Below are positions 1 to 64,000 of a stretch of DNA of 64,000 bases, piece by piece. The notes beneath the pieces were generated by a model. That model did no database searches. It saw only the letters and a list, made by a program, of their open reading frames with translations, and was not told the origin of the DNA. Numbering within the stretch: the stretch's first letter is position 1; the number at the start of each line of letters is the position of its first letter. The DNA comes from Escherichia coli. Its GTDB lineage: Bacteria > Pseudomonadota > Gammaproteobacteria > Enterobacterales > Enterobacteriaceae. The stretch lies in the NCBI RefSeq assembly GCF_044324875.1, contig NZ_CP172185.1. The stretch is one strand, 5' to 3'. A program made the translations under genes and the position numbers.

Positions 1-13
1 GTGACATTGTCGT

Positions 14-1390
14 TCATTGCACTGGCACCTTCAGAGGGATCACCGGCACAAAGCCGGGATGCGTAATGGCATTACGCCGGATAATGTCCGCGTCACGCGC
101 CGCGTTATCAAACCAGGTCGCCGCCAGCACCAGCGCGGGTAAAACCTCATCCGGTGTGCGCTGAATGATCCGCGCAGACTGTTCAAGGCGCATGTTGATA
201 TCCGCATTCAGATCTGCTTTCACCCGGCGCAGCGCCAGAAACAGCGCATCACTGGTTGTACGGGACAACTCCTTATCAATTGTCGTATTCAGTGTGTCGC
301 GAATGTCAGTCAGTTCTTCCCACGTCGGCAGGTCAACCGTGCTTTTCACCGCCGGTGCATTGTTCAGTGCCGGATGCGTGACGGAAGGCCAGCCAGTGCT
401 CTGCGCAGGTGTTGTTGCCTGCCCCATTGCGGCATTCTGCATCACCGCGGAAGTTGTTGGCGCAGGCAATCGTGTGACGGCATACGCCGCTTCGCTGATT
501 GCGGTCGTACGAAGGGTGCTGGCAACCACGTTACGCTGCTGCGTCGCCGTAGCGGTAGTTTTACTGTCCGTTTTCCAGACGCCGCGCGGTTGCAGATCGC
601 TGCCGAGGCTGACACCGGAAAGCGTTTTGATCATGGTGACCAGGTCGCTGGCGTTACCATAAAGGCGTTTCCCGGTACGCCACATTTTCTGCACCTGCTC
701 AACGAAATTTTTGCCTGACGATGGCGGCGGCAGAAGTACCGAGATATCCCCCTGCAACAGCCTGGCGGCATCCGATACGGCAGAATCCACCACTTTCATC
801 GCATCAGAAACATACCCAAGCATTGTGCTGGCATTACCGACGACGTCGTTCTGCACAAAATCTGCCACGCCATCGATACTGAAACCACTGAAACTGTCAC
901 TGATGCAGTCATCCAGTGCAGAACAGGATGACATCAGCGTCTGCGCCGTCGCCGCACCTGATGTGGGGTAAGAGAGTTCTCCCGCTTCGACAAACTTCAG
1001 GTCAAAGCGGACAATACGCCCTTCACTCTTCGATGTGCTGACCCGAACCTCCCCGTCAACACAGACTTTCAGCTCACCGTATGTCGGATGGACAAGCGTG
1101 CCGGGACCGGGTTTATTCAGCGCGTCAATCAGGCGATCGCGCTGGTCAAAGCAGTCATCTCCCACCACATAAGCCGTGATGGACGGGCGAAAAGTGATTT
1201 TCCCCAGGTCTTCGGTATAGGGTTTGTCGCGGTTCGGGTATTCATGTGTTTCCACACGGCGACCGGTTCCCGCACTTTCTTCTTCAACCTTAAACGGCAC
1301 GCCGCGAAATGACGCGTCCTGAAGTCTGTCACGCCAGCCTGAAGACGACGAAAGTAATGAAGGTCGGGTGGGAAATGAGGATAAATCCAT
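14..1390 (-). CDS. Mu N-like DNA circularization protein (tail module)
   Basis: 458-aa ORF, N-terminus WRDRLQDASFRGVPF typical of Mu N family; downstream of tape measure gene. Confidence 0.55.
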   Translation of the reverse strand: MDLSSFPTRPSLLSSSSGWRDRLQDASFRGVPFKVEEESAGTGRRVETHEYPNRDKPYTEDLGKITFRPSITAYVVGDDCFDQRDRLIDALNKPGPGTLVHPTYGELKVCVDGEVRVSTSKSEGRIVRFDLKFVEAGELSYPTSGAATAQTLMSSCSALDDCISDSFSGFSIDGVADFVQNDVVGNASTMLGYVSDAMKVVDSAVSDAARLLQGDISVLLPPPSSGKNFVEQVQKMWRTGKRLYGNASDLVTMIKTLSGVSLGSDLQPRGVWKTDSKTTATATQQRNVVASTLRTTAISEAAYAVTRLPAPTTSAVMQNAAMGQATTPAQSTGWPSVTHPALNNAPAVKSTVDLPTWEELTDIRDTLNTTIDKELSRTTSDALFLALRRVKADLNADINMRLEQSARIIQRTPDEVLPALVLAATWFDNAARDADIIRRNAITHPGFVPVIPLKVPVQ

Positions 1391-1414
1391 AGACTGACCT
1401 CAAAAAGGACTGCA

Positions 1415-3322
1415 TTATCGTGGAAAACGAAAAGGGGAATACCCCACATCGTGCGTGATTTTCATCAGGGGATCGGCTTTGCCCGGTACATCAATTATCT
1501 TCATACCTGGCGGAGCATTCTCGAACGTGACTTTCAGTTCGCTGTGCTGTGTCATGGAAGAAGATGGATTCAACAGCGGAACATTGGGTTTGTACTGGCT
1601 CAGGCTGGCCTGATACTGCTCGTACTCTTTACGATCAAAAAAAGGCGTCCAGTCTGAAGCCAGAAACAGCCCTTTATTATCCAGCCAGTTAACCGTATCT
1701 TCAGGAACAACACTTTCCAGAGTATCTTTAACCGGCTCATACATCAGGGTTCCCAGAAAACCATATCCCCCGGCCTTCCCGATAAAGCCGCGGCCTTTCC
1801 CCATCAATCCCGTTTCTGCCGATACCTTCCCCAGCGTACGCATCTCTCTGGTCACTGCGGTAATGGATTTGGTAACGTCAGCAACCCATTTGGTTGCCAT
1901 AAACAGGGCAATCGCTTTCAGAACAGTTTCCCATCCCCCCATCGCCTGCGCCGTTTCATCCACCACGTGCCAGACTTTTTTTATGACAGGGCCTACGGTT
2001 TCCCAGTTATCAATAATGAGGTAAGCGCCACCAACCAGAAGAGCAATCAGCCCCTTAGCTGGCGTCATATTCATCACACCGCCGAGAACTTTCATAATTC
2101 TGGACAAAGAGCCTGCAGCGGCTCCCACCGTCAGTAAGGCCAGACCGATTTTAGCAATGGTCTTAACGAGCTCCGGGTTTTCACGGACAAACGTTCTCAC
2201 TTCCTCAAGGAGCGGTTTTACCGCTTCAAGACCATCATTAACCTCAGGAAGAAACGTTTCCCCCAGCGTGGAAGAAATGGCATCAAGTTGATTTTGCAGA
2301 AGTAAAAGCTGGTTTTCCGTCGTCGCTGCCCTCGAAGCATATTCCTTCTGCATCGAACTGCCATACTGCTGGGAATCCGCAACCCGCCTGAAGTTGGTAC
2401 GCAACAAATCAAGGTTAGTCAGCAGAGGTGCTATCGCGCCCAGAGACTCTTTCCCGAACAGGGCATTCAGCACAGCGGCCCGTTTTTCTTTAGGCACTTT
2501 AGCCATCGCATCCAGTACAGACAGCATGGTGCCCCGGGCATCTTTCTGCATATCAGCAGCTAATTTCTTCGGATTGATCCGCAGAAAACGCAATGCCTGT
2601 TTCTGCGATTTTGTCGCAGAATTTCCCGCGGTCAGGGAAAGCATGAAGTTCTTGATCCCTGTGGCGGCAATTTCTGACTCCACGCCCATCCCGGCAATGG
2701 TTGCCCCCATTGCCGCAATTTCGCCGGAAGCCACACCTGCAACACCACCTAAAGGACCAATACGCGTAACAATATCGGAGATTTTCTTCGCATTCGCCGG
2801 GCCGGTATTACCAAGGTAGTTGATTTTGTCAGCCAGCCCGGCCACTTCATCCTGCGTCATATTAAACGCAGTACGCCACTGGGCCATCATCTGCCCGGAC
2901 TCTTCAGCCGTTGTATCAAAGGCCACGCCCATCTTCACCGCATCAGTGGCAAACTGCATCAGTTCATCACGTGCAATCCCGGCCTGACCGCCAGCCGCCA
3001 CAATTTCCGCGATCCCGTCTGCAGACATGGGAAGCTCTGTAGACAAAGCGCGTACCTGCTCCGTCATGGCCTTAAATGCATCCGGCGTATCCAGACCGTC
3101 CACCACTTTGCGGACATCAGCCATCTTCGATTCAAGGGTGATGGCTGATTTTACAGGGAGTGCCAGTGCCCCCATTATTGCAGTACCCGCCCCGGCAGCA
3201 CCCAGAGCAAGGCTGGAGACTTCTTTCTGAAATCCCTTAAGCTGACGCTGCATACCTTTAAGCGGGCCGGATAGCCTGTCAACGGCGGTGATGATGGCTT
3301 TCAGCTGAAAATTATCAGCCAT
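1415..3322 (-). CDS. Tail tape measure protein
   Basis: 635-aa ORF, Ala/Gly-rich with hydrophobic central segments, positioned between tail chaperone and Mu N-like gene. Confidence 0.7.
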   Translation of the reverse strand: MADNFQLKAIITAVDRLSGPLKGMQRQLKGFQKEVSSLALGAAGAGTAIMGALALPVKSAITLESKMADVRKVVDGLDTPDAFKAMTEQVRALSTELPMSADGIAEIVAAGGQAGIARDELMQFATDAVKMGVAFDTTAEESGQMMAQWRTAFNMTQDEVAGLADKINYLGNTGPANAKKISDIVTRIGPLGGVAGVASGEIAAMGATIAGMGVESEIAATGIKNFMLSLTAGNSATKSQKQALRFLRINPKKLAADMQKDARGTMLSVLDAMAKVPKEKRAAVLNALFGKESLGAIAPLLTNLDLLRTNFRRVADSQQYGSSMQKEYASRAATTENQLLLLQNQLDAISSTLGETFLPEVNDGLEAVKPLLEEVRTFVRENPELVKTIAKIGLALLTVGAAAGSLSRIMKVLGGVMNMTPAKGLIALLVGGAYLIIDNWETVGPVIKKVWHVVDETAQAMGGWETVLKAIALFMATKWVADVTKSITAVTREMRTLGKVSAETGLMGKGRGFIGKAGGYGFLGTLMYEPVKDTLESVVPEDTVNWLDNKGLFLASDWTPFFDRKEYEQYQASLSQYKPNVPLLNPSSSMTQHSELKVTFENAPPGMKIIDVPGKADPLMKITHDVGYSPFRFPR

Positions 3323-3406
3323 GCTTCATCTCCTCATTTATACGGACGGCCTCTGCCTCCAGATCAGCAAAGTGGGAAATAGCCGTCCGGCGAAGTTCAA
3401 GTGGGT

Positions 3407-3730
3407 TTAATTTCCAGAACCACGCGACATTGTAGAATCGCTTCCTGAGGTCTCTTCCGTCTCCAAGCCGGTAAAAAAACGCATTACAATCATGCCTGCC
3501 TTGAAAATATCCAGCTTCGTCATCTGCGCTGCAGACGAGCGCGGGATCCCGGCCAGAAGCGGGATATATTTCAGCGCCACCTGACTGTCCATTTTCATAC
3601 CACCATCAGGCGAAACAGAGAAAGGGAACCCCAGCGCCTCAATCTCGTCATACGTAGGCTCACGTATTTCCAACACATGCAGTGTTTCTTTGTGGGCGAT
3701 GATCGGTTTTTTAAGTACAAGCTCAATCAC
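3407..3730 (-). CDS. Putative tail assembly chaperone
   Basis: 107-aa ORF between tail tube and tape measure genes; position-based. Confidence 0.35.
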   Translation of the reverse strand: MIELVLKKPIIAHKETLHVLEIREPTYDEIEALGFPFSVSPDGGMKMDSQVALKYIPLLAGIPRSSAAQMTKLDIFKAGMIVMRFFTGLETEETSGSDSTMSRGSGN

Positions 3731-4083
3731 TGGTAATCCCCTTCTTCACCGTGAAATTCAATATCGACCGTGCCTTCTTCGGCATTATGGTTCGCTTCGC
3801 CGTGCAGCCAGGCTGACGACAATACATAGACCTGACCGTTCGCCAGCTCGGCAGTGATGGTCATCTCATCAGACGAGGTGATTTTGCTCACCGGAAAATT
3901 CTTCGGTACCTTGAAGGTCCCTTTGACATAAGGTGCACGGTGAGTTTCCTTGCGGTCCACTGAACCGTCCAGACCGATGATGTCATCATTAACCGTTTTG
4001 TTCATGGGCACCTCAATGCCGCCGGTCAGCGATAGCTGCTGACCGTCAATCTTGAAATAACAGGTTCCCCCGATACGGGCCAT
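3727..4083 (-). CDS. Tail tube protein (Mu M-like)
   Basis: 118-aa ORF immediately downstream of the sheath gene, 1-nt junction. Confidence 0.5.
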   Translation of the reverse strand: MARIGGTCYFKIDGQQLSLTGGIEVPMNKTVNDDIIGLDGSVDRKETHRAPYVKGTFKVPKNFPVSKITSSDEMTITAELANGQVYVLSSAWLHGEANHNAEEGTVDIEFHGEEGDYQ

Positions 4084-5579
4084 TATGCGGACTCCTCTGA
4101 ATACTGAAGACGGAACTGGTTAACCACGGCAAAGACACGCAGCTGGTTAACATAGTCAGGCGGGAACAGCGTGTTCAGGCGATTTGGATCGCTGGCATCA
4201 CGCTCCACAACCAGGTACTGCTTAAACAGTTCGTAGTTTTCCACGATGCCCGCACGCTCGAGCTGACGGTAGGTTGCCAGCAGTTCCCCTTTGATCACCG
4301 CCGGGGTGACAATCGCCTGACCGGGACCAAAGCGGGTACCGTCGCTGGCAAGCTTGTGACGCCCGTACTTACTGGTAATGACGGATTTCAGTTTGCGCAG
4401 TACATACGCACTGGTATGCAGCGTCTCGCTGTCGAGGTAGCTGTTATCCGCAACCCCGTAAGCATTTTCCCTGTACGTGGTGACATCACGCTGAATGCGC
4501 AGCACCCCGCTTTCGACATACGCCGTTGCCACGCCATGAGACAGCAGGGTCTGTTGTTCTGTCATCGTGAACCGTTTCCCCTTCGGCGCAGGCAGCATAC
4601 CCACCAGCTCACCGGTCTGCGTGGGACGTGCCGGATCGTTGCGAATAAACACCGCTGCGCGGGCGGTACGGCTTGCCGCCAGCTCGTCGGCAGGCGTCTG
4701 GGTGTCTTTTTCGTATCCCGCCAGGGTAATGTGCTGCTGGTTAAACTGGTCACCTGCGGTCACCAGTTCTGACAGCGTGCCGATCTTTGCCGTATACACA
4801 TGACCATACAGCTGACGCGCATAGCTCCAGCGACCGCTGGTATCGTTCATCTCGGTCACCAGCGTGTTAACGGAGGCCGTGTCGTTGAACGGCAGGCCGA
4901 TATAATCAAACGGCTCATCCGCCATTGCAGCCACCGCGCCGGTGAGAACCGGAGCGCCCGTTCCGGCGGTACCCGTCGCCACAGCAATCTGTACACCCGC
5001 TGGCAGCACTTCGCCACCACCAAAGCCGTAGTAATTGAGGCTGACAGGAATTTCATTCCCGCAAAGCCCCTTATGACGCGCGGTCAGCGTGACCACGCCT
5101 GCCGAAGATGAGGCCGTAAACGGCAGGGTCGGAACGGCATTGATGGCATCCTGGATACTGCTGGCAATCGTCGTGACGTTATCGCCGTTGGTCACCGGTG
5201 CCTGCACGCGGGTACGTCCCACATAAACATTCACCGTGCCGCTTTCGGTTGCTGCTCCAGTCACCGTCAGCGTAACCGTTGCCGCCGCGCCCGTGGATTC
5301 AGGAACGGCAATCACATACAGCTCACCAAACGGGTCGGTCTGGCGATAAGCCTCGACCATACGCGCCAGCTGACTTCCCGCACCACAAATCTGGCATGCA
5401 TAGTCTGCCGACGGCATCAGCACCAGACTGTTGGCAACAATCTCTGCACCGTTATTGGCATGACCAATCAGCAGCGATGCTCCGCTGTCCTGTGCAGTAT
5501 TCGCAGCCTGGTTATCCATTTCCGCATAAAACAGCGGAACCAGCGTATTCGACGGAATGGTGTTAAAGCTTATCGTCAT
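4083..5579 (-). CDS. Contractile tail sheath protein (Mu L-like)
   Basis: 498-aa ORF, MTISFNTIPSNTLVPLFYAEMDN N-terminus typical of myovirus sheath proteins. Confidence 0.75.
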   Translation of the reverse strand: MTISFNTIPSNTLVPLFYAEMDNQAANTAQDSGASLLIGHANNGAEIVANSLVLMPSADYACQICGAGSQLARMVEAYRQTDPFGELYVIAVPESTGAAATVTLTVTGAATESGTVNVYVGRTRVQAPVTNGDNVTTIASSIQDAINAVPTLPFTASSSAGVVTLTARHKGLCGNEIPVSLNYYGFGGGEVLPAGVQIAVATGTAGTGAPVLTGAVAAMADEPFDYIGLPFNDTASVNTLVTEMNDTSGRWSYARQLYGHVYTAKIGTLSELVTAGDQFNQQHITLAGYEKDTQTPADELAASRTARAAVFIRNDPARPTQTGELVGMLPAPKGKRFTMTEQQTLLSHGVATAYVESGVLRIQRDVTTYRENAYGVADNSYLDSETLHTSAYVLRKLKSVITSKYGRHKLASDGTRFGPGQAIVTPAVIKGELLATYRQLERAGIVENYELFKQYLVVERDASDPNRLNTLFPPDYVNQLRVFAVVNQFRLQYSEESA

Positions 5580-5741
5580 CGGTATTCACCTTTTTATTCA
5601 CGCGCCGGATATCACCCGCTGCTTCACGGCGCAGCCAGTAGTTGTTCTCGTCAACATTTCGCCCTTCGGCGGGCAAAAGGTCGCCGCGGGCAGGGTCAGG
5701 CACTGACCGCCCTTTAACAGGTTTCACAAACATGAGGATCC

Positions 5742-6302
5742 TCAGGAAGGAAGGGTTATTTCGGTGTGATGTTCGATATCGCCGTCAGGCCCGTTACCGG
5801 GATCGAGATAATCAACATCAATCGCCAGCGTTCGCAGTTCATCCAGACTGTTCAGGTCATCCTGCTGGCGGGTATCGTCTTCGGTCAGCTCGCTGATGAC
5901 CGAAAAATCGAACTGATAAATCAGCTCATGACGATTCAGATCCAGCAGCGTGCCGCCGTCATAGGTAATCGGGTTACCGCACGCTTCCGGGTTCCAGCCC
6001 AGCAGAGCCTTAAAGAGCATCTGCCGGACATCGTCCACCACATCATACGAGGCAAACTGACCGCGCTCATCACGCCCGTTACTCAGTATGACAACCACGG
6101 AGAAGCCCTCTTTCAGCTCCTGCCAGTAGTCGGTCTGGCTTTTGTTTTCTCCCGGAGAGTCATCACCCGGTACCACATACGCCGCCGGGAGTCTCAGCTT
6201 TCCGACCTCCGGCAGATTTTTGAACTGTGCCGCGCCTGCCACCCGGTTTTCAAAATACGGGCAGCGGGCACGCAGCGCAGCAATAACAGGCGTCAGTTTC
6301 AT
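5742..6302 (-). CDS. Phage structural protein (head-tail joining or tail completion)
   Basis: 186-aa ORF in head-tail joining block; position-based. Confidence 0.4.
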   Translation of the reverse strand: MKLTPVIAALRARCPYFENRVAGAAQFKNLPEVGKLRLPAAYVVPGDDSPGENKSQTDYWQELKEGFSVVVILSNGRDERGQFASYDVVDDVRQMLFKALLGWNPEACGNPITYDGGTLLDLNRHELIYQFDFSVISELTEDDTRQQDDLNSLDELRTLAIDVDYLDPGNGPDGDIEHHTEITLPS

Positions 6303-6805
6303 CTGTGTCGTCGCTCCGGCTTCAGTGATTTACGCAATTCCCGCGCCAGAAAATAGCGTGTCCAGCTGCGGTTCTTTTCAAGAGTTTCCACCATAAAGTT
6401 ATTACGTGGAGCCAGCCGCCAGCCGCTGCCACCGGATGCACCACGATGATGGCTACGACGACGTTTTGCTCCTCCCCGGACACCAAAAAACAGAAACGCC
6501 GGATAGAAGTCACCAGAGATCATCCGGTTCCCCTTCCCGTTGCGCTGGTTAGGGGCAATGCGTGTCATAAAACCGGCTCGCTTTTTACTGGCTCTCGGCA
6601 CCATGTAACCAATCGAACGAGCCAGACGTCCGGTCTGATAACCGGGATTTTCACCCGGTGCCGACCGCGCACGGCGCATCACCAGCCGACGGGCATTACG
6701 CATATGACGCTGCCCAATCGTGACAAACGCCCGCCGGACACGGGCGCGGTTAAAGCGCATCTCCGCGGGCTGCTGAACATCAACGTGAAAAAAGGGAGTC
6801 GCCAT
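6299..6805 (-). CDS. Phage structural protein, Arg-rich
   Basis: 168-aa basic ORF overlapping neighbours by a few nt in operon arrangement. Confidence 0.35.
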   Translation of the reverse strand: MATPFFHVDVQQPAEMRFNRARVRRAFVTIGQRHMRNARRLVMRRARSAPGENPGYQTGRLARSIGYMVPRASKKRAGFMTRIAPNQRNGKGNRMISGDFYPAFLFFGVRGGAKRRRSHHRGASGGSGWRLAPRNNFMVETLEKNRSWTRYFLARELRKSLKPERRHR

Positions 6806-7190
6806 TGCTGCCTCCGTGACTCTGCGTAAATTCGCCCAGTTCCGTACACTCCAGCAGCAGAAAGCGCCGCGCCCCGTTCAGATCGCGCTGACGTTTCACC
6901 CGGTACACACTGTCACCGCAGACCACCTCATAATCAGCGGTGATCCCCCGGCGGTAGCGAATGGTGATGTAATGGGTGATGGCGTCTCCAGTCTGCGCGG
7001 TTTCCTGCCAGGTGGTGGCACTGGTCTGGATAACCTTCGCCCATGTCCGGAACGTAACCGGGTATTGATGCTCCACGCCAAAGTTATCCGCGGGCATATC
7101 CACCCGCTGGCGGATCAGGACGCGTTTATTCAGTTCACCGGGGTCCGGCAGAATGTAGGTTGCGCTGGTCTGCGCCTGACGAATTTTCAT
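6780..7190 (-). CDS. Head-tail adaptor or head closure protein
   Basis: 136-aa ORF in conserved position after connector gene. Confidence 0.45.
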   Translation of the reverse strand: MKIRQAQTSATYILPDPGELNKRVLIRQRVDMPADNFGVEHQYPVTFRTWAKVIQTSATTWQETAQTGDAITHYITIRYRRGITADYEVVCGDSVYRVKRQRDLNGARRFLLLECTELGEFTQSHGGSNGDSLFSR

Positions 7191-7510
7191 TGCGGAAAGT
7201 ACCTGTACGGGCCGACAAGCCAGCCAAAACTCTGCGGCATGTCGAGTTTCTCCACTTCCGTAACCGACGAGTGGTTTTCGTAAAAATGGCTGATAAGCAT
7301 CAGCATCCCCAGACGAATATCATCCGGCAGGTGCAGCCCGTCCGGATCGCTGTCCGGAATGGTTTCATCCGGTGCATAGAGCTTCCGGTTCAGATACGTT
7401 TCCGTCCGCTTTTGCGCCGCACAGGCCAGCAGTTGCAGATGGCGGTCATCAGCATCGAAATCCTCATCCAGCCGGAGTTGGGCTTTAATCTCTTCCATTG
7501 TCAGAAGCAT
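7187..7510 (-). CDS. Head-tail connector protein (gp6-like)
   Basis: 107-aa acidic ORF directly downstream of capsid gene block. Confidence 0.5.
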   Translation of the reverse strand: MLLTMEEIKAQLRLDEDFDADDRHLQLLACAAQKRTETYLNRKLYAPDETIPDSDPDGLHLPDDIRLGMLMLISHFYENHSSVTEVEKLDMPQSFGWLVGPYRYFPQ

Positions 7511-7512
7511 AC

Positions 7513-7713
7513 TCAGCCCTCTTTACTGGTCGTGGCTTTTTTCTCTTTTGCCGCTTTACTGCTTTTTGTACTGATTCCGCGCTCTGCTAACCCAGCCTGA
7601 AGTGCAATCTCCTGCACCCGGGCAGGAAGCGCCCCGTCGTCATACTCACCGGCCCGAATGACCTCAACACGCATACCGTCCGGTGACCATTTCAGATCTT
7701 GTTTCAGGATCAT
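7513..7713 (-). CDS. Small phage protein, hypothetical
   Basis: 66-aa ORF between capsid and connector genes. Confidence 0.3.
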   Translation of the reverse strand: MILKQDLKWSPDGMRVEVIRAGEYDDGALPARVQEIALQAGLAERGISTKSSKAAKEKKATTSKEG

Positions 7714-7761
7714 GATTCTTCACCCGTCAGAACAGGGGCGCGGTTCCGCGCCCCTGAGTGA

Positions 7762-8967
7762 TTACGCCGCTGCAATCTTCAGCAGTTTGATGGCCTGCGA
7801 ATCGACCAGCATCCCGCCGGTGCGCTTGGTGGTATAAAAACCGACAAACGGTTTATTGGTGTACGGGTCACGCAGAATGCGGGTGCCGATACGGTCAACG
7901 ATGGTGTAACCCCGTTTGAAGTTACCAAATGCAATGGCTTTCGCATCAGCGGCGATATCCGGCATCTGTTCGTTTTCAGCGATACCGTAACCCGCCAGAG
8001 AGGACGGCTGCCCCAGTTCCAGCCCCGGACGCCACAGATAGTTACCCTCGGTGTCTTTCAGCAGACGGATGGCAAACAGGCTGTTGTTGTTCATCATGAA
8101 CTTCGCGCCAGTGCGGTGTGCCTTACGCAGCGTGTAAATCAGTTTGATAATGGCGTCTGCGGTCACCGCCGTCGCTTCGCCGGATACAATATGCTGAAGT
8201 TTGCCGAACGCCCGGACCTTATCGGTTTCATCAGTGGATTCATACGCCAGGAACCCTTTCGGCTTCTTGGTACCATCGCCGGTGGTAAAGGCAATTTCTT
8301 CCTGTTCGGCAAATTCGGTTGCCAGCTCGCTGTTGATCCATGCTTCCACGTTGAAAAAGGCATCATCCAGCATTTTCTGGGTAGCCTGCGGGTTACCGTA
8401 GATTTCCCCCATGAAAGGTTCAATCAGTCCCAGTTTTGAGGTGGCAGTCTGGGAGCGCGCGTCAGTCTCGCCAACCCATCCGGAAGCCGTGCCGCCCAGA
8501 TTCACCAGTTTTTTGTAGTCGGAACCGCCAACGGTGATCACCGTGGCTTCCTGGCGCATCACCACTTCATCTTTCAGCAGGGTAAGAATGTTGCGATCCA
8601 GTGCTTCCGGCACGGCATAGCCGCCGTCTTCATCGGTGCCCACCTGTAATGCCTTGCGCTCCAGATCGCGCAGACCATCTTCACGGCCTTTACGCAGGAA
8701 GCCCACAAACGCTTCTTTATGCTCGGTGGCCAGTTTATTTTGCGCACCACCTGCCGGACGTTTCAGCTCAAGAAGCTCTTTTTCAAGATCGCTTTTGAGG
8801 TTTTCCAGCTCGCTGAGTTTCCCGTTCAGGGTTTCCACCTGCCCGGCAAGTTTGCCTTTTTCCTGCTCAATCGCATCCACGCGCTTGTCGTTCTTTGCTT
8901 TGAAGTCGTCAAACTTCTGCTGCAGCTCCTGCGCGACCTGTTCGACATCTTTAATATCAACCGCCAT
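7762..8967 (-). CDS. Major capsid protein, HK97 family
   Basis: 401-aa ORF with coiled-coil N-terminal delta domain then HK97-fold region; follows prohead protease. Confidence 0.85.
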   Translation of the reverse strand: MAVDIKDVEQVAQELQQKFDDFKAKNDKRVDAIEQEKGKLAGQVETLNGKLSELENLKSDLEKELLELKRPAGGAQNKLATEHKEAFVGFLRKGREDGLRDLERKALQVGTDEDGGYAVPEALDRNILTLLKDEVVMRQEATVITVGGSDYKKLVNLGGTASGWVGETDARSQTATSKLGLIEPFMGEIYGNPQATQKMLDDAFFNVEAWINSELATEFAEQEEIAFTTGDGTKKPKGFLAYESTDETDKVRAFGKLQHIVSGEATAVTADAIIKLIYTLRKAHRTGAKFMMNNNSLFAIRLLKDTEGNYLWRPGLELGQPSSLAGYGIAENEQMPDIAADAKAIAFGNFKRGYTIVDRIGTRILRDPYTNKPFVGFYTTKRTGGMLVDSQAIKLLKIAAA

Positions 8968-8981
8968 CGTATTTCTCCTGA

Positions 8982-9668
8982 TTAGAAGTTCAGATTTTTC
9001 AGTGCATTCAGTGCAGAGCCCACATCCTCAGCGTCGCGCAGGGACAGTGCGCCATAGCCCCCGGCCATGAATGCTTTGGCCTGGGTACGGGAGAGTCCGA
9101 CATCACGCAGGACTCTTTCGATTTTTTTCTGTTCGGGGATTTCCCCGCGGGCCAGTGCGTTCTTGACGTCGCTGATCCGCGCCTCGTCGTTAGACGGGAA
9201 CGTCACCAGGCTGACTTCCCAGAGGTCGATTTCTTTCAGCAGAAAGGCTTCTTTGCTCCGGTCGTATTCCCAGTCTTTCAGGACATACCCAATAGAAAGG
9301 CCGGTTAACGAACCGGCCTTCATGTGTGCATGTGCGCGTTTTGCGAGGGGATCATCATCAATAAGCAACCGTCCCCTGACGTAAAGCCCGACATCGTCTT
9401 CCTTCATTTCGGTGTAAACACCGATGGGTTCATCCATGCGGTGCTGCCAGAGCAGCGCAGGTAACGCTTTTCTGTCACTCCACGCCCGCAGGGAAGCAGC
9501 AAATGCCCCGGACATCACCACATCATCGTGGCTGTCCTTTACACCAAAGACGGAGCCATACCCTTCAAACTCACCGGAGTCACTGACAGATTTCAGACTC
9601 AGCGGTACATCAAGACGTTGTTTCGTCTGCATTGGCGTTATCCTTCTGCTTACCGGCTTTACTGCCAT
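8982..9668 (-). CDS. Prohead protease, HK97 family (true start may be an internal Met)
   Basis: 228-aa ORF between portal and capsid; 5' end overlaps portal gene. Confidence 0.8.
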   Translation of the reverse strand: MAVKPVSRRITPMQTKQRLDVPLSLKSVSDSGEFEGYGSVFGVKDSHDDVVMSGAFAASLRAWSDRKALPALLWQHRMDEPIGVYTEMKEDDVGLYVRGRLLIDDDPLAKRAHAHMKAGSLTGLSIGYVLKDWEYDRSKEAFLLKEIDLWEVSLVTFPSNDEARISDVKNALARGEIPEQKKIERVLRDVGLSRTQAKAFMAGGYGALSLRDAEDVGSALNALKNLNF

Positions 9669-10851
9669 CGGAGGGTTTCGTGGTCATGTTCATCGGTGTG
9701 AGATAGACATCCCCACCGGGACGCGGATTCATATCTTCCAGGTCGCGGCAGTCATTGGGAGAGTAAATTCCCCAGTTGATCCCGGTGGCGTAGGCTTCAA
9801 AACGGGACTTCATATCCCCGCGCAGTAACGCCCCGGCGTTAAATTTGGCGTAATAAACGCCCTGCTTACTTTTTCGTACCAGTCCGGTGTTGATCCGCTG
9901 TTCGATGCGGGTCAGATACGGCACCAGTGAATAGTTGATAAATCCCAGCCCCAGCTCTTCGATATTGTTGAAGGTGGCGCGATCGGTGTTCTGCACCATG
10001 TGCAACGGCACCCGGAACAGACGACAGATTTCTTCAAGCTGAAACTTGCGGGTTTCCAGGAACTGGCTGTCCTCGGCGTTCAGCGCCATCGACTTCCAGT
10101 CCAGCCCCATCTCAAGGATCATCGGGCGGTGAGCATTGCCAAGCCCGGTGTGACGCTCCTCAAAATCTTTCTTCAGGCGCTCATAAGCCTGATCTGACAG
10201 CGTCTGCTCTGTACGCAACACCCCCGACGTCACCGCGCCATTGCTGAACAGTCTGGCCCCGTGCTCTTCGGTCGCTGCCGCCAGCGATATTGCCTCGCGG
10301 GCATAGGCGACGGGATTCAGCCCCACCAGTCCGTCCAGCGTCAGCGTGCGCACATGCCAGATATCCTCCTGGCTCAGTACATCCGTGGAGCCATCCGGGA
10401 ATGTGACCTGATAGACCGGCTCCCAGCTACTGTTAAGCTTCGGTACCACACAACCGGGATCGACGGGCAGCAGTTCAGCCACTTCGCCAAATGCTTTCAC
10501 TTTGTAGGCGTAAAAATTTCCCCTCAGACACAGACAGGTGACCACCAGCTCCCAGAACTCCTGCGGCGTCATATAGCTATTGGGATGCGTGGAGATCAGT
10601 TTATGCAGACGTTCGCCGGTGGCTCTCTGCTTCAGGCTGCCGTTCAGGTGATACAGATTGCAGGGCAACATCCCGACCGACTCTGCCAGCACTCTGACGC
10701 AGGAAAAAACCGCCGTCAGTCGCATGGCTCGCTGACTGCTGATCTGCTTTCCGGTATAGGTGTCGTAGGACAACCCGATGGCATCCGCCAGCTCTGCTGG
10801 CGTGGTCACCGGTGCGTCACTTTTTCGTTGAAATAATCCCGAAAAGAACAC
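9610..10851 (-). CDS. Portal protein
   Basis: 413-aa ORF downstream of large terminase, HK97-type portal features. Confidence 0.8.
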   Translation of the reverse strand: MFFSGLFQRKSDAPVTTPAELADAIGLSYDTYTGKQISSQRAMRLTAVFSCVRVLAESVGMLPCNLYHLNGSLKQRATGERLHKLISTHPNSYMTPQEFWELVVTCLCLRGNFYAYKVKAFGEVAELLPVDPGCVVPKLNSSWEPVYQVTFPDGSTDVLSQEDIWHVRTLTLDGLVGLNPVAYAREAISLAAATEEHGARLFSNGAVTSGVLRTEQTLSDQAYERLKKDFEERHTGLGNAHRPMILEMGLDWKSMALNAEDSQFLETRKFQLEEICRLFRVPLHMVQNTDRATFNNIEELGLGFINYSLVPYLTRIEQRINTGLVRKSKQGVYYAKFNAGALLRGDMKSRFEAYATGINWGIYSPNDCRDLEDMNPRPGGDVYLTPMNMTTKPSDGSKAGKQKDNANADETTS

Positions 10852-11033
10852 TATTTACCTCCACCAACAGACAGCTGTGTACGGTCGAGATATCGCGCCA
10901 CCAGCCACGACCAGAACAGGCACAACGCCCCGGCAACAACAAACCCCGCCGGGGGATAAATCAGCCAGGCACCATACGCCAGCAAAAGCGCCCCCAGCAC
11001 GCCCACCAGAGGCGCGAGAATCAGCATGATCAT
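10851..11033 (-). CDS. Small two-helix membrane protein
   Basis: 60-aa ORF with two hydrophobic segments between large terminase and portal. Confidence 0.35.
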
Positions 11034-11044
11034 AATTACCTCAG

Positions 11045-12778
11045 TTAAAGCGAGCGGATCCCATAGGACTCAATGTGGTCAGACAGCGTGTCTTCTTTCT
11101 CGTACAGCATGGCTCTGCCAACCGCCATAATCAGCGCAACTGCACCATCGATTTTGTTTTCCGCCTGCTCTTTGACGGGCTTCACCACATCATCGTTACC
11201 CGGAATGGTTTTGCCGACCACGTTGCCGATACACCAGGTCATGATGGGATTGCCATCATGATGAAAGCGCCCCGATTCAATTGCCGCTTCCAGCTCTTTC
11301 ATCGGGTCGGACATGTTGGTGTAGTTCTGAATGATAGTGATGGGGTTCAGGTCTTCATCAGCAAGGTCATGTGAGAGCCCGGTCGCCCCGAAGGGGTCGA
11401 TGGGTGACTCGCTGACCGGGCTGATTTTGTTCGCCGCTTTGGCCTCTTCGAGGATGTAGCGATAATCCACCTCCGCACCATCGGTAACGGTCAGAACGCC
11501 CATTTCCACCCATTTCTGAAAGCGTTCGGCTGTCCGGCGATCTTCATTTTTCTCGACGCTGTACACCGTGTCATACGGTACCCAGAAACGCGGGGCTACA
11601 CTGTAGTAATGCGTTTTACCGTCAATCTCGCGGGTATAAAGTCGCGCCATGCTGTTCATATCCAGTTTACGCGCCAGGTCAAAGGCCAGAATGCACGGCT
11701 GCCCCTCGAACTGCTCAAGGGACAGTGATTTATCCTCGCAGCTCTGCCAGCTCACCAGGTTGAAATACGCCGAACGCGCCGACACCCAGATATTGAGGTG
11801 TTTTGTTTTAAAGACGTTTGCCAGACGGGCGTTATTTTTCGCACGCTGCTGCTGACTTAACAAAAATTCGCGATAAACCGACACGCCAATATTTGGATTG
11901 GCTTTTTCCAGCACCTGCGGGTCGGTCCAGTCGTCACCTTCATCAACGGTATAGATGATCCCGAACAGTTCATCGTTAGGCACCGAGCCGTTGAGCATCT
12001 CGATGACTTCCCGCCGTTTGTCGTAGCACGGCCCCTCAATGTTGTACCCGGCGGCAGTGATAGCCCACATCAGTGGCTGACGTCGCGCCCCCATCCCGGT
12101 AAGCATCGTGGTGTAAAGCGCATCTGTGGCGTGCTCGTGATATTCATCCACCACCGCACAGTGGGGTGATGAACCATCACCGGGGTTACCGATCAGCGGT
12201 TCAAAACGCGCACCATCCTCCGGACGGTTCATGTTTGAGGCGTTAACCTCAATCCCGAACGCTTCCGTCAGCATGGGTGTGCGTTTACACATCAGTCTTG
12301 CCGGGCGAAAGACTTCCCATGCCTGTTTCTCTGTCGTGGCACCGGAATACACTTCCGCGCCGAACTCGTTATCACAGGCAAAACAATACAGGGCGACACC
12401 GGCAGAGATTGCCGATTTGCCGTTCTTACGGGGGATTTCGGTATACACCTCACGGAAGCGGCGCAGCCGGGAGCCTTTATTGACCCAGCCAAACGCGCAG
12501 CAGATCACAAAGAGCTGCCACGGCTCCAGCGTGATGGGCATCCTCTTAAATGCCCACTCACCCTTGGTGTGCGGCAACAGCTGAATAAATTTGGCGGCCC
12601 GTTCAGCCAGGTCCTTGTCGAAGCGGTAACGAAACGACTTACTTTTTTCCGCCATCAGGTCATCAAGATGGCGCTGGCAGGCCTGAATCACAAACTGGCA
12701 GGCCACAATCTTTCCGCGCACGACATCACGGGCATACTGATTGGCAGCATTTACGTTGGGGTAAGATTTCCGGCTCAT
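11045..12778 (-). CDS. Terminase large subunit
   Basis: 577-aa ORF with ATPase and nuclease regions, overlapping small terminase by 4 nt. Confidence 0.85.
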
Positions 12779-13278
12779 GATTCGATGATTTTCAGAAACG
12801 GGTTAGTGGTTTTCTTCTGCCCCGCCAGGCCAATCAGACGCTGACGGCTGCTGGGGTCGAGTCCGAGCATTGCCCCCGTGCTGCTCATCTCGGACTCCTG
12901 TTCTTTTTTGGCGGTCAGCTCCGGATTTTTGACCATGCCGCCCATTGCACCGGTGATGGTGTTGCCCTGTCTGGCAATATTTTTCACGGCACGTCGCCAG
13001 AACTCGTAGGCCACGCACCACCGCTCAAGCACCGCGAGGTCAGTCACGCACAGCAGGCCCTGACCGCAGAGTTCTTTAGTTGTCAGTTGCCACATGATCG
13101 TAGCGAGAGGGAGATCTTCTTCAGCGAACCACTCCGGTGGCTCAACACCTTTGATGGGCGTAAAAACAGGTTCATCTTTATTCAGGGCTCGCTTGCCGGG
13201 GTTTCCGGCCAGCGCCTTGCGCGCCGTTGGCTTGGGGCGACGCCCGGAACGCCCCGCCGTTCCAGCCATATGCGGCAC
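12775..13278 (-). CDS. Terminase small subunit (P27 family-like)
   Basis: 167-aa ORF immediately upstream of large terminase. Confidence 0.65.
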
Positions 13279-13394
13279 TCCTGGTTAAATTTCATTTTTC
13301 GCGGGTATAAAAAAACGATGGGGCGGGCAGTCCGGAAGACGTCAGGTCACAGAGATTTGACCCGCCCCTCCCCTCAGACAGTTGAGAGTTATTA
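13279..13394. other. Putative cos / packaging recognition region
   Basis: Inverted repeat GGGGCGGGC...GCCCGCCCC at about 13321-13370 between HNH endonuclease and small terminase. Confidence 0.3.
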
Positions 13395-13745
13395 TCACTT
13401 AAGCCGTTCACGGGCCGTCTTCGCCTTATGGCACGGCCAGCACAGACTCTGCATATTACTGTCGGCATCAGTGCCACCATGTGCTTTAGGGATGATGTGG
13501 TCAACGGTTTTCGCTTCACGCGCCACACCAGCACGCAGACATAACTGACACAGGCCTTTGTCACGTTGCAGCACACGCACACGGATAACATCCCACTTAG
13601 AACCATAACCGCGCTGATGACGGGATTGTCCAGGTTTGTATTGCTTCCAGCCTTCGCTTTTGTGGCTTTCGCAGTAGCCTGAAGGGTCCGTGGTTGTAGA
13701 GCGGCAGCCGCGAACACGGCAGGCTTTTGGGGTTCGTGGGGGCAT
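13395..13745 (-). CDS. HNH endonuclease (packaging-associated)
   Basis: 116-aa ORF, Cys-rich zinc-finger pattern and HNH catalytic core (DHIIPKAHGGTD...CHPCH-like). Confidence 0.85.
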   Translation of the reverse strand: MPPRTPKACRVRGCRSTTTDPSGYCESHKSEGWKQYKPGQSRHQRGYGSKWDVIRVRVLQRDKGLCQLCLRAGVAREAKTVDHIIPKAHGGTDADSNMQSLCWPCHKAKTARERLK

Positions 13746-13876
13746 CCAATCACCTCTTAAATTATTACTATAGTTCTATCTATAACTTCGCAAATAAAAA
13801 TACCGGAGAACTAATCATCAAAAAAGATAATTAGTTCAACCAGCATTAATAATATGGAATATCCAGACAATCTATT

Positions 13877-14332
13877 TCATTTTAAATCTATATATAACAT
13901 TTTCCCTGCAAGCAAGGCCAATTCTGATTTAAAACCCTTTCCGGCCAAGAAAGCCATTTGAAGTTCTCGTAAATTATCCATGGTTTTAGAAATATCATCA
14001 TTTGAGTTAGATGATAGATAAATATTGCACCTAGATTGCAATTCATTAAAGGCTCTGATAATCAACTTTCTATTAACATAACCTTCATCATTTTCTAAAT
14101 TCTTTGGCATAGAAATCAAAGTATTATTATACTCAATGATAGCATCCATCAATTTCAATTTTTTGTCTTCATTATACTGTTTTTTCCATTGCCCTAATGC
14201 GAGAAAACCCACAATCCCTGCGAACAAAGTAACTCCAATACTCGCCAGACTCACAAGAGCAGAAAATTTAGCCCAAAATGCAGCATCTCTGTTAGCTACA
14301 AGAGTTTCATAAGCAATATAAGTAGCGTCCAT
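13877..14332 (-). CDS. Hypothetical single-pass membrane protein (AT-rich cargo)
   Basis: 151-aa ORF with one hydrophobic helix, very AT-rich, in bor-equivalent moron position. Confidence 0.45.
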   Translation of the reverse strand: MDATYIAYETLVANRDAAFWAKFSALVSLASIGVTLFAGIVGFLALGQWKKQYNEDKKLKLMDAIIEYNNTLISMPKNLENDEGYVNRKLIIRAFNELQSRCNIYLSSNSNDDISKTMDNLRELQMAFLAGKGFKSELALLAGKMLYIDLK

Positions 14333-14448
14333 TTACACCTCACTTTATTTTAGAGGTGATTATAGCAAATTACATTCAATCAGGGCTGTACAGTTTTTTA
14401 TCAATTATACTTCGCCATCTCGCTATTATATAACAATATCTTTACATA

Positions 14449-15078
14449 TTGATGGCGTGCCAGCACAATACTGTCACGTACAACCATTCGGATTACTCAG
14501 AGAAAAGTATGATTCAGGATTTACTGATCGAAGCAATTAGTCACGATAGGATGCATAAAAAGTTAAATGAACTGAATTGCTACTTCTACAATCGCAAACA
14601 TGAAACACAAATACGTGATGAGTTAGTTGTTATAATCAATCAAATCAGCACACTAACTGCTTTAAGTGAGCATCCAAAACTCGGTATCGGCGCTGTTGAC
14701 ATATCACTTTATAACCAGTCGATATTGACGCCTGAACATAATGGCAATGTTGCAACCATCGAGATAAAACATCATTACCCAAAAGATTTGCTTTATCGGC
14801 AGGTTCAAGAAGATATCACTTCCGATATTTCAAGAGTAATAGTTTCACCAACTACACACTTTATCCATATAATCCAGCAAAGAACCAGAATTAAAACTCC
14901 TTCTTTTGGTCAAGTGAAATTCCTTGAACGTGATGCAAGTGATATCAGCACTTATGTGCAATATCTTGAGGAGCTAAGTTCATTTCCCAGTAATTTTCAT
15001 AAAAAAAGTGTATGTATTGAGGTAATTGGTGAAATTATGTCGACATATACCTTTAACGTATATTCATTTGACAACTGA
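14449..15078 (+). CDS. Hypothetical protein (AT-rich cargo, opposite to late genes)
   Basis: 209-aa ORF, AT-rich, divergent from 13877-14332; true start may be internal Met near 14509. Confidence 0.45.
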   Translation: MMACQHNTVTYNHSDYSEKSMIQDLLIEAISHDRMHKKLNELNCYFYNRKHETQIRDELVVIINQISTLTALSEHPKLGIGAVDISLYNQSILTPEHNGNVATIEIKHHYPKDLLYRQVQEDITSDISRVIVSPTTHFIHIIQQRTRIKTPSFGQVKFLERDASDISTYVQYLEELSSFPSNFHKKSVCIEVIGEIMSTYTFNVYSFDN

Positions 15079-15099
15079 TTAAACTGTCAATTTTATTGC

Positions 15100-15357
15100 T
15101 TAATGGTTAGTTCTCTCTGAATCTATTTTACGAATGTCAGCTTTATCTCGATTGCAGTTAGCCAGCGCAGACAACAGACTCACATTCAACTCCAGACTAG
15201 CACCATACGTCAGCGGATTAGGTATAAACGGTACAGGAGTATCAGAAGTCAGGCTGGCTGGCAGTGGTGCCACCGGAGCGCTCACGTAAACCGTCCGCGA
15301 ATTTCCGCAACCGGTCAGCAGCGGCAGCAGGCACATGACGTGAAGCACAATCATCAT
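15100..15357 (-). CDS. Rz1: Rz1-type outer-membrane lipoprotein spanin (o-spanin)
   Basis: Lipobox LLTGC and proline-rich tail in alternative frame overlapping 3' end of Rz. Confidence 0.6.
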   Translation of the reverse strand: MMIVLHVMCLLPLLTGCGNSRTVYVSAPVAPLPASLTSDTPVPFIPNPLTYGASLELNVSLLSALANCNRDKADIRKIDSERTNH

Positions 15358-15634
15358 CCGTAACAGCCACTTTGATATCTTCCTGGGTTCTCTGTGACTC
15401 CAGTGCGATCTGCTGTTTTGCATGCTGGTTAGCCTCCAGAACTGTATTGACGATTTGTAGTGATTGCAGGACGTTATTGGTAATGGCAGTTGCTGATTCA
15501 GCATTTCGTACAGCCTCATCAGCACGTTTCTTTTCGTACTGATATTTGCTGTAGTAGTGGTTGGCTGACCAGATGAAAGAACCAATGACAGTAACGAAGA
15601 AAGCAGCGATAACCAGCTTATAGCTCAACTTCAT
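15242..15634 (-). CDS. Rz: Rz-type inner-membrane spanin (i-spanin)
   Basis: 130-aa ORF with N-terminal TM helix and coiled coil, directly after endolysin. Confidence 0.7.
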   Translation of the reverse strand: MKLSYKLVIAAFFVTVIGSFIWSANHYYSKYQYEKKRADEAVRNAESATAITNNVLQSLQIVNTVLEANQHAKQQIALESQRTQEDIKVAVTDDDCASRHVPAAAADRLRKFADGLRERSGGTTASQPDF

Positions 15635-16094
15635 TTACCACCCCACCAGCCTCTTTAAACCGGGCAATCAGGTCACCGATTTTATGTTCATACTGACCGT
15701 AACCAGCACCCGGCAGTGAAGCCCAGATATTGCTGCAACGGTCGATTGCCTGACGGATATCACCGCGATCAATCATCGGTAAAGCGCCACGCTCTTTAAT
15801 CTGCTGCAGAGCTACAGCGTCCTGGCTTTCTGGAGAAAAATCTTTCAGGCCAAGCTGTTTACGGTAAGCATCCCACCAGCGTGAAAGAAGCTGGTAACGT
15901 CCGGCGGCTGTTGATTTGAGTTTGGGGTTTAGCGTGACAAGTTTGCGAGGGTGATCGGAGTAATCAGTGAACAGTTCACCACCAACAATAACATCATAAC
16001 CGTGGTTACGTGTCGGTTGTCGCCCGTTATCCGTTCCTTCTGACCATGCCACCATATCGAGGAAAGCTTTACGCTGGGAATTTAGTACCTGCAT
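15618..16094 (-). CDS. R: Endolysin, lambda R-type lytic transglycosylase
   Basis: 158-aa ORF near-identical over most of its length to recalled lambda R (NQRKAFLDM...AWSEGTDNGRQ...). Confidence 0.9.
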   Translation of the reverse strand: MQVLNSQRKAFLDMVAWSEGTDNGRQPTRNHGYDVIVGGELFTDYSDHPRKLVTLNPKLKSTAAGRYQLLSRWWDAYRKQLGLKDFSPESQDAVALQQIKERGALPMIDRGDIRQAIDRCSNIWASLPGAGYGQYEHKIGDLIARFKEAGGVVNEVEL

Positions 16095-16097
16095 AAA

Positions 16098-16424
16098 TTA
16101 CTCCTTAGAGCCACCAAACTTATTACCGATTACTCTCATTGCAGCCCCACGAATAGCATCGACACCGATCAGCCCCACCCCACCACCAATGGCAACAGAA
16201 AGCGATTTAGGCCATCCGACATACTCAAGAGCGGATGCAAAAGTCAGCGTCAGAGCGCCACAGAGTAGAATTTCGAGTGTTTTTCGCTTCCAGCCACCAC
16301 CACCGCCAAAATAGGCAATGCGCAAGCCAGCCATAACGATCGACATAATCACTGCGCCCAGTGGTGTGTCTCCACGCCACCAGCTCTGGACCAACTCCAG
16401 CCAGGTATTTGGGTTATGAGGCAT
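16098..16424 (-). CDS. S: Holin, lambda S-like class I
   Basis: 108-aa ORF with three hydrophobic segments and charged C-terminus, immediately upstream of R. Confidence 0.75.
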   Translation of the reverse strand: MPHNPNTWLELVQSWWRGDTPLGAVIMSIVMAGLRIAYFGGGGGWKRKTLEILLCGALTLTFASALEYVGWPKSLSVAIGGGVGLIGVDAIRGAAMRVIGNKFGGSKE

Positions 16425-16564
16425 TTGTAGTTATCTCTCACCTCGCCGATACAGGAGGTGCAAATTGAGGGAGTACCACGAACCGCAAACCAGAAGCGGA
16501 AACGTAAAAGAAGCCGAGCCAATGGATAAGTACTAGATAGACCAAGCCCAACGAATACCAAGGC

Positions 16565-16598
16565 CCAGAAATGACAAAACCCGCTCGACGGCGGGTTT
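16565..16598 (-). terminator. Intrinsic terminator upstream of holin (tR'-like)
   Basis: Hairpin AAACCCGC-cgtcga-GCGGGTTT followed by T-rich tract on minus strand. Confidence 0.5.
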
Positions 16599-16755
16599 AA
16601 GCTGTGTGGCAAAGTAACCACTCTTAACACGATATAATACTTTTTGCGTACGCGTTAACTTTTTCTGTAGTATTTAGTGTAAGATTCTTCACAAGATAGA
16701 TACTTTGGAGTACATGATGTAAAGTGCTGTATGCATAAACAGTACAAAGGATATC

Positions 16756-17277
16756 ATGATGAACAAATTAGCACGCTTATTATTAACAGCCAGCTCAATT
16801 GCACCTGTTTGCGCAACTCTATTTTTTATTGGATATGTAAAAGATACGGTTTGGCTGATGCAATATAGCTTATGCGTTGGCATAGCAAGTTGGTTATTAG
16901 CAATAGGCCTGATTCAATATGCTGAGAAACAACTTGAACCTCTGACAAAAAATATTAGTTCAGTTTCTCCCGCTAACAAAGAAGTAACTAATTATTTCTT
17001 AAGCTATTTATTCCCTCTCCTAGGAACAGATTCTATTGCTGAAAATAAAGCATATGCGTTATTCTTTTATTTATCATTGTTATTTTACATCAGCTTTTCC
17101 GAGAACTATAACTTTAACCCAGTATTGTCACTTATCGGTTATAAATTTTACGAAGCTGAAGATGACACCGGCGTAGGTTTTGTATTGATTTCTAAATCAG
17201 TTATTACTGATATTAAAGATATCAAATTTACAGTTATTCAATTAACAGACTACACATTTCTACATGTTAAAGGATAA
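16756..17277 (+). CDS. Multi-pass membrane protein, first gene of AT-rich cargo cassette
   Basis: 173-aa ORF with 3-4 hydrophobic helices, AAGGA ribosome-binding site, opposite strand to flanking late genes. Confidence 0.6.
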   Translation: MMNKLARLLLTASSIAPVCATLFFIGYVKDTVWLMQYSLCVGIASWLLAIGLIQYAEKQLEPLTKNISSVSPANKEVTNYFLSYLFPLLGTDSIAENKAYALFFYLSLLFYISFSENYNFNPVLSLIGYKFYEAEDDTGVGFVLISKSVITDIKDIKFTVIQLTDYTFLHVKG

Positions 17278-17282
17278 TAACC

Positions 17283-18167
17283 ATGGCACTTTTTGCAGTA
17301 ATAGATAATACAATTGCAACGAGAATTGTTAGAGTCGAACTTGATGCAACAGCAAGTACTTCTGTTACGGCCATTTTCCAACAACAGCGTCAATATTTTG
17401 AAAGTCATCATAACAATATGATACCATTCTATGCCGGTTATACACCAAAACATAGTGAGTGTTTTGAAATACAAAACTTTACTGATTCTGCACGCCTGAT
17501 TGACGCAGTCAATAGGCCTACCGCCGTGCCTATCTGGGATCCTAGCCAAATTGATATTGGTTATATTAAAGCATTATTTGTTGGTGTTGACGCGCCAGCA
17601 AACCCCAATATTATTGCACTACAAACTTTCAACAAAAAACAAATCTTAGATACCTCAAAATCATTCTTTGGAAAGCTTTTTGCAAGCAAAACTACCTTTA
17701 GTAAAGCTAATAGCATCGGTTTTAATGTTGATGATAAACTAGTTGCAATAATTATCAATGATACAATACGATTTAAGAGTTTCTTTAATCTAAGAAGCAT
17801 TTTTGACATGTCGTCCTATTTTTCTGCTGCTACTGACCAAGAACTTAATGCATTTAGTCAACTTAGTGTATTTTCTACTCCCCAAGGTTTTGATCTAAAA
17901 TCCGTTGCAGATACAGTGATAAGAAATAAAGTAACACTAATAAATCAGACTGGGATGCTAACACCCCAAAATATGTCAAAGTTTAAATCCGAAGCTGCTA
18001 AAGTTAATTTCCCCTTACAAACCATAATAGTTGGCGGTGTTGAGAAAATTGTCATGCCTTCATCAAAAAAAGAAATAAAAGCCCTTCTTGACTTTCTTGA
18101 GGAAGACATTTGGGTTTCTGGAATAAGTGGAAGACGCTTTAAATCGAATTCAAAGCGCCCAATATAA
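17283..18167 (+). CDS. Hypothetical soluble protein, second gene of cargo cassette
   Basis: 294-aa ORF starting 5 nt after the preceding stop with its own AAAGGA ribosome-binding site; AT-rich. Confidence 0.6.
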   Translation: MALFAVIDNTIATRIVRVELDATASTSVTAIFQQQRQYFESHHNNMIPFYAGYTPKHSECFEIQNFTDSARLIDAVNRPTAVPIWDPSQIDIGYIKALFVGVDAPANPNIIALQTFNKKQILDTSKSFFGKLFASKTTFSKANSIGFNVDDKLVAIIINDTIRFKSFFNLRSIFDMSSYFSAATDQELNAFSQLSVFSTPQGFDLKSVADTVIRNKVTLINQTGMLTPQNMSKFKSEAAKVNFPLQTIIVGGVEKIVMPSSKKEIKALLDFLEEDIWVSGISGRRFKSNSKRPI

Positions 18168-18188
18168 CTAGAAGACAGTTAAGAATAG

Positions 18189-18551
18189 TTAACAGGCAAG
18201 AGTGCAAACAATGCCTTCAATGAAACCAAGCGATGTTTGCAACTCTTTCCTGATAGTCCCATCCGAACACTTTCTCTTCTTAGCAATGGCTCGCAATGAA
18301 ATCCCTACCACAAAATGGGCTATAACTAACTCATACTCTTCTGGTTTGTACTTTCTTAATCTAGCTACGCACCCATCGATCATGAGCCCCTCATCATCAT
18401 CACACTGAATCCGGGACTTTTTGCCATGAGGTAAAAGCCCCTTGAAGCCAGCGGCTACCGGTTGCCAGTCCACTCCGCTATTGTCTGAAGCAGCCCAAGC
18501 TCCCCAACGATCCATCACTTCATACATATCACGCATCAACTTTCTCCACAA
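18189..18551 (-). CDS. Late-gene antiterminator Q (DLP12 QuuD-like); start probably at Met 18533
   Basis: ORF shares the WGAWAA...AAGFKGL...CSDG pattern of the small Q family as recalled. Confidence 0.75.
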   Translation of the reverse strand: MWRKLMRDMYEVMDRWGAWAASDNSGVDWQPVAAGFKGLLPHGKKSRIQCDDDEGLMIDGCVARLRKYKPEEYELVIAHFVVGISLRAIAKKRKCSDGTIRKELQTSLGFIEGIVCTLAC

Positions 18552-18553
18552 AA

Positions 18554-19549
18554 TCAGGCCAGTACGCCAATTGCCAGCGCACGATCGATAAAACGAAATA
18601 TCAGCTCCAGCTGAGAGCCATACTTCTCTTCAAATGCCACGGTATCCGCATGCAGCTCGTCGTGATGCTTTCTGCACAAAGGCAACACAAAGAGGTCATG
18701 CGCTTTTGTACCCATTCCACCCTGACCGTGGCCTATCAGATGGTGGGGATCATCAGCAGGCTTTCCACAACATGCACACGGCTGTGTCTTAACCCAGCGC
18801 GTGTACTTTTCATTAACCCAGCGGCGGCTTTTTGGGCGTAACATAAAAGACTCCGGCGACTCCGGATCCACTTTCAGCGCCAGCACCTTTTTCGCTTTAT
18901 CCAGGATGATGCTGGTGGCAGGAACCGAAGGCACAAGGTCACTTTCCCGGGTGACAGACGGCACAACAGGTTTCGGTAATCTCAGCGCCTTACGGGCTGC
19001 GCTTTCAGGTAAGGCATCCGCCAGGTCATTACGAATCAGCCACCAGCACAGTTCCGGCATTGTCACGGCATGGTTATCATCAGAATCGAGATCCCGACGG
19101 ACTACAGACAACACCCAACGGGCACAGTTATCCGTTGCCATTGATTCCAGCCGCTCCGTGAACTGATCACGTAACTGATTATCGCAGTGCCAGCACAGAC
19201 GGATTGCACCCGGCGCGTGTCGCATTGTGGTCATGTTCTCGCTGTGCCAGTCGGAATGAGGCCACTGGCAGCCTTTTTCACGAAGTAACCAGCTTTCAAG
19301 ACATTCCAACCCACCAGCACGACGAATCACTGCCTCATTACGGAACACGGCCCGAACGGCAGGATCATCCGCCAGCGGTTGTGATGCCGCCGGAACGGCA
19401 CCACTGGCGAAAGATGAATAACGTTCCGGCTCAGGCTCCAGCAGGACACGCCCCTGCATAAACAGGGGCATCAGCTCTGAACCTGGCCTGAACAATACGA
19501 TCCCCATACGCGGGGCAATTTCAGGGGTCAGTAGCGCTCTCACGGTCAC
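18554..19549 (-). CDS. DUF968-family prophage protein
   Basis: 331-aa ORF with C-terminal Cys/His cluster CACCGKP...HHLIGHGQGGMG typical of this prophage family. Confidence 0.6.
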   Translation of the reverse strand: MTVRALLTPEIAPRMGIVLFRPGSELMPLFMQGRVLLEPEPERYSSFASGAVPAASQPLADDPAVRAVFRNEAVIRRAGGLECLESWLLREKGCQWPHSDWHSENMTTMRHAPGAIRLCWHCDNQLRDQFTERLESMATDNCARWVLSVVRRDLDSDDNHAVTMPELCWWLIRNDLADALPESAARKALRLPKPVVPSVTRESDLVPSVPATSIILDKAKKVLALKVDPESPESFMLRPKSRRWVNEKYTRWVKTQPCACCGKPADDPHHLIGHGQGGMGTKAHDLFVLPLCRKHHDELHADTVAFEEKYGSQLELIFRFIDRALAIGVLA

Positions 19550-19550
19550 C

Positions 19551-20381
19551 TCAATGAACGGTATCGAGCAGCTTTAACAGCTCAGGGAACCGGGATTCGA
19601 AGAAATGCGGCTGCGTCTCGCGCGGATTTGCGGGACTGGTGATGTTCTTGCCGAACATGCAGCCTTTCGCCGTCAGCGACCAGAATTTTTTGATGTTGTT
19701 AATCGCAGTGCGGCTGTATCGTTCACGTTGTTCAACGATCCCCAGCTTCGCCATCTGGTGATATGCCTGATTAGCTGTCAGGCGGATACCATACTGCTTC
19801 AGCAGTGCACTCAGTGACAGCGTGGGGCGGCTTGAGCCATCAGGCGCGTCAGCAGGAGCATCAATGGCATAGCGCGGTGCCAGATTCGGTAAGCCAACAG
19901 CCTCCTGGAGTTTCTGACAGGCACCAAGCACTGAAGAGTTAGACAGGTTTAATTCCCGGCGCATAAAGTCCAGCAGAATCACACCAGCCTGCATCTTGTC
20001 AGCAGCCTGTCCGGATAATTTTTCCGGTGCGCTGGTTACCATGTCGAAAGTACGGATCACCTTCAGATGGAATGACGGGCTTATCCACATTGCATAGGCA
20101 TACACCAGTTCTTTGCAGACATACGTCCCCTGGTTATTTCCGCCACGAATAACGTTAACTGGCTCTATATTGACCGAGTTGCAAATCTGCAACTCGCTTA
20201 TTAAACGTTCAGTTTGCTCATTGCGGAGCCAGAATGCAGGCTTATGCTTATCCAGAGAACCGGCAGCCCTGTGCAGATCGTTCAGGCTGTAACGACCATA
20301 AGCATCACGACGAACTTCAATACCATCAATGACCATCAGATTATTCATACTTCGTTTCTCCTCTTGATCAGGCGGCTGCAC
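19551..20381 (-). CDS. KilA-N domain protein
   Basis: N-terminal VIDGIEVRRDAYGRYSLNDLHRAAG motif of the KilA-N DNA-binding domain. Confidence 0.7.
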   Translation of the reverse strand: MQPPDQEEKRSMNNLMVIDGIEVRRDAYGRYSLNDLHRAAGSLDKHKPAFWLRNEQTERLISELQICNSVNIEPVNVIRGGNNQGTYVCKELVYAYAMWISPSFHLKVIRTFDMVTSAPEKLSGQAADKMQAGVILLDFMRRELNLSNSSVLGACQKLQEAVGLPNLAPRYAIDAPADAPDGSSRPTLSLSALLKQYGIRLTANQAYHQMAKLGIVEQRERYSRTAINNIKKFWSLTAKGCMFGKNITSPANPRETQPHFFESRFPELLKLLDTVH

Positions 20382-20757
20382 CCGCCGTTTTCTCGTACTT
20401 ACTGATGGTGATCTCGACCTTCCCTTTCGGGATAACCGGTCCCCACTCCACCAGCATTCTTTTCACCTGTCTGTCGTCTTCCCACACACCCGCGTGGGTC
20501 AACGCGTCAAACAGCGCCTTGTTATAGTTGTCCAGATCGCGGATCCGGTTATCCGGAGGAAACAACACGATCTCCACTGAAGCAGGTGCCGACGTTGGTT
20601 TTGGCAGACGACGTAACTGCTCAACTATTGCTGCGCACGCCGCGCTCTGAAATTTTCGCCCCGCCGCGCTTATCAGGCTCTTACCAGCAAATGCCCCTTT
20701 GTTGGGGTGTCGCCAGTACGTGTTCACGCTGGGCGGGAAAGGCAGGATCAGCTTCAT
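20368..20757 (-). CDS. rusA: Holliday junction resolvase RusA
   Basis: 129-aa ORF with RusA-like sequence in the ninR-equivalent region. Confidence 0.85.
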   Translation of the reverse strand: MKLILPFPPSVNTYWRHPNKGAFAGKSLISAAGRKFQSAACAAIVEQLRRLPKPTSAPASVEIVLFPPDNRIRDLDNYNKALFDALTHAGVWEDDRQVKRMLVEWGPVIPKGKVEITISKYEKTAGAAA

Positions 20758-21080
20758 ACTTTCAGGCCTCTCTCATGTAACCAGTGGGTTGCACGCAGCC
20801 TGGCGTTTTCCTCACCGGCAAGCAGTGAGCGGATAATCCCGACCGCCTCGCTGTCGTCGTCCTTCACCGCGGTATGAAGAGTGATACCCCGGGCCACGCC
20901 ACGCTTTATCGTGATGACGCCTTTTTTCTCCAGTGCGCGAAGATGTTCCACCGCTGCATTCACTGAACGGTATCCCAGCATGGTTGCCACCTCCTGATTG
21001 GTTGGCGGGAAGCCACGTTCTTTCTGGTAAGAAATCAGCATATCCAGCACCTGCTGCTGGCATTGAGTTAACGTCGTCAT
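20754..21080 (-). CDS. LexA DNA-binding-domain-like protein lacking peptidase domain
   Basis: 108-aa ORF aligning by eye to the LexA N-terminal winged helix (QQQVLDML...GFPPT..E.A..LGYRS.NAA.EHL.AL.KKGVI). Confidence 0.6.
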   Translation of the reverse strand: MTTLTQCQQQVLDMLISYQKERGFPPTNQEVATMLGYRSVNAAVEHLRALEKKGVITIKRGVARGITLHTAVKDDDSEAVGIIRSLLAGEENARLRATHWLHERGLKV

Positions 21081-21729
21081 GCCGCCATCTCCCTGACCAG
21101 TTTTTCCGCCTGCTGGCGAACCTGCGCCAGAAACGCCTCACCACATGCCTCAAGTTCATCGCGCCCGATGTAGCTGATTGCCGGTCCCTTCCAGGTCTTG
21201 TCGAAAACAGCAATAGCACCAGCGAAGAAAGCGCCTGTCGGCACCTGCTTCTCGTCCTTCGGTATAAACCAGGCAGGCAGTTCAAAACCAATACGCCCGC
21301 GAATAAAAGCAATATGATCTGCATCTTCCGGCCACCACACTTCGCTGGTGGCCGCTTTGATCAGGAAAACATAGCGCCCGCCCTTATCACGCATGGCACT
21401 GGCATGTTTCATGATGTAACGCATGCCGGTGATGTATTGCCCCTCATGCTGACTGGCGCGGCTGTATGGGGATTACCAAAGGCAGCACCTTTAAGCTCCG
21501 CAAGACGTTCTGACCAGTCATGCGCCAGCGCGTTATCTTCCGCCGTGTAATACGCGGCACATTTGGCGTTATCACCGTCAGTAAACAGATCCAGAACAAA
21601 CGGGCCAAACAGTGTGTTAATTCCCCAGAAAATGTTGTCCGGCGTGCGCCACTGATCGCCCACTTCCTTCAGTTCATGGGCTGGTTTGTTCCGCAGTTCC
21701 ACCAGTGCCTGACAATATTTATTACTCAT
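21077..21729 (-). pseudogene. Phage DNA N6-adenine methyltransferase (Dam family) split by a 1-nt frameshift
   Basis: ORFs 21409-21762 and 21077-21424 together match the Dam family (WRTPD...NAKC..YYT...FGNP); frame breaks in a G4 run at 21469-21472 exactly at the NPPY motif. Confidence 0.7.
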
Positions 21730-22223
21730 TAAGCCCCCACGTAATTCCCTGACAGATACCACTCTTCACCCGATGCTGCGCGCTTGCTGCTTTTCTGTAA
21801 GCACTGCTCACGACGCGCCAGAAAATTGTTTCGTTCTGGCTGGGAGTGGCTTTCACGGAATGCCGCCATCCACACCGTTGCAGCACGACGGTATAAGCCC
21901 CTGGACTCCAGTTCTTCAGCCTGGCGGGTCAGGCACAAAATCACCCGGGGATCGTTAGTGCCGACATAGAAATTGCGCACAGGTCTAGTTTCACGAACTG
22001 GTTGTGGTTCCGGCTCCTGCGCTCTCTCAGTCAGGCGCGGGAAATGTCTGCGTGTATCTCCTTCACAACGGTGAGCCACACGCCCACTCTGACGTAACTT
22101 GCTTGCTGACTGCAGAACGCGCTGTCGTGAGTAACCTGCAAAAGCATCCGCAATGTCTCCGGAAGTACACCCCGGATGGGCTTCAATGAATTTCTGAACT
22201 TCATTCAAAAGACTCATAATCAC
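21729..22223 (-). CDS. Phage early protein, putative regulator
   Basis: 164-aa ORF whose stop overlaps the Dam start (TAATG). Confidence 0.4.
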   Translation of the reverse strand: MIMSLLNEVQKFIEAHPGCTSGDIADAFAGYSRQRVLQSASKLRQSGRVAHRCEGDTRRHFPRLTERAQEPEPQPVRETRPVRNFYVGTNDPRVILCLTRQAEELESRGLYRRAATVWMAAFRESHSQPERNNFLARREQCLQKSSKRAASGEEWYLSGNYVGA

Positions 22224-23161
22224 CCCCTGAATCCTGCCGGGATCTGGCTGTAGTCCACGTTGTCGTAACTGGCTTTGAAGTACGGGTCTTCGCGTTTTTC
22301 TGTGTGCGTGCTGACGGACGGCGATAAGCGCAGGGAAAGCTCATCCCATTTTTCCCGCAACTTCGACGGGCTGAGCACGTTACGGCACCAGAACGGATCG
22401 CGGCTGACGCGGCTGTACATCTCGCAGATTTGTTTGTGAGTACGACCATCCTGCACACACATCAGGCGAATTTCGTTTGCCCAGGCTGTCCAGTTAGGTT
22501 CTTTGGGACGAACCACCTCGCCGTCACATTCGGCGGCCTGCTCGTACAGGGCGATGATTTTTTTCCAGAGCCACTGTGCGCAGGTCAAATCATCCTGCGT
22601 TCCCCACTGGCGCTTTTTAGGGCTGAATACAACCGCATCAGGATGGCGAGTTAAAAAATCCTGTTCATCCATCTGCGTGTCCGGTTGCGAAGCGTCCGGA
22701 CGAGAAGGTTTTTTATCTGATGGATCATGTTTTGATTTTACTGACGGATCCCCGCCAGATTCTGACGGGTGAAAACCCGCTTTTTTGCCAGATTTCGACG
22801 CATCAAATTTTGACGGGTCAGATTTTGATGCGTCAGATTTTGACGGGTCAGAATCTGACAGTTGAGAAAATGCCGCTGCCTGAAGCTTCGCAACGTTAAG
22901 CTGATAAACATTCGACGCATTGCGGTTACCCTGGCGACGCGCCTTACGCGTTAACCAGCCTTCTGCTTCCAGCCGTGCGATAGCCGTTCTGACGGTACTC
23001 ATCCCCGCGCCAATCTGGCGGGCAATGGTTTCAATTGATGGCCAGCACACACCTTCGTCATTACTGAAATCAGCCAGGCGGGCCATAATTGCCACGCTGG
23101 ATAATTTCATGCCTGACGCAGCGCAACCATCCCATACATAGCCGGTTAATTTAGTGCTCAT
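22220..23161 (-). CDS. Replication initiation protein, O-like with N-terminal HTH
   Basis: 313-aa ORF with HTH near the N-terminus and an internal iteron-encoded repeat, in the O position. Confidence 0.65.
   Translation of the reverse strand: MSTKLTGYVWDGCAASGMKLSSVAIMARLADFSNDEGVCWPSIETIARQIGAGMSTVRTAIARLEAEGWLTRKARRQGNRNASNVYQLNVAKLQAAAFSQLSDSDPSKSDASKSDPSKFDASKSGKKAGFHPSESGGDPSVKSKHDPSDKKPSRPDASQPDTQMDEQDFLTRHPDAVVFSPKKRQWGTQDDLTCAQWLWKKIIALYEQAAECDGEVVRPKEPNWTAWANEIRLMCVQDGRTHKQICEMYSRVSRDPFWCRNVLSPSKLREKWDELSLRLSPSVSTHTEKREDPYFKASYDNVDYSQIPAGFRG
22762..22860. repeat. Iteron array (putative phage origin) inside the O-like gene
   Basis: About six direct repeats of a 12-15 bp unit related to GATTTTGACGGG. 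Confidence 0.5.
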
Positions 23162-23509
23162 GACCGACCTCTATTTCCCTGAATTTACGACGAAACTGTT
23201 CGAGCGGACTGAAGCATTCATGCTCATAGCCTTCGCGGAGGTAGATAACCCGTTGTGTTTCCGGCTCCCAACGAATGACTCTGACGGGCACTCCGTAGTG
23301 ATCTTTGAACCAGCGGTTAACTTGTCGCAAAGGACTGTCTCCTTCTGCCGGTTGAAATCACCCACAGCCCACTCTGCAAAGCTGTGGGTTACAATTTCCC
23401 TGTCACCTAGTACATTCACTGCATAGCAATATTCCACCTTCGCTTTTCCACCCGGTACAGGAAGCGCAATCAGTTGCGAGCGACGGTAGTGTGTTGTTAA
23501 ACTGTTCAT
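23151..23509 (-). pseudogene. Small early gene upstream of O, apparently frameshifted (or two overlapping short ORFs)
   Basis: Protein-like N-terminal half in one frame and protein-like C-terminal half (...[23 protein letters not shown]...) in the -1 frame ending at the O start; junction near 23325-23350. Confidence 0.35.
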
Positions 23510-24075
23510 GCGTTAGTTTCTCCACAACCAGAAGCAATCGACGCCACGACGCCCGGAGCTGCACACTCGCGGGCGTCATTACTTTCTGAAATGCAAAAAA
23601 TTTTGTAGACAAGTGCTGCATGCTCCTGCAGCTTCGAAATTGAGAGATACAGCTCGTCGTTAATTGCTGTCTTCTCATGCGGTTCCACTACACCGTCTTC
23701 GATTGCTGAACGAATCTGTTTTGAATAACTGCCGATCTGTTCAATGACTTCCAGCAGACGCTGGTTAATATCGGCGTTGTCCACATCCTCGACGTCAGGA
23801 AGAGACACAAAGACGCCATTTGCAGACTGCGCCACAGCATCAGCAATGAAATGAGTGCCACCAGCACGCTGTAAAACCATTGCCCATCCCAGCGGGAAAA
23901 TCTGATCGCCATCTGCACGAAGGCGGTTGAATAAAGCGTTTTCTGTTACATCGAGCCAGTCAGCCGCTTCAGCGTAACCACCCGGCAACGCCGCGATAGT
24001 TTTTCTGACAGCTTTCACGTACCACTCAGGCTGTTTTTCTATTTTCCAGTGATGCTTACCCACGATTAGCCTCAT
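23506..24075 (-). CDS. Putative CII-like early regulatory protein
   Basis: 189-aa ORF in the cII-equivalent position directly downstream of cro; position-based. Confidence 0.35.
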
Positions 24076-24106
24076 CGTTCTGTGGTTAAAAATTGAAAGT
24101 GTTCTG

Positions 24107-24310
24107 CTAATCTTTCGGATAGATATCCGGTCTTAAGTCAGATTTCGTAATTGCACCTGACGTGCATTGCTCAAGTTTTTTAGCCAGCACAAAACTGGCT
24201 TTTTTATAGCCATTGAAAACCAGCCGTAAGTAGCCAGGTGTTGAGCCAACTTTTCCGGCCAACTCGCCCTGCTGTTCTTTGGTTAAAGAGTCCCAATACG
24301 CTTTCATACA
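24107..24310 (-). CDS. Cro-like repressor (YdaS/Cro family HTH)
   Basis: 67-aa product from Met 24310 with C-terminal DLRPDIYP-like motif; the listed longer ORF reads through the operator region. Confidence 0.7.
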   Translation of the reverse strand, partial: CMKAYWDSLTKEQQGELAGKVGSTPGYLRLVFNGYKKASFVLAKKLEQCTSGAITKSDLRPDIYPKD

Positions 24311-24397
24311 ATATGTACCTCCGGTATACATATTACATGATTGAAATGAACCTTCAAGATACTTGTACCTTAACGGTACAAGGGTTTTAATTTCGTT
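24311..24397. promoter_or_regulatory. Immunity switch: divergent promoters with palindromic operators
   Basis: Palindromes ATGTACC-tcc-GGTATACAT (24314-24332) and CTTGTACC-ttaac-GGTACAAG (24362-24382); no Shine-Dalgarno before the cI ATG. Confidence 0.6.
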
Positions 24398-25072
24398 ATG
24401 AAAACAATCCATGACATCCGGCGGTCTAACGCCAGAAAACTGAGAGATGGTGTTGGCGGGAATTCTTCCTTTGCCACTATGATTGATCGCGAGCCAACCC
24501 AGACCAGCAGGTTTATGGGAGATGGTGCTACTAAAAATATCGGTGACAGCATGGCACGACACATCGAAAAATGTTTCGACCTGCCTGTCGGATGGCTCGA
24601 TCAAGAACACCAGACAACGAACATCACAAAAAAACCTGATGTTTCAATCACTAATAAACAAATCACATTAGTCCCTGTCATATCATGGGTACAGGCCGGA
24701 GCATGGAAAGAAGTTGGATATTCTGAGGTTGATTTGAGCACAGCAGAAACGTATCCCTGCCCTGTACCCTGTGGGGAAATGACTTATATCTTGCGGGTGA
24801 TAGGTGATTCAATGATTGATGAGTACCGCCCGGGAGACATGATTTTTGTCGATCCTGAAGTACCTGCCTGCCACGGTGACGACGTTATTGCATTGATGCA
24901 CGATACAGGTGAAACCACCTTCAAAAGGTTGATAGAAGATGGGACACAGCGTTATCTCAAAGCGTTAAACCCAAACTGGCCTGAGCCTTACATTAAGATC
25001 AACGGTAATTGCTCTATAATTGGAACTGTGATTTTCTCAGGAAAACCAAGAAGATACAAAATCAAAGCCTAA
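24398..25072 (+). CDS. CI-like repressor with HTH and LexA-like S24 peptidase domain
   Basis: 224-aa ORF; N-terminal HTH and C-terminal GDSM...K autocleavage domain. Confidence 0.85.
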   Translation: MKTIHDIRRSNARKLRDGVGGNSSFATMIDREPTQTSRFMGDGATKNIGDSMARHIEKCFDLPVGWLDQEHQTTNITKKPDVSITNKQITLVPVISWVQAGAWKEVGYSEVDLSTAETYPCPVPCGEMTYILRVIGDSMIDEYRPGDMIFVDPEVPACHGDDVIALMHDTGETTFKRLIEDGTQRYLKALNPNWPEPYIKINGNCSIIGTVIFSGKPRRYKIKA

Positions 25073-25084
25073 TCAATGTTTATG

Positions 25085-25108
25085 AACCTGCTTCGGCAGG
25101 TTTTTTTA
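25085..25108 (+). terminator. Intrinsic terminator after the repressor gene
   Basis: CCTGC-ttcg-GCAGG hairpin followed by seven T. Confidence 0.6.
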
Positions 25109-25111
25109 TAC

Positions 25112-25140
25112 TTGACAATGTACCTTTGGGATACATAATG
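25112..25140 (+). promoter_or_regulatory. pL-like promoter with overlapping operator
   Basis: TTGACA, 16-17 bp spacer containing TGTACC...GGATACA operator-like half-sites, then CATAAT. Confidence 0.55.
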
Positions 25141-25226
25141 TGCCCAAGAGAAACAACAAACAGGCAGGACGCCCACGAAGTAGCCGCCTGGAGCATATGA
25201 AGTCTAGGATGATTCGTTAGCAACAA

Positions 25227-25261
25227 AAAAGCGCCCTACAGGACGCTTAGCTCTTTAACAA
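25227..25261 (+). promoter_or_regulatory. Hairpin plus rrn-type boxA-like element in pL leader
   Basis: GC-rich hairpin 25231-25246 then GCTCTTTAACAA at 25250-25261, matching the rrn boxA core. Confidence 0.4.
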
Positions 25262-25306
25262 TCAGGTCCCCATCAACAAGTAACTGATAACTTGAGGAGG
25301 TGTGAA

Positions 25307-25513
25307 ATGCACAAAACAGAACCAAAAATCGTCGCGCCCGGATACACAAATGAGGAAATTTACGAGTGGATGGCAAAGAAGCTGGCAGCTATAAACCAGC
25401 TTCGTGAAGTGCTGTCTTATCGACAGGAAACAATAGACTCCTTAAAAAAACTGGATCAGGAAATCACGGTTTTATCACAGGATGTTACTTTAGATATTGT
25501 GCAGACAAATTAG
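25307..25513 (+). CDS. Hypothetical 68-aa protein, first gene after pL
   Basis: Strong GAGGAGG ribosome-binding site 6 nt before ATG; no arginine-rich motif. Confidence 0.5.
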   Translation: MHKTEPKIVAPGYTNEEIYEWMAKKLAAINQLREVLSYRQETIDSLKKLDQEITVLSQDVTLDIVQTN

Positions 25514-25919
25514 GATCCCATTCATTTTCGTCAAAATCATCAAAGTGATGAATTTGTGATCTCCAGTCTCGATAATCTAAAAATTTCTGGGCGGTTACGC
25601 TTATTTTATCAAGCGTGAGTTCATCCTGAATTGAAAGAAGAAGTTCATCAAATTTCATCTCATTAATCTGTTTTGGCATCCAGTGATGCTTCATCAGAAT
25701 AAGGTGAACCAGAGCTTTTTTCCCATTCAACTGATTATAGGGAGTGCCGAATTTCTTCCGGTGCTCATGTAAGACAAGGTCCAGAAGAGTAAGTAATGTT
25801 GCCCTTGATTCAACTTTGCTTATTTCGACTGATGACACTACCCCACTGATTTCAATGCCCCGATACTTTCCAACATTTTCACAGTGGGATTTGTACAGCG
25901 TATAGATATTACCGGACAT
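25485..25919 (-). CDS. Hypothetical 144-aa protein antisense to the pL operon
   Basis: AT-rich ORF with AAGGA ribosome-binding site; 3' end overlaps 25307-25513 convergently by 29 nt. Confidence 0.5.
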   Translation of the reverse strand: MSGNIYTLYKSHCENVGKYRGIEISGVVSSVEISKVESRATLLTLLDLVLHEHRKKFGTPYNQLNGKKALVHLILMKHHWMPKQINEMKFDELLLSIQDELTLDKISVTAQKFLDYRDWRSQIHHFDDFDENEWDPNLSAQYLK

Positions 25920-26070
25920 TTCTTTTCCTTTTGCGTTGTTGGGGATAACCAGATTAACCGAATCCTTGTTGTTGGGGAATAACCAGGTCCACCTCGCCTG
26001 ATGTGGCTAAAAGCAGGCACATAACAGCTAAGTATTTTCAACCAGAGAGAATCCTTAGCGTTGTGGTGAA

Positions 26071-26387
26071 TGCGGCTCAGCGCACGCGGGTTAAGGTTGA
26101 GGCTGACAGTCGACCTTCTGTGGATACCCACCCGCCTGGTGTGCAACCTTCGCCAGGCACCGGGAGGCACCCGGCACCACAACTTTATGCTGCGTGTAGT
26201 CTTGGCGGTACCAGCTTTTACCCTTGCTTCCGGCTGGTACCGTCCTTTTTACAAAACAGAGAAGAGCATTACCGGACGACGGGCTCATAACTCAATCCAT
26301 CCGGGCGGCTGCCACCGCAGGTGTTCTTCTCTGTTTTGTGGAGAAACTAATCGGCTTTGCAGGGTCGATATGATGAGGAGCAGCAAA
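26071..26387. other. GC-rich structured noncoding segment (candidate cis-acting RNA or ncRNA)
   Basis: Nested inverted repeats including a 12-bp stem GGCGGTACCAGC/GCTGGTACCGTC (26211-26251); short ORFs in several frames without ribosome-binding sites. Confidence 0.3.
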
Positions 26388-26750
26388 ATGGCTAGCGAAC
26401 GCAGTACTGATGTGCAAGCATTTATCGGGGAGCTGGACGGCGGCGTATTTGAAACCAAAATCGGCGCAGTTCTCAGTGAAGTCGCTTCCGGTGTGATGAA
26501 CACGAAAACCAAAGGTAAGGTCTCACTCAACCTGGAAATCGAACCATTTGATGAAAACCGTGTGAAAATCAAACACAAACTCTCATATGTTCGCCCGACT
26601 AACCGCGGGAAAATTTCCGAAGAAGACACCACCGAAACGCCGATGTATGTCAATCGCGGTGGTCGCCTGACTATTCTGCAGGAAGACCAGGGACAATTAC
26701 TGACTCTTGCCGGTGAACCTGACGGAAAACTCCGCGCAGCAGGTCATTAA
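26388..26750 (+). CDS. Hypothetical early-left protein (CPS-53 YfdP-like)
   Basis: 120-aa product from Met 26388 preceded by GAGGAG; the upstream in-frame extension from 26070 looks noncoding. Confidence 0.5.
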   Translation: MASERSTDVQAFIGELDGGVFETKIGAVLSEVASGVMNTKTKGKVSLNLEIEPFDENRVKIKHKLSYVRPTNRGKISEEDTTETPMYVNRGGRLTILQEDQGQLLTLAGEPDGKLRAAGH

Positions 26751-26815
26751 TATCGTTCTTAATTAACCGATTATTTATCTCATCACTGAATATCTTAATA
26801 TAGTGAGGACTTATT

Positions 26816-27640
26816 ATGTCTCAAAACTTAGACGCAACCGCATTTAATCAAATCCATGCCCTTATTTCTGCTCAGGGTGTTAATGAAATTATCAGTAAGA
26901 TTGGTGCCGATGCTGTGGCATTGCCTGAGAATTTCCGCATTCATGATCTGGAAAAATTTAATTTAAATCGCTTCCGTTTCCGTGGTGCGCTTTCCACTGC
27001 CAGCATCGATGACTTTACCCGTTATTCTAAAGATCTTGCAGATGAAGGCACCCGCTGCTTTATCGATGCTGATAATATGCGTGCCGTCAGTGTGCTTAAC
27101 CTGGGTACTATTGATGAACCAGGTCACGCAGATAACACCGCCACTCTCAAACTGAAAAAGACAGCACCGTTCTCTGCTCTGTTGTCTGTTAATGGCGAGC
27201 GTAACTCCCAGAAATCACTGGCAGAATGGATTGAAAACTGGGCCGACTACCTTGTGGGCTTTGATGCTAATGGTGACGCCATTCAGGCAACCAAAGCGGC
27301 GGCGGCTATCCGTAAAATCACAATTGAAGCGAACCAGACCGCTGATTTTGAAGATAATGACTTCAGCGGCAAACGCTCCCTGATGGAGTCTGTCGAAGCG
27401 AAGACCAAAGACATTATGCCAGTGGCATTTGAATTTAAATGCGTTCCGTTTGAAGGCCTGAAAGAACGTCCATTTAAATTACGCCTCAGCATTATCACTG
27501 GCGATCGTCCTGTACTGGTTCTGCGCATTATTCAGCTGGAAGCGGTGCAGGAAGAAATGGCTAACGAATTTCGTGATCTGCTTGTTGAGAAATTCAAAGA
27601 CAGCAAAGTAGAAACCTTTATTGGTACTTTCACCGCCTGA
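26816..27640 (+). CDS. DUF2303-type protein (YfdQ-like)
   Basis: 274-aa ORF recalled as matching E. coli CPS-53 YfdQ. Confidence 0.6.
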
Positions 27641-27767
27641 TTTCATTACTGCAAATGCCCCTGCGGGGGAATTTATGGAAACGTAATTAACTCAATAATC
27701 GCCGGATGGTGAGGACTTCCTTTTACCAGAATTCAGCGCGGTGCAGCGCATATACGTGGAGAACAAA

Positions 27768-28304
27768 ATGTCATTTATTAAAACTTTTTCCGGGAAGCAT
27801 TTTTATTATGACAAGATAAATCAAGACGACATCGTTATTAACGATATCGCGGTTTCCCTTTCAAATATCTGTCGCTTTGCAGGACATCTTTCACATTTCT
27901 ACAGCGTCGCCCAACATGCGGTGCTTTGCAGCCAACTGGTGCCGCAGGAATTTGCTTTTGAAGCGTTAATGCATGATGCAACAGAAGCGTATTGCCAGGA
28001 CATCCCGGCGCCACTGAAACGCCTTCTTCCTGACTATAAACGGATGGAAGAAAAAATAGACGCCGTAATCCGTGAGAAATACGGGTTACCCCCAGTTATG
28101 AGTACACCCGTGAAATATGCCGATCTCATCATGCTGGCAACTGAACGCCGCGATCTCGGGCTTGATGATGGCTCTTTCTGGCCAGTACTGGAAGGTATCC
28201 CGGCAACAGAGATGTTCAAAGTTATTCCACTGGCACCGGGCCATGCCTACGGGATGTTTATGGAACGCTTCAACGAGTTATCGGAATTACGCAAATGTGC
28301 ATAA
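27768..28304 (+). CDS. HD-domain phosphohydrolase (YfdR-like 5'-deoxynucleotidase)
   Basis: 178-aa product with H..HD metal-binding signature (HAVL...MHDATEAY). Confidence 0.65.
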   Translation: MSFIKTFSGKHFYYDKINQDDIVINDIAVSLSNICRFAGHLSHFYSVAQHAVLCSQLVPQEFAFEALMHDATEAYCQDIPAPLKRLLPDYKRMEEKIDAVIREKYGLPPVMSTPVKYADLIMLATERRDLGLDDGSFWPVLEGIPATEMFKVIPLAPGHAYGMFMERFNELSELRKCA

Positions 28305-29173
28305 CTCATGTAGTTAGTTTTTCTGGCGGGAGAACATCCGCATATCTTGTTCACCTGATGGAAGAACAAAGAAAGGCTGGCAATAACGTCTGCTACATCT
28401 TTATGGATACCGGTTGCGAACATCCGCTGACATACCGCTTTATCCGGGAGGTTGTGAAGTTCTGGGACATACCACTAACTGTGTTACAGGTCGATATAAA
28501 TCCTGAGCTTGGGCAGCCAAATGGTTATACAGAATGGGAGCCAACGGATATTCAGACACGAATGCCGGTGCTTAAACCGTTTATGGACATGGTTAAAAAG
28601 TACGGCACGCCATACATCGGCGGCGCGTTCTGTACTGACAGGCTAAAACTCATCCCTTTCACGAAATACTGCGATAACCATTTCGGGCGAGGTAATTACA
28701 TCACATGGCTGGGTATTCGTGCAGACGAACCCCGTAGGCTGAAACCGAAATCGGGCGTCCGGTATCTTGCCGAGCTGTCAGATTTTGATAAGTCGGATGT
28801 TATCCGGTGGTGGCGAAAACAACCTTTTGATTTGCAAATCCCGGAGCATCTCGGGAACTGTGTTTTCTGCATCAAAAAGTCAACGCAAAAGCTGGGGCTT
28901 GCATGTAAAGACGAACCAGGTCTGATGCGAGTTTTTAATGAGCTGGTTACAGGCAAACACGTCAGGGATGGTCATCGCAGAACAGGTAAAGACATTATGT
29001 ACCGTGGTCACCTGACGCTTGACGGAATTGCCAGAATGTCTGCCAACAGCGACTACAGAAATTTGTATCAGGCGATGGTACAGGCCAGGCGATTCGATAC
29101 CGGCTCGTGTTCAGAGTCATGTGAAATCTGGGGTGATCAATTGGAATTGGAATTCGAAGAGGTAGGGGTATGA
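28295..29173 (+). CDS. PAPS reductase-like PP-loop protein
   Basis: 292-aa ORF with N-terminal SFSGGRTS PP-loop ATP-pyrophosphatase motif. Confidence 0.7.
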   Translation: MCITHVVSFSGGRTSAYLVHLMEEQRKAGNNVCYIFMDTGCEHPLTYRFIREVVKFWDIPLTVLQVDINPELGQPNGYTEWEPTDIQTRMPVLKPFMDMVKKYGTPYIGGAFCTDRLKLIPFTKYCDNHFGRGNYITWLGIRADEPRRLKPKSGVRYLAELSDFDKSDVIRWWRKQPFDLQIPEHLGNCVFCIKKSTQKLGLACKDEPGLMRVFNELVTGKHVRDGHRRTGKDIMYRGHLTLDGIARMSANSDYRNLYQAMVQARRFDTGSCSESCEIWGDQLELEFEEVGV

Positions 29174-29514
29174 CAACCGAAATTAACTACCATGCACTGC
29201 TTGAGCGCGCACGGAATAAAGTGCAGAGCATTGAGTTCGCCTTAACACAGAGTGCATTCGCTGAGATTCGCGCTGAGCTTGAAAATGATTTAGAACTGGC
29301 ACGGATTGCACTGGCATCTCTGGAAGTTGAGCCAGATGAACGCGCAGCCTATGAATTATTTATGGAAAAGCGTTTCGGTAAAACAGTCGATCGTCGGAGA
29401 GCAAAAAACGGCGATAACGAATACATGGCATGGGATATGACTCTCGGTTGGATCATCTGGCAGCAACGAGCTGGTATCCATTTTTCAACAATGTCACAAC
29501 AAGAGGTGAAATAA
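29170..29514 (+). CDS. Hypothetical protein
   Basis: 114-aa ORF overlapping previous stop by 4 nt. Confidence 0.45.
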   Translation: MTTEINYHALLERARNKVQSIEFALTQSAFAEIRAELENDLELARIALASLEVEPDERAAYELFMEKRFGKTVDRRRAKNGDNEYMAWDMTLGWIIWQQRAGIHFSTMSQQEVK

Positions 29515-29628
29515 TAGAGCCATACAGCCTCACACTCGATGAGGCCTGTTCATTGCTCAATGATATCCAGACCTACCATCGCCGCATCAATGCGGCTTTT
29601 TCTTGCGTGTAATTGCGGAGACTTTGCG

Positions 29629-29847
29629 ATGTACTTGACACTTCAGGAGTGGAACGCTCGCCAGCGACGCCCAAGAAGCCTTGAAACAGTTCGTCGATGG
29701 GTGCGCGAATGCAGGATATTCCCTCCTCCGGTTAAGGATGGAAGAGAGTATCTGTTCCACGAATCAGCGGTAAAGGTTGACTTAAATCGACCAGTAACAG
29801 GTAGCCTTTTGAAGAGGATCAGAAATGGGAAGAAGGCGAAGTCATGA
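29629..29847 (+). CDS. xis: Excisionase Xis (lambda)
   Basis: 72-aa product MYLTLQEWNARQRRPRSLETVRRW... matches lambda Xis as recalled. Confidence 0.9.
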   Translation: MYLTLQEWNARQRRPRSLETVRRWVRECRIFPPPVKDGREYLFHESAVKVDLNRPVTGSLLKRIRNGKKAKS

Positions 29848-30895
29848 GCGCCGGGATTTACCCCCTAACCTTTATATAAGAAACAATGGATATTACTGCT
29901 ACAGGGACCCAAGGACGGGTAAAGAGTTCGGATTAGGCAGAGACAGGAGGATAGCAATTACTGAAGCAATACAGGCAAACATTGAGTTATTTTCAGGACA
30001 CAAACACAAGCCTCTGACAGCGAGAATCAACAGTGATAATTCTGTTACGTTACATTCATGGCTTGATCGCTACGAAAAAATCCTCGCCAGCAGAGGAATC
30101 AAGCAGAAGACACTTATAAATTACATGAGCAAAATTAAAGCAATAAGGAGGGGGCTACCTGATGTTCCACTTGAAGACATCACCACAAAAGAAATTGCAG
30201 CAATGCTCAATGGATACATAGACGAGGGCAAGGCGGCGTCAGCCAAGTTAATCAGATCAACACTGAGCGATGCATTCCGAGAGGCAATAGCTGAAGGCCA
30301 TATAACAACAAACCCGGTCGCTGCCACTCGCGCAGCAAAATCAGAGGTAAGGAGATCAAGACTTACGGCTGACGAATACCTGAAAATTTATCAAGCAGCA
30401 GAATCATCACCATGTTGGCTTAGACTTGCAATGGAACTGGCTGTTGTTACCGGGCAGCGAGTTGGTGATTTATGCGAAATGAAGTGGTCTGATATCGTAG
30501 ATGGATATCTTTATGTCGAGCAAAGCAAAACAGGCGTAAAAATTGCCATCCCAACAGCATTGCATGTTGATGCTCTCGGAATATCAATGAAGGAAACACT
30601 TGATAAATGCAAAGAGATTCTTGGCGGAGAAACCATAATTGCATCTACTCGTCGCGAACCGCTTTCATCCGGCACAGTATCAAGGTATTTTATGCGCGCA
30701 CGAAAAGCATCAGGTCTTTCCTTCGAAGGGGATCCGCCTACCTTTCACGAGTTGCGCAGTTTGTCTGCAAGACTCTATGAGAAGCAGATAAGCGATAAGT
30801 TTGCTCAACATCTTCTCGGGCATAAGTCGGACACCATGGCATCACAGTATCGTGATGACAGAGGCAGGGAGTGGGACAAAATTGAAATCAAATAA
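29825..30895 (+). CDS. int: Integrase Int (lambda, tyrosine recombinase)
   Basis: 356-aa product MGRRRSHERRDLPPNLYIRNNGYYCYRDPRTGKEF... matches lambda Int as recalled. Confidence 0.95.
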   Translation: MGRRRSHERRDLPPNLYIRNNGYYCYRDPRTGKEFGLGRDRRIAITEAIQANIELFSGHKHKPLTARINSDNSVTLHSWLDRYEKILASRGIKQKTLINYMSKIKAIRRGLPDVPLEDITTKEIAAMLNGYIDEGKAASAKLIRSTLSDAFREAIAEGHITTNPVAATRAAKSEVRRSRLTADEYLKIYQAAESSPCWLRLAMELAVVTGQRVGDLCEMKWSDIVDGYLYVEQSKTGVKIAIPTALHVDALGISMKETLDKCKEILGGETIIASTRREPLSSGTVSRYFMRARKASGLSFEGDPPTFHELRSLSARLYEKQISDKFAQHLLGHKSDTMASQYRDDRGREWDKIEIK

Positions 30896-30983
30896 TGATT
30901 TTATTTTGACTGATAGTGACCTGTTCGTTGCAACAAATTGATAAGCAATGCTTTTTTATAATGCCAACTTAGTATAAAAAAGC
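30896..30983. other. attL: phage P' arm and 15-bp att core
   Basis: TTAGTATAAAAAAGC at 30969-30983 is the reverse complement of the lambda core GCTTTTTTATACTAA, preceded by lambda P' arm sequence. Confidence 0.85.
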
Positions 30984-31029
30984 AGGCTTCAACGGATTCA
31001 TTTTTCTATTTCATAGCCCGGAGCAACCT

Positions 31030-32313
31030 GTGAACACATTTTCAGTTTCCCGTCTGGCGCTGGCATTGGCTTTTGGCGTGACGCTGACCGCCTGTAGCTC
31101 AACACCACCCGATCAACGTCCTTCTGATCAAACCGCGCCTGGTACCTCTTCTCGCCCGATTCTGTCGGCAAAAGAAGCGCAGAATTTCGATGCTCAACAC
31201 TATTTTGCGTCCCTGACGCCAGGTGCTGCAGCGTGGAATCCTTCCCCGATTTCCCTGCCTGCGCAACCTGACTTTGTTGTCGGCCCGGCAGGTACTCAAG
31301 GTGTAACGCATACCACGATTCAGGCGGCGGTAGATGCGGCAATTATCAAGCGTACCAACAAGCGCCAGTATATTGCCGTGATGCCTGGTGAGTATCAGGG
31401 AACGGTGTATGTCCCTGCTGCTCCGGGTGGAATTACTCTGTACGGTACAGGTGAAAAACCGATTGATGTGAAGATTGGGCTTTCCCTTGATGGGGGCATG
31501 AGCCCTGCCGACTGGCGTCACGACGTCAACCCGCGCGGCAAATATATGCCAGGTAAACCAGCGTGGTATATGTACGATAGCTGCCAGAGCAAACGCAGCG
31601 ACAGTATCGGTGTTCTCTGCTCTGCGGTCTTCTGGTCACAAAACAATGGCCTGCAACTGCAAAATCTGACCATCGAAAACACGCTGGGCGATAGCGTAGA
31701 TGCGGGTAACCATCCGGCGGTGGCACTGCGTACTGATGGTGACAAAGTGCAGATCAATAACGTCAACATTCTCGGTCGTCAGAATACCTTCTTTGTCACC
31801 AACAGTGGTGTGCAAAACCGTCTGGAAACCAACCGTCAGCCGCGTACTCTGGTGACCAACAGTTACATTGAAGGGGATGTGGATATCGTTTCTGGTCGCG
31901 GCGCAGTGGTGTTCGATAATACCGAATTCCGCGTGGTGAACTCTCGTACTCAGCAAGAAGCTTATGTGTTTGCACCGGCAACACTGTCTAACATCTATTA
32001 CGGTTTCCTCGCCGTAAACAGCCGTTTCAATGCTTCAGGTGATGGCGTGGCGCAACTGGGCCGCTCGCTGGATGTTGATGCTAATACCAACGGTCAGGTG
32101 GTGATCCGTGATAGTGCCATCAACGAAGGTTTTAACACGGCGAAACCGTGGGCCGATGCGGTGATTTCCAATCGTCCGTTTGCGGGTAACACCGGCAGCG
32201 TTGATGATAACGACGAAGTACAGCGTAATCTGAATGACACTAACTACAACCGCATGTGGGAATACAATAACCGCGGCGTGGGTAGCAAAGTGGTTGCAGA
32301 GGCGAAGAAGTAA
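31030..32313 (+). CDS. ybhC: Outer-membrane lipoprotein YbhC (pectinesterase-like), GTG start
   Basis: 427-aa product with lipoprotein signal LTACSS; K-12 synteny. Confidence 0.9.
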   Translation: MNTFSVSRLALALAFGVTLTACSSTPPDQRPSDQTAPGTSSRPILSAKEAQNFDAQHYFASLTPGAAAWNPSPISLPAQPDFVVGPAGTQGVTHTTIQAAVDAAIIKRTNKRQYIAVMPGEYQGTVYVPAAPGGITLYGTGEKPIDVKIGLSLDGGMSPADWRHDVNPRGKYMPGKPAWYMYDSCQSKRSDSIGVLCSAVFWSQNNGLQLQNLTIENTLGDSVDAGNHPAVALRTDGDKVQINNVNILGRQNTFFVTNSGVQNRLETNRQPRTLVTNSYIEGDVDIVSGRGAVVFDNTEFRVVNSRTQQEAYVFAPATLSNIYYGFLAVNSRFNASGDGVAQLGRSLDVDANTNGQVVIRDSAINEGFNTAKPWADAVISNRPFAGNTGSVDDNDEVQRNLNDTNYNRMWEYNNRGVGSKVVAEAKK

Positions 32314-32384
32314 AAAAGAAAACCCGATAGTCTGAACCATCGGGTTAATGAAACTGGGCGCTATATTTCATAGCGCCTTTTTTT
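32312..32384. terminator. Convergent intrinsic terminators between ybhC and ybhJ
   Basis: Two hairpins (32321-32348 and 32357-32384) with flanking A/T runs. Confidence 0.55.
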
Positions 32385-34644
32385 ACATCTGACGGTTTTT
32401 ATTGAAGTTAATCAAACTACCCGCCTTGATAATCTCGCGCTCTTCAGCAGTCAGACTTTCCATATAGAGCGTAATCTCTGTTACTGGCGCATCTTCATGG
32501 ATCACATAACCCTTAAACGTCGTACCCGGATTATCCAGCGCCGCTTTAATGCCAGGGATGTAAATGTAATCCCCCACTTCAAACGTTGGTGCTTCCGCCA
32601 TCTGCAGCGGTAACATCCCCCAGTTGATGACGTTAGAACGGTAGCGTTTAGTCGCGTACTCCTCGGCAATATTCGCCAGACCGCCAATCACACGCTGGCA
32701 GCTCGCCGCCTGCTCACGCGCAGAACCATCGCCTGGTTTCACCGCATAGACCATGCTGCCAATTTCAGTTTGCAGCGGATCAATATGCTCCTGACCAGCA
32801 ATCTGCTTAATGCGCGCAAACACCTCTGTCAGCTCGCTGACATTCCCCGCCAGACGCTGATTTTCCAGCTCAGCAGTCACTTTACTTCTGCCAACATAAC
32901 CGGGATCGCGGCGTGACAGGGTAAACTCCGCCAGACCAATCGGATTTGAACGATAAGAAGAGGTTTCACCGGAAGGGATCAGTTCGTCGGTGGTGGTCAC
33001 TTCGTCGAGGATCTTCGAGCACACTTTGAGGACGATATTGTCAGTCAGCGCCCCCAATTCCGGCCAGTCTTTAATGTTCGGTCCGTAAATCAGCGGTTGC
33101 TGAGTTGCCCCTTTCACAAAGCCCTGATAAACACGGTTTTTATACGGCGTTACATCGAAGGCGTACTCCGGCACGTTGTCCCAGCAATCGAGTTCGCTGG
33201 CAGAAGTTAAATAGCCACCGTTTGCCGCAGTCGCAGCGATAGAACGAGCGTCCATCAACGCCACCGCTGACATCTGCCCATTGGCTGGCTTAGAGCCTTC
33301 GCGGTTCGGGAAGTTACGCGTGGTGTGGCGAATACTCAAACCGTTGTTGATTGGCGTATCGCCCGCGCCAAAGCATGGGCCGCAGAACGCGGTTCTGATG
33401 ATTGCGCCTGCGCCAATCAAATCTGCTACCACACCTTTTTTGGCGAGATCCATAAACACCGGCTGTGATGACGGGTAAACCGCTAACGAGAAGGTGTCAT
33501 TGCCACAGGATTGACCGCGCAGTGCATTCGCCGCCGCGATGACGTTTTCGTAGTTACCGCCAGAACAGCCCGCGATAATCCCCTGCTGCACTTTCAGGCG
33601 ACCATTTTCCACTTTATCCAGCAGCGAGAGTTTGGCTTTACCGTGCGCCACGCGTTCGGACTCAATTTCAATCTCACGCAGAATGTCGGTCAGGTTCTGG
33701 TTCAGCGTGTCGATTTCATACACGTTGCTCGGGTGAAACGGCAGCGCAATCATTGGTTTGATGGCGCTTAAATCAACGCTGATGCAGCCATCGTAGTACG
33801 CCATCGGTTGAGGGTTAAGCTGGCAGTAATCCTGGCCGCGACCGTGCAGCGCCAGCCAGTTATGGACTTCTTCATCGGTTTGCCAGACAGAACTTAAACA
33901 GGTCGTTTCAGTGGTCATAACGTCAACGCTGTTACGGAAATCGGTAGAGAGCGCAGCAACACCGGGACCTACGAATTCCATCACTTTGTTTTTGACGTAG
34001 CCGTTTTTGAACACGGCACCGATGATAGCCAGCGCCACATCCTGTGGCCCCACATACGGCGCTGGTTTTCCGGTCAGATGCACCGCAACAACTCCCGGAT
34101 AGTCGATATCCCAGGTGTCATTAAGCAATTGTTTTACCAACTCGCCGCCGCCCTCACCGACTGCCATTGTCCCTAATGCACCGTAACGGGTGTGGCTGTC
34201 TGACCCGAGGATCATTTTGCCGCCGCCTGCCATCATCTCACGCATATATTGATGGATGACCGCAATATGCGGAGGCACAAAAATACCGCCATAACGCTGC
34301 GCTGCCGATAAACCAAAAACATGGTCATCACCGTTAATGGTGCCGCCGACGGCGCAAAGTGAGTTATGGCAGTTGGTCAGCACATACGGCAGCGGGAAAC
34401 GTTCCATACCGGACGCTTTAGCAGTCTGTACAATCCCAACAAAGGTAATATCGTGAGAGGCTAATGAATTAAACTTAATTTTAAGTTTATCCATATTTCC
34501 GGACGTATTATGAGAAGAGAGAATAGACCAGGCAATAGTGCCTTTTTTGGCTTCTTCTTTTTTAATTTCGCCGGTGAAATGTTCTTCGGCAATTATTTCG
34601 TTATTACTGGCGAGAAACACGCCTTTTTCAGATAACTTGATCAT
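32383..34644 (-). CDS. ybhJ: Aconitase-family protein YbhJ
   Basis: 753-aa product from Met 34644 with GGAG ribosome-binding site; K-12 synteny. Confidence 0.85.
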
Positions 34645-34721
34645 CAAATGCTCCAGATATCTGCGCACCGAGAAGTGCGCAGAAAGATAATAAATGGATA
34701 TACTCTAAATAATTAGAGTTG

Positions 34722-34826
34722 CAGGAAGGCGACTAGCGAGTGAATCCCCAGGCGCTTACATAAGTAAGTGACTGGGGTGAGCGAACGCAGACGCAGCACA
34801 TGCAACTTGAAGTATGACGAGTATAT
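34722..34826. repeat. ERIC-like intergenic repeat element
   Basis: GTGAATCCCCAGGCGCTTACATAAGTAAGTGACTGGGGTGAGCGAACGCAG... matches the enterobacterial repetitive intergenic consensus as recalled. Confidence 0.6.
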
Positions 34827-36260
34827 TTACAGCATGTTCCAGCCGATCAGCATATTCCACCACCACACACCGAGGGTGATATGTACCAGGAAGGTTAATA
34901 TCGTCAGTACCGCACCGACCAACCACCAGGATTTAATATCGTTGTAACCCACGCCAAAGATGACCGGACCTGCCGCGCCGCCATAGTGAGTAACCATGCC
35001 GCCATAGGAGTTGGAGAACAACAGTGCCAGCGCGGTTAACATTAACGGTGCGCCGGAGACGTTCGCCAGCATGGCAAATACCGGTAACATAGCAACGATA
35101 TAGGCACTACCGGAAGCGAAGAAATAACGAACGATGATGCTGAGGAAAATAATAACGAAGAAAGCAACGTTACCGTGACCATCAAATGCCAGGTTATTTT
35201 TAAAGACTTCAGCTAACCATTCGAAGAATTTAACTTTCGATAATAAGGAGCTTAAGCCGATAATACCGCCGTACCAGATTAAGGTATTCCAGCCGCCTTT
35301 ATTTTTAACCACGTCTTCCCAGGTAACGATACCCAGCAGCAGCATAGTCGCCATAACAACGATTGCCACGGTGGATTCATCAACCCCCAGTGACTTACTG
35401 AAAATCCAGCCCAGCAGCGCCAGCACGAAGACACCGAGCAGCATTTTTTCGCGGATTTTCATCGGTCCCAGTTCGGCAAGGCCCGCTTTGGCGATAGTTT
35501 TGTTATCCACCTTCTTAATTTCTGGCGGATACATGGTGTAAATCACCAGCGGGGTGACCAGCAGCATAATGATACCCGGCAATCCGGCGGCCAGCGCCCA
35601 TCCACCCCAGCTAATTTGCAGGTGCAGAATGTCGTTGATCATTTTCAGCGCCAGAATGTTCCCCGCCATTGCGGTAAAGAACATATAGCTGGTGGTTTTG
35701 GTGACCATGTAAATGGACATCATCAGGTAATGTCCGACACGACGCGGGCTTTTTTCAGGTTCTGACCCCAAAGCCACCGCCACGCTGTTGATGATCGGTA
35801 ACACAATGCCGCCCGCACGCGCGGTGTTAGACGGTGTTGCCGGAGCCAGTACCAGATCGAGAAATACCGTAACGTAACCCAGGCCCAGGGTAGTGCTACC
35901 AATTTTACCAATCAGCAAATAGGCAATACGTTTACCTAAGCCGGTGGTCACAAATGCGGCGCTTAAGGTAAACGCCGAGAACACCAGCCAGGTGGTACCT
36001 GAAGAGTAACCGCTTAATACGGCGGTGGTTTTAAACGCACCGTCGGATAAGTTACCGACCACCACCATGGAGGCAGCAACGGCAATTAACAGTACGACAG
36101 GTTCCGGGAAAGGCTTGATAACCAGCCCCACAATGGCCGCCAGGTAAATACCAAAAAGCACCCACGCCAGTTCGCTTAATCCTGCCGGAGCTGGCATAAA
36201 GCCAATAATACATGGGATCGCTAATATCAGAATTAGCTTCCATAACGATTTTTTATTCAT
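34827..36260 (-). CDS. ybhI: Anion permease YbhI (DASS family)
   Basis: 477-aa polytopic membrane protein; K-12 synteny. Confidence 0.9.
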   Translation of the reverse strand: MNKKSLWKLILILAIPCIIGFMPAPAGLSELAWVLFGIYLAAIVGLVIKPFPEPVVLLIAVAASMVVVGNLSDGAFKTTAVLSGYSSGTTWLVFSAFTLSAAFVTTGLGKRIAYLLIGKIGSTTLGLGYVTVFLDLVLAPATPSNTARAGGIVLPIINSVAVALGSEPEKSPRRVGHYLMMSIYMVTKTTSYMFFTAMAGNILALKMINDILHLQISWGGWALAAGLPGIIMLLVTPLVIYTMYPPEIKKVDNKTIAKAGLAELGPMKIREKMLLGVFVLALLGWIFSKSLGVDESTVAIVVMATMLLLGIVTWEDVVKNKGGWNTLIWYGGIIGLSSLLSKVKFFEWLAEVFKNNLAFDGHGNVAFFVIIFLSIIVRYFFASGSAYIVAMLPVFAMLANVSGAPLMLTALALLFSNSYGGMVTHYGGAAGPVIFGVGYNDIKSWWLVGAVLTILTFLVHITLGVWWWNMLIGWNML

Positions 36261-36335
36261 TTAAAATCCTGTTCTTTCTGTATGACTCATACAGAAGTCC
36301 TTTATTGATTGTCCTTATCCTGACAACGAATTTTT

Positions 36336-37388
36336 TCAGGGAAGAAAAACTTCACCGGAAAATATTTTTCTGGTTGTCCGAATAACAGATGCGCGTAACG
36401 TCGTGGCATCCTGACCTTCATTACTTAAATGAACGTCGAGCGCACCACTGGGGTGTTCAATATTGATATTGCCGTATCCTACAGAAGGGACGATTTGTCG
36501 GGTGACGGTGCCTTCCAATGCACAACTACTGGAAATGGCAATAGCACCGGTTATCGCCAGCGCGCGATGGCAAGAATGCGGCATAAAATAACGCACATTA
36601 ATTGCTCCGCCTTTCTGCGCTGGAGAAATAAGCACAGGTTTAGGGATAACCATATTACTGACATCGCCTAATCCCATTGCTTTACCCGCTTGTAGACGGA
36701 TAGATTCAATGCGGGCTAATAATGCTTTGTCGGCATCCAGCTCCGCCGGTAATTCATAGCCTGTTTTTCCCAGATATTCAGCAGGAATAATGACAACTGG
36801 CATCGCCATATCGATACAGGTCACCGGGACATCGTCAAAATAATCAATCTGATTATCAGTCGGGAAGATTTTTCCGGTTTTGGTTCCGGCGGCATTCAGG
36901 AAAGTGAGCGCAACCGGTGCGGCAGTACCCGGTACGCCGTCAATTCTGGCGCTACCCTCGTACTCGACAACACCATTTGGCGTTTGCACATCAGCTTCGA
37001 TGAACGTACCCGTATTGACGTTGCGGATACGTACGCGGGTAACTGGCGAAGTCGCTGCAATCAAACCATTTTCAATGGCGAATGCCCCAACCCCAGACAA
37101 CATATTGCCGCAGTTTGGTGTTGTATCGACACGCTGCTCATGGACAATAACCTGAGCAAACAGATAATCGACATCAGCACGCGGATCGTCGGAATGGCTA
37201 ATAATGGCGACTTTACTGGTCAGCGGATTACCGCCGCCAATACCGTCAATTTCCAGATCGTTACCGGAACCCATAATTGCCATCAATATTTTATCGCGCT
37301 GCGTTTGATCTTCGGGTAGATGTTCCGCTAACAGGAACGCGCCCCTCGAGGTTCCCCCTCTCATCATCACGCAGGGTATTTTTTTCAT
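36336..37388 (-). CDS. ybhH: PrpF-family isomerase YbhH
   Basis: 350-aa product; K-12 synteny. Confidence 0.9.
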   Translation of the reverse strand: MKKIPCVMMRGGTSRGAFLLAEHLPEDQTQRDKILMAIMGSGNDLEIDGIGGGNPLTSKVAIISHSDDPRADVDYLFAQVIVHEQRVDTTPNCGNMLSGVGAFAIENGLIAATSPVTRVRIRNVNTGTFIEADVQTPNGVVEYEGSARIDGVPGTAAPVALTFLNAAGTKTGKIFPTDNQIDYFDDVPVTCIDMAMPVVIIPAEYLGKTGYELPAELDADKALLARIESIRLQAGKAMGLGDVSNMVIPKPVLISPAQKGGAINVRYFMPHSCHRALAITGAIAISSSCALEGTVTRQIVPSVGYGNINIEHPSGALDVHLSNEGQDATTLRASVIRTTRKIFSGEVFLP

Positions 37389-37571
37389 AATAATGCCCTC
37401 AATTTAAAAACATAACTTATTGCGATATGGTTACATTAAGGGCAAAGCATCTCTAATGACTTTAGCTCAACGATTAATAACATTTTTTCATTAATTTAAG
37501 TTAGCTAAATGCAGTTAAAATTTTTAACGGCCAGTCACCCAAAATCGACGCTTCCATTTTCCGGAGTAATA

Positions 37572-38525
37572 ATGAAGCATGAATTATCAAGTATGAAGGC
37601 ATTTGTCATACTGGCAGAGTCCAGTTCATTTAACAATGCCGCTAAATTACTCAATATTACGCAACCTGCATTAACGCGAAGAATAAAAAAGATGGAGGAA
37701 GATTTACATATCCAACTATTTGAGCGTACAACTCGCAAGGTTACGTTAACAAAAGCAGGAAAAAGATTGCTCCCGGAGGCGCGGGAATTAATAAAGAAAT
37801 TCGATGAAACGCTTTTTAATATTCGTGATATGAATGCTTATCATCGTGGTATGGTGACATTAGCGTGTATTCCGACCGCAGTATTTTATTTTTTACCGCT
37901 GGCAATCGGTAAATTTAATGAGCTTTATCCCAATATTAAAGTGCGGATTCTGGAACAAGGTACGAATAATTGCATGGAATCGGTGCTGTGTAACGAATCA
38001 GACTTTGGCATAAACATGAACAACGTCACAAATTCATCCATCGATTTTACCCCCCTGGTCAACGAGCCGTTCGTGCTGGCCTGTCGGCGTGACCATCCAT
38101 TGGCCAAAAAGCAGCTTGTAGAATGGCAGGAGTTAGTGGGTTACAAAATGATTGGCGTACGCTCCTCCAGCGGCAACCGACTGTTGATAGAACAACAGCT
38201 GGCCGACAAGCCCTGGAAGCTGGACTGGTTTTACGAAGTGCGTCATCTTTCGACGTCATTAGGACTGGTGGAGGCGGGACTGGGAATTTCGGCGCTTCCT
38301 GGTCTGGCAATGCCCCATGCACCCTATTCTTCGATTATTGGTATCCCGCTGGTGGAACCGGTTATACGTCGAACATTGGGGATTATTCGCCGCAAAGATG
38401 CCGTGCTTTCTCCGGCAGCTGAACGCTTTTTTGCCTTGCTGATTAATTTGTGGACTGACGATAAAGACAATTTGTGGACCAATATCGTCGAACGCCAGAG
38501 ACATGCGTTACAGGAGATAGGTTAA
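37572..38525 (+). CDS. ybhD: LysR-type transcriptional regulator YbhD
   Basis: 317-aa product from Met 37572 with GGAG ribosome-binding site; divergent from ybhH. Confidence 0.85.
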   Translation: MKHELSSMKAFVILAESSSFNNAAKLLNITQPALTRRIKKMEEDLHIQLFERTTRKVTLTKAGKRLLPEARELIKKFDETLFNIRDMNAYHRGMVTLACIPTAVFYFLPLAIGKFNELYPNIKVRILEQGTNNCMESVLCNESDFGINMNNVTNSSIDFTPLVNEPFVLACRRDHPLAKKQLVEWQELVGYKMIGVRSSSGNRLLIEQQLADKPWKLDWFYEVRHLSTSLGLVEAGLGISALPGLAMPHAPYSSIIGIPLVEPVIRRTLGIIRRKDAVLSPAAERFFALLINLWTDDKDNLWTNIVERQRHALQEIG

Positions 38526-38565
38526 TACACCGGCGCAGAAGAGACTGCGCCGGGTAAATCAGCGG

Positions 38566-39597
<1,032 letters not shown>

Positions 39598-39715
39598 CTA
39601 AAATTAGTCGCTTTTGGCGGTGAATGCTGAATTAAAACGCAGAATTTTGTCCGATAGTGGTATCGGTGTACCATTCGCGCAGAAGAAAATTCTTAACCTT
39701 AATCTGGAATACGCC

Positions 39716-40534
39716 ATGACCACACGCGTGATTGCTCTCGACTTAGACGGCACCTTATTGACCCCGAAAAAGACCCTGCTTCCTTCATCGATAGAAGCCC
39801 TGGCCCGCGCTCGCGAAGCAGGCTATCAATTAATCATCGTCACAGGTCGCCATCACGTCGCTATTCATCCTTTTTATCAGGCGCTGGCGCTGGATACACC
39901 TGCTATTTGCTGTAATGGCACCTATTTGTATGATTATCATGCAAAAACAGTGCTGGAAGCGGACCCAATGCCCGTTAATAAAGCCCTGCAACTCATTGAG
40001 ATGCTGAATGAACACCACATTCACGGTCTGATGTATGTGGATGATGCAATGGTCTATGAGCACCCGACCGGGCATGTCATTCGCACGTCTAACTGGGCGC
40101 AAACCCTGCCGCCGGAACAGCGTCCGACTTTCACACAAGTCGCTTCTCTGGCTGAAACGGCGCAACAAGTTAACGCCGTATGGAAGTTCGCTCTGACGCA
40201 CGATGACCTGCCGCAATTGCAGCATTTTGGTAAGCATGTCGAACATGAACTGGGACTGGAGTGTGAATGGTCCTGGCACGATCAGGTTGATATTGCACGC
40301 GGCGGCAACAGCAAAGGTAAACGTTTGACGAAATGGGTTGAGGCACAAGGTTGGTCGATGGAAAACGTCGTGGCATTCGGCGATAACTTTAATGATATCA
40401 GTATGCTGGAAGCCGCTGGTACGGGCGTGGCGATGGGCAACGCCGATGACGCGGTAAAAGCGCGCGCCAACATTGTGATTGGTGATAACACCACCGACAG
40501 CATTGCCCGGTTCATTTATAGCCACCTGATTTAA
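39716..40534 (+). CDS. ybhA: Pyridoxal phosphate phosphatase YbhA (HAD family)
   Basis: 272-aa product from MTTRVIALDLDGTLL. Confidence 0.9.
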   Translation: MTTRVIALDLDGTLLTPKKTLLPSSIEALARAREAGYQLIIVTGRHHVAIHPFYQALALDTPAICCNGTYLYDYHAKTVLEADPMPVNKALQLIEMLNEHHIHGLMYVDDAMVYEHPTGHVIRTSNWAQTLPPEQRPTFTQVASLAETAQQVNAVWKFALTHDDLPQLQHFGKHVEHELGLECEWSWHDQVDIARGGNSKGKRLTKWVEAQGWSMENVVAFGDNFNDISMLEAAGTGVAMGNADDAVKARANIVIGDNTTDSIARFIYSHLI

Positions 40535-41593
40535 TCAGGCGGTTATCGACACACTTTTAATTTGCGCGTACAGCCACAGGCCAGGTTTGATCGCCAGTTC
40601 ATCCCTGGCCCACGGGCTGATACGCGCCCACAGCGTTTTACCGCCGACTTCCAGCTCCACTTCCACCTGGCCGTTGTCGTCATAACTATTAACAACTTTT
40701 GCCCGCAATACGTTACGAATGCTGGTTTGCTGCGGCGGTTGTAAAACCAGAGAAACATCGGAAGCCTGAATGCGGATACGTAGCGCAGCTTGCAGCGGTT
40801 CGTCCAGCTTATTAACCCACAAATGCTGATCGCCCAGCGCCAGCGCGGTCATCGCGTAATGCGGATGATGCTCAAGCACCGTCACTTTCAGAATGCTACT
40901 TTGTTGCTCTTTCGGCAGCCACGGATTCATCACGCTACTGCCCCACACTTCCTCCAGCGCGCCAAAGGCTTTCACCTGACCGTTTTCCAGTACCATCACT
41001 CTGTCTGCCAGATGGAGGATCTCATCCAGCGAATGGCTGACATACAACATCGGAATGTTGATTTCCCGTGTCAGCCGTTGCAGATAAGGCAACAGTTCGC
41101 GTTTACGCGGAATATCCAGTGACGCCAGCGGTTCATCCAGCAACAGCAATTCCGGTGCTGTCAGCAAAGCCCGACCAATCGCCACGCGCTGTTTTTCGCC
41201 TCCGGAAAGGCTGCCCGGTAAACGCTCAAGAAACGGTTCAATGCCTAAAAGCGCCACCAGCTTATCGAACTGATCGACCATACTTTTCGACATGCCGTAG
41301 CGCAGATTGCCACGCACTTTGTAATGCGGGAACAGCCGCGCATCCTGAAAAACATAGCCAACGCGACGCTTTTCCGGCGTCAGGCAGATACCTTTTTCGG
41401 CATCATTTAGTACCCGCCCATTGAGGACAATCCGCCCTTTTTGCGGACGCGTCAGTCCACTGATGGCGTTAATCAGCGAAGTTTTTCCGGCACCGGAGAC
41501 GCCAAAGATAGCAGTGATGCCATTGGCGGGCAGCGTTTCATTAATGGTCAGGCAATGGTTGCCCAACGTCTGGGAAAAATTCAGTTCCAGCAT
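40535..41593 (-). CDS. modC: Molybdate ABC transporter ATPase
   Basis: 352-aa product with Walker [10 protein letters not shown] and C-terminal MOP domain. Confidence 0.95.
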
Positions 41594-41595
41594 GA

Positions 41596-42285
41596 TTAGC
41601 GCCCCGCCCGTTCACGGCTGATTCTGGCCAGCCATTCTGAAATCAACAGGGAGATCATCGCCAGCGCAATAGAAATAATGCACAGTCTCGCCGCGCCACT
41701 TTCCCCGCCGGGGGTCTGGATCAGGGTATACATGGCAGAGGGAATAGTTCGCGTTTCGCCAGGAATGTTCGACACAAAGGTGATGGTTGCACCAAACTCA
41801 CCGAGAGAACGAGCAAAAGCCAGTACCGTACCAACAATAATGCCCGGTAAGGTCAGCGGTAACGTGATAGTAAAGAAAACTCGCCAGCGCCCGGCCCCCA
41901 GTGTTCTTGCGGCCTGCTCCAGTTTGATATCAACACCTTCCAGCGCCAGACGAATCGCCCGCACCATCAGCGGAAAAGACATGACAGCGGCAGCGAGAAC
42001 CGCACCGCGCCAGCTAAAGGCGAAGGTAATGCCAAACCAGTCATACAGACGTTCACCGATAAATCCGCGCCGTCCCATCGAAACTAATAATAAGTAACCG
42101 ACGACCACGGGCGGTAACACCAGCGGTAGATGCAGTACGCTATCGAGCAGAGCTTTGCCCGGAAACGTGCAACGTACCAGTAACCAGGCAAAAAAGATCC
42201 CAAACGGCAGGCTAAACAGCACAGCCAGGGAAGAAACTTTCAGGCTTAATAAAACTGCCTGCCATTCTGGATCGGTCAGTATCAT
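41596..42285 (-). CDS. modB: Molybdate ABC transporter permease
   Basis: 229-aa membrane product; operon position. Confidence 0.95.
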
Positions 42286-43058
42286 TACTTGGTTGTAAAT
42301 CCGTAACGTTTAAAGATTTCCGCAGCCTGCGGCCCCTTCAGATAATCATAAAATGCTATCACTGTCGCATTATTATGCCCTTCCACAACAGCAACCGGAT
42401 ATTCCACTTTTTTATGTGAATCTTCCGGGAAGGTGGCAACCACTTTTACCCCTTTGCTGGCAACTGCGTCAGAACCGTAAACAATACCCAGCGGCGCTTC
42501 ATTGCGTTCGACCAACGCCAGCGCGCCACGAACATCTTCCGCCGGAGCCAGTTTCGGGGAGAGCGTATCCCATGCGCCCAGTTTTTGCAGTGCTTCTTTT
42601 GCATAAATGCCAGCAGGGACATGTTCCGGATCGCCAACCGCGAGGCGACCGCCATTCAGCAGCGAAGTCCAGTTAGTTTTGCTGTCGATGGTGAAATCTT
42701 TCTGCTCGCTGGCTTTCGGTGCTACAACGACCAGGCTATTGCCGAGCAGTGTCTGGCGCGAAGCTGTATCGATCGCTTTTTTATCAACCGCATAATCCAT
42801 CCATTTCTGATCGGCAGAAATAAACAGATCCGCAGGCGCACCCGCTTCAATCTGACGGGCCAAAGTAGATGACGAAGCGAAAGAAGAAACCACATCCACG
42901 CCTTTCTCTTTTTTATACTGCGTAGCAATGTCCTGCATTGCGTTAGTCAGTGATGCGGCGGCGAACACCGTGATTTTCCCTTCATCTGCCAGTGCATTGC
43001 CAGCAACAGCGAAAGAGAGTGCCGCCCCGGTAAACAAGTTCAACCATTTACGAGCCAT
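42285..43058 (-). CDS. modA: Molybdate periplasmic binding protein
   Basis: 257-aa product with signal peptide. Confidence 0.95.
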   Translation of the reverse strand: MARKWLNLFTGAALSFAVAGNALADEGKITVFAAASLTNAMQDIATQYKKEKGVDVVSSFASSSTLARQIEAGAPADLFISADQKWMDYAVDKKAIDTASRQTLLGNSLVVVAPKASEQKDFTIDSKTNWTSLLNGGRLAVGDPEHVPAGIYAKEALQKLGAWDTLSPKLAPAEDVRGALALVERNEAPLGIVYGSDAVASKGVKVVATFPEDSHKKVEYPVAVVEGHNNATVIAFYDYLKGPQAAEIFKRYGFTTK

Positions 43059-43067
43059 TGGTAACCC

Positions 43068-43102
43068 CTTAATGTAACGTTATGTAGGCGTCAATATAAC
43101 GG
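43068..43102 (-). promoter_or_regulatory. modA operator region (ModE binding site)
   Basis: Reverse complement reads CGTTATATTGACGCCTACATAACGTTACATTAAGG just upstream of modA, resembling the recalled ModE operator. Confidence 0.45.
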
Positions 43103-43224
43103 CAAGTTCGGAATTTTCCCAGCAGTTATTGTTAACCTTTGTGAGGTAGATGAGAAAAAATATCGGCAGGAAAAGCAGGAAGTTGAGAAAAAGAAAATGC
43201 CCGACTAAGCGGGCATTCAGGGAA

Positions 43225-43392
<168 letters not shown>

Positions 43393-43502
43393 TCATGAGA
43401 CTATTCTAACCGCTAAGCACAGAAAAGCACTCCCCTTTTGTGCGGTCAGCTTTGCGTGGCGTTCGTTTTCCGTCACAATAAGACTTTTGCCAGGACATTG
43501 TT

Positions 43503-44291
43503 ATGCAGGCCGAAATCCTTCTCACCCTTAAGCTCCAACAAAAATTATTCGCCGACCCGCGCCGCATTTCGCTACTAAAACACATTGCGCTTTCCGGTTC
43601 CATTAGCCAGGGAGCGAAAGATGCCGGTATCAGCTATAAAAGCGCCTGGGATGCCATTAACGAGATGAATCAGTTAAGTGAGCATATTCTGGTCGAGCGC
43701 GCAACAGGCGGTAAAGGTGGCGGCGGCGCAGTACTGACCCGCTATGGTCAGCGACTGATTCAGCTCTATGACTTACTGGCGCAAATCCAGCAAAAAGCCT
43801 TTGATGTGTTAAGTGACGATGACGCCCTGCCGCTGAACAGCCTGCTGGCCGCGATCTCACGTTTTTCACTGCAAACCAGCGCCCGTAACCAGTGGTTCGG
43901 TACCATCACCGCCCGCGATCATGATGACGTTCAACAGCATGTTGATGTCTTACTGGCTGACGGAAAAACACGCCTGAAAGTCGCAATTACCGCACAAAGC
44001 GGCGCGCGTCTGGGGCTGGATGAAGGCAAAGAAGTGTTGATATTACTAAAAGCGCCGTGGGTAGGCATTACTCAGGACGAAGCGGTCGCACAAAACGCCG
44101 ACAACCAATTACCGGGTATTATTAGTCATATTGAGCGCGGCGCAGAGCAGTGCGAAGTATTAATGGCGCTACCCGACGGGCAAACACTGTGCGCCACAGT
44201 GCCGGTAAATGAAGCGACTTCTCTTCAGCAAGGACAGAATGTCACGGCCTACTTTAATGCCGACAGCGTGATTATCGCCACGCTGTGCTAA
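43503..44291 (+). CDS. modE: Molybdate-responsive transcriptional regulator ModE
   Basis: 262-aa product; divergent from acrZ-modABC. Confidence 0.95.
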   Translation: MQAEILLTLKLQQKLFADPRRISLLKHIALSGSISQGAKDAGISYKSAWDAINEMNQLSEHILVERATGGKGGGGAVLTRYGQRLIQLYDLLAQIQQKAFDVLSDDDALPLNSLLAAISRFSLQTSARNQWFGTITARDHDDVQQHVDVLLADGKTRLKVAITAQSGARLGLDEGKEVLILLKAPWVGITQDEAVAQNADNQLPGIISHIERGAEQCEVLMALPDGQTLCATVPVNEATSLQQGQNVTAYFNADSVIIATLC

Positions 44292-44358
44292 GCGTGTTGA
44301 CAATTTGTTATGAAACACGTATCCCTGTCAGTAATCGCTGCACAAAATGGGATATAAA

Positions 44359-45831
44359 ATGTCATTGTTGCAAATTTTGCAAGGCACGTTTCGTCTTAGC
44401 GACACAAAAACGCTGCAATTGCCTCAGCTAACGTTAAACGCGGGTGATAGTTGGGCGTTTGTCGGTTCGAATGGAAGCGGGAAATCGGCCCTGGCCCGCG
44501 CGCTGGCGGGGGAACTTCCGCTTTTGAAAGGTGAACGGCAAAGCCAGTTTTCCCACATCACTCGTCTCTCCTTCGAGCAATTGCAAAAGCTCGTCAGCGA
44601 CGAATGGCAGCGGAATAACACCGATATGCTCGGCCCTGGCGAAGATGACACCGGGCGTACCACGGCTGAAATCATTCAGGATGAAGTAAAGGATGCACCG
44701 CGTTGTATGCAACTGGCGCAGCAGTTCGGTATTACCGCCCTCCTCGACCGACGCTTTAAATACCTTTCCACTGGCGAGACGCGAAAAACCCTGCTGTGTC
44801 AGGCGCTGATGTCGGAGCCTGACTTGTTGATTCTTGATGAGCCGTTCGATGGCCTGGATGTTGCCTCACGTCAGCAGCTGGCTGAGCTACTCGCCTCGTT
44901 ACATCAGTCCGGTATTACTCTGGTACTGGTGCTCAATCGCTTCGATGAGATCCCGGAATTTGTCCAGTTTGCTGGCGTGCTGGCGGATTGTACGTTAGCG
45001 GAAACGGGCGCTAAAGAGGAACTGCTCCAACAAGCACTCGTTGCGCAACTGGCGCATAGCGAACAGCTTGAAGGTGTACAACTGCCGGAGCCGGATGAAC
45101 CTTCAGCACGTCACGCCTTACCCGCCAACGAACCGCGCATTGTGCTGAACAACGGCGTGGTTTCTTATAATGATCGCCCCATTCTTAATAACCTTAGCTG
45201 GCAGGTGAATCCAGGTGAACACTGGCAAATTGTCGGGCCAAATGGCGCGGGAAAATCGACGTTATTAAGCCTGATTACTGGCGATCATCCGCAAGGTTAC
45301 AGCAACGATTTGACGCTTTTCGGACGACGTCGCGGCAGCGGCGAAACCATCTGGGATATCAAAAAGCATATCGGTTACGTCAGCAGTAGTTTGCATCTGG
45401 ATTACCGGGTCAGTACTACTGTGCGTAATGTGATTCTTTCTGGCTATTTTGATTCGATTGGCATTTATCAGGCCGTTTCGGATCGCCAGCAAAAACTGGT
45501 GCAGCAGTGGCTGGATATTCTCGGCATTGATAAACGCACGGCTGACGCTCCGTTCCATAGTCTTTCCTGGGGGCAACAACGCCTGGCGCTGATCGTCCGC
45601 GCGCTGGTGAAACATCCGACGTTGCTTATTCTCGATGAACCACTACAGGGGCTTGATCCGCTCAATCGCCAGCTTATCCGCCGGTTTGTTGATGTGCTGA
45701 TTAGCGAAGGTGAAACGCAATTGTTGTTTGTTTCGCACCACGCTGAAGATGCGCCTGCCTGTATTACCCATCGTCTTGAGTTCGTGCCAGACGGCGGACT
45801 CTATCGCTATGTGCTGACAAAAATAAATTGA
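44359..45831 (+). CDS. modF: ABC-type ATPase ModF
   Basis: 490-aa product from Met 44359 with two ATP-binding cassettes. Confidence 0.9.
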   Translation: MSLLQILQGTFRLSDTKTLQLPQLTLNAGDSWAFVGSNGSGKSALARALAGELPLLKGERQSQFSHITRLSFEQLQKLVSDEWQRNNTDMLGPGEDDTGRTTAEIIQDEVKDAPRCMQLAQQFGITALLDRRFKYLSTGETRKTLLCQALMSEPDLLILDEPFDGLDVASRQQLAELLASLHQSGITLVLVLNRFDEIPEFVQFAGVLADCTLAETGAKEELLQQALVAQLAHSEQLEGVQLPEPDEPSARHALPANEPRIVLNNGVVSYNDRPILNNLSWQVNPGEHWQIVGPNGAGKSTLLSLITGDHPQGYSNDLTLFGRRRGSGETIWDIKKHIGYVSSSLHLDYRVSTTVRNVILSGYFDSIGIYQAVSDRQQKLVQQWLDILGIDKRTADAPFHSLSWGQQRLALIVRALVKHPTLLILDEPLQGLDPLNRQLIRRFVDVLISEGETQLLFVSHHAEDAPACITHRLEFVPDGGLYRYVLTKIN

Positions 45832-45994
45832 GTCGGTAGTGCTGACCGTGCCGGAGGCGGCCTAAGCGCCCTCTCCGGCCAACGGTTCGACGCATCCAGG
45901 CATGAAACCGCGTCTTTTTTTTCAGATAAAAAGCGCAATCATTCATAAACCCTCTGTTTTATAATCACTTAATCGCGCATAAAAAACGGCTAAA

Positions 45995-46130
45995 TTCTTG
46001 TGTAAACGATTCCACTAATTTATTCCATGTCACACTTTTCGCATCTTTGTTATGCTATGGTTATTTCATACCATAAGCCTAATGGAGCGAATTATGAGAG
46101 TTCTGGTTACCGGTGGTAGCGGTTACATTG
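45995..46130 (+). promoter_or_regulatory. gal operon control region: GalR operators OE and OI, P1/P2 promoters
   Basis: GTGTAAACGATTCCAC at 46000-46015 (OE) and GTGGTAGCGGTTACAT at 46113-46128 (OI, inside galE). Confidence 0.7.
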
Positions 46131-47110
46131 GAAGTCATACCTGTGTGCAATTACTGCAAAACGGTCATGATGTCATCATTCTTGATAACCTCTGTAACAG
46201 TAAGCGCAGCGTACTGCCCGTTATCGAGCGTTTAGGCGGCAAACATCCAACGTTTGTTGAAGGCGATATTCGTAACGAAGCGTTGATGACCGAGATCCTG
46301 CACGATCACGCTATCGACACCGTGATCCACTTCGCCGGGCTGAAAGCCGTTGGCGAATCGGTACAAAAACCGCTGGAATATTACGACAACAATGTCAACG
46401 GTACTCTCCGCCTGATTAGCGCCATGCGCGCCGCGAACGTCAAAAACTTTATTTTTAGCTCCTCTGCCACCGTTTATGGCGATCAGCCCAAAATTCCATA
46501 CGTTGAAAGCTTCCCGACCGGCACACCGCAAAGCCCTTACGGCAAAAGCAAACTGATGGTTGAACAGATCCTCACCGATCTGCAAAAAGCCCAGCCGGAC
46601 TGGAGCATTGCCCTGCTGCGCTACTTCAACCCGGTTGGCGCACATCCGTCGGGCGATATGGGCGAAGATCCGCAAGGCATTCCGAATAACCTGATGCCAT
46701 ACATCGCCCAGGTTGCTGTAGGCCGTCGCGACTCGCTGGCGATTTTTGGTAACGATTATCCGACCGAAGACGGTACTGGCGTACGCGATTACATCCACGT
46801 AATGGATCTGGCGGACGGTCACGTCGTGGCGATGGAGAAACTGGCGAACAAGCCAGGCGTACACATCTACAACCTCGGCGCTGGCGTAGGCAGCAGCGTG
46901 CTGGACGTGGTTAATGCCTTCAGCAAAGCCTGCGGCAAACCAGTTAACTATCATTTTGCACCGCGTCGCGAGGGCGACCTTCCGGCCTACTGGGCGGACG
47001 CCAGCAAAGCCGACCGTGAACTGAACTGGCGCGTGACGCGCACACTCGATGAAATGGCGCAGGACACCTGGCACTGGCAGTCACGCCATCCACAGGGATA
47101 TCCCGATTAA
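46094..47110 (+). CDS. galE: UDP-glucose 4-epimerase
   Basis: 338-aa product MRVLVTGGSGYIGSH. Confidence 0.97.
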   Translation: MRVLVTGGSGYIGSHTCVQLLQNGHDVIILDNLCNSKRSVLPVIERLGGKHPTFVEGDIRNEALMTEILHDHAIDTVIHFAGLKAVGESVQKPLEYYDNNVNGTLRLISAMRAANVKNFIFSSSATVYGDQPKIPYVESFPTGTPQSPYGKSKLMVEQILTDLQKAQPDWSIALLRYFNPVGAHPSGDMGEDPQGIPNNLMPYIAQVAVGRRDSLAIFGNDYPTEDGTGVRDYIHVMDLADGHVVAMEKLANKPGVHIYNLGAGVGSSVLDVVNAFSKACGKPVNYHFAPRREGDLPAYWADASKADRELNWRVTRTLDEMAQDTWHWQSRHPQGYPD

Positions 47111-47119
47111 GGAACGACC

Positions 47120-48166
47120 ATGACGCAATTTAATCCCGTTGATCATCCACATCGCCGCTACAACCCGCTCACCGGGCAATGGATTCTGGTTTCACCGCAC
47201 CGCGCTAAGCGCCCCTGGCAGGGGGCGCAGGAAACGCCAGCCAAACAGGTGTTACCTGCGCACGATCCAGATTGCTTCCTCTGCGCAGGTAATGTGCGGG
47301 TGACAGGCGATAAAAACCCCGATTACACCGGGACTTACGTTTTCACTAATGACTTTGCGGCCTTGATGTCTGACACGCCAGATGCGCCAGAAAGCAACGA
47401 TCCGCTGATGCGTTGCCAGAGCGCGCGCGGTGCCAGCCGGGTGATCTGCTTTTCACCGGATCACAGTAAAACGTTGCCAGAACTCAGCGTTGCGGCATTG
47501 ACGGAAATCGTCAAAACCTGGCAGGAGCAAACCGCAGAACTGGGGAAAACATACCCATGGGTGCAGGTCTTTGAAAACAAAGGTGCGGCGATGGGCTGCT
47601 CTAACCCGCATCCGCACGGACAGATTTGGGCAAATAGCTTCCTGCCTAACGAAGCTGAGCGCGAAGACCGCCTGCAAAAAGAATATTTTGCCGAACAGAA
47701 ATCACCAATGCTGGTGGATTATGTTCAGCGCGAGCTGGCAGACGGTAGCCGTACCGTTGTCGAAACCGAACACTGGTTAGCCGTCGTGCCTTACTGGGCT
47801 GCCTGGCCGTTCGAAACGCTACTGCTGCCCAAAGCCCACGTTTTACGGATCACCGATTTGACCGACGCCCAGCGCAGCGATTTGGCACTGGCGTTGAAAA
47901 AGCTGACCAGTCGTTATGACAACCTCTTCCAGTGCTCCTTCCCCTACTCTATGGGCTGGCACGGCGCGCCATTTAATGGCGAAGAGAATCAACACTGGCA
48001 GCTGCACGCGCACTTTTATCCGCCTCTGTTGCGCTCCGCCACCGTACGTAAATTTATGGTTGGTTATGAAATGCTGGCAGAGACCCAGCGAGACCTGACC
48101 GCAGAACAGGCAGCAGAGCGTTTGCGCGCAGTCAGCGATATCCATTTTCGCGAATCCGGAGTGTAA
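47120..48166 (+). CDS. galT: Galactose-1-phosphate uridylyltransferase
   Basis: 348-aa product with HPHGQ active-site motif. Confidence 0.97.
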
Positions 48167-48169
48167 GAA

Positions 48170-49318
48170 ATGAGTCTGAAAGAAAAAACACAATCTCTGT
48201 TTGCCAACGCATTTGGCTACCCTGCCACTCACACCATTCAGGCGCCTGGCCGCGTGAATTTGATTGGTGAACACACCGACTACAACGACGGTTTCGTTCT
48301 GCCCTGCGCGATTGATTATCAAACCGTGATCAGCTGTGCGCCACGCGATGACCATAAAGTTCGCGTAATGGCAGCCGATTATGAAAATCAGCTCGACGAG
48401 TTTTCCCTCGATGCGCCCATTGTCGCGCATGAAAACTATCAATGGGCTAACTACGTTCGTGGCGTGGTGAAACATCTGCAACTGCGTAACAACAGCTTCG
48501 GCGGCGTGGACATGGTGATCAGCGGCAATGTGCCGCAGGGTGCCGGGTTAAGTTCTTCCGCTTCACTGGAAGTCGCGGTCGGAACCGTATTGCAGCAGCT
48601 TTATCATTTGCCGCTGGATGGCGCACAAATCGCGCTTAACGGTCAGGAAGCAGAAAACCAGTTTGTTGGCTGTAACTGCGGGATCATGGATCAGCTAATT
48701 TCCGCACTCGGCAAGAAAGATCATGCCTTGCTGATTGACTGCCGCTCACTGGGGACTAAAGCAGTTTCCATGCCGAAAGGTGTGGCTGTCGTCATCATTA
48801 ACAGTAACTTCAAACGTACCCTGGTTGGCAGCGAATACAACACCCGTCGTGAACAGTGCGAAACCGGTGCGCGTTTCTTCCAGCAGCCAGCGCTGCGCGA
48901 TGTCACCATTGAAGAGTTCAACGCTGTTGCGCATGAACTGGACCCGATCGTGGCAAAACGTGTGCGTCATATACTGACTGAAAACGCCCGCACCGTTGAA
49001 GCTGCCAGTGCGCTGGAGCAAGGCGACCTGAAACGTATGGGCGAGTTGATGGCGGAGTCTCATGCCTCTATGCGCGATGATTTCGAAATCACCGTTCCGC
49101 AAATTGACACTCTGGTAGAAATCGTCAAAGCTGTGATTGGCGACAAAGGTGGCGTACGCATGACCGGCGGCGGATTTGGCGGCTGTATCGTCGCGCTGAT
49201 CCCGGAAGAGCTGGTGCCTGCCGTACAGCAAGCTGTCGCTGAACAATATGAAGCAAAAACAGGTATTAAAGAGACTTTTTACGTTTGTAAACCATCACAA
49301 GGAGCAGGACAGTGCTGA
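48170..49318 (+). CDS. galK: Galactokinase
   Basis: 382-aa GHMP kinase product. Confidence 0.97.
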
Positions 49319-50352
49319 ACGAAACTCCCGCACTGGCACCCGATGGTCAGCCGTACCGACTGTTAACTTTGCGTAACAACGCAGGGATGGTAGTCACGCT
49401 GATGGACTGGGGTGCGACTTTACTTTCAGCCCGTATTCCGCTTTCCGATGGCAGCGTCCGCGAGGCGCTGCTCGGCTGTGCCAGCCCGGAATGCTATCAG
49501 GATCTGGCCGCGTTTCTGGGGGCCTCTATTGGTCGTTATGCCAACCGCATCGCCAATAGCCGTTATACCTTTGACGGTGAAACCGTGACGCTTTCGCCAA
49601 GTCAGGGCGTCAACCAATTGCACGGCGGCCCGGAAGGGTTCGACAAACGTCGCTGGCAGATTGTGAACCAGAACGATCGTCAGGTGCTGTTTGCCCTGAG
49701 TTCAGATGATGGCGATCAGGGCTTCCCGGGTAATCTCGGCGCGACGGTGCAATATCGTCTGACCGACGATAACCGTATCTCCATTACTTATCGCGCCACA
49801 GTTGATAAACCTTGCCCGGTGAATATGACTAATCACGTCTATTTCAATCTTGACGGCGAGCAGTCTGACGTGCGCAATCACAAGTTGCAGATTCTGGCGG
49901 ACGAATATCTGCCGGTTGATGAAGGCGGCATTCCCCACGACGGCCTGAAATCTGTCGCCGGAACGTCTTTTGATTTCCGCAGCGCCAAAATCATCGCCAG
50001 TGAGTTTCTTGCCGACGACGATCAGCGCAAAGTGAAAGGTTACGATCACGCGTTCTTGTTACAGGCCAAAGGCGATGGCAAGAAAGTGGCGGCGCATGTC
50101 TGGTCAGCAGATGAAAAATTGCAGCTGAAGGTCTACACCACCGCTCCGGCTCTGCAATTCTACTCCGGCAACTTCCTCGGCGGCACACCGTCGCGGGGAA
50201 CCGAACCTTACGCCGACTGGCAAGGGCTGGCTCTGGAAAGCGAATTTCTGCCGGACAGCCCGAACCACCCTGAATGGCCGCAACCAGACTGCTTCCTGCG
50301 TCCTGGCGAAGAGTATTCCAGCCTGACGGAATATCAGTTTATTGCTCAGTAA
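49312..50352 (+). CDS. galM: Aldose 1-epimerase (galactose mutarotase)
   Basis: 346-aa product; overlaps galK stop. Confidence 0.95.
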
Positions 50353-50505
50353 TGTTAAGCCCTCGTCATGAGGGCTTTATCCTCATATTGTTCAAATCAC
50401 CAGCAAACACCGACATATTTGCAACTCAATATTCACAACAACCTTACACTGCGACACTATTTTCGCTATGGTTATGCGTAAGCATTGCTGTTGCTTCGTC
50501 ACGGC

Positions 50506-50530
50506 AATATAATGAGAATTATTATCATTA
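50506..50530 (+). promoter_or_regulatory. Putative Fur box upstream of gpmA
   Basis: AATATAATGAGAATTATTATCATT resembles the Fur consensus GATAATGATAATCATTATC. Confidence 0.45.
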
Positions 50531-50554
50531 AAAGATGATTTGAGGAGTAAGTAT

Positions 50555-51307
50555 ATGGCTGTAACTAAGCTGGTTCTGGTTCGTCATGGCGAAAGTCAGT
50601 GGAACAAAGAAAACCGTTTCACCGGTTGGTACGACGTGGATCTGTCTGAGAAAGGCGTAAGCGAAGCAAAAGCAGCAGGTAAGCTGCTGAAAGAGGAAGG
50701 TTACAGCTTTGACTTTGCTTACACCTCTGTGCTGAAACGCGCTATCCATACCCTGTGGAATGTGCTGGACGAACTGGATCAGGCATGGCTGCCCGTTGAG
50801 AAATCCTGGAAACTGAACGAACGTCACTACGGTGCGTTGCAGGGTCTGAACAAAGCGGAAACTGCTGAAAAGTATGGCGACGAGCAGGTGAAACAGTGGC
50901 GTCGTGGTTTTGCAGTGACTCCGCCGGAACTGACTAAAGATGATGAGCGTTATCCGGGTCACGATCCACGTTACGCGAAGCTGAGCGAGAAAGAACTGCC
51001 ACTGACGGAAAGCCTGGCGCTGACCATTGACCGCGTGATCCCTTACTGGAATGAAACCATTCTGCCGCGTATGAAGAGCGGTGAGCGCGTAATCATCGCT
51101 GCACACGGTAACTCGTTACGTGCGCTGGTGAAATATCTTGATAACATGAGCGAAGAAGAGATTCTTGAGCTGAATATCCCGACCGGCGTGCCGCTGGTTT
51201 ATGAGTTTGACGAGAACTTCAAACCGCTGAAACGCTATTATCTGGGTAATGCTGACGAGATCGCGGCGAAAGCAGCAGCCGTTGCGAACCAGGGTAAAGC
51301 GAAGTAA
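50555..51307 (+). CDS. gpmA: 2,3-bisphosphoglycerate-dependent phosphoglycerate mutase
   Basis: 250-aa product [17 protein letters not shown]. Confidence 0.95.
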
Positions 51308-51329
51308 ACGTCATTCGCTTAAAAATGAG

Positions 51330-51360
51330 AAAGCCGACTGCAAGTGAGTCGGCTTTTTTA
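51330..51360. terminator. Intrinsic terminator between gpmA and aroG
   Basis: AGCCGACT-gcaagtg-AGTCGGCT hairpin followed by T run; REP-like palindromes follow at about 51370-51460. Confidence 0.6.
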
Positions 51361-51472
51361 TTTTTCGTTGCTACCAATGGAGCACATTGCCTGATGCGAC
51401 GCTGCGCGTCTTGTCAGGGCTACGGTGATTCATCGGATACGCCACTCTGACGGCGCATCCGACAATTAAACC

Positions 51473-52525
51473 TTACCCGCGACGCGCTTTTACTGCATTC
51501 GCCAGTTGACGTAATAGAGCATCGGTATCTTCCCAGCCGATGCAGGCATCAGTGATGCTCTTTCCGTAGGCCAGCGGCTCCCCGCTCTCGAGGCTCTGAT
51601 TGCCTTCCACCAGATGGCTTTCCACCATCACGCCAATAATGGCCTTTTCGCCACCGGCAATCTGCTGGCAAACGTCAGCACAAACATCCATCTGCTTTTT
51701 GAATTGTTTGGACGAATTAGCATGGCTGAAATCGATCATCACCTGTGCTGGCAGGCCTGCTTTGTTCAGCCCTTCTTTCACTTCAGCAACGTGCTTCGCA
51801 CTGTAGTTAGGCTCTTTACCGCCGCGCAGAATGATATGGCAATCGCCGTTACCGCTGGTATTCACAATCGCCGAATGCCCCCATTTCGTTACGGACAGGA
51901 AGCAGTGCGGCGCACCGGCGGCATTAATGGCATCGATAGCCACTTTAATCGTACCATCAGTGCCATTTTTGAAGCCTACCGGGCAAGAAAGCCCTGATGC
52001 CAGTTCGCGGTGCACCTGCGATTCCGTAGTACGTGCGCCAATTGCGCCCCAGCTCATCAGGTCAGCGAGATATTGTGGGGTGATCATATCCAGGAATTCA
52101 CCCGCCGCTGGCAGACCGCTGTCGTTAATATCGAGCAGCAATTTGCGGGCAATACGCAGACCGTCGTTGATCTGGAAGCTGTTATCCATATGCGGATCGT
52201 TAATCAGCCCTTTCCAGCCCACCGTAGTACGCGGCTTTTCAAAATAGACGCGCATCACGATTTCCAGCTCATCTTGCAGCTCTTCACGCAGCGTCAGCAA
52301 GCGAGCGGCATACTCTTTAGCCGCGACAGGATCATGAATTGAGCACGGACCAATCACCACCAACAGGCGATCATCATTACCTTTCAGGATTTTATGGATC
52401 GCTTTTCGGGCATGGGCGACCGTATTCGCGGCATTTTCAGTAGCGGGGAATTTTTCCAGCAATGCGACAGGAGGAAGTAACTCTTTGATTTCTTTGATGC
52501 GTAAATCGTCGTTCTGATAATTCAT
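51473..52525 (-). CDS. aroG: DAHP synthase, Phe-sensitive
   Basis: 350-aa product MNYQNDDLRIKEIKELLPP. Confidence 0.95.
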   Translation of the reverse strand: MNYQNDDLRIKEIKELLPPVALLEKFPATENAANTVAHARKAIHKILKGNDDRLLVVIGPCSIHDPVAAKEYAARLLTLREELQDELEIVMRVYFEKPRTTVGWKGLINDPHMDNSFQINDGLRIARKLLLDINDSGLPAAGEFLDMITPQYLADLMSWGAIGARTTESQVHRELASGLSCPVGFKNGTDGTIKVAIDAINAAGAPHCFLSVTKWGHSAIVNTSGNGDCHIILRGGKEPNYSAKHVAEVKEGLNKAGLPAQVMIDFSHANSSKQFKKQMDVCADVCQQIAGGEKAIIGVMVESHLVEGNQSLESGEPLAYGKSITDACIGWEDTDALLRQLANAVKARRG

Positions 52526-52839
52526 GTCTGTTCCAGTGTTGCCATACTTATCTTAGTGAATGCAATACTTCCAATCTATATCTTCCGTCAGAATGTGTAA
52601 ACGGGGTTTTACACTATGAACGGATTAATCCTGGAATTAGCAAGAAAAACGCCAGATTGTCGCGAAAAACGAGATCTCTCCTACAATTTCTAACTGTAAC
52701 TCCTTTGTTTGTTAATTATTTCAAGATTCTCTGCTGGGTATCTTAGCCTGGCTGAAATCTTAAACCATTGCCTATATTCACCTGCAAATGCACTGTTGGA
52801 AGAGGTTATCCGACATAACGACCATAACAGGAGCATCCT

Positions 52840-53220
52840 ATGAAAATGACAAAACTGGCCACACTATTTTTGACTGCCACTCTAAGCCTTGCCAGCGGTG
52901 CCGCACTGGCTGCCGATAGCGGAGCGCAAAGCAATAACGGCCAGGCAAACGCCGCAGCTGATGCGGGCCAGGTAGCCCCTGATGCCCGTGAAAATGTCGC
53001 GCCAAATAACGTCGACAATAACGGGGTAAATACCGGTTCTGGTGGCACAATGCTGCATCCGGATGGTTCTTCAATGAACAATGACGGCATGACCAAAGAT
53101 GAAGAGCACAAGAACACCATGTGCAAAGATGGTCGCTGCCCGGATATCAATAAAAAAGTCCAAACCGGTGATGGCATCAACAATGATGTCGATACCAAAA
53201 CCGACGGTACCACGCAGTAA
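52840..53220 (+). CDS. ybgS: Secreted low-complexity protein YbgS
   Basis: 126-aa product with signal peptide and N/G/D-rich body. Confidence 0.9.
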
Positions 53221-53333
53221 CCCTGCGAAATAGCCAATAATGGGAGAGCGGAGTCTCTCCCTTTTAATTTTTCCCTTCTAAAAGCAGTATGATGTCATAA
53301 AGTTAAGTGAGAATAATTAAGGGATGACTCGTC

Positions 53334-54275
53334 ATGGCGCACTCACACTCACACACTTCCTCACACCTGCCAGAAGATAATAATGCTCGTCGCTTGTTGT
53401 ATGCTTTCGGCGTGACTGCCGGGTTTATGCTGGTAGAAGTCATTGGTGGTTTTCTTTCCGGTTCTCTGGCATTGCTGGCCGATGCGGGTCATATGTTGAC
53501 CGATACTGCCGCCCTGCTTTTCGCCCTACTCGCAGTGCAATTTTCCCGTCGTCCTCCCACCATTCGCCACACTTTCGGTTGGCTAAGATTGACCACGCTC
53601 GCGGCGTTTGTGAATGCCATCGCCCTGGTGGTGATTACTATTTTGATTGTCTGGGAGGCGATAGAACGCTTCCGCACTCCGCTTCCGGTCGAGGGCGGCA
53701 TGATGATGGCAATTGCCGTGGCTGGGCTGCTGGCAAATATACTTTCTTTCTGGTTACTTCATCACGGCAGCGAAGAGAAAAACCTCAACGTGCGAGCAGC
53801 GGCACTGCATGTGCTCGGGGACCTGCTGGGTTCGGTTGGGGCTATTATTGCCGCGTTGATTATTATCTGGACCGGCTGGACACCTGCTGACCCCATTCTC
53901 TCAATACTGGTGTCGCTTCTGGTTCTGCGTAGCGCGTGGCGACTGTTGAAAGATAGCGTGAATGAATTACTTGAAGGTGCACCGGTATCGCTGGATATCG
54001 CCGAACTGAAGCGTCGTATGTGCCGGGAAATCCCGGAAGTCCGCAATGTGCACCATGTACATGTATGGATGGTAGGCGAGAAGCCGGTGATGACGCTGCA
54101 TGTGCAGGTGATCCCGCCACACGATCACGATGCCTTGTTAGATCAGATCCAACACTACCTGATGGATCACTATCAGATTGAACACGCCACTATTCAGATG
54201 GAATATCAACCTTGTCATGGGCCAGACTGCCACCTGAATGAAGGGGTGTCTGGCCATTCACATCATCACCATTAA
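53334..54275 (+). CDS. zitB: Zinc efflux transporter ZitB (CDF family)
   Basis: 313-aa membrane product with His-rich termini. Confidence 0.95.
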
Positions 54276-54991
54276 TGGGACAGCGCGCGTGAACCTCTTT
54301 CGCGTGCGCTGTTGATCCACATCCGGCTGCCGTTGAGGGCAATAAAGGTCAGGATGATGTACTCCAGAGACATGGCGTAAACGCCCTGAAGTGCAAAAAT
54401 AACGACGCTAATCACGTTAATAATCACCCACAACAGCCAGTTTTCCACATACTTACGCGTCATCAGAATCATTGCCACGATAGATAACACCATCATGCAG
54501 GAATCCCAGAACGGGAAAGCGTCCGGCTGTAGTTCAGGCATCGCAACCTGTAATCCTAATGCTTGCATGATCATGACTGCCACGCGGGTCAAAAATGCAA
54601 ACACCGGATTGATAAATACCGTCATCAGACCAATCGAAACAACGCAAACCGCCAACCAGCTTAGCGCCTTCGGCAATGGCAACCAGCGAATTTTCAACTC
54701 CGCCTCGTTCTGACTGGTTTGTCGCGACCACGCATACCAGCCGTAAATATTCGCGGCAAAGAAAAACACCTGTAATAGCAGGCTGGCATACAGCTGAATC
54801 TGAAAGAAAATAATGCCAAACAATGTGACGTTGATCAGGCCAAAGAAGTAGTTGCTGATCTTCTCCAGACTGGCAAGGCCAATACACAGCAACCCGGCGA
54901 TCGTGCCTACCGCTTCGATCCATGAGAGATCATAACCGCCTGCTCCTATTGGTATATGTACCAGGATATTCTGCACACTAAAAAAATCCAT
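54272..54991 (-). CDS. pnuC: Nicotinamide riboside transporter PnuC
   Basis: 239-aa membrane product. Confidence 0.95.
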
Positions 54992-55028
54992 CTTTCCCCC
55001 AAAGCGTAACGTTACGCCTTATTATTCG

Positions 55029-56073
55029 TTATCCACGTAGTGTAGCCGCAAAATCCAGCATACGATTGAGCGGCACCAGCGCCCTCTCTCGCAGCCTTTC
55101 CTCAACATGAACCTCGTGGATTGCTTCCTTCCTGTTCTAATGCCTCTGCGATGGCCTGAAGGCCATTCATGGCCATCCACGGACAATGCGCGCAGCTGCG
55201 GCAGGTTGCGCCCTCACCCGCGGTTGGTGCTTCCAGTAACTCTTTATCTGGTACCGCCTGCTGCATTTTGTAGAAAATACCCCGATCGGTTGCCACGATA
55301 AGTCGCTGATGTGGCAATGTTTTCGCAGCAGCAATCAGTTGACTGGTGGAACCGACCGCATCCGCCATCTCTACAATAGCTTGCGGTGATTCTGGATGCA
55401 CCAGTATGGCAGCATCCGGGTATTCTTCTTGCAAGCGGGTTAACGCCTGAGTCTTAAACTCATCATGCACAATGCAGGCACCCTGCCAGCATAAAATGTC
55501 TGCGCCCGTCTGTTTTTGCACGTAACGCCCCAGATGTTTGTCGGGTGCCCAGATGATTTTTTCACCCAAACTATCCAGATGATCAATAAGTTCGACGGCA
55601 ATGCTTGAAGTTATCACCCAATCTGCCCGCGCTTTTACCGCAGCAGAAGTGTTGGCGTAGACGACGACAGTATGATCGGGATGGGCATCGCAAAATGCGT
55701 TAAATTCTTCAACTGGGCAGCCGAGATCCAGTGAACATTCAGCCTGAAGTGTCGGCATCAGAATTGTTTTTTCCGGACTGAGAATTTTGGCGGTTTCTCC
55801 CATAAATCTCACCCCAGCGACTAACAACGTAGAAGCGGGATGCTTTGCACCGAAGCGCGCCATTTCCAGAGAATCAGAAATACAGCCACCGGTTTCTTCT
55901 GCCAGTTGTTGAATTTCGGGATCGGTATAGTAGTGGGCAACCATCACCGCATTACGTTCTTTTAGCAGACGTTTTATCTTCTCGCGGTAATACACTTTTT
56001 CATCAATGCTTAACGGCGTCGGCTTCGGGGGGAAAGGATAAATCGCCGTGTCTGGATCAAACATCACGCTCAT
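55029..56073 (-). pseudogene. nadA: Quinolinate synthase NadA with 1-nt insertion near 3' end (C-terminal frameshift)
   Basis: ORF 55102-56073 gives 323 aa ending ...[11 protein letters not shown]; deleting one C at about 55118-55119 restores ...[30 protein letters not shown] ending at 55029 (347 aa). Confidence 0.7.
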
Positions 56074-56145
56074 CTTACCATCTCGTTTTACAGGATTAAC
56101 GTTAAAGCCGACCTAAGCGTGATATTCGCTATTATCGGCGTAATT

Positions 56146-56163
56146 TGTTTTATATGCTAAACA
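56146..56163 (-). promoter_or_regulatory. Putative NadR operator in nadA promoter
   Basis: TGTTTTATATGCTAAACA resembles the TGTTTA-N6-TAAACA NAD box. Confidence 0.4.
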
Positions 56164-56319
56164 AGATAGTCGAATGGTGGGGAAAAGTCACTCGAATTAC
56201 GTATGAGATGACGAATGCCACACTTTGCGTCTTATTCCTCCGACGTAGAGTTGTTTACGCAGCAAGCGCGGAGTATGTCATCAGGGTTAAGAATTGAAAT
56301 TGAGAGATGCCTGAATAGC

Positions 56320-56347
56320 AAAAAAGCGCCTTTAGGGCGCTTTTTTA
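56320..56347. terminator. Bidirectional intrinsic terminator after lysQ
   Basis: A-run, GCGCC-ttta-GGCGC hairpin, T-run. Confidence 0.6.
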
Positions 56348-56350
56348 CAT

Positions 56351-56426
56351 TGGTGGGTCGTGCAGGATTCGAACCTGCGACCAATTGATTAAAAGTCAAC
56401 TGCTCTACCAACTGAGCTAACGACCC
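56351..56426 (-). tRNA. lysQ: tRNA-Lys (UUU)
   Basis: Reverse complement is a 76-nt tRNA-Lys with CCA end; position 7 of the lysT operon. Confidence 0.95.
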
Positions 56427-56459
56427 CTTGCGGGATTATGCTGCTTTAATCATTCAGGA

Positions 56460-56535
56460 TGGTGGGTCGTGCAGGATTCGAACCTGCGACCAATTGATTA
56501 AAAGTCAACTGCTCTACCAACTGAGCTAACGACCC
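56460..56535 (-). tRNA. lysZ: tRNA-Lys (UUU)
   Basis: Identical 76-nt tRNA-Lys copy. Confidence 0.95.
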
Positions 56536-56583
56536 ATACGGGTGTTACCTGAAAGATTTCTACTCGGAACCAATCTTTAAAAT

Positions 56584-56600
56584 TGGTGGGTCGTGCAGGA
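56584..56600 (-). repeat. tRNA-Lys 3'-end fragment at start of a ~70-bp spacer repeat
   Basis: TGGTGGGTCGTGCAGGA then diverges; the spacer recurs at 57077-57150. Confidence 0.5.
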
Positions 56601-56681
56601 TGACTCGCTTCGCTCGCCCTACGGGCCGTTGCTGGCGCAACGTTATCCTTCACGCTTAACATCTGAGTTTGATGTTAAAAT

Positions 56682-56757
56682 TGGTGGGTCGTGCAGGATT
56701 CGAACCTGCGACCAATTGATTAAAAGTCAACTGCTCTACCAACTGAGCTAACGACCC
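56682..56757 (-). tRNA. lysY: tRNA-Lys (UUU)
   Basis: 76-nt tRNA-Lys. Confidence 0.95.
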
Positions 56758-56760
56758 GAG

Positions 56761-56836
56761 TGGTGGGTGATGACGGGATCGAACCGCCGACCCCCTCCTT
56801 GTAAGGGAGGTGCTCTCCCAGCTGAGCTAATCACCC
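56761..56836 (-). tRNA. valZ: tRNA-Val (UAC)
   Basis: Reverse complement GGGTGATTAGCTCAGCTGGGAGAGCACCTCCCTTACAAGGAGG...CCA. Confidence 0.95.
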
Positions 56837-56887
56837 GATACTGCGCTGGATACTACAAACTACTTCCACCGAACCCACCGTAATTAG

Positions 56888-56963
56888 TGGTGGGTCGTGC
56901 AGGATTCGAACCTGCGACCAATTGATTAAAAGTCAACTGCTCTACCAACTGAGCTAACGACCC
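56888..56963 (-). tRNA. lysW: tRNA-Lys (UUU)
   Basis: 76-nt tRNA-Lys. Confidence 0.95.
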
Positions 56964-56965
56964 GG

Positions 56966-57041
56966 TGGTGGGTGATGACGGGATCGAACCGCCGACCCCC
57001 TCCTTGTAAGGGAGGTGCTCTCCCAGCTGAGCTAATCACCC
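56966..57041 (-). tRNA. valT: tRNA-Val (UAC)
   Basis: 76-nt tRNA-Val. Confidence 0.95.
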
Positions 57042-57076
57042 GATACTACGCTGGATACTACAACTAACTAGGTTAG

Positions 57077-57093
57077 TGGTGGATCGTGCAGGA
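57077..57093 (-). repeat. Second tRNA 3'-end fragment with spacer repeat
   Basis: TGGTGGATCGTGCAGGA followed by the same ~55-nt spacer as at 56601. Confidence 0.5.
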
Positions 57094-57176
57094 TGACTCG
57101 ACTTCGTCTCGCCCTTCGGGCCGTTGCTGATGCAACGTTATCCTTCACGTTTTACTACCGCTTCCACCTTAGCGAT

Positions 57177-57252
57177 TGGTGGGTCGTGCAGGATTCGAAC
57201 CTGCGACCAATTGATTAAAAGTCAACTGCTCTACCAACTGAGCTAACGACCC
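57177..57252 (-). tRNA. lysT: tRNA-Lys (UUU)
   Basis: 76-nt tRNA-Lys, first gene of the operon. Confidence 0.95.
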
Positions 57253-57415
57253 ACTTTTCGTTGCTTTCGGGTTGTTTGATATCCCGTGGCAACGGCGGCA
57301 TATATTACTGATTTCAGACTTGAGCGCAACAAAAATTTCGATGCAGATCACTCAACTGCTTATGATTCGCACGACACGACCAGAAATAATGCGACTTCTG
57401 GTCGTGTGTTATGCA

Positions 57416-58207
57416 TTACATCGCGTTCAGACGTTTTTGCGCCTGTTTAGCGCCATCAGTACCAGGATATTTACTGATAACCTGCTGGTATACGGCTTTC
57501 GCTTTTGCGGTGTCACCTTTGTCCTGCATGATGACGCCGACTTTAAACATCGCATCTGCAGCCTTTGGTGACTTCGGATAGTTTTTCACTACCGAAGCAA
57601 AATAGTACGCCGCATCATCTTTTTTACCCTTGTTGTAGTTTAACTGACCCAGCCAATAATTGGCGTTTGGCAGGTAAGTTGAATCAGGGTAATTTTTGAT
57701 GAAATTCTGAAATGCCACCATTGCGTCATCCTGGCGGGATTTATCCTGCACCAGCGCAATAGCTGCATTGTAATCCGTGTTTGCATCACCGCTTTTCACC
57801 GGCGCGCCAGCATTCGCAGTACCAGCATCAGCTGTCGGCGTCGTTGATGCCGCCGCACCGCTTTGATCGCCGCTGGTTGATTGCGCCGCTGCACCACCGC
57901 TGCTGAGGCTATCGATCTGCAACAGGATCTGCTTTTGCCGCTCCACGACCTGATTCAGTTGATACTGATTTTCCTGAATCTGACCACGCAGGGAATCAAT
58001 ATCGGATTGATTATCAGAGAGTTGTTGCTGGAGTTGGGTTAAAAGCTGGCTGTGAGCATTTGAAATACGCTCAAGTTGAGTGACGCGGTCTTCGACCGAG
58101 CCTGAGCCGACACTACTGATTGGTGCCTGAGCAAAAGCGGCCCAGGGGGCCGCTATACCAACCAGTAACGACAGACTCAATAGTTGATGTCTGAAGTTAC
58201 TGCTCAT
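57416..58207 (-). CDS. cpoB: Cell division coordinator CpoB (YbgF)
   Basis: 263-aa product with signal peptide, coiled coil and TPR region. Confidence 0.95.
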   Translation of the reverse strand: MSSNFRHQLLSLSLLVGIAAPWAAFAQAPISSVGSGSVEDRVTQLERISNAHSQLLTQLQQQLSDNQSDIDSLRGQIQENQYQLNQVVERQKQILLQIDSLSSGGAAAQSTSGDQSGAAASTTPTADAGTANAGAPVKSGDANTDYNAAIALVQDKSRQDDAMVAFQNFIKNYPDSTYLPNANYWLGQLNYNKGKKDDAAYYFASVVKNYPKSPKAADAMFKVGVIMQDKGDTAKAKAVYQQVISKYPGTDGAKQAQKRLNAM

Positions 58208-58216
58208 GCAATTCTC

Positions 58217-58762
<546 letters not shown>

Positions 58763-58772
58763 TTAATTATTA

Positions 58773-60065
58773 TCACAGATACGGCGACCAGGCAGGAAAT
58801 TTGACCTGTCCATCAGTTGCCGGAAGACGCGCTTTGAAACGCCCATCTGTAGAAACCAAATTCAGCACGGATCCCATCCCCTGAGAAGAGCTGTAGATTA
58901 CCATAGTGCCGTTAGGTGCCAGACTTGGCGTTTCATCCAGGAACGTGGACGACAGAACTTGTACGCCTCCCGTTGCCAGATCTTGTTTGGCAATGTGCTG
59001 CTGCCCACCATTGGAGCTGACCATTACCATAAATTTACCGTCGCTGCTGACATCCGCATCCTGGTTCTGCGAACCTTCCCAGGTAATACGTTGTGGCGCA
59101 CCGCCGTTGATATTCACTTTATAAACCTGTGGACGACCGGCCTGGTCAGAAGTAAATGCCAGGTTCTGGCTGTCCGGGAACCAGGTCGGTTCGGTATTGT
59201 TACTGCGACCATCCGTCACCTGGCGGATCTGACCAGAAGCCAAATCCATTACGTACAGGTTCAGACTACCGGTTTTCGACAAGGCGAATGCCAGTTTGCT
59301 GCCGTCTGGCGAGAATGCAGGTGCACCGTTGTGACGCGGGAACGAAGCCACCTGACGTACTGCGCCATTTGCCAGCGTTTGGATGACCAGCGCGGAACGA
59401 CCGCTTTCGAAGGTCACATAAGCCAGTTTAGAACCGTCTGGTGACCACGCCGGAGACATCAGCGGCTGCGGTGAACGGTGAACGACAAACTGGTTGTAAC
59501 CGTCATAGTCAGATACGCGCAGTTCATACGGGAACTGACCGCCGTTGGTCTGAACAACGTAGGCAATACGGGTACGGAACGCACCTTTAATGCCGGTCAG
59601 TTTTTCAAACACTTCATCACTGGCGGTATGACCAGCATAACGCAGCCACTGCTTGTTCACTTTGTACGAGTTCTGAGCAAGTACAGTACCCGGTGCGCCG
59701 CCAGTGTCAACAAGTTGATAAGCAACATTGTAAGAACCGTCCGGATTCGGAGTGACCTGGCCGACAACCACTGCGTCGATCCCCAGCGCAGACCATGCAG
59801 CTGGTTGTACTTCCTGCGCACTACCCGGCTGCTGTGGCAGACGAGCGCGATCTAACGGATTAAATTTACCGCTGTTACGCAAGTCAGCAGCAACGATACC
59901 GCCAATATCTTCAGGTGCCGCACCAGGACCCGCCCACTGGAAAGGAACAACGCCAATAGGACGACCGGAATCTACACCGCTGTCGATCACAATGCGGACT
60001 TCAGCATGCAGAACTGATGCCCACAGTATGAGAAAACCAAATGCTACTCGTAATGCCTGCTTCAT
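58773..60065 (-). CDS. tolB: Tol-Pal system periplasmic protein TolB
   Basis: 430-aa product from [14 protein letters not shown]. Confidence 0.95.
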
Positions 60066-60197
60066 CATATCTCCCTTATCTGGACCGATGGCCCACGATA
60101 ATTTAGCAGAATGTTAACAAACTAAAATACACAAAACTACCAGAACCCCGTGGCAACCGGTGCCTGATGTTGACCGTCGGAACAGTCAACATCGCGA

Positions 60198-61463
60198 TTA
60201 CGGTTTGAAGTCCAATGGCGCGTTTTTGAACACTTCATATACTGCCTGGCTTGGTGGTTTCGGGATCTTCGCAAGTTTAGCTGCTGCCAACGCAGCCTGA
60301 CAAAGTGCGGGATCGCCACCTTCAGGTTTGATATCCAGTAACATACCATCGGGTGCCAGTTTTATGCGCAGCGTACAGGTTTTGCCTGCATAGGACGATG
60401 CGTCATAGAACTTACTTTCGATAGCAGATTTAATCTGCCCGGCATAGTTATTGATATCGGCCCCTGATGCGCCATTGTTTTTAGTATTACCACTCCCGGC
60501 TGGCGAAGCATTGTTCCCTTTCGCCCCTCCCCCCGTTTTCGGTGCATTCTTACCAGAGCTTAGCTCACCGAAAATATCATCTGCCTCTGCGGCCGCTTTT
60601 GCTGCAGCGGCTTTTTCAGCTGCTGCTTTTGCAGCTGCCGCTTTTTTGTCTGCGGCGGCTTTTTCTGCCGCTGCTTTCTTATCAGCTGCTGCCTTTTCAG
60701 CAGCCGCTTTTTCTGCTGCTTTTTTGTCGGCTGCAGCTTTCTCTGCTGCCGCTTTCTTATCAGCTGCAGCCTTTTCAGCAGCCGCTTTCTTCTCAGCTTC
60801 TGCCTTGGCTTTTTCAGCAGCTTCAGTTGCCGCTTTCTTTCTTGCTTCAGCTGCAGCTGCTTCTGCCGCTTCCGCTTTCTTCTTCAGTGCCGCCGCGGCT
60901 GCCTCGGCTTTTTTCTGCGCTTCGGCTGCGGCTTTGGCGGCTTCTGCTTCTGCTTTTTTCTTCGCGTCTGCAGCCGCTTTCTTCGCAGCTTCTTCCGCAG
61001 CTTTAGCATCCGCTTCGGCCTTCGCTTTAGCATCTGCCGCCGCTTTCGCTGCCGCCTCTTCCGCTTGCTTCTGCTTTAACTCGGCCTGTTTTGCGGCTTC
61101 TTCAGCCTGCTTTTTCTGCTCCTGAGCCGCTAACCGCTCTTTCTCAAGTTGCTTCAGGCGTTCCTGTTCAGCCGCTTGTTTCTCACGCAGTTCTTCAGCA
61201 GCCTGCTGTTCCTTCATCTTGCGCTGCTCATCAGAACGCTTCGCGCTTGATTCCTGGCTTTGCATGCGTTTGTACTGCTCAACTACCGCACCTGAATCAA
61301 CCATGACAGCGTCGATGGACGAACCACCGCCGCCTCCGGCTGAAGCTTCTATATTCTCATCGAACGAACTCCAGATCAGCGCCGCAAATAAGATGACATG
61401 CAGCACTGCTGAAATAATTATCGCCCGCTTGAGCTTGTCGTTTTGTTCGGTTGCCTTTGACAC
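60198..61463 (-). CDS. tolA: Tol-Pal system protein TolA
   Basis: 421-aa product with Ala/Lys/Glu-rich repetitive helical domain. Confidence 0.95.
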   Translation of the reverse strand: MSKATEQNDKLKRAIIISAVLHVILFAALIWSSFDENIEASAGGGGGSSIDAVMVDSGAVVEQYKRMQSQESSAKRSDEQRKMKEQQAAEELREKQAAEQERLKQLEKERLAAQEQKKQAEEAAKQAELKQKQAEEAAAKAAADAKAKAEADAKAAEEAAKKAAADAKKKAEAEAAKAAAEAQKKAEAAAAALKKKAEAAEAAAAEARKKAATEAAEKAKAEAEKKAAAEKAAADKKAAAEKAAADKKAAEKAAAEKAAADKKAAAEKAAADKKAAAAKAAAEKAAAAKAAAEADDIFGELSSGKNAPKTGGGAKGNNASPAGSGNTKNNGASGADINNYAGQIKSAIESKFYDASSYAGKTCTLRIKLAPDGMLLDIKPEGGDPALCQAALAAAKLAKIPKPPSQAVYEVFKNAPLDFKP

Positions 61464-61527
61464 TCTCGGTTTCCAAAAACTGTTCGCCTGTTACCCGCTC
61501 TCTTTCAAGCAAGGGAAACGCAGATGT

Positions 61528-61956
61528 TTAGATAGGCTGCGTCATTAAACCAACCGATTTCACACCCGCACTATGTAACAAGTTCAGTGCTTTAATTATT
61601 TCATCGTAAGGCACATCTTTTGCGCCACCGATCAGAAAGACCGTTTTCGGGTTGGCCTTGAAACGGCTGGACACTTCCGCCACCACCTGCTCTGGTGGTA
61701 AACGCTCCAGGCGATCTTTCTCAACCACCACGGTGTACTGACCAATACCAGACACTTCAACAATCACTGGCGGATTATCGTTACTGCTCACCGCCTGTGA
61801 TTCAGTAGCGTCTGGCAGATCGACCTCCACGCTCTGGGTGATGATGGGCGCTGTCGCCATAAAGATCAGCAACAGCACCAGCAGTACGTCCAGCAACGGT
61901 ACAATGTTGATTTCGGACTTGAGATCGCGACGACCTCGTCCACGCGCTCTGGCCAT
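61528..61956 (-). CDS. tolR: Tol-Pal system protein TolR
   Basis: 142-aa product. Confidence 0.95.
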   Translation of the reverse strand: MARARGRGRRDLKSEINIVPLLDVLLVLLLIFMATAPIITQSVEVDLPDATESQAVSSNDNPPVIVEVSGIGQYTVVVEKDRLERLPPEQVVAEVSSRFKANPKTVFLIGGAKDVPYDEIIKALNLLHSAGVKSVGLMTQPI

Positions 61957-61959
61957 GGC

Positions 61960-63053
<1,094 letters not shown>

Positions 63054-63151
63054 TTTACATCCCGGTAATGCAACAAAAGTTAGAGCTTTTAAACGCTGCT
63101 ACTATACGCGCGCGATTGAGGTTTGGGAATGAGGGCAAGTTAAGGGAGCGT

Positions 63152-63187
63152 AAAAATTTATGGGCCTGGAGCGGCCCATAATTTTTT
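63152..63187. terminator. Bidirectional intrinsic terminator after ybgE
   Basis: A-run, TGGGCC-tggagc-GGCCCA hairpin, T-run. Confidence 0.55.
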
Positions 63188-63202
63188 AAAGAGAATTCTG
63201 AT

Positions 63203-63496
63203 TTAAAAGAAGAAGAAAATCAGCCCGACAATGAGAACAATATCGGCAAGCAATGGGCAAAAAATCCCTTGCCAAAGAACCTTCTGCGGACGAAAGCCCA
63301 CGCCGTGAATCACACCAGCACAGACGGCCCACATCAGCAATAAACCATGCCAGATTTCCAGTTCACTGGTCTTCGCGGCGAAACGTGATGGGTCCCAAAA
63401 CATACATCCTGCTAACAGAAGCGCCATCACGAAGGAAAGCGCCCGCAGGGGGCGCTTGTCCATTACCGCATACAAGGTTGCGATAATCTTACTCAT
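63203..63496 (-). CDS. ybgE: Small membrane protein YbgE
   Basis: 97-aa membrane product. Confidence 0.9.
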   Translation of the reverse strand: MSKIIATLYAVMDKRPLRALSFVMALLLAGCMFWDPSRFAAKTSELEIWHGLLLMWAVCAGVIHGVGFRPQKVLWQGIFCPLLADIVLIVGLIFFFF

Positions 63497-63609
63497 CAGA
63501 TGTCTTCTTGACCGGCTTTGCCTGATTCGACGTGCTCAAGCGCCAGCGCGGTGATTACCCCAAACGAACAGGCAAGAAGCGTTCCCAGAATCCATGCGAA
63601 ATACCACAT
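63496..63609 (-). CDS. cydX: Cytochrome bd-I accessory subunit CydX
   Basis: 37-aa product MWYFAWILGTLLACSFGVITALALEHVESGKAGQEDI; stop overlaps ybgE start. Confidence 0.85.
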   Translation of the reverse strand: MWYFAWILGTLLACSFGVITALALEHVESGKAGQEDI

Positions 63610-63623
63610 TTTTAGCTCCTTAC

Positions 63624-64000
63624 TTAGTACAGAGAGTGGGTGTTACGTTCAATATCTTCTTTGGTGATACGACCGAACATTTTCCAGTAACACCAGGCGG
63701 TGTAGAGCAGAATGATCGGTACCAGAACCACCGCAACCCAGGTCATGACGTTAAGTGTCAGCTGGCTGGAAGTTGCATCCCACATTGTCAGACTTGCGTT
63801 CATCATGGTGCTGGACGGCATCACAAACGGGAACATTGCGATACCGGCAGTCAGGATGATGCAGGCCAGCGTCAGGGAGGAGAACACAAACGCCCACGCG
63901 GCTTTATCCATACGTGCAGTCAGGATGGTCAGCAGCGGCAGAACCACACCCAGTGCCGGAATAGCCCACAGAATTGGCGTGTTGTTGAAGTTTACCAGCC
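63624..64000 (-). CDS. cydB: Cytochrome bd-I ubiquinol oxidase subunit II, 3' part (continues beyond window)
   Basis: C-terminal sequence ...YTAWCYWKMFGRITKEDIERNTHSLY; frame stays open to the window edge. Confidence 0.9.
   Translation of the reverse strand, partial: LVNFNNTPILWAIPALGVVLPLLTILTARMDKAAWAFVFSSLTLACIILTAGIAMFPFVMPSSTMMNASLTMWDATSSQLTLNVMTWVAVVLVPIILLYTAWCYWKMFGRITKEDIERNTHSLY

Follow-up and report, generated by a model that had tools for sequence, protein, structure and literature searches.

A structured RNA locus upstream of yfdP in an Escherichia coli lambdoid prophage and its relation to sRNA-17, STnc100 and DicF

Introduction

sRNA-17 of E. coli K1 RS218 is a 193-nt RNA encoded in an mEp460-like prophage, with RACE-mapped ends and a Northern signal in a lysogen; no Rfam homologue was reported by its authors (PMC7719688). 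STnc100 has itself been described as a prophage-encoded sRNA, and PasD, which was found by Hfq RIL-seq, is a reported relative of STnc100.

For terminator read-through, HK022-type put RNAs require the beta-prime zinc-binding domain of RNA polymerase. These RNAs entered our analysis through a sequence-only reading of the locus studied here, which described some 300 bp upstream of an early-left gene as GC-rich, rich in inverted repeats and untranslated, and proposed that it encodes either a cis-acting antitermination RNA like put or a phage sRNA. We examined this proposal across a 64,000-nucleotide stretch of E. coli DNA (hereafter the window), which carries an SfV/SfIV/mEp460-like lambdoid prophage.

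Results

Prophage setting and early-left promoter

The immunity region of the prophage contains a CI-like repressor gene (24398-25072, + strand), opposed by Cro-like and CII-like genes on the - strand, and palindromic oR operators of the form TGTACC..GGTACA at 24313-24332 and 24364-24380. Just past the cI terminator, a promoter scan identified a likely pL on the + strand (25112-25139, TTGACA-16-CATAAT, 11 of 12 matches). It is overlapped by a third operator copy at 25118-25137, ATGTACCTTTGGGATACATA, which repeats the two oR operators. This site is probably the true pL/oL, and the early-left orientation of transcription given by the sequence-only reading is supported. The repressor-controlled pL is not adjacent to the segment but lies about 900 nt upstream of it.

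Between pL and the leader lies a gene of the phrog_1744 family (25292-25513, + strand, 73 aa). It is convergent with a phrog_5286 gene on the - strand (25485-25919, 144 aa), the two overlapping by about 29 nt. Both are of unknown function, and the name "exclusion locus" previously given to these upstream genes has no support from any annotation. Upstream of the phrog_5286 gene, TTGTTGGGGATAACCAG is present as direct repeats at 25939 and 25973.

The early-left genes that follow the segment are yfdP (ATG at 26388), yfdQ, yfdR, a PAPS-reductase-like gene, orf114, xis (29539) and int (29825-30895). As the sequence-only reading had noted, no N homologue is evident in this short operon: comparison with PHROGs gave no N-like protein from yfdP through int. 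Some 25 kb of other sequence separates the int end of the prophage (30895) from a host chromosomal cluster on the - strand (56354-58316) with seven tRNA genes, two RtT elements and a CpoB/ybgF thermometer, all above their Rfam cut-offs.

The segment is a structured, non-coding RNA locus

The compositional claims made for the segment were borne out. GC content is 0.555 at 26000-26199 and 0.56 at 26100-26299, against 0.355-0.44 in the upstream flank (25500-25999) and 0.38-0.475 downstream. Inverted repeats include 9-nt arms at 26060-26068/26175-26183, 10-nt perfect arms at 26206-26215/26233-26242 and 18-nt arms at 26251-26268/26322-26339. The reported 12-bp stem with a 17-nt loop is real, although it had been placed about 7 nt too far right (26211-26251 rather than 26204-26215/26233-26244), and the element as a whole begins at about 26059, slightly left of the original start at 26071. 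RNA from the + strand of 25990-26395 has a folding energy of -170.1 kcal/mol (z = -6.17), a value equalled by 0 of 100 shuffles; the - strand of the same interval reaches z = -2.38 only. This asymmetry agrees with the frequent G.U pairs in the conserved core described below, which place the RNA on the + strand.

RefSeq/PGAP annotates no ncRNA here and calls the equivalent of 26063-26373 (record 1644-1954) a pseudogene, "hypothetical protein, frameshifted". Together with an open frame that runs from 26070 into yfdP, this call could be taken to indicate a protein-coding gene in decay or a longer N terminus for YfdP. We regard this as very improbable. The extension frame is not conserved among homologues: a stop closes it 1 codon before yfdP in phage LLS, at 5 codons in phiNP and at 50 in a Klebsiella phage, and a frameshift in it separates two almost identical phages, ST64B and 118970_sal3. 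In line with the earlier view that the reading frames of the segment are junk, the 106-aa and 95-aa ORFs have no match to any PHROG family. Substitutions preserve the RNA helices instead. YfdP matches phrog_204 starting at its residue 1, and its gene has its own ribosome-binding site, GAGGAG at 26374-26379, 8 nt before the ATG. Sequences matching the element occur in 2858 of 5426 complete E. coli genomes.

A conserved five-helix core

Comparison of 13 phage records and 120 IMG/VR contigs resolved the locus into three modules: the core, the linker with its terminator, and H2. Ahead of them, the leader start at 25990-26059 (+ strand) comprises the conserved CACCUCGCCUGAUGUGGCUAAAAGCAGGCAC and a small hairpin (26027-26039/26047-26059). 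Similarity to SfV-type phages starts at 25989; in phage LLS the CACCUCGCCUGAUGUGGCUAAAAGCAGGCAC motif lies about 12 nt past the pL start, and it also precedes the core in phiES15, SfV and sal3.

The leader start is followed by the core, a 124-nt five-helix junction at 26060-26183 (+ strand), which scores 84.4 bits (E about 1e-21) with a covariance model, R1, built from a MAFFT alignment of 19 sequences. Helix P1 (26060-68/26175-83) closes the junction, with AAU as J1/2. It encloses hairpin P2 (26072-87), a variable domain P3 (26088-26133), hairpin P4 (26134-58) and hairpin P5 (26160-74), which has an AGGCA loop and stacks on the 3' strand of P1. This one common architecture came out of independent MFE folds for each of 13 divergent variants, and RNAalifold on the plain MAFFT alignment of the 19 core sequences predicted 24 pairs, with compensatory change at 14. 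R1 retrieved 105 copies of the core, 60 of them distinct. Across these 60 sequences, 96.9% of cells are paired, compared with 28-48% when partners are slid, and 16 of the 26 pairs have changed on both sides; the covariation score is 0.331 versus at most 0.073 in the slid controls, and none of 500 shuffles reaches 0.331. The alignment of the 60 sequences was fitted to R1 and so favours structure, but the MAFFT-only result and a blind mutual-information scan give the same helices. That scan, while recovering the helices, yielded no convincing tertiary pair, and a pseudoknot was not retained. The motifs GGUGAAU and GGA..GCACC are invariant or at least 90% conserved in the core.

A search of the whole window with R1 gave one match only, so neither the pR operon nor any other part of the window carries a second core. 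A boxA/nut-like site was considered 5' of the core, where UGCUCU(U/C) occurs; this motif is the 3' arm of the upstream hairpin (26027-26059 here, an H2-like hairpin in P1 and sal3). The locus also lacks a boxB-type pentaloop hairpin and, by PHROGs, an N-like protein, as would belong to a lambda-type nut site. Directly upstream of the core the promoter scan gave nothing, and we found no convincing sigma-70 promoter, the only -10 candidate being GAGAAT at 26047-52.

Linker, terminator and H2

Downstream of the core, a linker at 26184-26203 (+ strand), UUUAUGCUGCGUGUAGUCUU, is unpaired in the consensus model and is a candidate seed. sRNA seeds are typically conserved independently of terminator sequence. 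The linker sequence UGCUGUGUGUAGUCUU is retained in SfV, ST64B, phiES15, Kp4866-6, phiNP and LLS, even where, as in phiES15 and LLS, the terminator hairpin downstream is unrelated. The linker is followed by a DicF-like intrinsic terminator (26204-26250, + strand) with a 12-13 bp stem containing one G.U pair, a 15-17 nt loop and CUUUUU. A simple terminator scan had overlooked this hairpin because only loops of 3-8 nt were allowed.

The third module, H2 (26251-26339, + strand), is an inverted repeat whose stem of about 20 bp closes a three-way junction and encloses the conserved ACGGGCUCAUAAC(U/C)CAAUCC. RNAalifold on seven phages gave 33 pairs in H2, five with compensatory change, and its 5' half is conserved also in LLS, Flotzy, Pantoea PA-1 and P1. 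Between H2 and the yfdP start codon, a small hairpin is predicted by the MFE fold at 26350-26369, just before the Shine-Dalgarno sequence.

Two longer-range pairings were considered and discarded. A putative antiterminator joining 26005-26020 with 26208-26223 differs in SfV on both sides without compensation, and pairing of the linker with the yfdP start (26185-93/26380-88) is lost in ST64B.

Relation to Rfam families and to sRNA-17

The Rfam covariance scan that had been suggested as a check did return a relative. STnc100 (RF02076) aligns over all of its model positions (1-206/206) with 26042-26253, scoring 42.8 bits (E = 3.9e-7); this is below the gathering cut-off of 47 bits, and the region is missing from a scan at gathering threshold. 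All related leaders score 33-42 bits. The architecture nevertheless matches that of STnc100: a multi-helix core closed by GGUG/CACC, a CCGGG-AGGCA-CCCGG hairpin and then a terminator. In the reverse direction, the STnc100 copy of phage 933W scores 85.2 bits with R1, whose source alignment includes that copy. DicF (RF00039) aligns weakly with the window, at 23 bits (E = 0.08) against a cut-off of 48 bits and 76.7 bits for a true DicF, with the linker occupying the 5' seed position of DicF in the cmscan alignment. We also asked whether the 5' part of the 190-nt Qin DicF precursor is a degenerate core, and rejected this at only 4.7 bits and a fold z of -1.7.

In mEp460 coordinates, the full-length primers used for sRNA-17 (PMC7719688, Table S2) delimit 2355-2548, a stretch that begins with the first base of P1 and ends with the terminator U-tract, and the published Northern probe (PMC7719688) detects the + strand. 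The counterpart in the window is 26059-26250, 192 nt that comprise core, linker and terminator, and the window terminator is homologous to the RACE-mapped 3' end of sRNA-17. From 26202 to 26400 the window is about 94% identical to mEp460.

A strain deleted for sRNA-17 showed a rise in yfdP from 0.49 to 47 reads and in yfdR from 0 to 8.5 (PMC7719688). The deletion corresponds to mEp460 2381-2498, with the terminator kept and a resistance cassette in place, and the rise in yfdP therefore does not tell cis from trans action.

Distribution of the core

The commonest placement of the core is between DicF and dicB. In E. coli K-12 MG1655 the unannotated dicF-dicB spacer of Qin (1,649,454-1,649,581; record 2455-2582) is a core copy scoring 111.3 bits, and the yfdO-yfdP spacer of the K-12 prophage CPS-53 has none. 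In 933W the core, which is the canonical STnc100, lies about 75 nt past stx2B. HK639 has one in its late leader between Q and the holin gene (44810-44923, record coordinates), flanked by annotated terminators, and the N-less phage LLS has one in its pL leader. The ban operon of P1 contains two tandem cores (2241-2342 and 2502-2625, record coordinates) with an H2-like hairpin between them, and a P1-like IMG/VR contig (6391-9809) has four cores on one strand, interleaved with five tRNA genes.

Some of these neighbourhoods have further features. One P1 core sits just before tciA, and the first overlaps the annotated antisense ORF upl, which casts doubt on upl; the upl region also contains plp, and a "dicF-like region" is annotated just past Pban. 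The sal3 (about 2330-2500) and Klebsiella (about 2170-2295) leaders have, upstream of the core, a long stem around two hairpins that bear the canonical tRNA T-loop sequences CUGGUUCGAUUCCAG and GGUCCGUUCAAUUCGGAC; ARAGORN reports no tRNA at these sites. On the pR side of ST64B, 21-97 (- strand, inside sb41) matches isrK at 64.3 bits, above the Rfam cut-off.

The variety of genes that follow the core, namely dicB, tciA, kil, yfdP, nanS-p and a holin gene, would be expected if the modules were RNase III/E/P processing and stability signals that cut polycistronic transcripts and tune translation of the next gene, with the sRNA as a by-product. The stem of H2, directly upstream of the yfdP ribosome-binding site, would suit such a role, as would the interleaving of cores with tRNA genes in the P1-like contig, where 4 nt lie between the end of one core and tRNA-Ser. 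Moreover, sRNA-17 has its 5' end at the foot of P1, and a strong promoter is not evident. We nonetheless consider this explanation unlikely. ARAGORN was negative for a tRNA-like gene in the window and at nine related loci, and RNase III is known to cut the dicBF transcript upstream of DicF, in sequence that is not a core. The invariance of GGUGAAU and GGA..GCACC, in addition, suggests a specific partner rather than generic double-stranded RNA.

Comparison with put RNAs

To compare the locus with put RNAs, we built a second covariance model, R2, from ten sequences (HK022 putL and putR, HK639 putL and seven further putL). Its controls were recovered at 95.5 bits for HK022 putL, 93 bits for HK639 putL and 46.5 bits for HK022 putR. 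R2 gave no + strand match in 26040-26390, its best hit anywhere in 20-32 kb having an E of about 0.9 (0.88), and no match in any related leader. A resemblance by eye between GCGGGUUAAGGUUGA and GCGGGUUCAGGAUGA of putL was gone under the model. The paired pL and pR sites that are the hallmark of put are likewise lacking, with a single core copy on the early-left side. Given the negative put model and the single copy, we reject membership of the put family; of the two options originally proposed, the sRNA stands and the HK022 put comparison does not.

A put-like function without put kinship is a separate matter. The core might act in cis on RNA polymerase or against Rho and so let early-left transcription pass the terminator at 26204-26250 and those beyond it. 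SfV-type phages and LLS have no N-like protein, yet have one or two intrinsic terminators between pL and the first gene, and the core lies upstream of a terminator in SfV, ST64B, phiES15, Kp4866-6, LLS, 933W and the late leader of HK639. Several cores also occur in long, mostly untranslated operons of P1 type. Such a function fits poorly, however, with cores placed after a terminator, or without one: the Qin-type core comes after the DicF terminator, and the P1 core has none downstream. The core of Stx phages sits in an operon that is antiterminated by Q, and the boxA-like motif beside the core is merely a hairpin arm. With similarity to put nil, no core in the pR operon and the homologue sRNA-17 accumulating as a terminated 193-nt RNA, we think cis-antitermination by the core quite improbable.

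Discussion

For the window segment, non-coding status, strand, structure, covariation, homology and gene context are established; for its homologue sRNA-17, so are discrete size, mapped ends and expression (PMC7719688). On balance we favour, with moderate confidence, the view that the locus is the gene and leader for a structured prophage sRNA of about 190 nt (26059-26250), followed by H2 as a leader element before yfdP. The element is in that sense a known kind of prophage sRNA, unannotated and below threshold in Rfam, and mostly ordinary.

Transcripts that start at pL, or that are begun or processed at the foot of P1, would mostly stop at the terminator and release the sRNA. The terminator would thereby attenuate transcription into yfdP-yfdQ-yfdR and on to xis-int and, as it lies between the immunity region and xis-int, may help to keep the excision genes silent in the lysogen. 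By analogy with sRNA-17, STnc100/PasD and DicF, the released RNA probably acts in trans through its linker as an Hfq-type sRNA.

Several observations count against the sRNA reading. The STnc100 score is below the Rfam cut-off, and no convincing promoter adjoins the core. A base-pairing sRNA does not need a conserved 124-nt five-way junction, and the cores of P1 and of dicB-type prophages have no terminator downstream. It is conceivable, though on present evidence doubtful, that the five-helix junction of about 120 nt is itself the functional RNA domain, a mobile phage module that would bind some part of the host machinery and work in cis on long phage operons. The partner may be RNA polymerase, Rho, a ribonuclease, the ribosome or Hfq. 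If the mobile-module reading is true, then sRNA-17, STnc100, PasD and the DicF-adjacent spacer would make up a single class of RNA with an undescribed function. The covariation-supported five-way junction is, in either case, common to sRNA-17, STnc100 and the dicF-dicB spacer. The analysis thus links sRNA-17, STnc100/PasD and the DicF terminator, a connection that was not drawn in the papers we consulted on these RNAs. As an unannotated core lies between dicF and dicB in K-12, experiments on core function are possible in the standard laboratory strain.

Put RNAs and the window element are both structured RNAs of the early-left transcript of an N-less lambdoid phage, upstream of terminators. 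Put, however, consists of two stem-loops of about 70 nt and occurs as a putL/putR pair, whereas the window has one 124-nt five-way junction. HK639 keeps the two apart: the annotated putL-like RNA at its pL resembles HK022 putL and not the core, and its core copy is separate, in the late leader.

The likeness to DicF lies in the 3' part. The window linker and terminator align with all 52 nt of DicF (UUGGCGGUAxCAG...UUUUAC...CUG..ACCGxCC), both the Qin DicF and the window element belong to a repressor-controlled operon of early-left type, and in K-12 a core copy adjoins DicF directly. The order of modules differs, being core then terminator in the window and DicF then core in Qin. As the seed sequence differs from that of DicF, targeting of ftsZ cannot be assumed for the window RNA.

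With STnc100/PasD, the window element has in common GGUGAAU and CACCGGGAGGCACCCGGCACCA, the succession of five-helix core, linker and intrinsic terminator, and location in a prophage. The sequences of P2-P4, the linker and the terminator are all different, and canonical STnc100 lies past stx2B, or near Q and lysis genes, while the window copy is in the early-left leader.

The window RNA and sRNA-17 are not identical over their full length, as the core interior and the linker differ. P2-P4 have other sequence in the same fold (over 105 nt, with numerous gaps, 61 of 82 aligned positions match), and the linker is UGCUGCGUGUAGUCUU in the window versus AGCCACUGCUU in sRNA-17. The targets of sRNA-17 are for this reason not transferable to the window RNA. 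Nor does the window share the upstream region that contains the reported ArcA site, and the window copy would fall among the variants that the authors of sRNA-17 called "degenerative" (PMC7719688). The locus is nonetheless the same, between the immunity region and yfdP and upstream of the latter. The first 16 nt (CGUUGUGGUGAAUGCG) are identical at 16 of 16 positions, and the last 75 nt agree at 59 of 65 aligned positions. The two RNAs have the P1 closing helix and the DicF-like terminator in common, at lengths of 193 nt for sRNA-17 and 192 nt for its counterpart in the window.

Follow-up and report, generated by a model that had tools for sequence, protein, structure and literature searches.

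[quoted passage not shown]

The segment at positions 26,388 to 29,514 of the window (the 64,000-nucleotide stretch of E. coli contig NZ_CP172185.1 that was analysed) comprises, in the reading that we favour with some reserve, the accessory genes in the early-left (pL) operon of a lambdoid prophage of SfV/ST64B/LLS type that has no recombination module of its own and in which yfdP, yfdQ and yfdR are accompanied by ninC in place of yfdS. The gene identities, the cassette swap, the distribution of the genes, and the count and strand bias of Chi sites were established in the analysis. Such an early-left operon is usual for a prophage type that is common in E. coli, and there is nothing new in its yfdP-yfdQ-yfdR plus ninC content.

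The prophage would sit at the lambda attachment site beside ybhC, the host gene that begins at 31030, after the integrase. The order of its genes in the window is terminase, lysis, Q, replication, cro/cI, left operon, xis and int, with head, terminase, lysis and int/xis genes all still present (Table 1). The Dam gene in the window is frameshifted, which hints at possible prophage decay. The original prediction had listed a 120-aa protein, a DUF2303 protein, a YfdR-like HD-domain protein, a PAPS reductase-like PP-loop enzyme and a 114-aa protein; all five ORFs were found in that order and at those coordinates on the plus strand, and as their homologues number hundreds to thousands, they are real genes and not chance ORFs. 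The four family assignments hold on Pfam and PHROG searches and on identity to K-12 and lambda proteins. YfdP, YfdQ and YfdR are 99.2 %, 98.9 % and 98.3 % identical to their K-12 counterparts, YfdR also matching PDB entry 2gz4 (E=1.7e-13); the PF10065 match places YfdQ in the DUF2303 family, spanning profile positions 3-269 of 269; and the PP-loop protein belongs to the NinC family, with 79 % identity to lambda NinC over 285 of 292 aa.

Between the immunity region and yfdP lie further features that the original prediction did not include, namely a pL-like promoter, a putative cI terminator, a 73-aa ORF, an ECs1072-family gene and a candidate STnc100/DicF-like sRNA. By their position, the pL-like promoter, a consensus match only, and the hairpin after cI would function as promoter and terminator. 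The cI-like gene carries the annotation ymfK in a 98.8 %-identical genome. The STnc100 model (RF02076) was covered in full length at 42.8 bits against a gathering score of 47 (E=5e-08), and the DicF match at 26191-26245 reached 23 bits against a threshold of 48. ORFs in the sRNA stretch are junk-like, and a related genome has the label 'frameshifted hypothetical protein' there.

Table 1. Features of the prophage part of the window that bear on the early-left operon
Feature	Position	Strand	Evidence
RusA Holliday-junction resolvase	20368..20757	-	Pfam RusA E=1.3e-14; sole recombination-related gene found in the prophage part
Chi sites, 5'-GCTGGTGG-3' on minus strand (n=10)	4601, 10542, 10898, 15643, 15873, 16377, 19040, 19311, 20448, 23858	-	motif count
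Chi sites (n=2)	18911, 21344	+	motif count
cI-like repressor (LexA/S24 family)	24398..25072	+	Peptidase_S24 E=1.5e-26; immunity-region marker upstream of the operon
Terminator-like hairpin after cI	25084..25103	+	sequence read
pL-like promoter, TTGACA-16-CATAAT	25112..25139	+	consensus scan, 11/12 hexamer matches
73-aa ORF, first of the left operon	25292..25513	+	phrog_1744 E=6.2e-34
ECs1072-family phage-associated gene, moron-like insert	25485..25919	-	NCBIfam NF033230 E=1.7e-46 (above cut-off); phrog_5286
Candidate STnc100-like sRNA, DicF-like terminator hairpin at 3' end	26042..26253	+	Rfam RF02076
yfdP, 120 aa	26388..26750	+	phrog_204; PF27127 YfdP on 99 %-identical homologue
yfdQ, DUF2303, 274 aa	26816..27640	+	Pfam PF10065 E=3.9e-92
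yfdR, HD-domain protein	27768..28304 (GTG start possible at 27741)	+	phrog_318 'dNMP phosphatase' E=4.5e-111
ninC homologue, predicted PP-loop ATP pyrophosphatase	28295..29173	+	PAPS_reduct E=1.6e-08; phrog_424 E=9.5e-91
YfdT-like chimera, 114 aa	29170..29514	+	phrog_660
Lambda-type excisionase (xis)	29629..29847	+	Pfam Exc E=1.2e-40; excisionase annotation in related genome
Lambda-type integrase, prophage end	29825..30895	+	Phage_integrase and lambda arm-binding domain; ybhC/ybhJ flank

The lack of exo/bet/gam-like genes between the immunity region and xis, as originally predicted, was borne out by Pfam and PHROG scans, which also gave no match to RecT, ERF, YqaJ, Gam or SSB in any ORF from cI to xis or in the early-right region. 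A lambdoid Rec module, made up of an annealing protein (Bet/RecT/Erf/Sak4), an exonuclease, SSB and an anti-RecBCD protein (Gam/Abc2), would show itself by at least one such gene in the early-left operon, which thus has no recognisable one. The 30.95-kb prophage part contains 12 Chi sites against 4 in the 33-kb host flank, and 7 of the 10 on the minus strand fall within 13.3-24 kb, beside the terminase-proximal right end. Markov simulation gave an expectation of 2.0 sites (order 2) or 4.3 (order 3), and the highest count among 200 runs was 10; since the order-3 model alone predicts about 4 sites, the enrichment is about 3-fold and not 12-fold.

Zheng et al. [quoted passage not shown] According to their rule the active orientation is the top strand with terminase placed left; terminase lies here on the minus strand, from which we infer that 10 sites in the 30.95 kb are in the active orientation against 2 in the other. 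Judged on the prophage part inside the window, gene order and lack of Rec genes likewise agree with the LLS group. It is therefore with this class in mind that we regard the prophage as probably reliant on host RecBCD acting at its many Chi sites: a Rec-less phage would depend on RecBCD, stimulated by numerous correctly oriented Chi sites, and the junctions would be resolved by RusA. Dependence on RecBCD has been demonstrated for phage LLS. The 2025 paper cautions that Chi sites may accumulate passively in cryptic prophages.

The gene that distinguishes this operon, ninC, occurs in 584 of the 50,697 phage records. It lies within replication or recombination modules and in at least four different gene contexts; the census of contexts kept only relatives at least 70 % identical and is hence biased toward Enterobacteria. 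Across 41 aligned sequences the motif SxSGGRxS and the cysteines C113, C126, C189, C192 and C276 show no variation, and C272 reaches at least 90 % conservation. The PAPS_reduct match spans the N-terminal ~70 aa only, and fold neighbours include [4Fe-4S] thiolases and APS reductase. NinC would be a PP-loop ATP pyrophosphatase that acts independently and can be dispensed with, probably has an Fe-S or metal site, and most likely adenylates a nucleic-acid or nucleotide substrate; lambda ninC is non-essential. Literature searches on NinC, and on PAPS reductases in connection with anti-defence, retrieved no functional study.

One might suppose that NinC, alone or with a phage Dam-family methyltransferase, introduces a thio-, amino- or phosphorothioate-type DNA modification that shields the phage from restriction or defence, which we consider unlikely but worth weighing. 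Its best match in the defence library is SspD (E=1.2e-14), those to BrxP and DndC being weaker or marginal; in the Vibrio phages P0228 and P0240 it forms a fusion protein with a PF05869 Dam domain; and a Dam gene lies directly upstream, with overlapping stop and start, in Salmonella phage Oslo and in two further loci (L062 and L065). The six conserved cysteines, the fold neighbours and the location in replication or recombination modules also speak for this reading. On the other hand, a Dam gene occurs within 7 kb of ninC in just 26 of 80 loci, nin regions often contain PF05869 Dam genes, which means that the adjacency could be due to chance, and the Dam gene of the window is the frameshifted one mentioned above. 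Lambda carries ninC but no Dam, and we know of no phage-specific modification reported for lambda DNA. BrxP was recently shown to make phosphorothioate DNA; however, such synthesis requires, besides a PAPS-reductase-domain protein, a P-loop NTPase partner (DndD/SspC/BrxC; PMC12914056), and none was found in the operon. A nucleic-acid-directed role for NinC alone is plausible in view of the Dam fusion and the resemblance to SspD, and may be regarded as a lead, not a finding. A bolder extension, to which we give little credence, is that proteins of the NinC type, lambda's orphan of 40 years among them, are PP-loop enzymes that are directed at DNA, carry an Fe-S or metal site, and cooperate with, or follow, the Dam-family adenine methyltransferases of phages in introducing or processing a DNA modification not yet described. 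The copy in the window would then be a mobile cassette against restriction or defence, moving between nin regions and pL operons.

YfdP and YfdQ constitute a widespread pair, with yfdP adjoining a DUF2303 gene in E. coli, Salmonella, Vibrio, Xylella and metagenomic phages, and DUF2303 itself comprising ~1,440 cluster representatives at 50 % identity. The AF2 model of YfdQ (pLDDT 92) gave no fold match. A homologue (E=6.1e-44) is found in the unpublished PDB entry 9o7m, 'YfdQ Protein', with 36 YfdQ chains (for example chain 'C'), on which a literature search returned nothing relevant. For the YfdP profile the best match among PDB sequences had E=0.27. PADLOC gave no match for YfdP, YfdQ, YfdR, the 114-aa protein, the ECs1072-family protein or the 73-aa ORF. 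It is very unlikely, in our assessment, that YfdP and YfdQ form a system for recombination or DNA-end handling which has escaped recognition and takes the place of exo/bet/gam. The two genes do fill the position of the Rec module and elsewhere adjoin RecT/exo, Erf/YqaJ/RNase T, recombinase/exonuclease/SSB or SSB genes; deletion of yfdQ makes K-12 mildly sensitive to MMS and H2O2 (PMC4776307); and, speculatively, the 36 chains of 9o7m are compatible with a filament on DNA. Nevertheless, other phages carry the pair downstream of a full RecT/exo or Erf/YqaJ module, for which it is hence no substitute, an argument made explicitly in PMC12315714, and no Pfam or PADLOC match backs such a role. The idea of hidden recombinases was accordingly dropped as the main reading, and with it the notion that accessory genes are carried here instead of recombination genes does not stand.

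The adjacency of yfdR and ninC is best understood as a mosaic cassette swap of ninC for yfdS, since nucleotide homology to K-12 breaks at the gene junction, at 28302 (the end of yfdR), and resumes at 29305 inside yfdT. The 114-aa protein has a new N-terminal third joined to a YfdT-type C-terminal part of 81 aa, 84 % identical to residues 21-101 of K-12 YfdT, and its start is overlapped by the ninC stop. That YfdR (HD) and NinC (PP-loop) cooperate in one nucleotide- or DNA-modification pathway, the functional combination suggested originally, is very improbable. The two genes overlap by 10 nt, and their junction recurs in 281 of 5,426 complete E. coli genomes and in about 44 of the 80 closest IMG/VR loci; yet the identical overlap joins yfdR to yfdS in K-12, with the homology break exactly there, as a module swap predicts. 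Each gene is also widespread without the other: ninC is found unaccompanied by an HD gene in lambda, whose nin region reads NinB-NinC-NinD, in Stx phages, where a 147-aa gene of non-HD type precedes it, and in further phages, and yfdR occurs without ninC in CPS-53, SfV, SfIV and ST64B. A conserved HD-NinC pair was therefore rejected on both distribution and breakpoint. As for the assimilatory PAPS/APS reductase (CysH) that many phage annotations imply, an auxiliary metabolic gene boosting sulfur assimilation, it can practically be dismissed for NinC, because similarity to PDB CysH is confined to about residues 3-100, the NCBIfam equivalog NF002537 reaches 20.1 bits where 154 are required, the C-terminus (...GSCSESCEIWG...) has no ECGLH catalytic motif, and the gene lies in replication or recombination modules and not among sulfur-metabolism genes.

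The metal-binding residues H...HD...D are visible in YfdR (...VAQHAV...LMHDATEAYCQD...), which has the features of an HD-domain 5'-deoxynucleotidase (YfdR/YfbR-like) with that activity predicted; the Pfam YfbR-like match, at 24.1 bits, falls just under the cut-off of 25.9, and the protein is thus YfdR-type rather than a YfbR equivalog. Experimental data come from K-12 alone, in which Noguchi and Katayama 2016 (PMC4776307) found that multicopy yfdQ and yfdR together with yfdS or yfdT block DnaA-dependent initiation, and that YfdR binds DnaA, for which DnaA Phe46 is important. The effect was seen with multicopy expression alone, and deletion of yfdQRST gave no replication phenotype. Interference with host DnaA-dependent initiation at oriC upon derepression of the operon is most likely the job of the yfdQ/yfdR/yfdT set: YfdR binds DnaA domain I and competes with DiaA and DnaB, and this would be a host-takeover function that resembles others in pL operons and is exerted in lytic growth. 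As the YfdT-like protein has a different N-terminal third, it may not stand in for YfdS/YfdT. The 36-chain structure, and the finding that in phage JC1 a DUF2303 protein is associated with the virion, point to a role of YfdQ outside this explanation.

The prophage is a further member of a described class of Rec-less, Chi-rich lambdoid prophages, and what appeared as an odd pair of enzymes turns out to be a mosaic accident. Of the early phage genes that lack a known function, yfdP/yfdQ and ninC belong to the most frequent, and the NinC-Dam fusions, the conserved cysteines of NinC and the 36-chain YfdQ structure provide leads to it.

Comparison with known systems places these genes in context. 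In the yfdP-yfdQ-yfdR-yfdS-yfdT cluster of the cryptic K-12 prophage CPS-53 (KpLE1), YfdP, YfdQ and YfdR are 98-99 % identical to those described here, with equal order and spacing, and the C-terminal 81 aa of the last gene product are shared at the identity given above, whereas ninC and a new 5' end stand here in place of yfdS (DUF551) and the 5' portion of yfdT. CPS-53 is a short remnant, while the prophage in the window keeps head, terminase, lysis and int/xis genes. Lambda NinC (Orf290) is of equal length and shares, beside the 79 % identity over 285 aa, all invariant motifs, but is encoded in the pR operon between ninB and ninD and not in the pL operon after yfdR. With DndC, SspD and BrxP, NinC shares conserved cysteines and an N-terminal PP-loop domain closest to that of SspD; it differs from BrxP in having no DUF4007 domain, and its operon, although it encodes a PAPS-reductase domain, contains no partner NTPase, nickase, desulfurase or other Dnd/Ssp/Brx (BREX-4) component.

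The LLS-type phages share the lambdoid layout, the left-operon yfdP/yfdQ/yfdR cluster (as in LLS and ST64B), the lack of SSB, nuclease, annealing-protein and anti-RecBCD genes, and Chi sites toward the right end, here 10 in the putatively active orientation and 2 others. They differ in that the YfdQ of the window is just 56-57 % identical to the LLS and ST64B versions and that its prophage, of which the window covers a part, has a lambda-type int/att and the extra ninC. The early-left operons of SfV, SfIV and ST64B have other integrases and attachment sites and carry yfdS/yfdT-like or Ea22-like genes at the position of ninC, but show the same succession of cI, a reverse ECs1072-like gene, yfdP, yfdQ, yfdR, small genes, xis and int, and SfIV matched 71 % of a 5-kb query at 97 % identity.

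The prophage occupies window positions 1 to ~30,950, with the right-hand two thirds of the element lying inside the window, and is followed on the host side by ybhC and ybhJ, onward to mod and gal, a junction that places it at the lambda attachment site. Genes for terminase, lysis, Q and replication, along with cro-like genes, lie on the minus strand, while the plus strand runs from a cI-like repressor through to int. Together with a terminator-like hairpin after cI and a near-consensus promoter, these plus-strand genes, as judged from sequence, would fit a lambda-style pL operon.

Features of the left operon and of other parts of the prophage
Feature	Coordinates	Strand	Evidence or remark
ORF, 209 aa	14449-15078	+	no Pfam or PADLOC match
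KwaA	16756-17277	+	E=1.9e-83
KwaB	17283-18167	+	E=2.3e-150
RusA	20368-20757		
Dam family (PF05869) gene	21077-21762	-	split into two ORFs
cI-like repressor	24398-25072	+	
Terminator-like hairpin after cI	25084-25103	+	sequence scan
Near-consensus promoter	25112-25139	+	consensus match only
ECs1072-family phage-associated gene	25485-25919	-	
STnc100-like sRNA	26042-26253	+	Rfam 42.8 bits (gathering score 47), E=5e-08, full-length match
YfdP	26388-26750	+	phrog_204; PF27127 on 99%-identical homologue
YfdQ / DUF2303	26816-27640	+	E=3.9e-92
YfdR-type HD protein	27768-28304 (ORF open from 27741)	+	family and structure-library matches
PAPS_reduct PP-loop protein (NinC)	28295-29173	+	Pfam/PHROG matches
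114-aa protein	29170-29514	+	phrog_660
int	29825-30895	+	

The coordinates of the five ORFs from yfdP to the 114-aa protein were exact in the original prediction, and domain searches uphold its family assignments; the genes of this operon are also already named by NCBI's pipeline. YfdP, YfdQ and YfdR match their counterparts in the E. coli K-12 prophage CPS-53 at 99.2%, 98.9% and 98.3% identity, the PP-loop protein shares 79% identity with lambda NinC (Orf290) over 285 residues, and over its C-terminal 81 residues the 114-aa protein resembles YfdT (84% identity). Nucleotide homology to K-12 ends at 28302, the end of yfdR, and returns at 29305 inside yfdT, indicating that ninC and a new 5' end replaced yfdS and the 5' end of yfdT. 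The swap point is an overlapping stop/start junction, the same one that links yfdR to yfdS in K-12. The resulting yfdR-ninC-yfdT' junction was found in 281 of 5,426 complete E. coli genomes, and the arrangement recurs on dozens of IMG/VR contigs.

Two further elements lie upstream of yfdP. The ECs1072-family gene, present also in SfIV, lies within the left operon but reads the other way, and shares 29 nt with the 3' end of the 73-aa first ORF. Between it and yfdP lies the putative STnc100-like sRNA with a DicF-like terminator hairpin, which would account for junk-like ORFs in this region and for a gene that a related genome has annotated as a 'frameshifted hypothetical protein'. On sequence grounds, the hairpin would serve as an internal terminator of the pL transcript, ahead of yfdP.

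As for what NinC does, the gene is non-essential in lambda and its product is described in the literature as poorly understood. Aligning 41 homologues with identities as low as 51% showed an invariant SxSGGRxS PP-loop, DTGxEH and RxDE motifs and six conserved cysteines (C113, C126, C189-x2-C192 and C272-x3-C276). A role in DNA modification appears rather improbable, although two observations leave room for a DNA-directed function. In Vibrio phages NinC is joined to a PF05869 Dam methyltransferase domain, as in L005 (a Vibrio phage, MW824392.1), where a single 479-aa protein (6001-7440) carries a full NinC domain and a C-terminal Dam-family methyltransferase; in Salmonella phage Oslo and two IMG/VR loci, the gene immediately upstream of ninC is a Dam gene. 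The best match of NinC in a defence library is SspD (E=1.2e-14); however, known phosphorothioation requires a partner NTPase, and none is present in the operon. Moreover, lambda has ninC without Dam, and the Dam gene in the right operon of this prophage is frameshifted, with a 1-nt deletion in a C-run (CCCCC to CCCC) within the catalytic NPPY motif codons relative to the intact gene of a related genome, which could represent a genuine pseudogene, a tract prone to slippage or a sequencing error. With 20 bits where the CysH cut-off is 154, and without an ECGLH motif, NinC is not a CysH equivalog.

The original prediction had also read the HD hydrolase and PP-loop enzyme as a functional combination, and this part did not survive a survey of ninC contexts in 80 related loci and annotated phages. 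Besides the position after yfdR seen in the window, ninC takes up several others: in Stx phages it follows RecT-exo-yfdP'-yfdQ' and an unrelated 147-aa gene, lambda-type nin regions have it (as two divergent lineages) with NinB on one side and NinD or NinE on the other, other enterobacterial prophages carry it 3' of RecT/exo, and in a Klebsiella phage it separates helicase/endonuclease and primase genes; it also occurs in lytic Chi-like Salmonella phages. Conversely, CPS-53, SfV, SfIV and ST64B carry YfdR without NinC. A functional pair is thereby made very unlikely, and the yfdR-ninC adjacency is a mosaic accident.

For the yfd genes, the most likely role, held with moderate confidence and resting on overexpression data, is to modulate host replication initiation, since the window retains both yfdQ and yfdR in near-identical form, plus the YfdT-type C-terminus; upon derepression of the left operon, their products would act on initiation. 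The direct data are all from K-12, where multicopy yfdQ and yfdR with either yfdS or yfdT suppressed over-initiation mutants and inhibited oriC initiation in vivo and in extracts; YfdR, a weak dNMP phosphatase, binds DnaA through a contact needing Phe46 of domain I and moderately blocks DiaA-DnaA and DnaB-DnaA contacts, and yfd deletion gave no replication phenotype (PMC4776307). A preprint reports that YfdQ production leads to plaque formation by a co-resident phage.

The YfdP-YfdQ pair is kept in phages of Escherichia, Salmonella, Vibrio and Xylella/Xanthomonas and on one metagenomic contig, often adjoined by recombination or SSB genes; in L005, a single divergent operon contains Erf, YqaJ, RNase T, YfdP and DUF2303. 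A confident AF2 model of YfdQ (pLDDT 92) matched no fold in either of two PDB structure libraries. The PDB sequence file lists a homologue, entry 9o7m ('YfdQ Protein', 36 chains, for example chain 'C'), 98.8% identical to a protein of Xanthomonas phage MET23-P3; neither library returned this entry and a literature search found no paper on it. A DUF2303 protein of Burkholderia phage JC1 has been detected in virions. What interest remains comes from ninC and yfdP/yfdQ being orphans.

Elsewhere in the prophage, a complete Kiwa anti-phage defence pair (16756-18167) occupies, on the opposite strand, a low-GC island (~34%) that separates the Q antiterminator from the lysis genes; the 98.8%-related prophage of strain 300033 has other genes at this spot. 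A second low-GC island (~35%, 14001-15000), near the HNH/terminase end, contains the 209-aa ORF, which may be another moron.

The absence of exo/bet/gam-like genes was borne out: among all ORFs from cI to xis and in the early-right region, no match to RecT, Erf, Red-beta, YqaJ/Exo, Gam, Abc2 or SSB was found, and RusA was the sole recombination-related gene. Chi octamers number 12 in the 30.95 kb of prophage (one per 2.6 kb) and four in the 33-kb host flank (one per 8.3 kb). Markov simulation gave expected counts of 2.0 ± 1.5 (order 2) or 4.3 ± 2.2 (order 3), and 12 was reached in none of 200 runs. The minus strand, which becomes the top strand once the map is drawn in the standard lambda way with the terminase genes at the left, carries 10 of the 12, seven of them in 13.3-24 kb, beside the terminase-proximal right end; the left operon itself contains none. 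Zheng, Casjens, Davidson, Amundsen and Smith (Genome Res 2025, PMC12315714) described lambdoid phages without a Rec module, 68 of 314 enterobacterial ones, of which 62 have eight or more actively oriented Chi sites and no more than six in the other orientation; their type phage, LLS, grows better with RecBCD. They found the yfdR/yfdQ/yfdP cluster in the left operons of LLS and ST64B and considered it unlikely to represent hidden recombination genes, as phages such as ArgO145 carry it along with a full Rec module. The part of our prophage inside the window has the sequence characteristics of this Rec-less, high-Chi class, and we infer that its growth would depend on RecBCD. The missing Rec genes have a published explanation, which the Chi count supports, and the operon represents an ordinary situation, already annotated and already published.

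Follow-up and report, generated by a model that had tools for sequence, protein, structure and literature searches.

Within the analysed stretch of 64,000 nucleotides from Escherichia coli (contig NZ_CP172185.1; hereafter the window), four intact genes were observed at positions 32383-38525, a range that runs exactly from the ybhJ stop through the ybhD stop. Three of these lie on the minus strand: ybhH (36336-37388), encoding a 350-aa PrpF-family isomerase of the short, LigU-like form; ybhI (34827-36260), encoding a 477-aa DASS-family anion carrier; and ybhJ (32383-34644), encoding a 753-aa aconitase-family Fe-S hydratase. The fourth, ybhD (37572-38525, plus strand), encodes a 317-aa LysR-type transcriptional regulator and is divergent from ybhHIJ. 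In RefSeq, near-identical E. coli genomes are annotated with the same four genes between ybhC and pgl. The gene content and order in the original prediction, with a LysR regulator divergent from an operon, were borne out by both the window and this annotation, and Pfam and NCBIfam profile matches confirmed each of the four families that it had named. The ybhJ start was placed at the ATG at 34644, preceded by a GGAG Shine-Dalgarno sequence at 34654-34651 (the longest ORF extends to 34668), and the ybhD start at 37572 as in RefSeq (the longest ORF begins at 37509). The cluster was found in 5316 of 5426 complete E. coli genomes, and dN/dS against E. albertii and Citrobacter was 0.02-0.10 for the four genes (0.03 for ybhJ), which by this measure are under strong purifying selection and functional.

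Between ybhH and ybhD lies an AT-rich divergent control region (37389-37571). It contains an LTTR-type dyad, ATTAAT-N11-ATTAAT, at 37473-37495, and two blocks at 37453-37463 (AAAGTCATTAG on the ybhH strand) and 37427-37436 that are kept in Escherichia, Citrobacter and Edwardsiella. At the other end, convergent terminator hairpins are predicted between ybhC and ybhJ (32321-32378), comprising a bidirectional hairpin at 32356-32378 and a minus-strand hairpin at 32346-32321 followed by TTCTTTTTT, the latter being the likely terminator of ybhJ and the operon. The 75-bp ybhH-ybhI spacer holds a minus-strand hairpin with a 10-bp stem (36275-36297), which lacks a following U-tract on the mRNA strand and so is not convincing as a terminator. 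A perfect 9-bp hairpin, TCTGCGCAC-N6-GTGCGCAGA (34660-34683, minus strand), was observed upstream of ybhJ, 5 nt from its Shine-Dalgarno sequence.

Most of the 182-bp ybhI-ybhJ spacer is occupied by a copy of ERIC (intergenic repeat unit), a 129-bp imperfect palindrome at 34698-34826 whose right end abuts the ybhI stop codon. Positions 34740-34783 differ by one mismatch from what we take, from the ERIC1R and ERIC2 primers, to be the 44-nt ERIC core (0 such matches expected in shuffles), and the copy has a folding energy of -45.6 kcal/mol (z = -5.4). An ERIC-like repeat had been predicted here at 34722-34826; the repeat is real, but that span is about 24 bp short on the left, because the terminal palindrome arms (34698-34723 and 34801-34826) set the boundary at 34698. 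ERIC occurs at a median of 10 places per E. coli genome, and at the ybhI-ybhJ site it was observed in E. coli and E. albertii and not in Citrobacter, Edwardsiella or Klebsiella. The copy would be a passenger, inserted in the Escherichia lineage and co-transcribed with the operon, which at most may tune ybhJ expression relative to ybhHI.

YbhJ matched the Pfam Aconitase profile (1.5e-87) and the NCBIfam 'hydratase' equivalog PRK11413 (1532 bits, cut-off 641), while its score against the AcnD model was 63 bits, far under 1420. The protein retains the three cluster-ligand cysteines, the DSH motif, the catalytic Ser ('GDGSARE') and the Arg pair ('TRNFPNR'), with equivalents kept of His101, Asp165-Ser-His167, Glu262, Arg447/452 and Ser642/Arg644. 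The YbhJ family shows no variation at the cluster ligands or at the catalytic Ser, His and Arg. Asp100 is replaced by Cys throughout the family ('NCHNS'), and Asn258 and Ser643 are replaced by Val and Ala, so that the specificity of YbhJ may differ from that of canonical aconitase. Inactivation of ybhJ reportedly left the residual aconitase activity of acnAB mutants unchanged in work attributed to Blank et al. from 2002, which covered uninduced cells only.

YbhI belongs to the Na_sulph_symp/DASS family (1e-194) and, along its entire length, shares 33-34% identity with the E. coli antiporters CitT (citrate:succinate) and TtdT (tartrate:succinate). It groups by sequence with this exchanger branch and is predicted to be an exchanger itself. 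Among solved structures, those of the plant DiT1/DiT2 transporters and of LaINDY come closest, and the nearest solved relatives are dicarboxylate (2-oxoglutarate/malate) exchangers.

YbhH is a clear member of the PrpF family (1.5e-166), and scored 185 against the PrpF equivalog (under the cut-off of 440) and 515 against the NCBIfam 4-oxalomesaconate tautomerase equivalog (OMA_tautomer; above the cut-off of 440). The closest characterised relative was LigU (46% identity) rather than an aconitate isomerase. Mii, the 3-methylitaconate isomerase (PDB 3G7K), also matched strongly (1.2e-66) and was 44% identical across the N-terminal 242 residues. Both catalytic residues, Lys59 and Cys93, are conserved, and the protein encoded in the window has four residue differences from K-12 YbhH, for which a crystal structure has been solved (PDB 6OTV).

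YbhD matched the HTH_1 and LysR_substrate profiles and is related to TtdR in the HTH region only. A 2022 study of LysR regulators reported that YbhD represses ybhH and published a ChIP-exo site; deletion of ybhD de-repressed ybhH and altered growth when glycerol and L-malate were supplied, and the regulon was tabulated as 'L-malate utilization related' (PMC9068703). This malate-dependent phenotype fits a carrier that exchanges dicarboxylates. The earlier description of the locus as uncharacterised holds for its substrate, none being reported in the literature searched, but not for this repression and ChIP-exo site or for the YbhH structure.

The genomic context of the YbhJ family was examined in species-representative genomes, where at least 599 loci were found and the best 80 were used for context. 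In 78 of these 80 the locus belonged to a gut or rumen anaerobe, with 65-73% identity to E. coli YbhJ. The 35 Collinsella loci had no citrate-related neighbours. With these and the enterobacterial loci left out, 21 of the remaining 43 had citrate enzymes within 10 kb, and the 43 included 11 with citrate synthase, 16 with a member of the isocitrate dehydrogenase (IDH) family and 5 with citrate lyase CitEF. The order YbhJ-like, citrate synthase, IDH was observed in L018, L019, L025, L026, L034 and L035, and was inverted in L038. Since homologues lie in citrate synthase/IDH operons or beside citrate lyase genes, the YbhJ family behaves as an aconitase. In Klebsiella aerogenes, a LysR-PrpF-DASS-DASS-YbhJ cluster adjoins the citrate-fermentation genes citAB, oadGAB and citS. 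The Firmicute PrpF proteins beside YbhJ-like genes are of another, longer subfamily, only 36-41% identical to YbhH.

Uptake with isomerisation or hydration of a di- or tricarboxylate, as originally proposed, is supported by these data, and the comparative context narrows the candidates to tricarboxylates of the aconitate/citrate type. We consider carboxylate uptake, isomerisation and hydration a highly probable function of the cluster, and an aconitate-type tricarboxylate its probable substrate; trans-aconitate itself is proposed tentatively. As a whole, our working model, also tentative, is a catabolic operon under repressor control that serves an exogenous tricarboxylate built on the aconitate skeleton, most probably trans-aconitate. 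YbhD, given its published repression of ybhH, would silence the ybhHIJ promoter in the absence of an effector acid, and YbhI would take up the acid in exchange for a C4-dicarboxylate (succinate, malate), like its paralogues CitT and TtdT. Lys59 and Cys93 of YbhH would then catalyse a 1,3-allylic proton shift from a non-metabolisable isomer to cis-aconitate, a step whose chemistry is taken from the family and whose substrate is taken from context. YbhJ, as a [4Fe-4S] aconitase-type hydratase, would add water to cis-aconitate to give citrate or isocitrate, judging from its conserved residues and the operon context of its 65-73% identical homologues. The product may enter citrate lyase (anaerobically) or the TCA cycle, and the resulting succinate could fund more uptake. 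Comparison with the gut anaerobes suggests a plant or dietary origin for such an acid. In favour of the model, isolates of Citrobacter, Enterobacter and Providencia assimilate trans-aconitate (PMC13188880). Against it, K-12 derivatives required a foreign isomerase for trans-aconitate production, and the producing derivatives piled up 37 g/L aerobically without visible re-use (PMC12492653). Also weighing against it are the stronger likeness of YbhH to LigU, the other PrpF subfamily of the Firmicute loci, the altered active site of YbhJ, the reported effect of ybhJ inactivation, the Collinsella loci and the low activity of the Providencia protein AI-79 described below.

The same layout was observed in Acidaminococcus fermentans (L076), a classical, documented fermenter of trans-aconitate and citrate, in which a LysR gene is divergent from genes for PrpF, a MatC/CitMHS carrier and a YbhJ-like protein in the same order and orientation. 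The YbhJ-like protein is 66% identical to E. coli YbhJ over its full length. The carrier is of the CitMHS/MatC type whereas YbhI is a DASS protein, the PrpF protein is of the long subfamily (41% identical to YbhH), and the regulator resembles YbhD in the HTH region only (26% identity). This cluster may serve trans-aconitate use and is possibly the 'MatC carrier + aconitate hydratase domain protein' pair Acfer_0630/0631 listed among the pathway genes of this species (PMC3035267). The tarR-tarAB system for trans-aconitate assimilation in Bacillus velezensis FZB42 (PMC11495376) likewise pairs a LysR gene with a divergent operon whose first gene encodes a PrpF-family isomerase, with a carboxylate importer next. 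However, TarR is an activator, in contrast to the repressor-like YbhD, the tar importer is an MFS protein rather than a DASS exchanger, and tar has no dedicated aconitase-family gene in place of ybhJ. TarA is also a long-form (376-aa) PrpF aconitate isomerase, in contrast to the short YbhH. The tar genome screen flagged enterobacterial PrpF homologues with 38-40.5% identity to TarA, and Providencia rettgeri AI-79 had less than 1% of TarA aconitate isomerase activity (Table S4, PMC11495376). AI-79 (C-terminus GDVYVP; 38.5% identical to TarA) is a probable YbhH orthologue, and its construct probably lacked about eight N-terminal residues, because it starts at an internal 'MRGGTSK'. Within E. coli, ttdR-ttdABT (L-tartrate) and citCDEFXG-citT (citrate) similarly encode a DASS exchanger alongside the enzymes for turning an imported hydroxy or tricarboxylic acid into oxaloacetate, and ttd also shares the divergent LysR regulator and an Fe-S hydro-lyase; unlike in ybh, the enzymes are the class-I fumarase-type TtdAB and citrate lyase. 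The cluster itself was already known and is of modest interest, and an aconitate-type substrate is a testable idea rather than a surprise. New here are the citrate context of the YbhJ family, the matching layout in A. fermentans, the grouping of YbhI with CitT/TtdT and the Klebsiella citrate-island neighbourhood.

Two other substrates appear unlikely, each to about the same degree. One is an oxalomesaconate-type C7 keto-tricarboxylate, with YbhH as a (4E)-oxalomesaconate delta-isomerase of the LigU/GalD type and YbhJ replacing the LigJ/GalB hydratase to yield 4-carboxy-4-hydroxy-2-oxoadipate or an analogue. The equivalog score of YbhH argues for it, as does the likeness to LigU in identity, short architecture and catalytic Lys/Cys pair; an isomerase followed by a hydratase is also the order of steps in protocatechuate 4,5-cleavage and gallate degradation. 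On general chemical reasoning, oxalomesaconate is 4-oxo-homoaconitate, a plausible substrate for the aconitase family, and RraA-like genes (the CHA aldolase fold family) accompany YbhJ-like genes in three Firmicute loci (L024, L040, L083), L040 additionally carrying a YbhJ paralogue and a PrpF gene. However, LigJ/GalB is an amidohydrolase or GalB-type enzyme rather than an aconitase, ybhH is not accompanied by dioxygenase, hydrolase or aldolase genes, and no ring-cleavage dioxygenase, LigJ/GalB hydratase or LigK/GalC aldolase gene was observed in the window or in any related enterobacterial locus; the actual neighbours are ybhC, pgl, ybhA and mod. The ring cleavage that supplies oxalomesaconate depends on O2, unlikely in the gut, and the context of the YbhJ homologues is citrate-related, not aromatic.

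The other is a branched C5 dicarboxylate, such as itaconate, methylitaconate, citraconate or mesaconate, in which YbhH, like Mii, would move the double bond, the resulting acid would be hydrated by YbhJ in the manner of the dimethylmalate dehydratase DmdAB, and YbhI would swap the dicarboxylate for malate or succinate. The Mii match, the 2-oxoglutarate/malate exchangers nearest to YbhI and the L-malate phenotype of the ybhD mutant are consistent with this, and an Edwardsiella YbhJ orthologue has '2,3-dimethylmalate dehydratase large subunit' as one UniRef name. Nicotinate fermentation in Eubacterium barkeri uses a PrpF-family isomerase and then an aconitase-family hydratase (Mii/DmdAB), and this and AcnD/PrpF of the 2-methylcitrate cycle are known consecutive pairs of the two families that act on an aconitate- or itaconate-type acid. 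The ybh cluster nonetheless has no citramalate or dimethylmalate lyase gene, YbhJ homologues keep company with citrate rather than citramalate enzymes, and the literature searched held no link of ybhH or ybhI to these acids. From the methylcitrate pair the cluster differs in having no adjacent prpBC and in its AcnD and PrpF scores.

Utilisation or exchange of L-malate, with YbhH and YbhJ as accessories, was proposed in the 2022 study and is suggested by its growth phenotype and regulon label, and we regard it as very improbable: neither a PrpF isomerase nor an aconitase-type hydratase is required for malate, E. coli is equipped in any case with DctA, DcuABC, fumarases and malic enzymes, and a de-repressed exchanger taking malate as counter-substrate would explain the phenotype equally well. 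YbhJ has also been termed 'catalytically inactive' in a study of cells neither induced nor anaerobic, with H2O2 sensitivity and low NADPH in the mutant (PMC4054840), and ybhJ was among the oxidative-stress-related hits of a biofilm screen. That YbhJ is an inactive paralogue acting in regulation or oxidative stress, and that the genes do not form a pathway, is the least probable reading, for which the Asp100 to Cys change speaks and against which stand the invariant ligands and catalytic residues, the low dN/dS of ybhJ, the reportedly uninduced state of the cells in which residual aconitase activity was probed, the homologues that fill the aconitase slot of citrate synthase/IDH operons, and the different appearance of truly degenerate paralogues (P0148, P0155), which have lost the residues that YbhJ conserves.

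The ybhD-ybhHIJ cluster, at 32383-38525, is a known and partly studied group of y-genes. Three of its genes lie on the minus strand: ybhJ (32383-34644), encoding 753 amino acids from an ATG at 34644 with GGAG six bases upstream (the longest ORF extends to 34668), ybhI (34827-36260, 477 amino acids) and ybhH (36336-37388, 350 amino acids), while the regulator gene ybhD (37572-38525, 317 amino acids from the RefSeq start) lies on the plus strand. YbhJ was analysed from 34638, two codons inside its start, without consequence for the results. RefSeq annotation of a near-identical strain gave the gene order ybhC, ybhJ, ybhI, ybhH, ybhD, pgl, ybhA, modC. Convergent terminators were observed between ybhJ and ybhC, and beyond these our promoter and terminator scan returned nothing that exceeded shuffle expectation. 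Identity of the 32000-39000 stretch to E. coli chromosomes reached 98.9%, and at least 80% of it was present in one piece in 5316 of 5426 complete E. coli genomes (~98%). Strong purifying selection acts on all four genes, with dN/dS values of 0.02-0.05 in the comparison with E. albertii and 0.03-0.10 in that with Citrobacter; on these values we rejected a reading of the cluster as a decaying remnant.

The original prediction described a LysR regulator divergent from an operon encoding a PrpF-family isomerase, a DASS-family transporter and an aconitase-family hydratase, and Pfam and NCBIfam profiles matched all of these families. It also described the locus as uncharacterised, which holds for the substrate, no assignment of which was found in the literature on ybhH, ybhI, ybhJ and ybhD, alone or in combination with aconitate, itaconate, LigU or 6OTV, but not for the cluster as a whole, as YbhD has been studied by ChIP-exo and for repression (PMC9068703) and YbhH has a deposited structure. 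New here are a specific, testable substrate hypothesis for ybhHIJ and the recognition of the PRK11413 'hydratase' family in the aconitase slot of many gut anaerobes.

The carrier YbhI matched the DASS family (PF00939) at 1e-194 and TIGR00785 at 553 bits against a cut-off of 199. It shares 33-34% full-length identity with CitT and TtdT, two antiporters of E. coli, and the top PDB matches were DiT1, DiT2 and LaINDY. All of these are exchangers, as RefSeq product names also indicate. On the basis of these similarities YbhI is predicted to belong to the exchanger branch of DASS, its nearest relatives being antiporters and not Na+ symporters. Antisense to ybhI, at 35544-35795 (plus strand), we also observed a sub-threshold match to Rfam Ysr283, an antisense sRNA family from Yersinia (41 bits, with a gathering threshold of 58; E = 8.9e-9). 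This match is probably ybhI coding-sequence conservation detected under a Yersinia-defined family; an antisense transcript is another possible source.

The isomerase YbhH matched the PrpF superfamily (PF04303) at 1.5e-166 over residues 1-350, and the K-12 protein, which differs from the window protein at four residues, is PDB 6OTV. The next-best structures were LigU ((4E)-oxalomesaconate delta-isomerase, 1e-93), Mii (3-methylitaconate isomerase) and PrpF. YbhH K59 and C93 align to the residues substituted in the LigU entries K66M (6P3H) and C100S (6P3K), indicating that the catalytic pair is present, and both were kept in every homologue aligned. The multiple alignment placed YbhH and LigU together as a short form without an insert of ~18 residues. 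YbhH shared 46% identity with LigU, 44% with Mii (N-terminal part) and 36-41% with the PrpF partners of YbhJ-like genes in Firmicutes.

YbhJ matched PF00330 at 1.5e-87 and the swivel domain PF00694 at 2.3e-6. It exceeded the cut-off of NF008503, the PRK11413 'hydratase' equivalog (1532 bits against 641), and fell below that of the canonical aconitase equivalogs, e.g. PRK07229 (340 against 612). Active-site residues are numbered here as in pig aconitase. The [4Fe-4S] cysteine ligands (C358, C421 and C424 of mitochondrial aconitase) correspond to 'GCSGG' and 'FCGPCFG' in YbhJ and were invariant in all nine catalytic family members, and equivalents of His101, His147, Asp165-Ser-His167, Glu262, Arg447/Arg452 and Ser642/Arg644 are retained. 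Throughout the family the Asp100 position holds Cys, the Asn258 position Val and the Ser643 position Ala, with the other catalytic residues kept. The first of these positions reads 'NCHNS' in YbhJ compared with 'MDHNV' in LeuC and 'IDHSV' in AcnA, and further motifs of YbhJ are 'DVMTTE' and 'GDGSARE'.

The length of YbhJ varied among database entries. The protein has 753 amino acids in the window ORF and in the major E. coli cluster, is annotated with 751 in the reference strain TUM14771, where it is two codons shorter at the C-terminus (window 32383-32389), and has 598-648 in many E. coli entries, which suggests alternative start calls or lineage-specific truncations. Two YbhJ-like metagenomic representatives from Firmicute MAGs, P0148 and P0155 (L012 8001-10115; L013 1175-3436, local coordinates), no longer carry the Fe-S cysteines or the DSH motif, and downstream of each lie genes for a Macro-domain protein and an FGGY kinase. 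Judging from their residues these are probably degenerate, non-catalytic paralogues, and they were excluded from the YbhJ-family profile. The genomic contexts of the nearest metagenomic representatives (P0121, P0148 and P0155) held nothing informative.

In YbhD, Pfam identified an N-terminal HTH_1 and a C-terminal LysR_substrate domain. The divergent control region between ybhD and ybhH spans 183 bp and contains an ATTAAT-N11-ATTAAT dyad (37473-37495) that occurs once in the window, against a chance expectation of 0; the dyad and two further blocks are kept in E. albertii, Citrobacter and Edwardsiella. With both domains, a divergent target and a T-N11-A dyad as its putative site, YbhD is predicted from sequence to be a LysR-type regulator. 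A YbhD ChIP-exo site has been reported, and ybhH was strongly up-regulated in a ybhD deletion, so that YbhD represses ybhH; Nac control is also listed, taken from EcoCyc and iModulonDB (PMC9068703). We rejected YbhD as a close paralogue of TtdR, the likeness being confined to the HTH region.

The four-gene module was found at differing chromosomal places among relatives. It is fully syntenic in E. albertii and Citrobacter, and in Klebsiella aerogenes it directly adjoins citAB, oadGAB and citS, a citrate-fermentation island. In Edwardsiella tarda the ybhI orthologue (L004, local 6483-7915) consists of two overlapping ORFs, an apparent frameshift, with ybhD, ybhH and ybhJ intact. A YbhJ-family profile search of species-representative genomes gave at least 599 loci, and 78 of the best 80 of these belonged to anaerobes of the gut or rumen, with proteins 65-73% identical to E. 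coli YbhJ. Among these hosts are Lachnospiraceae, Hungatella, Enterocloster, Blautia, Megasphaera, Acidaminococcus, Ellagibacter and many Collinsella.

Neighbours within 10 kb were counted at 43 loci, neither Collinsella nor enterobacterial, by ORF clustering, Pfam and NCBIfam matches, and tblastn with annotated neighbours. The most frequent was an isocitrate-dehydrogenase family gene (16 of 43 loci), then a LysR regulator (12) and citrate synthase (11), with citrate lyase CitEF and a PrpF-family gene at five loci each, a MatC-type carrier at four and an RraA-like aldolase at three. The order YbhJ-like, citrate synthase, isocitrate dehydrogenase was observed at six loci and inverted at a seventh, while YbhJ-like, citD, citE, citF, with citG and citC, was recurrent. 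The simplest reading of these gene orders is that the YbhJ family would act as an aconitase on citrate/isocitrate. Acidaminococcus fermentans has a version of the cluster, with ORFs chosen manually (locus L076, local coordinates): a LysR gene on the minus strand (6298-7278) and, divergent from it, genes for PrpF (7541-8683), a carrier of the MatC/CitMHS type (8702-9973) and a YbhJ-like protein (9986-12289) that is 66% identical to E. coli YbhJ. The pathway genes described for A. fermentans include a MatC carrier and an 'aconitate hydratase domain protein' (Acfer_0630/0631), a possible counterpart of this cluster (PMC3035267). At three clostridial loci (L011 199-10202, L040 8567-15866 and L091 2881-5192) a 650-amino-acid aconitase is accompanied by YbhJ paralogues (one or two), a PrpF of the long form, a dehydrogenase of the IDH family and a LysR regulator; L040 additionally has an RraA-like aldolase. 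These clusters could represent a larger tricarboxylate pathway.

trans-Aconitate is plentiful in grasses, maize and sugar cane, is an aconitase inhibitor, and is reduced by rumen bacteria, thereby contributing to grass tetany. Since it inhibits the housekeeping enzyme, a dedicated aconitase would be sensible in a pathway that consumes it. In Bacillus velezensis, tarR-tarAB combines a LysR regulator, the PrpF-family aconitate isomerase TarA and an importer, and a genome screen in the same study flagged enterobacterial PrpF homologues, 38-40.5% identical to TarA (PMC11495376). Citrobacter, Enterobacter and Providencia isolates assimilate trans-aconitate (PMC13188880). Taken together with the genomic context, these observations lead us to propose that YbhI would import an aconitate-type tricarboxylate by exchange, that YbhH would isomerise it, and that YbhJ would hydrate the product to citrate or isocitrate. 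Gene content, catalytic residues, YbhD repression and the neighbour counts are established, while the substrate, the pathway direction and the exchange mechanism are inferred. The original reading of the cluster, as uptake and isomerisation or hydration of a di- or tricarboxylate, is thereby supported and sharpened towards a specific substrate. Against the aconitate model, AI-79, a PrpF-family protein of Providencia rettgeri and, from its primer-derived termini, a probable orthologue of YbhH, had <1% of TarA activity, measured with an apparently N-terminally shortened construct (PMC11495376). Also against it, K-12 derivatives neither made nor visibly re-used trans-aconitate aerobically (PMC12492653).

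YbhH also resembles LigU more closely than it does any isomerase with a proven aconitase partner, which counts against the aconitate model. One rival substrate is an oxalomesaconate-type acid. YbhH exceeded the cut-off of NF033377, the GalD/LigU 4-oxalomesaconate tautomerase equivalog (515 bits against 440), and 46% identity to LigU is in keeping with this, but the aromatic-pathway partner genes are absent nearby. The neighbours of ybhH are ybhC, ybhI, ybhJ, ybhD, pgl, ybhA and modABC, with no gallate/protocatechuate 4,5-cleavage gene (dioxygenase, KCH hydratase, CHA aldolase) near it, and no aromatic-pathway genes stand beside the four-gene module in Citrobacter, E. albertii, Klebsiella or Edwardsiella. 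We found no report in the literature on YbhH of its converting oxalomesaconate to KCH.

A second rival substrate is a C5 dicarboxylate, handled in the manner of Mii/DmdAB; the N-terminal part of YbhH resembles Mii, and the gene orders around the YbhJ family point to citrate/isocitrate. We consider it rather unlikely that YbhH and YbhJ act not on aconitate but together form a route, independent of CoA, for an unsaturated acid of host or dietary origin that E. coli is not known to metabolise, which YbhI would exchange for malate or succinate, and that in parallel the YbhJ family, with Cys for Asp100, is a previously unrecognised aconitase class that provides many gut Firmicutes and Actinobacteria with their housekeeping aconitase. 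In that case the acid could be itaconate or citraconate, isomerised and hydrated to citramalate, or a 4-oxo-homoaconitate-type acid. Blank et al. in 2002 reportedly observed that inactivation of ybhJ left the residual aconitase activity unaltered, which also counts against the aconitate model; a later paper cites this as 'catalytically inactive' (PMC4054840). A non-catalytic YbhJ would be a third rival, to be set beside the invariant cluster ligands of its family. A fourth is a locus for plain L-malate utilisation, to be read beside the isomerase and hydratase genes of the operon and a growth phenotype of the ybhD deletion on glycerol and L-malate (PMC9068703).

The ybhHIJ genes are one of the remaining conserved y-gene operons, under strong constraint, in the best-studied bacterium. 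If the proposed exchange-driven pathway for trans-aconitate or a related acid is true, three y-genes and their regulator would gain a function, a third member would stand beside the CitT and TtdT fermentation loci, and the PRK11413 family would be explained, which in many gut anaerobes apparently takes the place of the aconitase gene in citrate synthase/IDH operons. If the aconitate hypothesis is wrong, this would be an ordinary carboxylate locus.

The 182-bp spacer between ybhI and ybhJ contains an ERIC element, which the original prediction had placed at 34722-34826. The repeat is real and its right end, abutting the ybhI stop codon, was correct; the left boundary lies ~24 bp further out, at 34698, because the terminal inverted arms (34698-34723 and 34801-34826) form a 129-bp palindrome spanning 34698-34826. 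Positions 34740-34783 match the ERIC core, a consensus taken from the ERIC1R/ERIC2 primers, with one mismatch and a chance expectation of none. The element has the features of an ERIC/IRU (typically ~127 bp), being an imperfect palindrome with a conserved central core, multicopy (10 places in the median E. coli genome), intergenic and transcribed; read as RNA from the operon strand, it has a folding energy of -45.6 kcal/mol (z = -5.4). Rfam has no ERIC family as such; V_AS5 matched 34698-34821 below threshold across the full model length, and this was one of only two Rfam matches, both sub-threshold and accounted for by the ERIC copy and ybhI coding conservation. The insertion is present at this site in E. 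coli TUM14771 and E. albertii and absent in Citrobacter, Edwardsiella and Klebsiella, which among the genera compared makes it an Escherichia-lineage passenger within the operon. It is not a terminator, as it has no U-tract, and an influence on ybhJ expression is speculative. The same position in Klebsiella aerogenes, between the ybhI and ybhJ orthologues, is occupied by a second DASS-like carrier of 420 amino acids (L006, local 6683-7945). We also observed a perfect 9-bp hairpin (34660-34683, TCTGCGCAC-N6-GTGCGCAGA), flanked by the ERIC copy and the ribosome-binding site of ybhJ.

Beyond ybhC, at 22000-30950, lies the early region of a lambdoid prophage, with 73% of the query matching Shigella phage SfIV at 97.7% identity. 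The prophage ends with a lambda-type integrase ORF (29825-30895) 135 bp from ybhC, which places it at the classical attB-lambda site. TUM14771 has ybhB directly beside ybhC, where the window has the prophage.

Follow-up and report, generated by a model that had tools for sequence, protein, structure and literature searches.

A clonal single-base duplication truncates nadA, the gene for quinolinate synthase, in Escherichia coli and probably makes the clone dependent on niacin

Does an Escherichia coli chromosome in which one extra base breaks the reading frame of nadA carry a genuine mutation, and if so, is the clone likely to have lost its own route to NAD? The question is raised by a stretch of 64,000 nucleotides from contig NZ_CP172185.1 (assembly GCF_044324875.1), which we call the window. 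It contains a prophage and the chromosomal DNA from ybhC to cydB, and the source records of its alleles are all named 'Escherichia coli'. In the window nadA occupies its canonical E. coli position, with the Lys/Val tRNA cluster on its upstream side and pnuC following it. The original prediction, made from the letters of the window alone, held that a single-base insertion brings the quinolinate synthase frame to a premature stop. Its coordinates, lengths and sequences are all correct, as judged from the list of open reading frames, the alignment with nadA of E. coli 042, a tblastn search and the removal of one C.

The window gene runs for 323 codons until the stop, compared with 347 in the intact gene. 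Aligned with the 042 gene over 1,044 nt, it differs solely by the extra C, and removal in silico of one C from the pair at 55118-55119 restores a 347-aa NadA with the expected C-terminus. With NadA as the tblastn query, two pieces are found in different frames, residues 1-318 (56073..55120) and residues 319-347 (55118..55032). The repaired product covers the Pfam family PF02445 from end to end (model positions 1-295 of 295, E = 4.9e-107), and NadA chains in the PDB match it at E around 1e-45 to 1e-48. The frame across the NadA domain, including its C-terminal helix, is broken at codon 319, and we therefore file the window gene as a frameshifted allele or pseudogene and not as a functional nadA. 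The features of the locus are collected in Table 1.

Table 1. Coordinates of nadA, its lesion and further features of the window
Feature	Coordinates	Strand	Description and basis
nadA (quinolinate synthase A), whole frameshifted gene	55029..56073	-	99.9% identity to annotated nadA in 26 of the complete genomes listed; Pfam match
Truncated ORF	55102..56073	-	318 native codons and 5 out-of-frame codons (PRGSC), then TGA; 323 aa; ORF list
Lesion, CC versus a single C in relatives	55118..55119	-	c.955dupC, p.His319Profs*6; alignment with E. coli 042 nadA
Stranded 3' remnant	55029..55118	-	native residues 319-347 and stop, out of frame; tblastn 55118..55032, 100% identity; translation
pnuC (nicotinamide riboside transporter)	54272..54991	-	directly downstream of nadA; 239 aa, full length, 99.6% identical to reference
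Window-private SNP	56095	-	T on the nadA strand, 22 nt ahead of the ATG
nadA promoter-like site	56131..56163	-	TTAGCA-18-GATAAT, overlapping an intact NadR-type palindrome, TGTTTAGCATATAAAACA
Seven tRNA genes	56351-57252		gene order same as in 042 and Ec-FL1-1X
Prophage excisionase	29629-29844		
Prophage integrase	29825-30892		

A one-base indel is the commonest type of sequencing error and the extra C is found in no complete RefSeq genome, which would be in keeping with a sequencing or assembly artefact, as the original prediction had itself allowed. This alternative is rejected, because the identical insertion occurs in three independent assemblies and the exact product is encoded on 32 contigs. 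The same 61-mer with CC is present in the independently produced assemblies GCA_002467655.1 (L001), SRR31121839 (L002) and GCA_044081235.1 (L005/L014/L016), and absent in L003, L004 and L015. The three carriers are 99.99% identical to the window, with 1-2 substitutions and zero gaps over 11-21 kb; the insertion is thus neither confined to one assembly nor accompanied by other indels. The site consists of a single duplicated C and not of a long homopolymer. The contigs with the exact 323-aa product come from NCBI and from Logan assemblies of different public runs, the NCBI entry being SRB17304.1, 'quinolinate synthetase A [Escherichia coli]'. Their number, 32, is a lower bound, because GCA_044081235.1 has no product listed at nadA, as expected if the gene was annotated as a pseudogene. 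The remaining host genes are intact: among the other chromosomal CDSs from ybhC to cydX, the 31 that were checked all match reference proteins over their full length, and neither poor sequence quality nor widespread gene decay is apparent from them in the host region. The frameshift is a real mutation, and an artefact is very improbable. Complete E. coli genomes typically list tens to more than 100 pseudogenes, so that one pseudogene per about 32 chromosomal genes is ordinary for the species. The notable point is which gene is hit.

The insertion is absent from all 5,426 complete RefSeq E. coli genomes, whether the whole gene, a 61-mer or a 34-mer is used as the query. The best whole-gene matches in this set align 1,045 nt with 1,044 nt, the 61-mer over the lesion matches in 4,030 genomes and always at 60/61, and the 34-mer centred on the lesion has zero matches. 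Over the host part of the window, the nearest complete RefSeq genomes are no closer than 98.5-99.2%, and the set includes no complete genome from this lineage. The clone itself is recurrent in public isolate sequencing, and one of its members has a 5.75-Mb chromosome. The window alleles of ModF, GalM and GalT are each found on 162-164 contigs, the longest of 5,752,694 bp. As a clone marker we use GalM Q65L (window 49505), present on 162 contigs, a figure that counts this linked marker allele and not nadA, DNA-level inspection having covered four clone members. Q65L is derived in the frameshift carriers, as residue 65 is Q in both L015 and Ec-FL1-1X.

L015 (GCA_014589615.1) shares the GalT allele of the clone. 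Once a recombined patch and two window-private SNPs are set aside, 3 substitutions in about 18 kb and the extra C separate it from the window, and GalM Q65L is among these 3. The patch holds 17 substitutions between the clone and L015, clustered at 37122-38054 (about 1 kb, ybhH/ybhD), with 3 in the next 18 kb, and from this distribution it looks like a small recombination event. The original prediction had proposed that nadA be compared across close relatives, and this comparison bears it out: L015 has an intact 347-aa nadA, while L001, L002 and GCA_044081235.1 share the CC of the window, so that the insertion is common to four sequences of independent sources. Because the near-clonal relative L015 keeps an intact nadA and the coding sequence shows no other change against the 042 allele, the frameshift is one recent event within a single lineage. 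Most of the roughly 160 clone members sampled probably carry it. A literature search with the assembly, run and protein accessions of the clone found no paper.

Further differences were noted within this group of genomes. Residue 417 of ModF (window 45607) is V in the clone, with the allele on 162 contigs, and M in L015. PnuC M151I, which corresponds to window 54539, is private to L015, and the clone has the common PnuC allele. A SNP private to the window at 38372, inside ybhD, has A where L013-L016 have G.

What the truncation removes can be judged from the repaired protein. The Pfam NadA domain spans its residues 31-340, and about 22 of the 295 model positions are lost. Alignment with solved NadA chains of Pyrococcus and Thermotoga extends to residue 340-341, which lies within 1-3 residues of the C-termini of those chains. 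In an AlphaFold model based on 36 homologues (mean pLDDT 93.9), residues 325-346 are predicted to form a single long helix, with a block-mean pLDDT of 98 for residues 321-340 and of 86 for residues 341-347. In the 36 homologues, which are 30-59% identical to the query, segment 319-341 is free of gaps. A331 and M338 are each found in 35 of the 36, and position 337 is R in 27 and K in 5 more. These homologues had been picked for matching to the end and are a biased set, so the count was redone on all 150 best representatives, 53 of which have a complete N-terminus and extend as far as the third cysteine. Alignment extends to residue 335 or beyond in 46 of the 53, and 3 more carry an A..R(M/L)(L/I) motif in their unaligned tail. 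The tails of the last 4 are scrambled, as if these gene calls were frameshifted too. Upstream of the break, the three ligands of the [4Fe-4S] cluster, C113, C200 and C297, are kept (invariant in 36/36 homologues), as are the three core alpha/beta domains predicted by AlphaFold. We searched the literature for NadA C-terminal truncation and for the c.955dupC allele and found none.

From these data the following sequence of events can be proposed. The duplication of one C in codon 319 shifts the frame, adds five wrong residues and a stop, and gives a protein of 323 aa. This protein keeps the three cysteine ligands and is without the last 29 residues, including helix 325-346, and it is most likely misfolded or inactive. 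The clone would then be unable to make quinolinate from aspartate and dihydroxyacetone phosphate, and its NAD would have to come from external precursors, either niacin or nicotinamide (PncB/PncA) or nicotinamide riboside (intact PnuC together with NadR). Given a real lesion, we regard loss of function as likely, because the lost helix is conserved, confidently predicted and contains the near-invariant A331 and M338. Niacin auxotrophy of the clone is likely on the same reasoning, and we consider the complete explanation, a clonal nadA frameshift that leaves an inactive enzyme and a niacin-dependent clone, to be probable.

The original prediction had raised impaired de novo NAD synthesis as a possibility. 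The truncation stands as claimed and takes away the conserved C-terminal helix, and the loss of synthesis itself is likely from sequence and model. It had also proposed dependence on the adjacent pnuC and on salvage. PnuC imports nicotinamide riboside, and niacin and nicotinamide are salvaged via PncB and PncA. Dependence on salvage is probable, but naming pnuC is too narrow, since the niacin and nicotinamide route through PncB/PncA is encoded outside the window. The same applies to the location of nadB, nadC and nadR, which like pncA and pncB all lie outside it.

Two alternatives would leave the clone with a working enzyme. Because the clone was sampled many times (marker allele on 162 contigs), the lesion can do no great harm in the niche of the clone, and this fits a harmless auxotrophy as well as a still-functional NadA. 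The truncated protein could be active enough for prototrophy if the C-terminal helix were helpful but dispensable, and the cysteine ligands and the predicted core domains upstream of the break, together with the success of the clone, would agree with such residual activity. Against it, the helix is found in nearly all homologues, holds two near-invariant residues and lies inside both the Pfam domain and the solved structures, while the few representatives without it have the scrambled tails described above. In addition, Seif et al. count NadA indels of more than 10 aa as deleterious (PMC7084086). We therefore consider residual activity sufficient for prototrophy to be quite unlikely. Full-length NadA could also be produced by +1 translational recoding or by transcriptional slippage at the lesion, for which it can be said that the frame beyond the lesion remains open and encodes the unchanged native C-terminus. 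An open downstream frame is, however, expected anyway after a very recent mutation. The sequence AAU-CCA-CGA offers neither a slippery run nor an option for re-pairing, and the arrangement is limited to one recent clone, with the ordinary frame in the 5,426 genomes and in the closest relative. A programmed ribosomal frameshift was accordingly dropped as a candidate, with no motif at this site and no conservation among relatives, and recoding of any kind is barely credible. An inactive NadA thus remains the reading that we prefer.

Upstream of the gene, the promoter-like site is intact and overlaps a palindrome that we take, from general knowledge of the NadR regulon, to be a putative NadR operator. 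Position 56095 carries G in the three clone assemblies, L015, 042 and Ec-FL1-1X, and the SNP at this position is the sole difference of the window from L001 (18.9 kb) and from L002 (11.2 kb). Either relaxed constraint on a dead gene or chance could account for it. The segment 56074-56300 upstream of nadA is far from 042 and of the Ec-FL1-1X type, and the coding sequence equals that of 042 apart from the insertion, a pattern which suggests a recombination boundary near the start of nadA. Downstream of nadA, the early stop leaves 110 nt untranslated ahead of pnuC, where the intact gene leaves 37 nt, and no terminator-like site was found on the same strand between the two genes. We judge a gap of 110 nt to be too short for much polarity on pnuC. 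The exact PnuC protein of the window is present on at least 1,000 contigs.

The other end of the window, positions 1-30895, is occupied by an SfV-like prophage with a contractile tail, integrated beside ybhC. It is about 97% identical to Escherichia phage vB_EcoM-720R4 over 80% of the query and 95.6% identical to Shigella phage SfV over 56%. Its late-gene antiterminator (Pfam Phage_antitermQ) and its lysis genes flank a Kiwa anti-phage defence pair (16756-18167, plus strand), with KwaA of 173 aa (PADLOC E = 1.9e-83) and KwaB of 294 aa (E = 2.3e-150). The gene for a Dam-like DNA methyltransferase of the prophage (21077-21729, minus strand) falls into two ORFs, of 106 and 111 aa, that overlap in different frames and match positions 41-122 and 131-243 of the phrog_111 profile. 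It is the second interrupted gene in the window, and the same split is present in the independent assembly L006.

Was the loss of nadA selected, and does it place the clone beside Shigella? The original prediction had pointed to inactivation of nadA and nadB as a known pathoadaptive change in Shigella and enteroinvasive E. coli (EIEC). This background is accurate: nad inactivation is pathoadaptive in Shigella and is not general in EIEC, where nadB is preferred over nadA as the target (PMC5723341). For inactivation of nadA or nadB in Shigella and in some EIEC, PMC5723341 cites Prunier et al. (2007) and Di Martino et al. (2013). Its extension to the present clone is not supported. The DNA of the window gives no Shigella or EIEC mark, as judged from the lack of IS elements and of other decayed host genes in its 33 kb of host DNA, which is colinear with reference genomes, and from the naming of the source records. 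IS expansion and additional pseudogenes are thus missing within the window, which is a small sample of the genome, and the window DNA does not give the pathotype.

Selection would in any case refine the proposed inactivation and not compete with it. The loss may have been favoured over drift as loss of an antivirulence gene or as a saving under constant niacin, as the Shigella precedent would suggest. Niacin auxotrophs also outcompeted prototrophs in co-culture according to Bouvet et al. (2017), as cited in PMC8207962, and samples of the mutant clone far outnumber those of its intact relative. Of 24 contigs with the shared GalT allele, 1 lies in a separate place with intact nadA and the other 23 go with a representative that has the extra C, 22 of these being collapsed under it and known via that representative alone. 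This pattern is compatible with selection and equally with drift and biased sampling. On the other side, nadA appears to be under purifying selection across E. coli (PMC10401003), the usual target in EIEC is nadB, nothing in the window marks the strain as invasive, and a single event carries no signal of convergence, in a sample biased to surveillance isolates. We therefore think it rather unlikely, if conceivable, that loss of nadA was positively selected and aided the expansion of this non-Shigella clone.

If the clone is auxotrophic, it would not grow on unsupplemented minimal media, and metabolic models built from gene presence alone would miss the defect, a point that Seif et al. make for Shigella (PMC7084086). 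The one-base change could then be used as a marker of the clone, also in a growth-based form. Auxotrophy would add a further independent loss of de novo NAD synthesis in E. coli to those that recur in host-adapted lineages. Should the loss have been selected, the clone would add another independent example to the convergent niacin auxotrophies of the species, via nadA rather than nadB.

Compared with the nadA and nadB losses of Shigella and EIEC, the present case shares the kind of lesion, which is small, natural and located in one of the two genes that open the de novo NAD pathway, as well as clonal inheritance and a predicted niacin requirement. Those organisms are invasive carriers of pINV that are rich in IS elements and have lost other genes in parallel, and inhibition of their virulence by quinolinate has been demonstrated, whereas the host DNA of the window has neither an IS element nor another host pseudogene. 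E. coli NC101 is similar as a non-Shigella E. coli with a point lesion in nadA as its only reported defect and with gut persistence. Its nadA T263G missense mutation leads to niacin auxotrophy, with revertants (PMC8207962), and corresponds to V88G in our translation. NC101 is a single strain with a missense change and a proven phenotype, while the clone described here has a frameshift that removes 29 residues and a predicted effect. The NC101 revertant 'T1014G' was considered as evidence on the helix and dropped, as position 1014 is already G in the window allele.

Niacin auxotrophy that marks a whole lineage of a non-invasive E. coli clone is also exemplified by nadB A28V, presumably the allele of UTI89/ST95. 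The allele was described in E. coli by Seif et al. (2020, PMC7084086), and niacin auxotrophy in uropathogenic and B2 strains is attributed to Li (2012) and Bouvet (2017) where these are cited in PMC8207962. It differs in the gene, nadB, and in the phylogroup, B2; the nadA of the window is the 042 allele with an insertion. Natural substitutions and a C-terminal truncation of NadA itself are known from the validated alleles W299X, P219L, C128Y and A111V, the last in S. enterica Dublin, all of which cause a niacin requirement (Seif et al. 2020, PMC7084086). The c.955dupC allele is not among the nadA alleles listed there. W299X ends the protein two residues past the third cysteine ligand. The stop of c.955dupC lies 19 residues further on, so that the terminal strand and helix only are lost, and the effect is predicted where that of W299X is validated. 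In this comparison c.955dupC adds a new allele to a familiar type of natural auxotrophy and involves no new mechanism.

Follow-up and report, generated by a model that had tools for sequence, protein, structure and literature searches.

tRNA-linked repeats after lysT and lysY in an Escherichia coli tRNA operon: tRNA-matched tails, a predicted conserved fold and precise loss

Two spacers of the lysT operon in the 64,000-nt stretch of Escherichia coli DNA analysed here (the window) contain what appears to be the 3' end of a tRNA-Lys gene, which raises the question of whether these sequences are leftovers of tRNA duplication or elements in their own right. ARAGORN and Rfam placed seven tRNA genes on the minus strand at 56351-57252, in the order Lys-Val-Lys-Val-Lys-Lys-Lys (Table 1); a Rho-independent terminator has been described for the lysT operon (PMC4176162). 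The closest E. coli match to the operon was found in strain 1190, with 99.4% identity over 1 kb and the same architecture. Sub-threshold Rfam matches to YrlA and Plastid-ycf2 were cross-matches to the tRNA genes themselves.

The 18-mer ATCCTGCACGACCCACCA, read on the minus strand, constitutes the last 18 nt of tRNA-Lys and was present in seven copies in the window with no more than one mismatch. Five of these belong to the tRNA-Lys genes, one at the 3' end of each, while the remaining two, at 56584-56601 (18/18) and 57077-57094 (17/18), are additional, against a chance expectation of 0.00; the single mismatch is a minus-strand C to T change at 57083, where K-12 has C. The tRNA-Lys ends noted at 56584 and 57077 in a first-pass annotation, made from the sequence alone, were thus real, but comprise 18 nt and not 17. 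That annotation was also right in seeing a near-identical sequence beside each copy, which showed 90% identity over 48 nt and contains a GCCC-NNN-GGGC hairpin. The orientation it gave had to be reversed, as the operon lies on the minus strand: each element is located downstream of lysT or lysY, not just upstream of an intact tRNA-Lys, and in the RNA the common sequence comes first, with the tRNA-end copy forming its 3' tail. Both elements (TLR-1 and TLR-2, for tRNA-linked repeat, the family to which they are assigned below) start at the nucleotide right after the CCA of lysT or lysY, on the same strand. Comparison of filled and empty alleles gave a unit of 98-100 nt in place of the repeat of about 70 bp originally proposed, consisting of a 27-nt leader, a core of approximately 55 nt and the 18-nt tail, and flanked by an 18-nt direct repeat made up of the tRNA end and the tail. 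The boundary of TLR-1 was set by E. coli strain 136, which lacks the lysT element and in which the lysT-valT spacer consists of just the 35 nt found 3' of the tail in the window, one SNP apart.

Table 1. Features of the lysT operon and of its two tRNA-linked repeats, in window coordinates
Feature	Coordinates	Strand	Evidence or remark
lysT, tRNA-Lys(UUU), first gene of the operon	57177..57252	-	ARAGORN; Rfam tRNA 79.2 bits
TLR-1 (subtype A), 100-nt unit directly after lysT	57077..57176	-	Rfam RtT RF00391 60.0 bits
TLR-1 leader, 27 nt, variable, contains GGUGG	57150..57176	-	
TLR-1 closing-helix 5' strand CGUGAAGGAU, complementary to tail	57140..57149	-	Predicted fold; alignment pair counts
TLR-1 hairpin 1, CGUUGC-AUCA-GCAACG	57122..57137	-	Predicted fold; 99.5% of cells paired, nearly invariant, partly fixed by search pattern
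TLR-1 hairpin 2, GCCC-GAA-GGGC (the hairpin named in the first-pass annotation)	57111..57121	-	Predicted fold; invariant, hence no covariation evidence
TLR-1 hairpin 3, GAC-GAA-GUC	57100..57108	-	Predicted fold; two-sided changes at 3/3 pairs family-wide
TLR-1 tail, copy of last 18 nt of tRNA-Lys, 17/18	57077..57094	-	
Remainder of lysT-valT spacer past TLR-1, 35 nt	57042..57076	-	Homologous to sequence directly 3' of tRNA-Lys in TLR-less alleles
valT, tRNA-Val(UAC)	56966..57041	-	ARAGORN
lysW, tRNA-Lys(UUU)	56888..56963	-	ARAGORN
Empty TLR site, lysW-valZ spacer, 51 nt (K-12: 149 nt, +98 nt = one TLR)	56837..56887	-	
valZ, tRNA-Val(UAC)	56761..56836	-	ARAGORN
lysY, tRNA-Lys(UUU)	56682..56757	-	ARAGORN
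TLR-2 (subtype B), 98-nt unit directly after lysY	56584..56681	-	Rfam RtT 54.4 bits; predicted fold
TLR-2 leader hairpin	56655-56681	-	
TLR-2 closing-helix 5' strand	56645-56654	-	
TLR-2 hairpin 1	56627-56642	-	
TLR-2 hairpin 2	56616-56626	-	
TLR-2 hairpin 3	56607-56613	-	
TLR-2 tail, 18/18	56584-56601	-	
Remainder of lysY-lysZ spacer past TLR-2, 48 nt	56536..56583	-	K-12 comparison
lysZ, tRNA-Lys(UUU)	56460..56535	-	ARAGORN
Empty TLR site, lysZ-lysQ spacer, 33 nt (K-12: 132 nt, +99 nt = one TLR)	56427..56459	-	
lysQ, tRNA-Lys(UUU), last gene of the operon	56351..56426	-	ARAGORN
Operon terminator, AAAAAAGCGCC-CUAA-GGCGCUUUUUU	56320..56346	-	Read from sequence

The identity of the elements was established by comparison with Rfam and with K-12. 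Both matched the full-length RtT model (RF00391) with scores above its gathering score of 45, whereas the spacer alone reached 42.9 bits, because the 5' part of the model aligns to the upstream tRNA. Each is situated in a tRNA operon, immediately 3' of a stable-RNA gene of the same orientation, each ends in a tail copying the end of the upstream tRNA (18/18 in one, 17/18 in the other, within the 18-19 nt typical of the family), and the K-12 lysT operon carries near-identical orthologues at the same two positions. In the literature, the hallmark of tRNA-linked repeats is an 18-nt tail that reproduces exactly the 3' end of the stable RNA preceding it (Stenum et al. 2021, PMC8144298). This tail, together with the RtT scores, makes it virtually certain that both elements are TLRs, a family of enterobacterial tRNA and rRNA operons, and they are thus already known. 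As recounted in PMC8144298, the family was first seen at tyrT, as repeats of 178 bp (Egan & Landy 1978), and the catalogue of Rudd (1999) listed 22 copies at 10 K-12 loci, 19 of them in tRNA operons; by the same account, an early claim of a role for rtT RNA in the stringent response was withdrawn. The window features are typical members of this known family, catalogued both by Rudd (1999) and as RF00391. RefSeq carries no annotation at these sites in either strain 1190 or K-12; of 5426 complete E. coli genomes, 5290 nevertheless contain the core, with a median of 7 places per genome.

The placement of the repeats inside the lysT operon held up against other strains. K-12 has four TLRs in this operon, the two orthologous to the window copies and two more, and all K-12 TLRs share with those of the window a position directly 3' of a tRNA in the same operon, an identical 18-nt tail and the common core; apart from the number of copies and the one C-to-T change in a tail, nothing essential differs. 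The K-12 spacers following lysT, lysW, lysY and lysZ measure 135, 149, 146 and 132 nt, compared with 135, 51, 146 and 33 nt in the window, such that the two short spacers of the window equal those of K-12 minus exactly 98 and 99 nt, and the missing block extends from the nucleotide after the tRNA CCA to the end of the tail. Subtypes alternate along the operon, with A after lysT and lysZ and B after lysW and lysY. With four TLRs in K-12, two in the window and one in strain 136, every absence was nucleotide-exact. The lysW-valZ site was filled in no more than 4146 of 5426 E. coli genomes (at most 76%, some counts being derived from joined pieces), and the lysZ-lysQ site in 1996 of 5426 (37%). 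An element at the lysZ-lysQ position, followed by UCCUGAAU..., was also found in Citrobacter, Kluyvera and Klebsiella, and the empty site of the window is therefore most simply explained by a secondary, precise deletion between direct repeats. E. coli genomes differed in how many tRNA-Lys genes the operon holds, with counts of 1 to 5. Because tRNA end and tail constitute an 18-nt direct repeat, each unit is liable to be lost precisely; the repeated tRNA-TLR modules render the copy number of the operon unstable, and the TLRs of the lysT operon are dispensable in nature.

The distribution of the family beyond E. coli was assessed by scanning species-representative genomes with a degenerate core pattern, which fixes 18 core positions (on whose variability it says nothing) and which identified at least 120 loci. 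The pattern missed the tyrT copies of K-12 itself, whose hairpin 1 differs. The matches listed included 103 elements with a tRNA no more than 130 nt upstream and about 35 chance matches in GC-rich non-enteric genomes, with neither tRNA nor tail. Among those listed, hosts comprised Citrobacter, Enterobacter, Klebsiella, Salmonella, Kluyvera, Pluralibacter, Pantoea, Hafnia, Yersinia, Rahnella, Serratia, Erwinia, Brenneria and Gilliamella, together with metagenome-assembled genomes that were gammaproteobacterial (one) or unclassified proteobacterial, and the upstream tRNA was Lys(UUU), Arg(ACG), Arg(CCG), Pro(CGG), Pro(UGG) or Tyr(GUA). The tail was identical to the end of its own tRNA at 18/18 positions in 83 of the 103 listed elements, whereas its match to other tRNA types was about 12/18. 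Counting from the 3' end, exact identity extended over 18 or 19 nt in nearly all of these 103 elements (18 nt in 34 of the 36 listed Lys elements), indicating that the junction lies at one fixed position in the T-loop. Tails also followed species-specific tRNA variants, as seen for Lys elements in Hafnia (AUCCCGCACG...) and Cedecea (...ACGCCCCACCA) and for Arg elements in Yersinia, Rahnella and Hafnia (AUCUUCCUGGGUGCACCA). Mean pairwise identity was 0.85-0.98 for the 5' strand of the closing helix described below and 0.92-0.99 for the tail, compared with 0.65 for the leader and 0.55 for the downstream spacer; as that strand and the tail lie outside the search pattern, their conservation is independent of it. 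Between genera, identity of the core was 0.91 against 0.65 for the leader. A search of the spacer alone with the tRNA covariance model gave no match at E<=1, and ARAGORN called nothing there. Given the absence of such a match and the occurrence of the core behind several tRNA types, the core is, as judged from sequence, a family sequence attached to different tRNAs and not a decayed tRNA-Lys.

Each window element was predicted to fold into a four-way junction, in which the 10-nt strand CGUGAAGGAU pairs with nucleotides 1-10 of the tail to form a closing helix (CGUG.AGGAU/AUCCU.CACG) that encloses three hairpins: CGUUGC-NNNA-GCAACG, GCCC-GNA-GGGC and a short, variable third. Folding z-scores of the isolated elements were modest (-1.8 and -3.6). 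Across all 90 distinct elements, 89.5% of cells were paired, compared with 29-52% when partners were slid, and the covariation score was 0.181 versus 0.088 in shuffles (0/500), a score that reflects few independent events (about five tail types); the sequences of hairpins 1 and 2 hardly vary and were in part set by the pattern. Hairpin 3 displayed two-sided changes at all three of its pairs (GC, CG, AU, UA), with 98% of cells paired. In the closing helix, pair 7-70 was U-A in the Lys elements (29) and either G-C or A-U, with a single G-U, in the Arg elements (35), being paired in all 64 of the 64 short elements (class S, to which the 98-100 nt lysT units belong), while pair 11-66 changed from G-C to A-U in the Arg elements of Rahnella and Hafnia and in related Arg elements; G-C to A-U double changes were observed in the Arg elements of Yersinia, Rahnella and Hafnia. 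At least five tail types were each accompanied by a matched complementary strand, giving a predicted terminus resembling a tRNA acceptor. Compensatory changes support the predicted four-helix fold, among them those in the closing helix, where the 5' strand is matched to the tail in each tail type. In Arg elements, the helix is lengthened through GCA/UGC to 14 bp and ACCA-3' alone is predicted to remain unpaired, whereas in Lys elements the helix contains an A.G mismatch and leaves the 3' end, A(C/U)CCACCA (8 nt), unpaired, making these less tRNA-like. When the fold was predicted in context, the 5' acceptor strand of the tRNA paired equally well with the tail, and the tRNA's own 3' end with the closing strand, because tail and tRNA 3' end are identical in sequence. 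In principle, the modelled precursor could thus fold in two mutually exclusive ways, with the tRNA body closed either by its own end or by the tail.

In longer elements (class L: Pro, Tyr, and some Arg and Lys), the strand complementary to the tail is found 40-50 nt 5' of the core, as with GGGGAAGGAU, which lies opposite AUCCUUCCCC at tyrT, and this outer pairing agrees with the outer stem of the Rfam model. A search for class-L complements by 9-mer (for instance GGGAAGGAU for Tyr) separated poorly from controls with other tails (about 7.5/9), because all tails contain AUCCU, and column-wise counts were relied on instead. The tyrT repeat (RtT, with its RNA rttR; Bosl & Kersten 1991) and the lysT units have in common hairpin 1, the GCCC-GNA-GGGC core and the GAGU(A/C) junction; in both, the tail reproduces the end of the tRNA and is matched by an upstream complement, the two forming an outer helix. 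The tyrT repeat differs in the length of its units, which at 178 nt accommodate a further domain, located after the closing-helix strand and before the core, and in containing the tpr ORF, which starts at GGAUGAG; the lysT units read GGAUAAC and have no tpr-like ORF. Tpr, a protamine-like product of a 29-codon, ATG-initiated ORF, was accordingly rejected as a product of the window elements, in which the start is absent (GGATAAC versus GGATGAG at tyrT). For the Lys copies, the Rfam alignment takes its 5' half from the upstream tRNA; the local CGUGAAGGAU strand is the better-supported partner. Two other identities were rejected. An internal promoter was set aside as no promoter-like site was found in the elements, and a Rho-independent terminator as no minus-strand site was found inside them, matches being confined to the antisense strand and at chance level (2 versus 1.3 +/- 1.1 expected). 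Hairpin 1 was flagged as terminator-like on the antisense strand only.

The window TLRs are probably structured modules of the trailer, transcribed together with the tRNAs and ending in a 3' terminus that resembles that of a tRNA. Their position in the operon is such that they could have a bearing on precursor processing, as the first-pass annotation had suggested. The lysT operon is known to be expressed as one transcript of about 1100 nt, from which RNase P separates the tRNAs in the 3' to 5' direction, leaving trailers of up to 150 nt whose removal has been proposed to occur via RNase II and PNPase (PMC4176162). It may be envisaged that tail and closing helix provide the trailer with a tRNA-like 3' terminus, at which the usual tRNA 3'-end machinery would cut and trim and then stop, so that the spacer would become a discrete, probably short-lived by-product RNA instead of an unstructured trailer. 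As a whole this mechanism is proposed tentatively, and is held to be slightly less probable than its being mistaken. The annotated RttR RNA of K-12 (171 nt) has its 3' end exactly at the CCA of the tail, and the 3' end of RrB, a TLR-derived RNA linked to 5S rRNA, lies 3 nt beyond its repeat, for which recognition by RNase E was proposed (PMC8144298). Against the proposed mechanism, Northern probes directed at the lysT spacers revealed nothing but large precursors when RNase P was mutated, and in the wild type intermediates were 'surprisingly few', with no discrete spacer RNA reported (PMC4176162). The loss of individual TLRs by natural strains without known cost also counts against it. A literature search for small RNAs derived from the lysT spacers found nothing relevant. 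The bolder suggestion that TLRs are selected RNA modules which co-evolve with their host tRNA, and which time, buffer or report tRNA 3'-end maturation, is regarded as doubtful.

The main rival to a trailer module holds that these TLRs have no function, being neutral by-products of recombination events through which tandem tRNA arrays arise and are remodelled, passively transcribed and degraded with the trailer, with the identity of tail and tRNA maintained only by recurrent short-homology recombination or gene conversion. This would fit the precise absence of each TLR of the operon from some E. coli, with sites filled at frequencies of at most 76% and 37%, the variation of the operon between one and five tRNA-Lys genes, and the lack of any report of a stable spacer RNA (PMC4176162). 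However, core, closing-helix strand and tail have been kept from Escherichia to Gilliamella when the flanking sequences have not, the 5' strand complements whichever tRNA-specific tail is present, down to the G-C to A-U double changes, and hairpin 3 has stayed paired through many changes, where neutral relics should decay. Neutral recombination thus explains dispensability but not deep conservation and compensatory changes, and is considered rather unlikely to be the full account.

It is also conceivable that the TLRs act in trans as small RNAs, cut from the precursor to bind a protein or target RNAs, such that their level would report transcription of the tRNA operon. The family does include rttR, an annotated small RNA of K-12, as well as RrA, RrB and RrF, and its structure is conserved. 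RrA, RrB and RrF follow 5S rRNA in rrnA, rrnB and rrnD and fall within the TLR family as Stenum et al. (2021) define it. They resemble the lysT elements in that 18 bp of each repeat the end of the stable RNA before it; they are co-transcribed and processed, and the repeat has been proposed to be a processing signal. They differ in their location between two terminators, in their GGA motifs and in binding CsrA and Hfq, and none of them was recovered by the core search pattern. Binding of Hfq and CsrA has been shown for these three 5S-linked copies only, whereas the 19 TLRs of tRNA operons scored <0.01 in a prediction of CsrA binders (PMC8144298). The window TLRs, lying in a tRNA operon, do not share the location of that subgroup, no discrete RNA has been reported from these spacers (PMC4176162), and copies are dispensable in many strains; a trans-acting role is accordingly judged quite improbable. 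The spacer RNA 3'ETS-leuZ (Lalaouna et al. 2015, cited in PMC8144298) and other tRNA-spacer RNAs are comparable to the TLRs as by-products of tRNA-precursor processing that could act after excision. As a sponge for the small RNAs RyhB and RybB, 3'ETS-leuZ differs from the lysT TLRs, and it is not known to contain a copy of a tRNA end.

The arrangement of a tRNA, some 80 nt and then an 18-19 nt direct repeat starting from a fixed T-loop position resembles a target duplication, and the presence of the same core behind six tRNA species among the matches listed, with exact presence/absence alleles, might similarly be taken to indicate scars of a mobile or integrating element that targeted the tRNA T-loop and duplicated 18-19 bp to the 3' end in the manner of attL and attR. 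This appears very improbable, as the approximately 80 nt between the repeats contain no recombinase, ORF or other cargo, and a BLAST search of the core against 50,697 phage records returned only 7 weak matches, all to misfiled bacterial contigs or fragments. Furthermore, only 6 of 32156 places in E. coli were on plasmids, positions are orthologous across genera and hence old rather than recently mobile, a separate attP would be needed for each tRNA and for 5S rRNA, and deletion between 18-bp direct repeats explains the polymorphism. Finally, the literal reading of the first-pass annotation, that the elements are truncated tRNA-Lys pseudogenes left by duplication (its phrase, remnants of tRNA gene duplication or conversion, is not supported as it stands), has in its favour the 18 nt identical to the tRNA-Lys 3' end but is hardly credible, since tRNA homology ends abruptly at 18-19 nt in essentially all 103 listed elements, the adjoining sequence is the core common to Arg, Pro and Tyr TLRs, and neither the tRNA model nor ARAGORN detected a tRNA beyond that 3' fragment.

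The elements matter for annotation, as these spacers are unannotated in RefSeq even in K-12 and naive readers can be expected to go on rediscovering TLRs. With regard to the biology of the family, the options for TLR function are narrowed by a tail that tracks the local tRNA, by the covariation of closing helix and hairpin 3, and by the clean loss of copies. The existence in E. coli of natural, precise knock-out alleles of each TLR would make the 45-year-old question of their function directly testable.

Co-folding of lysY with its tRNA-linked repeat (TLR; window 56580-56757, minus strand) gave a minimum free energy structure in which the distal tail of the repeat closed the acceptor stem of the tRNA, with the tRNA's own 3' end paired to the TLR closing strand. 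As the tail is the same in sequence as the tRNA end, the alternative lysY-TLR folds are predicted to be near-isoenergetic. In the lysT-linked TLR, a C-to-T change was observed at 57083 (minus strand), the tail reading GAUCCACCA as opposed to GACCCACCA in both K-12 and the tRNA. This change lies within the unpaired 3' overhang and shows that TLR tails can drift from the tRNA sequence.

On the antisense (plus) strand, hairpin 1 of the TLR core followed by TTATCCTTCA was flagged as terminator-like at 56627-56642 and 57122-57137, a count of two being within chance expectation (1.3 ± 1.1). The match to the CpoB/ybgF RNA thermometer was full-length and very strong, and occupied the expected position 5' of cpoB. 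The YrlA match fell below threshold and was rejected, being most likely a cross-match of the tRNA-like domain of the model to tandem tRNA genes.

Rfam matches in and near the lysT operon, and TLR-like elements of uncultured gammaproteobacterial MAGs
Feature	Position	Strand	Detail
CpoB/ybgF intercistronic RNA thermometer (RF02782)	58178-58316	-	142 bits; gathering score 51
YrlA (Y RNA-like), sub-threshold, over lysZ-lysQ	56375-56515	-	44 bits; threshold 69
TLR-like element, L027	11967-12049	-	MAG
TLR-like element, L103	around 636	+	MAG

In E. coli IH5 (NZ_CP168949.1:4225175-4226302), cpoB is followed by a lone tRNA-Lys and then by yrdA, which stands in place of the remaining lysT operon and nadA. 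This order suggests that the chromosome was rearranged, with a breakpoint inside the tRNA-Lys array.

At the K-12 tyrT locus (NC_000913.3:1285900-1287700), one tail copy was found 3' of tyrT and several 3' of tyrV. A single unit is annotated, the first one 3' of tyrV, as the 171-nt rttR, which contains the 29-codon tpr ORF. The tyrT-type hairpin 1 (CGUUGCC-GCA-GGCAACG) differs from that of the Lys/Arg-type TLR, and was missed by the degenerate core pattern used to scan species-representative genomes.

In both MAG elements, hairpin 1 was fully compensated, CGCCGC/GCGGCG replacing CGUUGC/GCAACG, and the L027 tail repeated exactly the 3' terminus of the tRNA-Arg(CCG) that precedes it. A further family member was located downstream of tRNA-Pro(UGG) in Gilliamella (Orbales). 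The MAG elements indicate that the TLR family extends beyond Enterobacterales.
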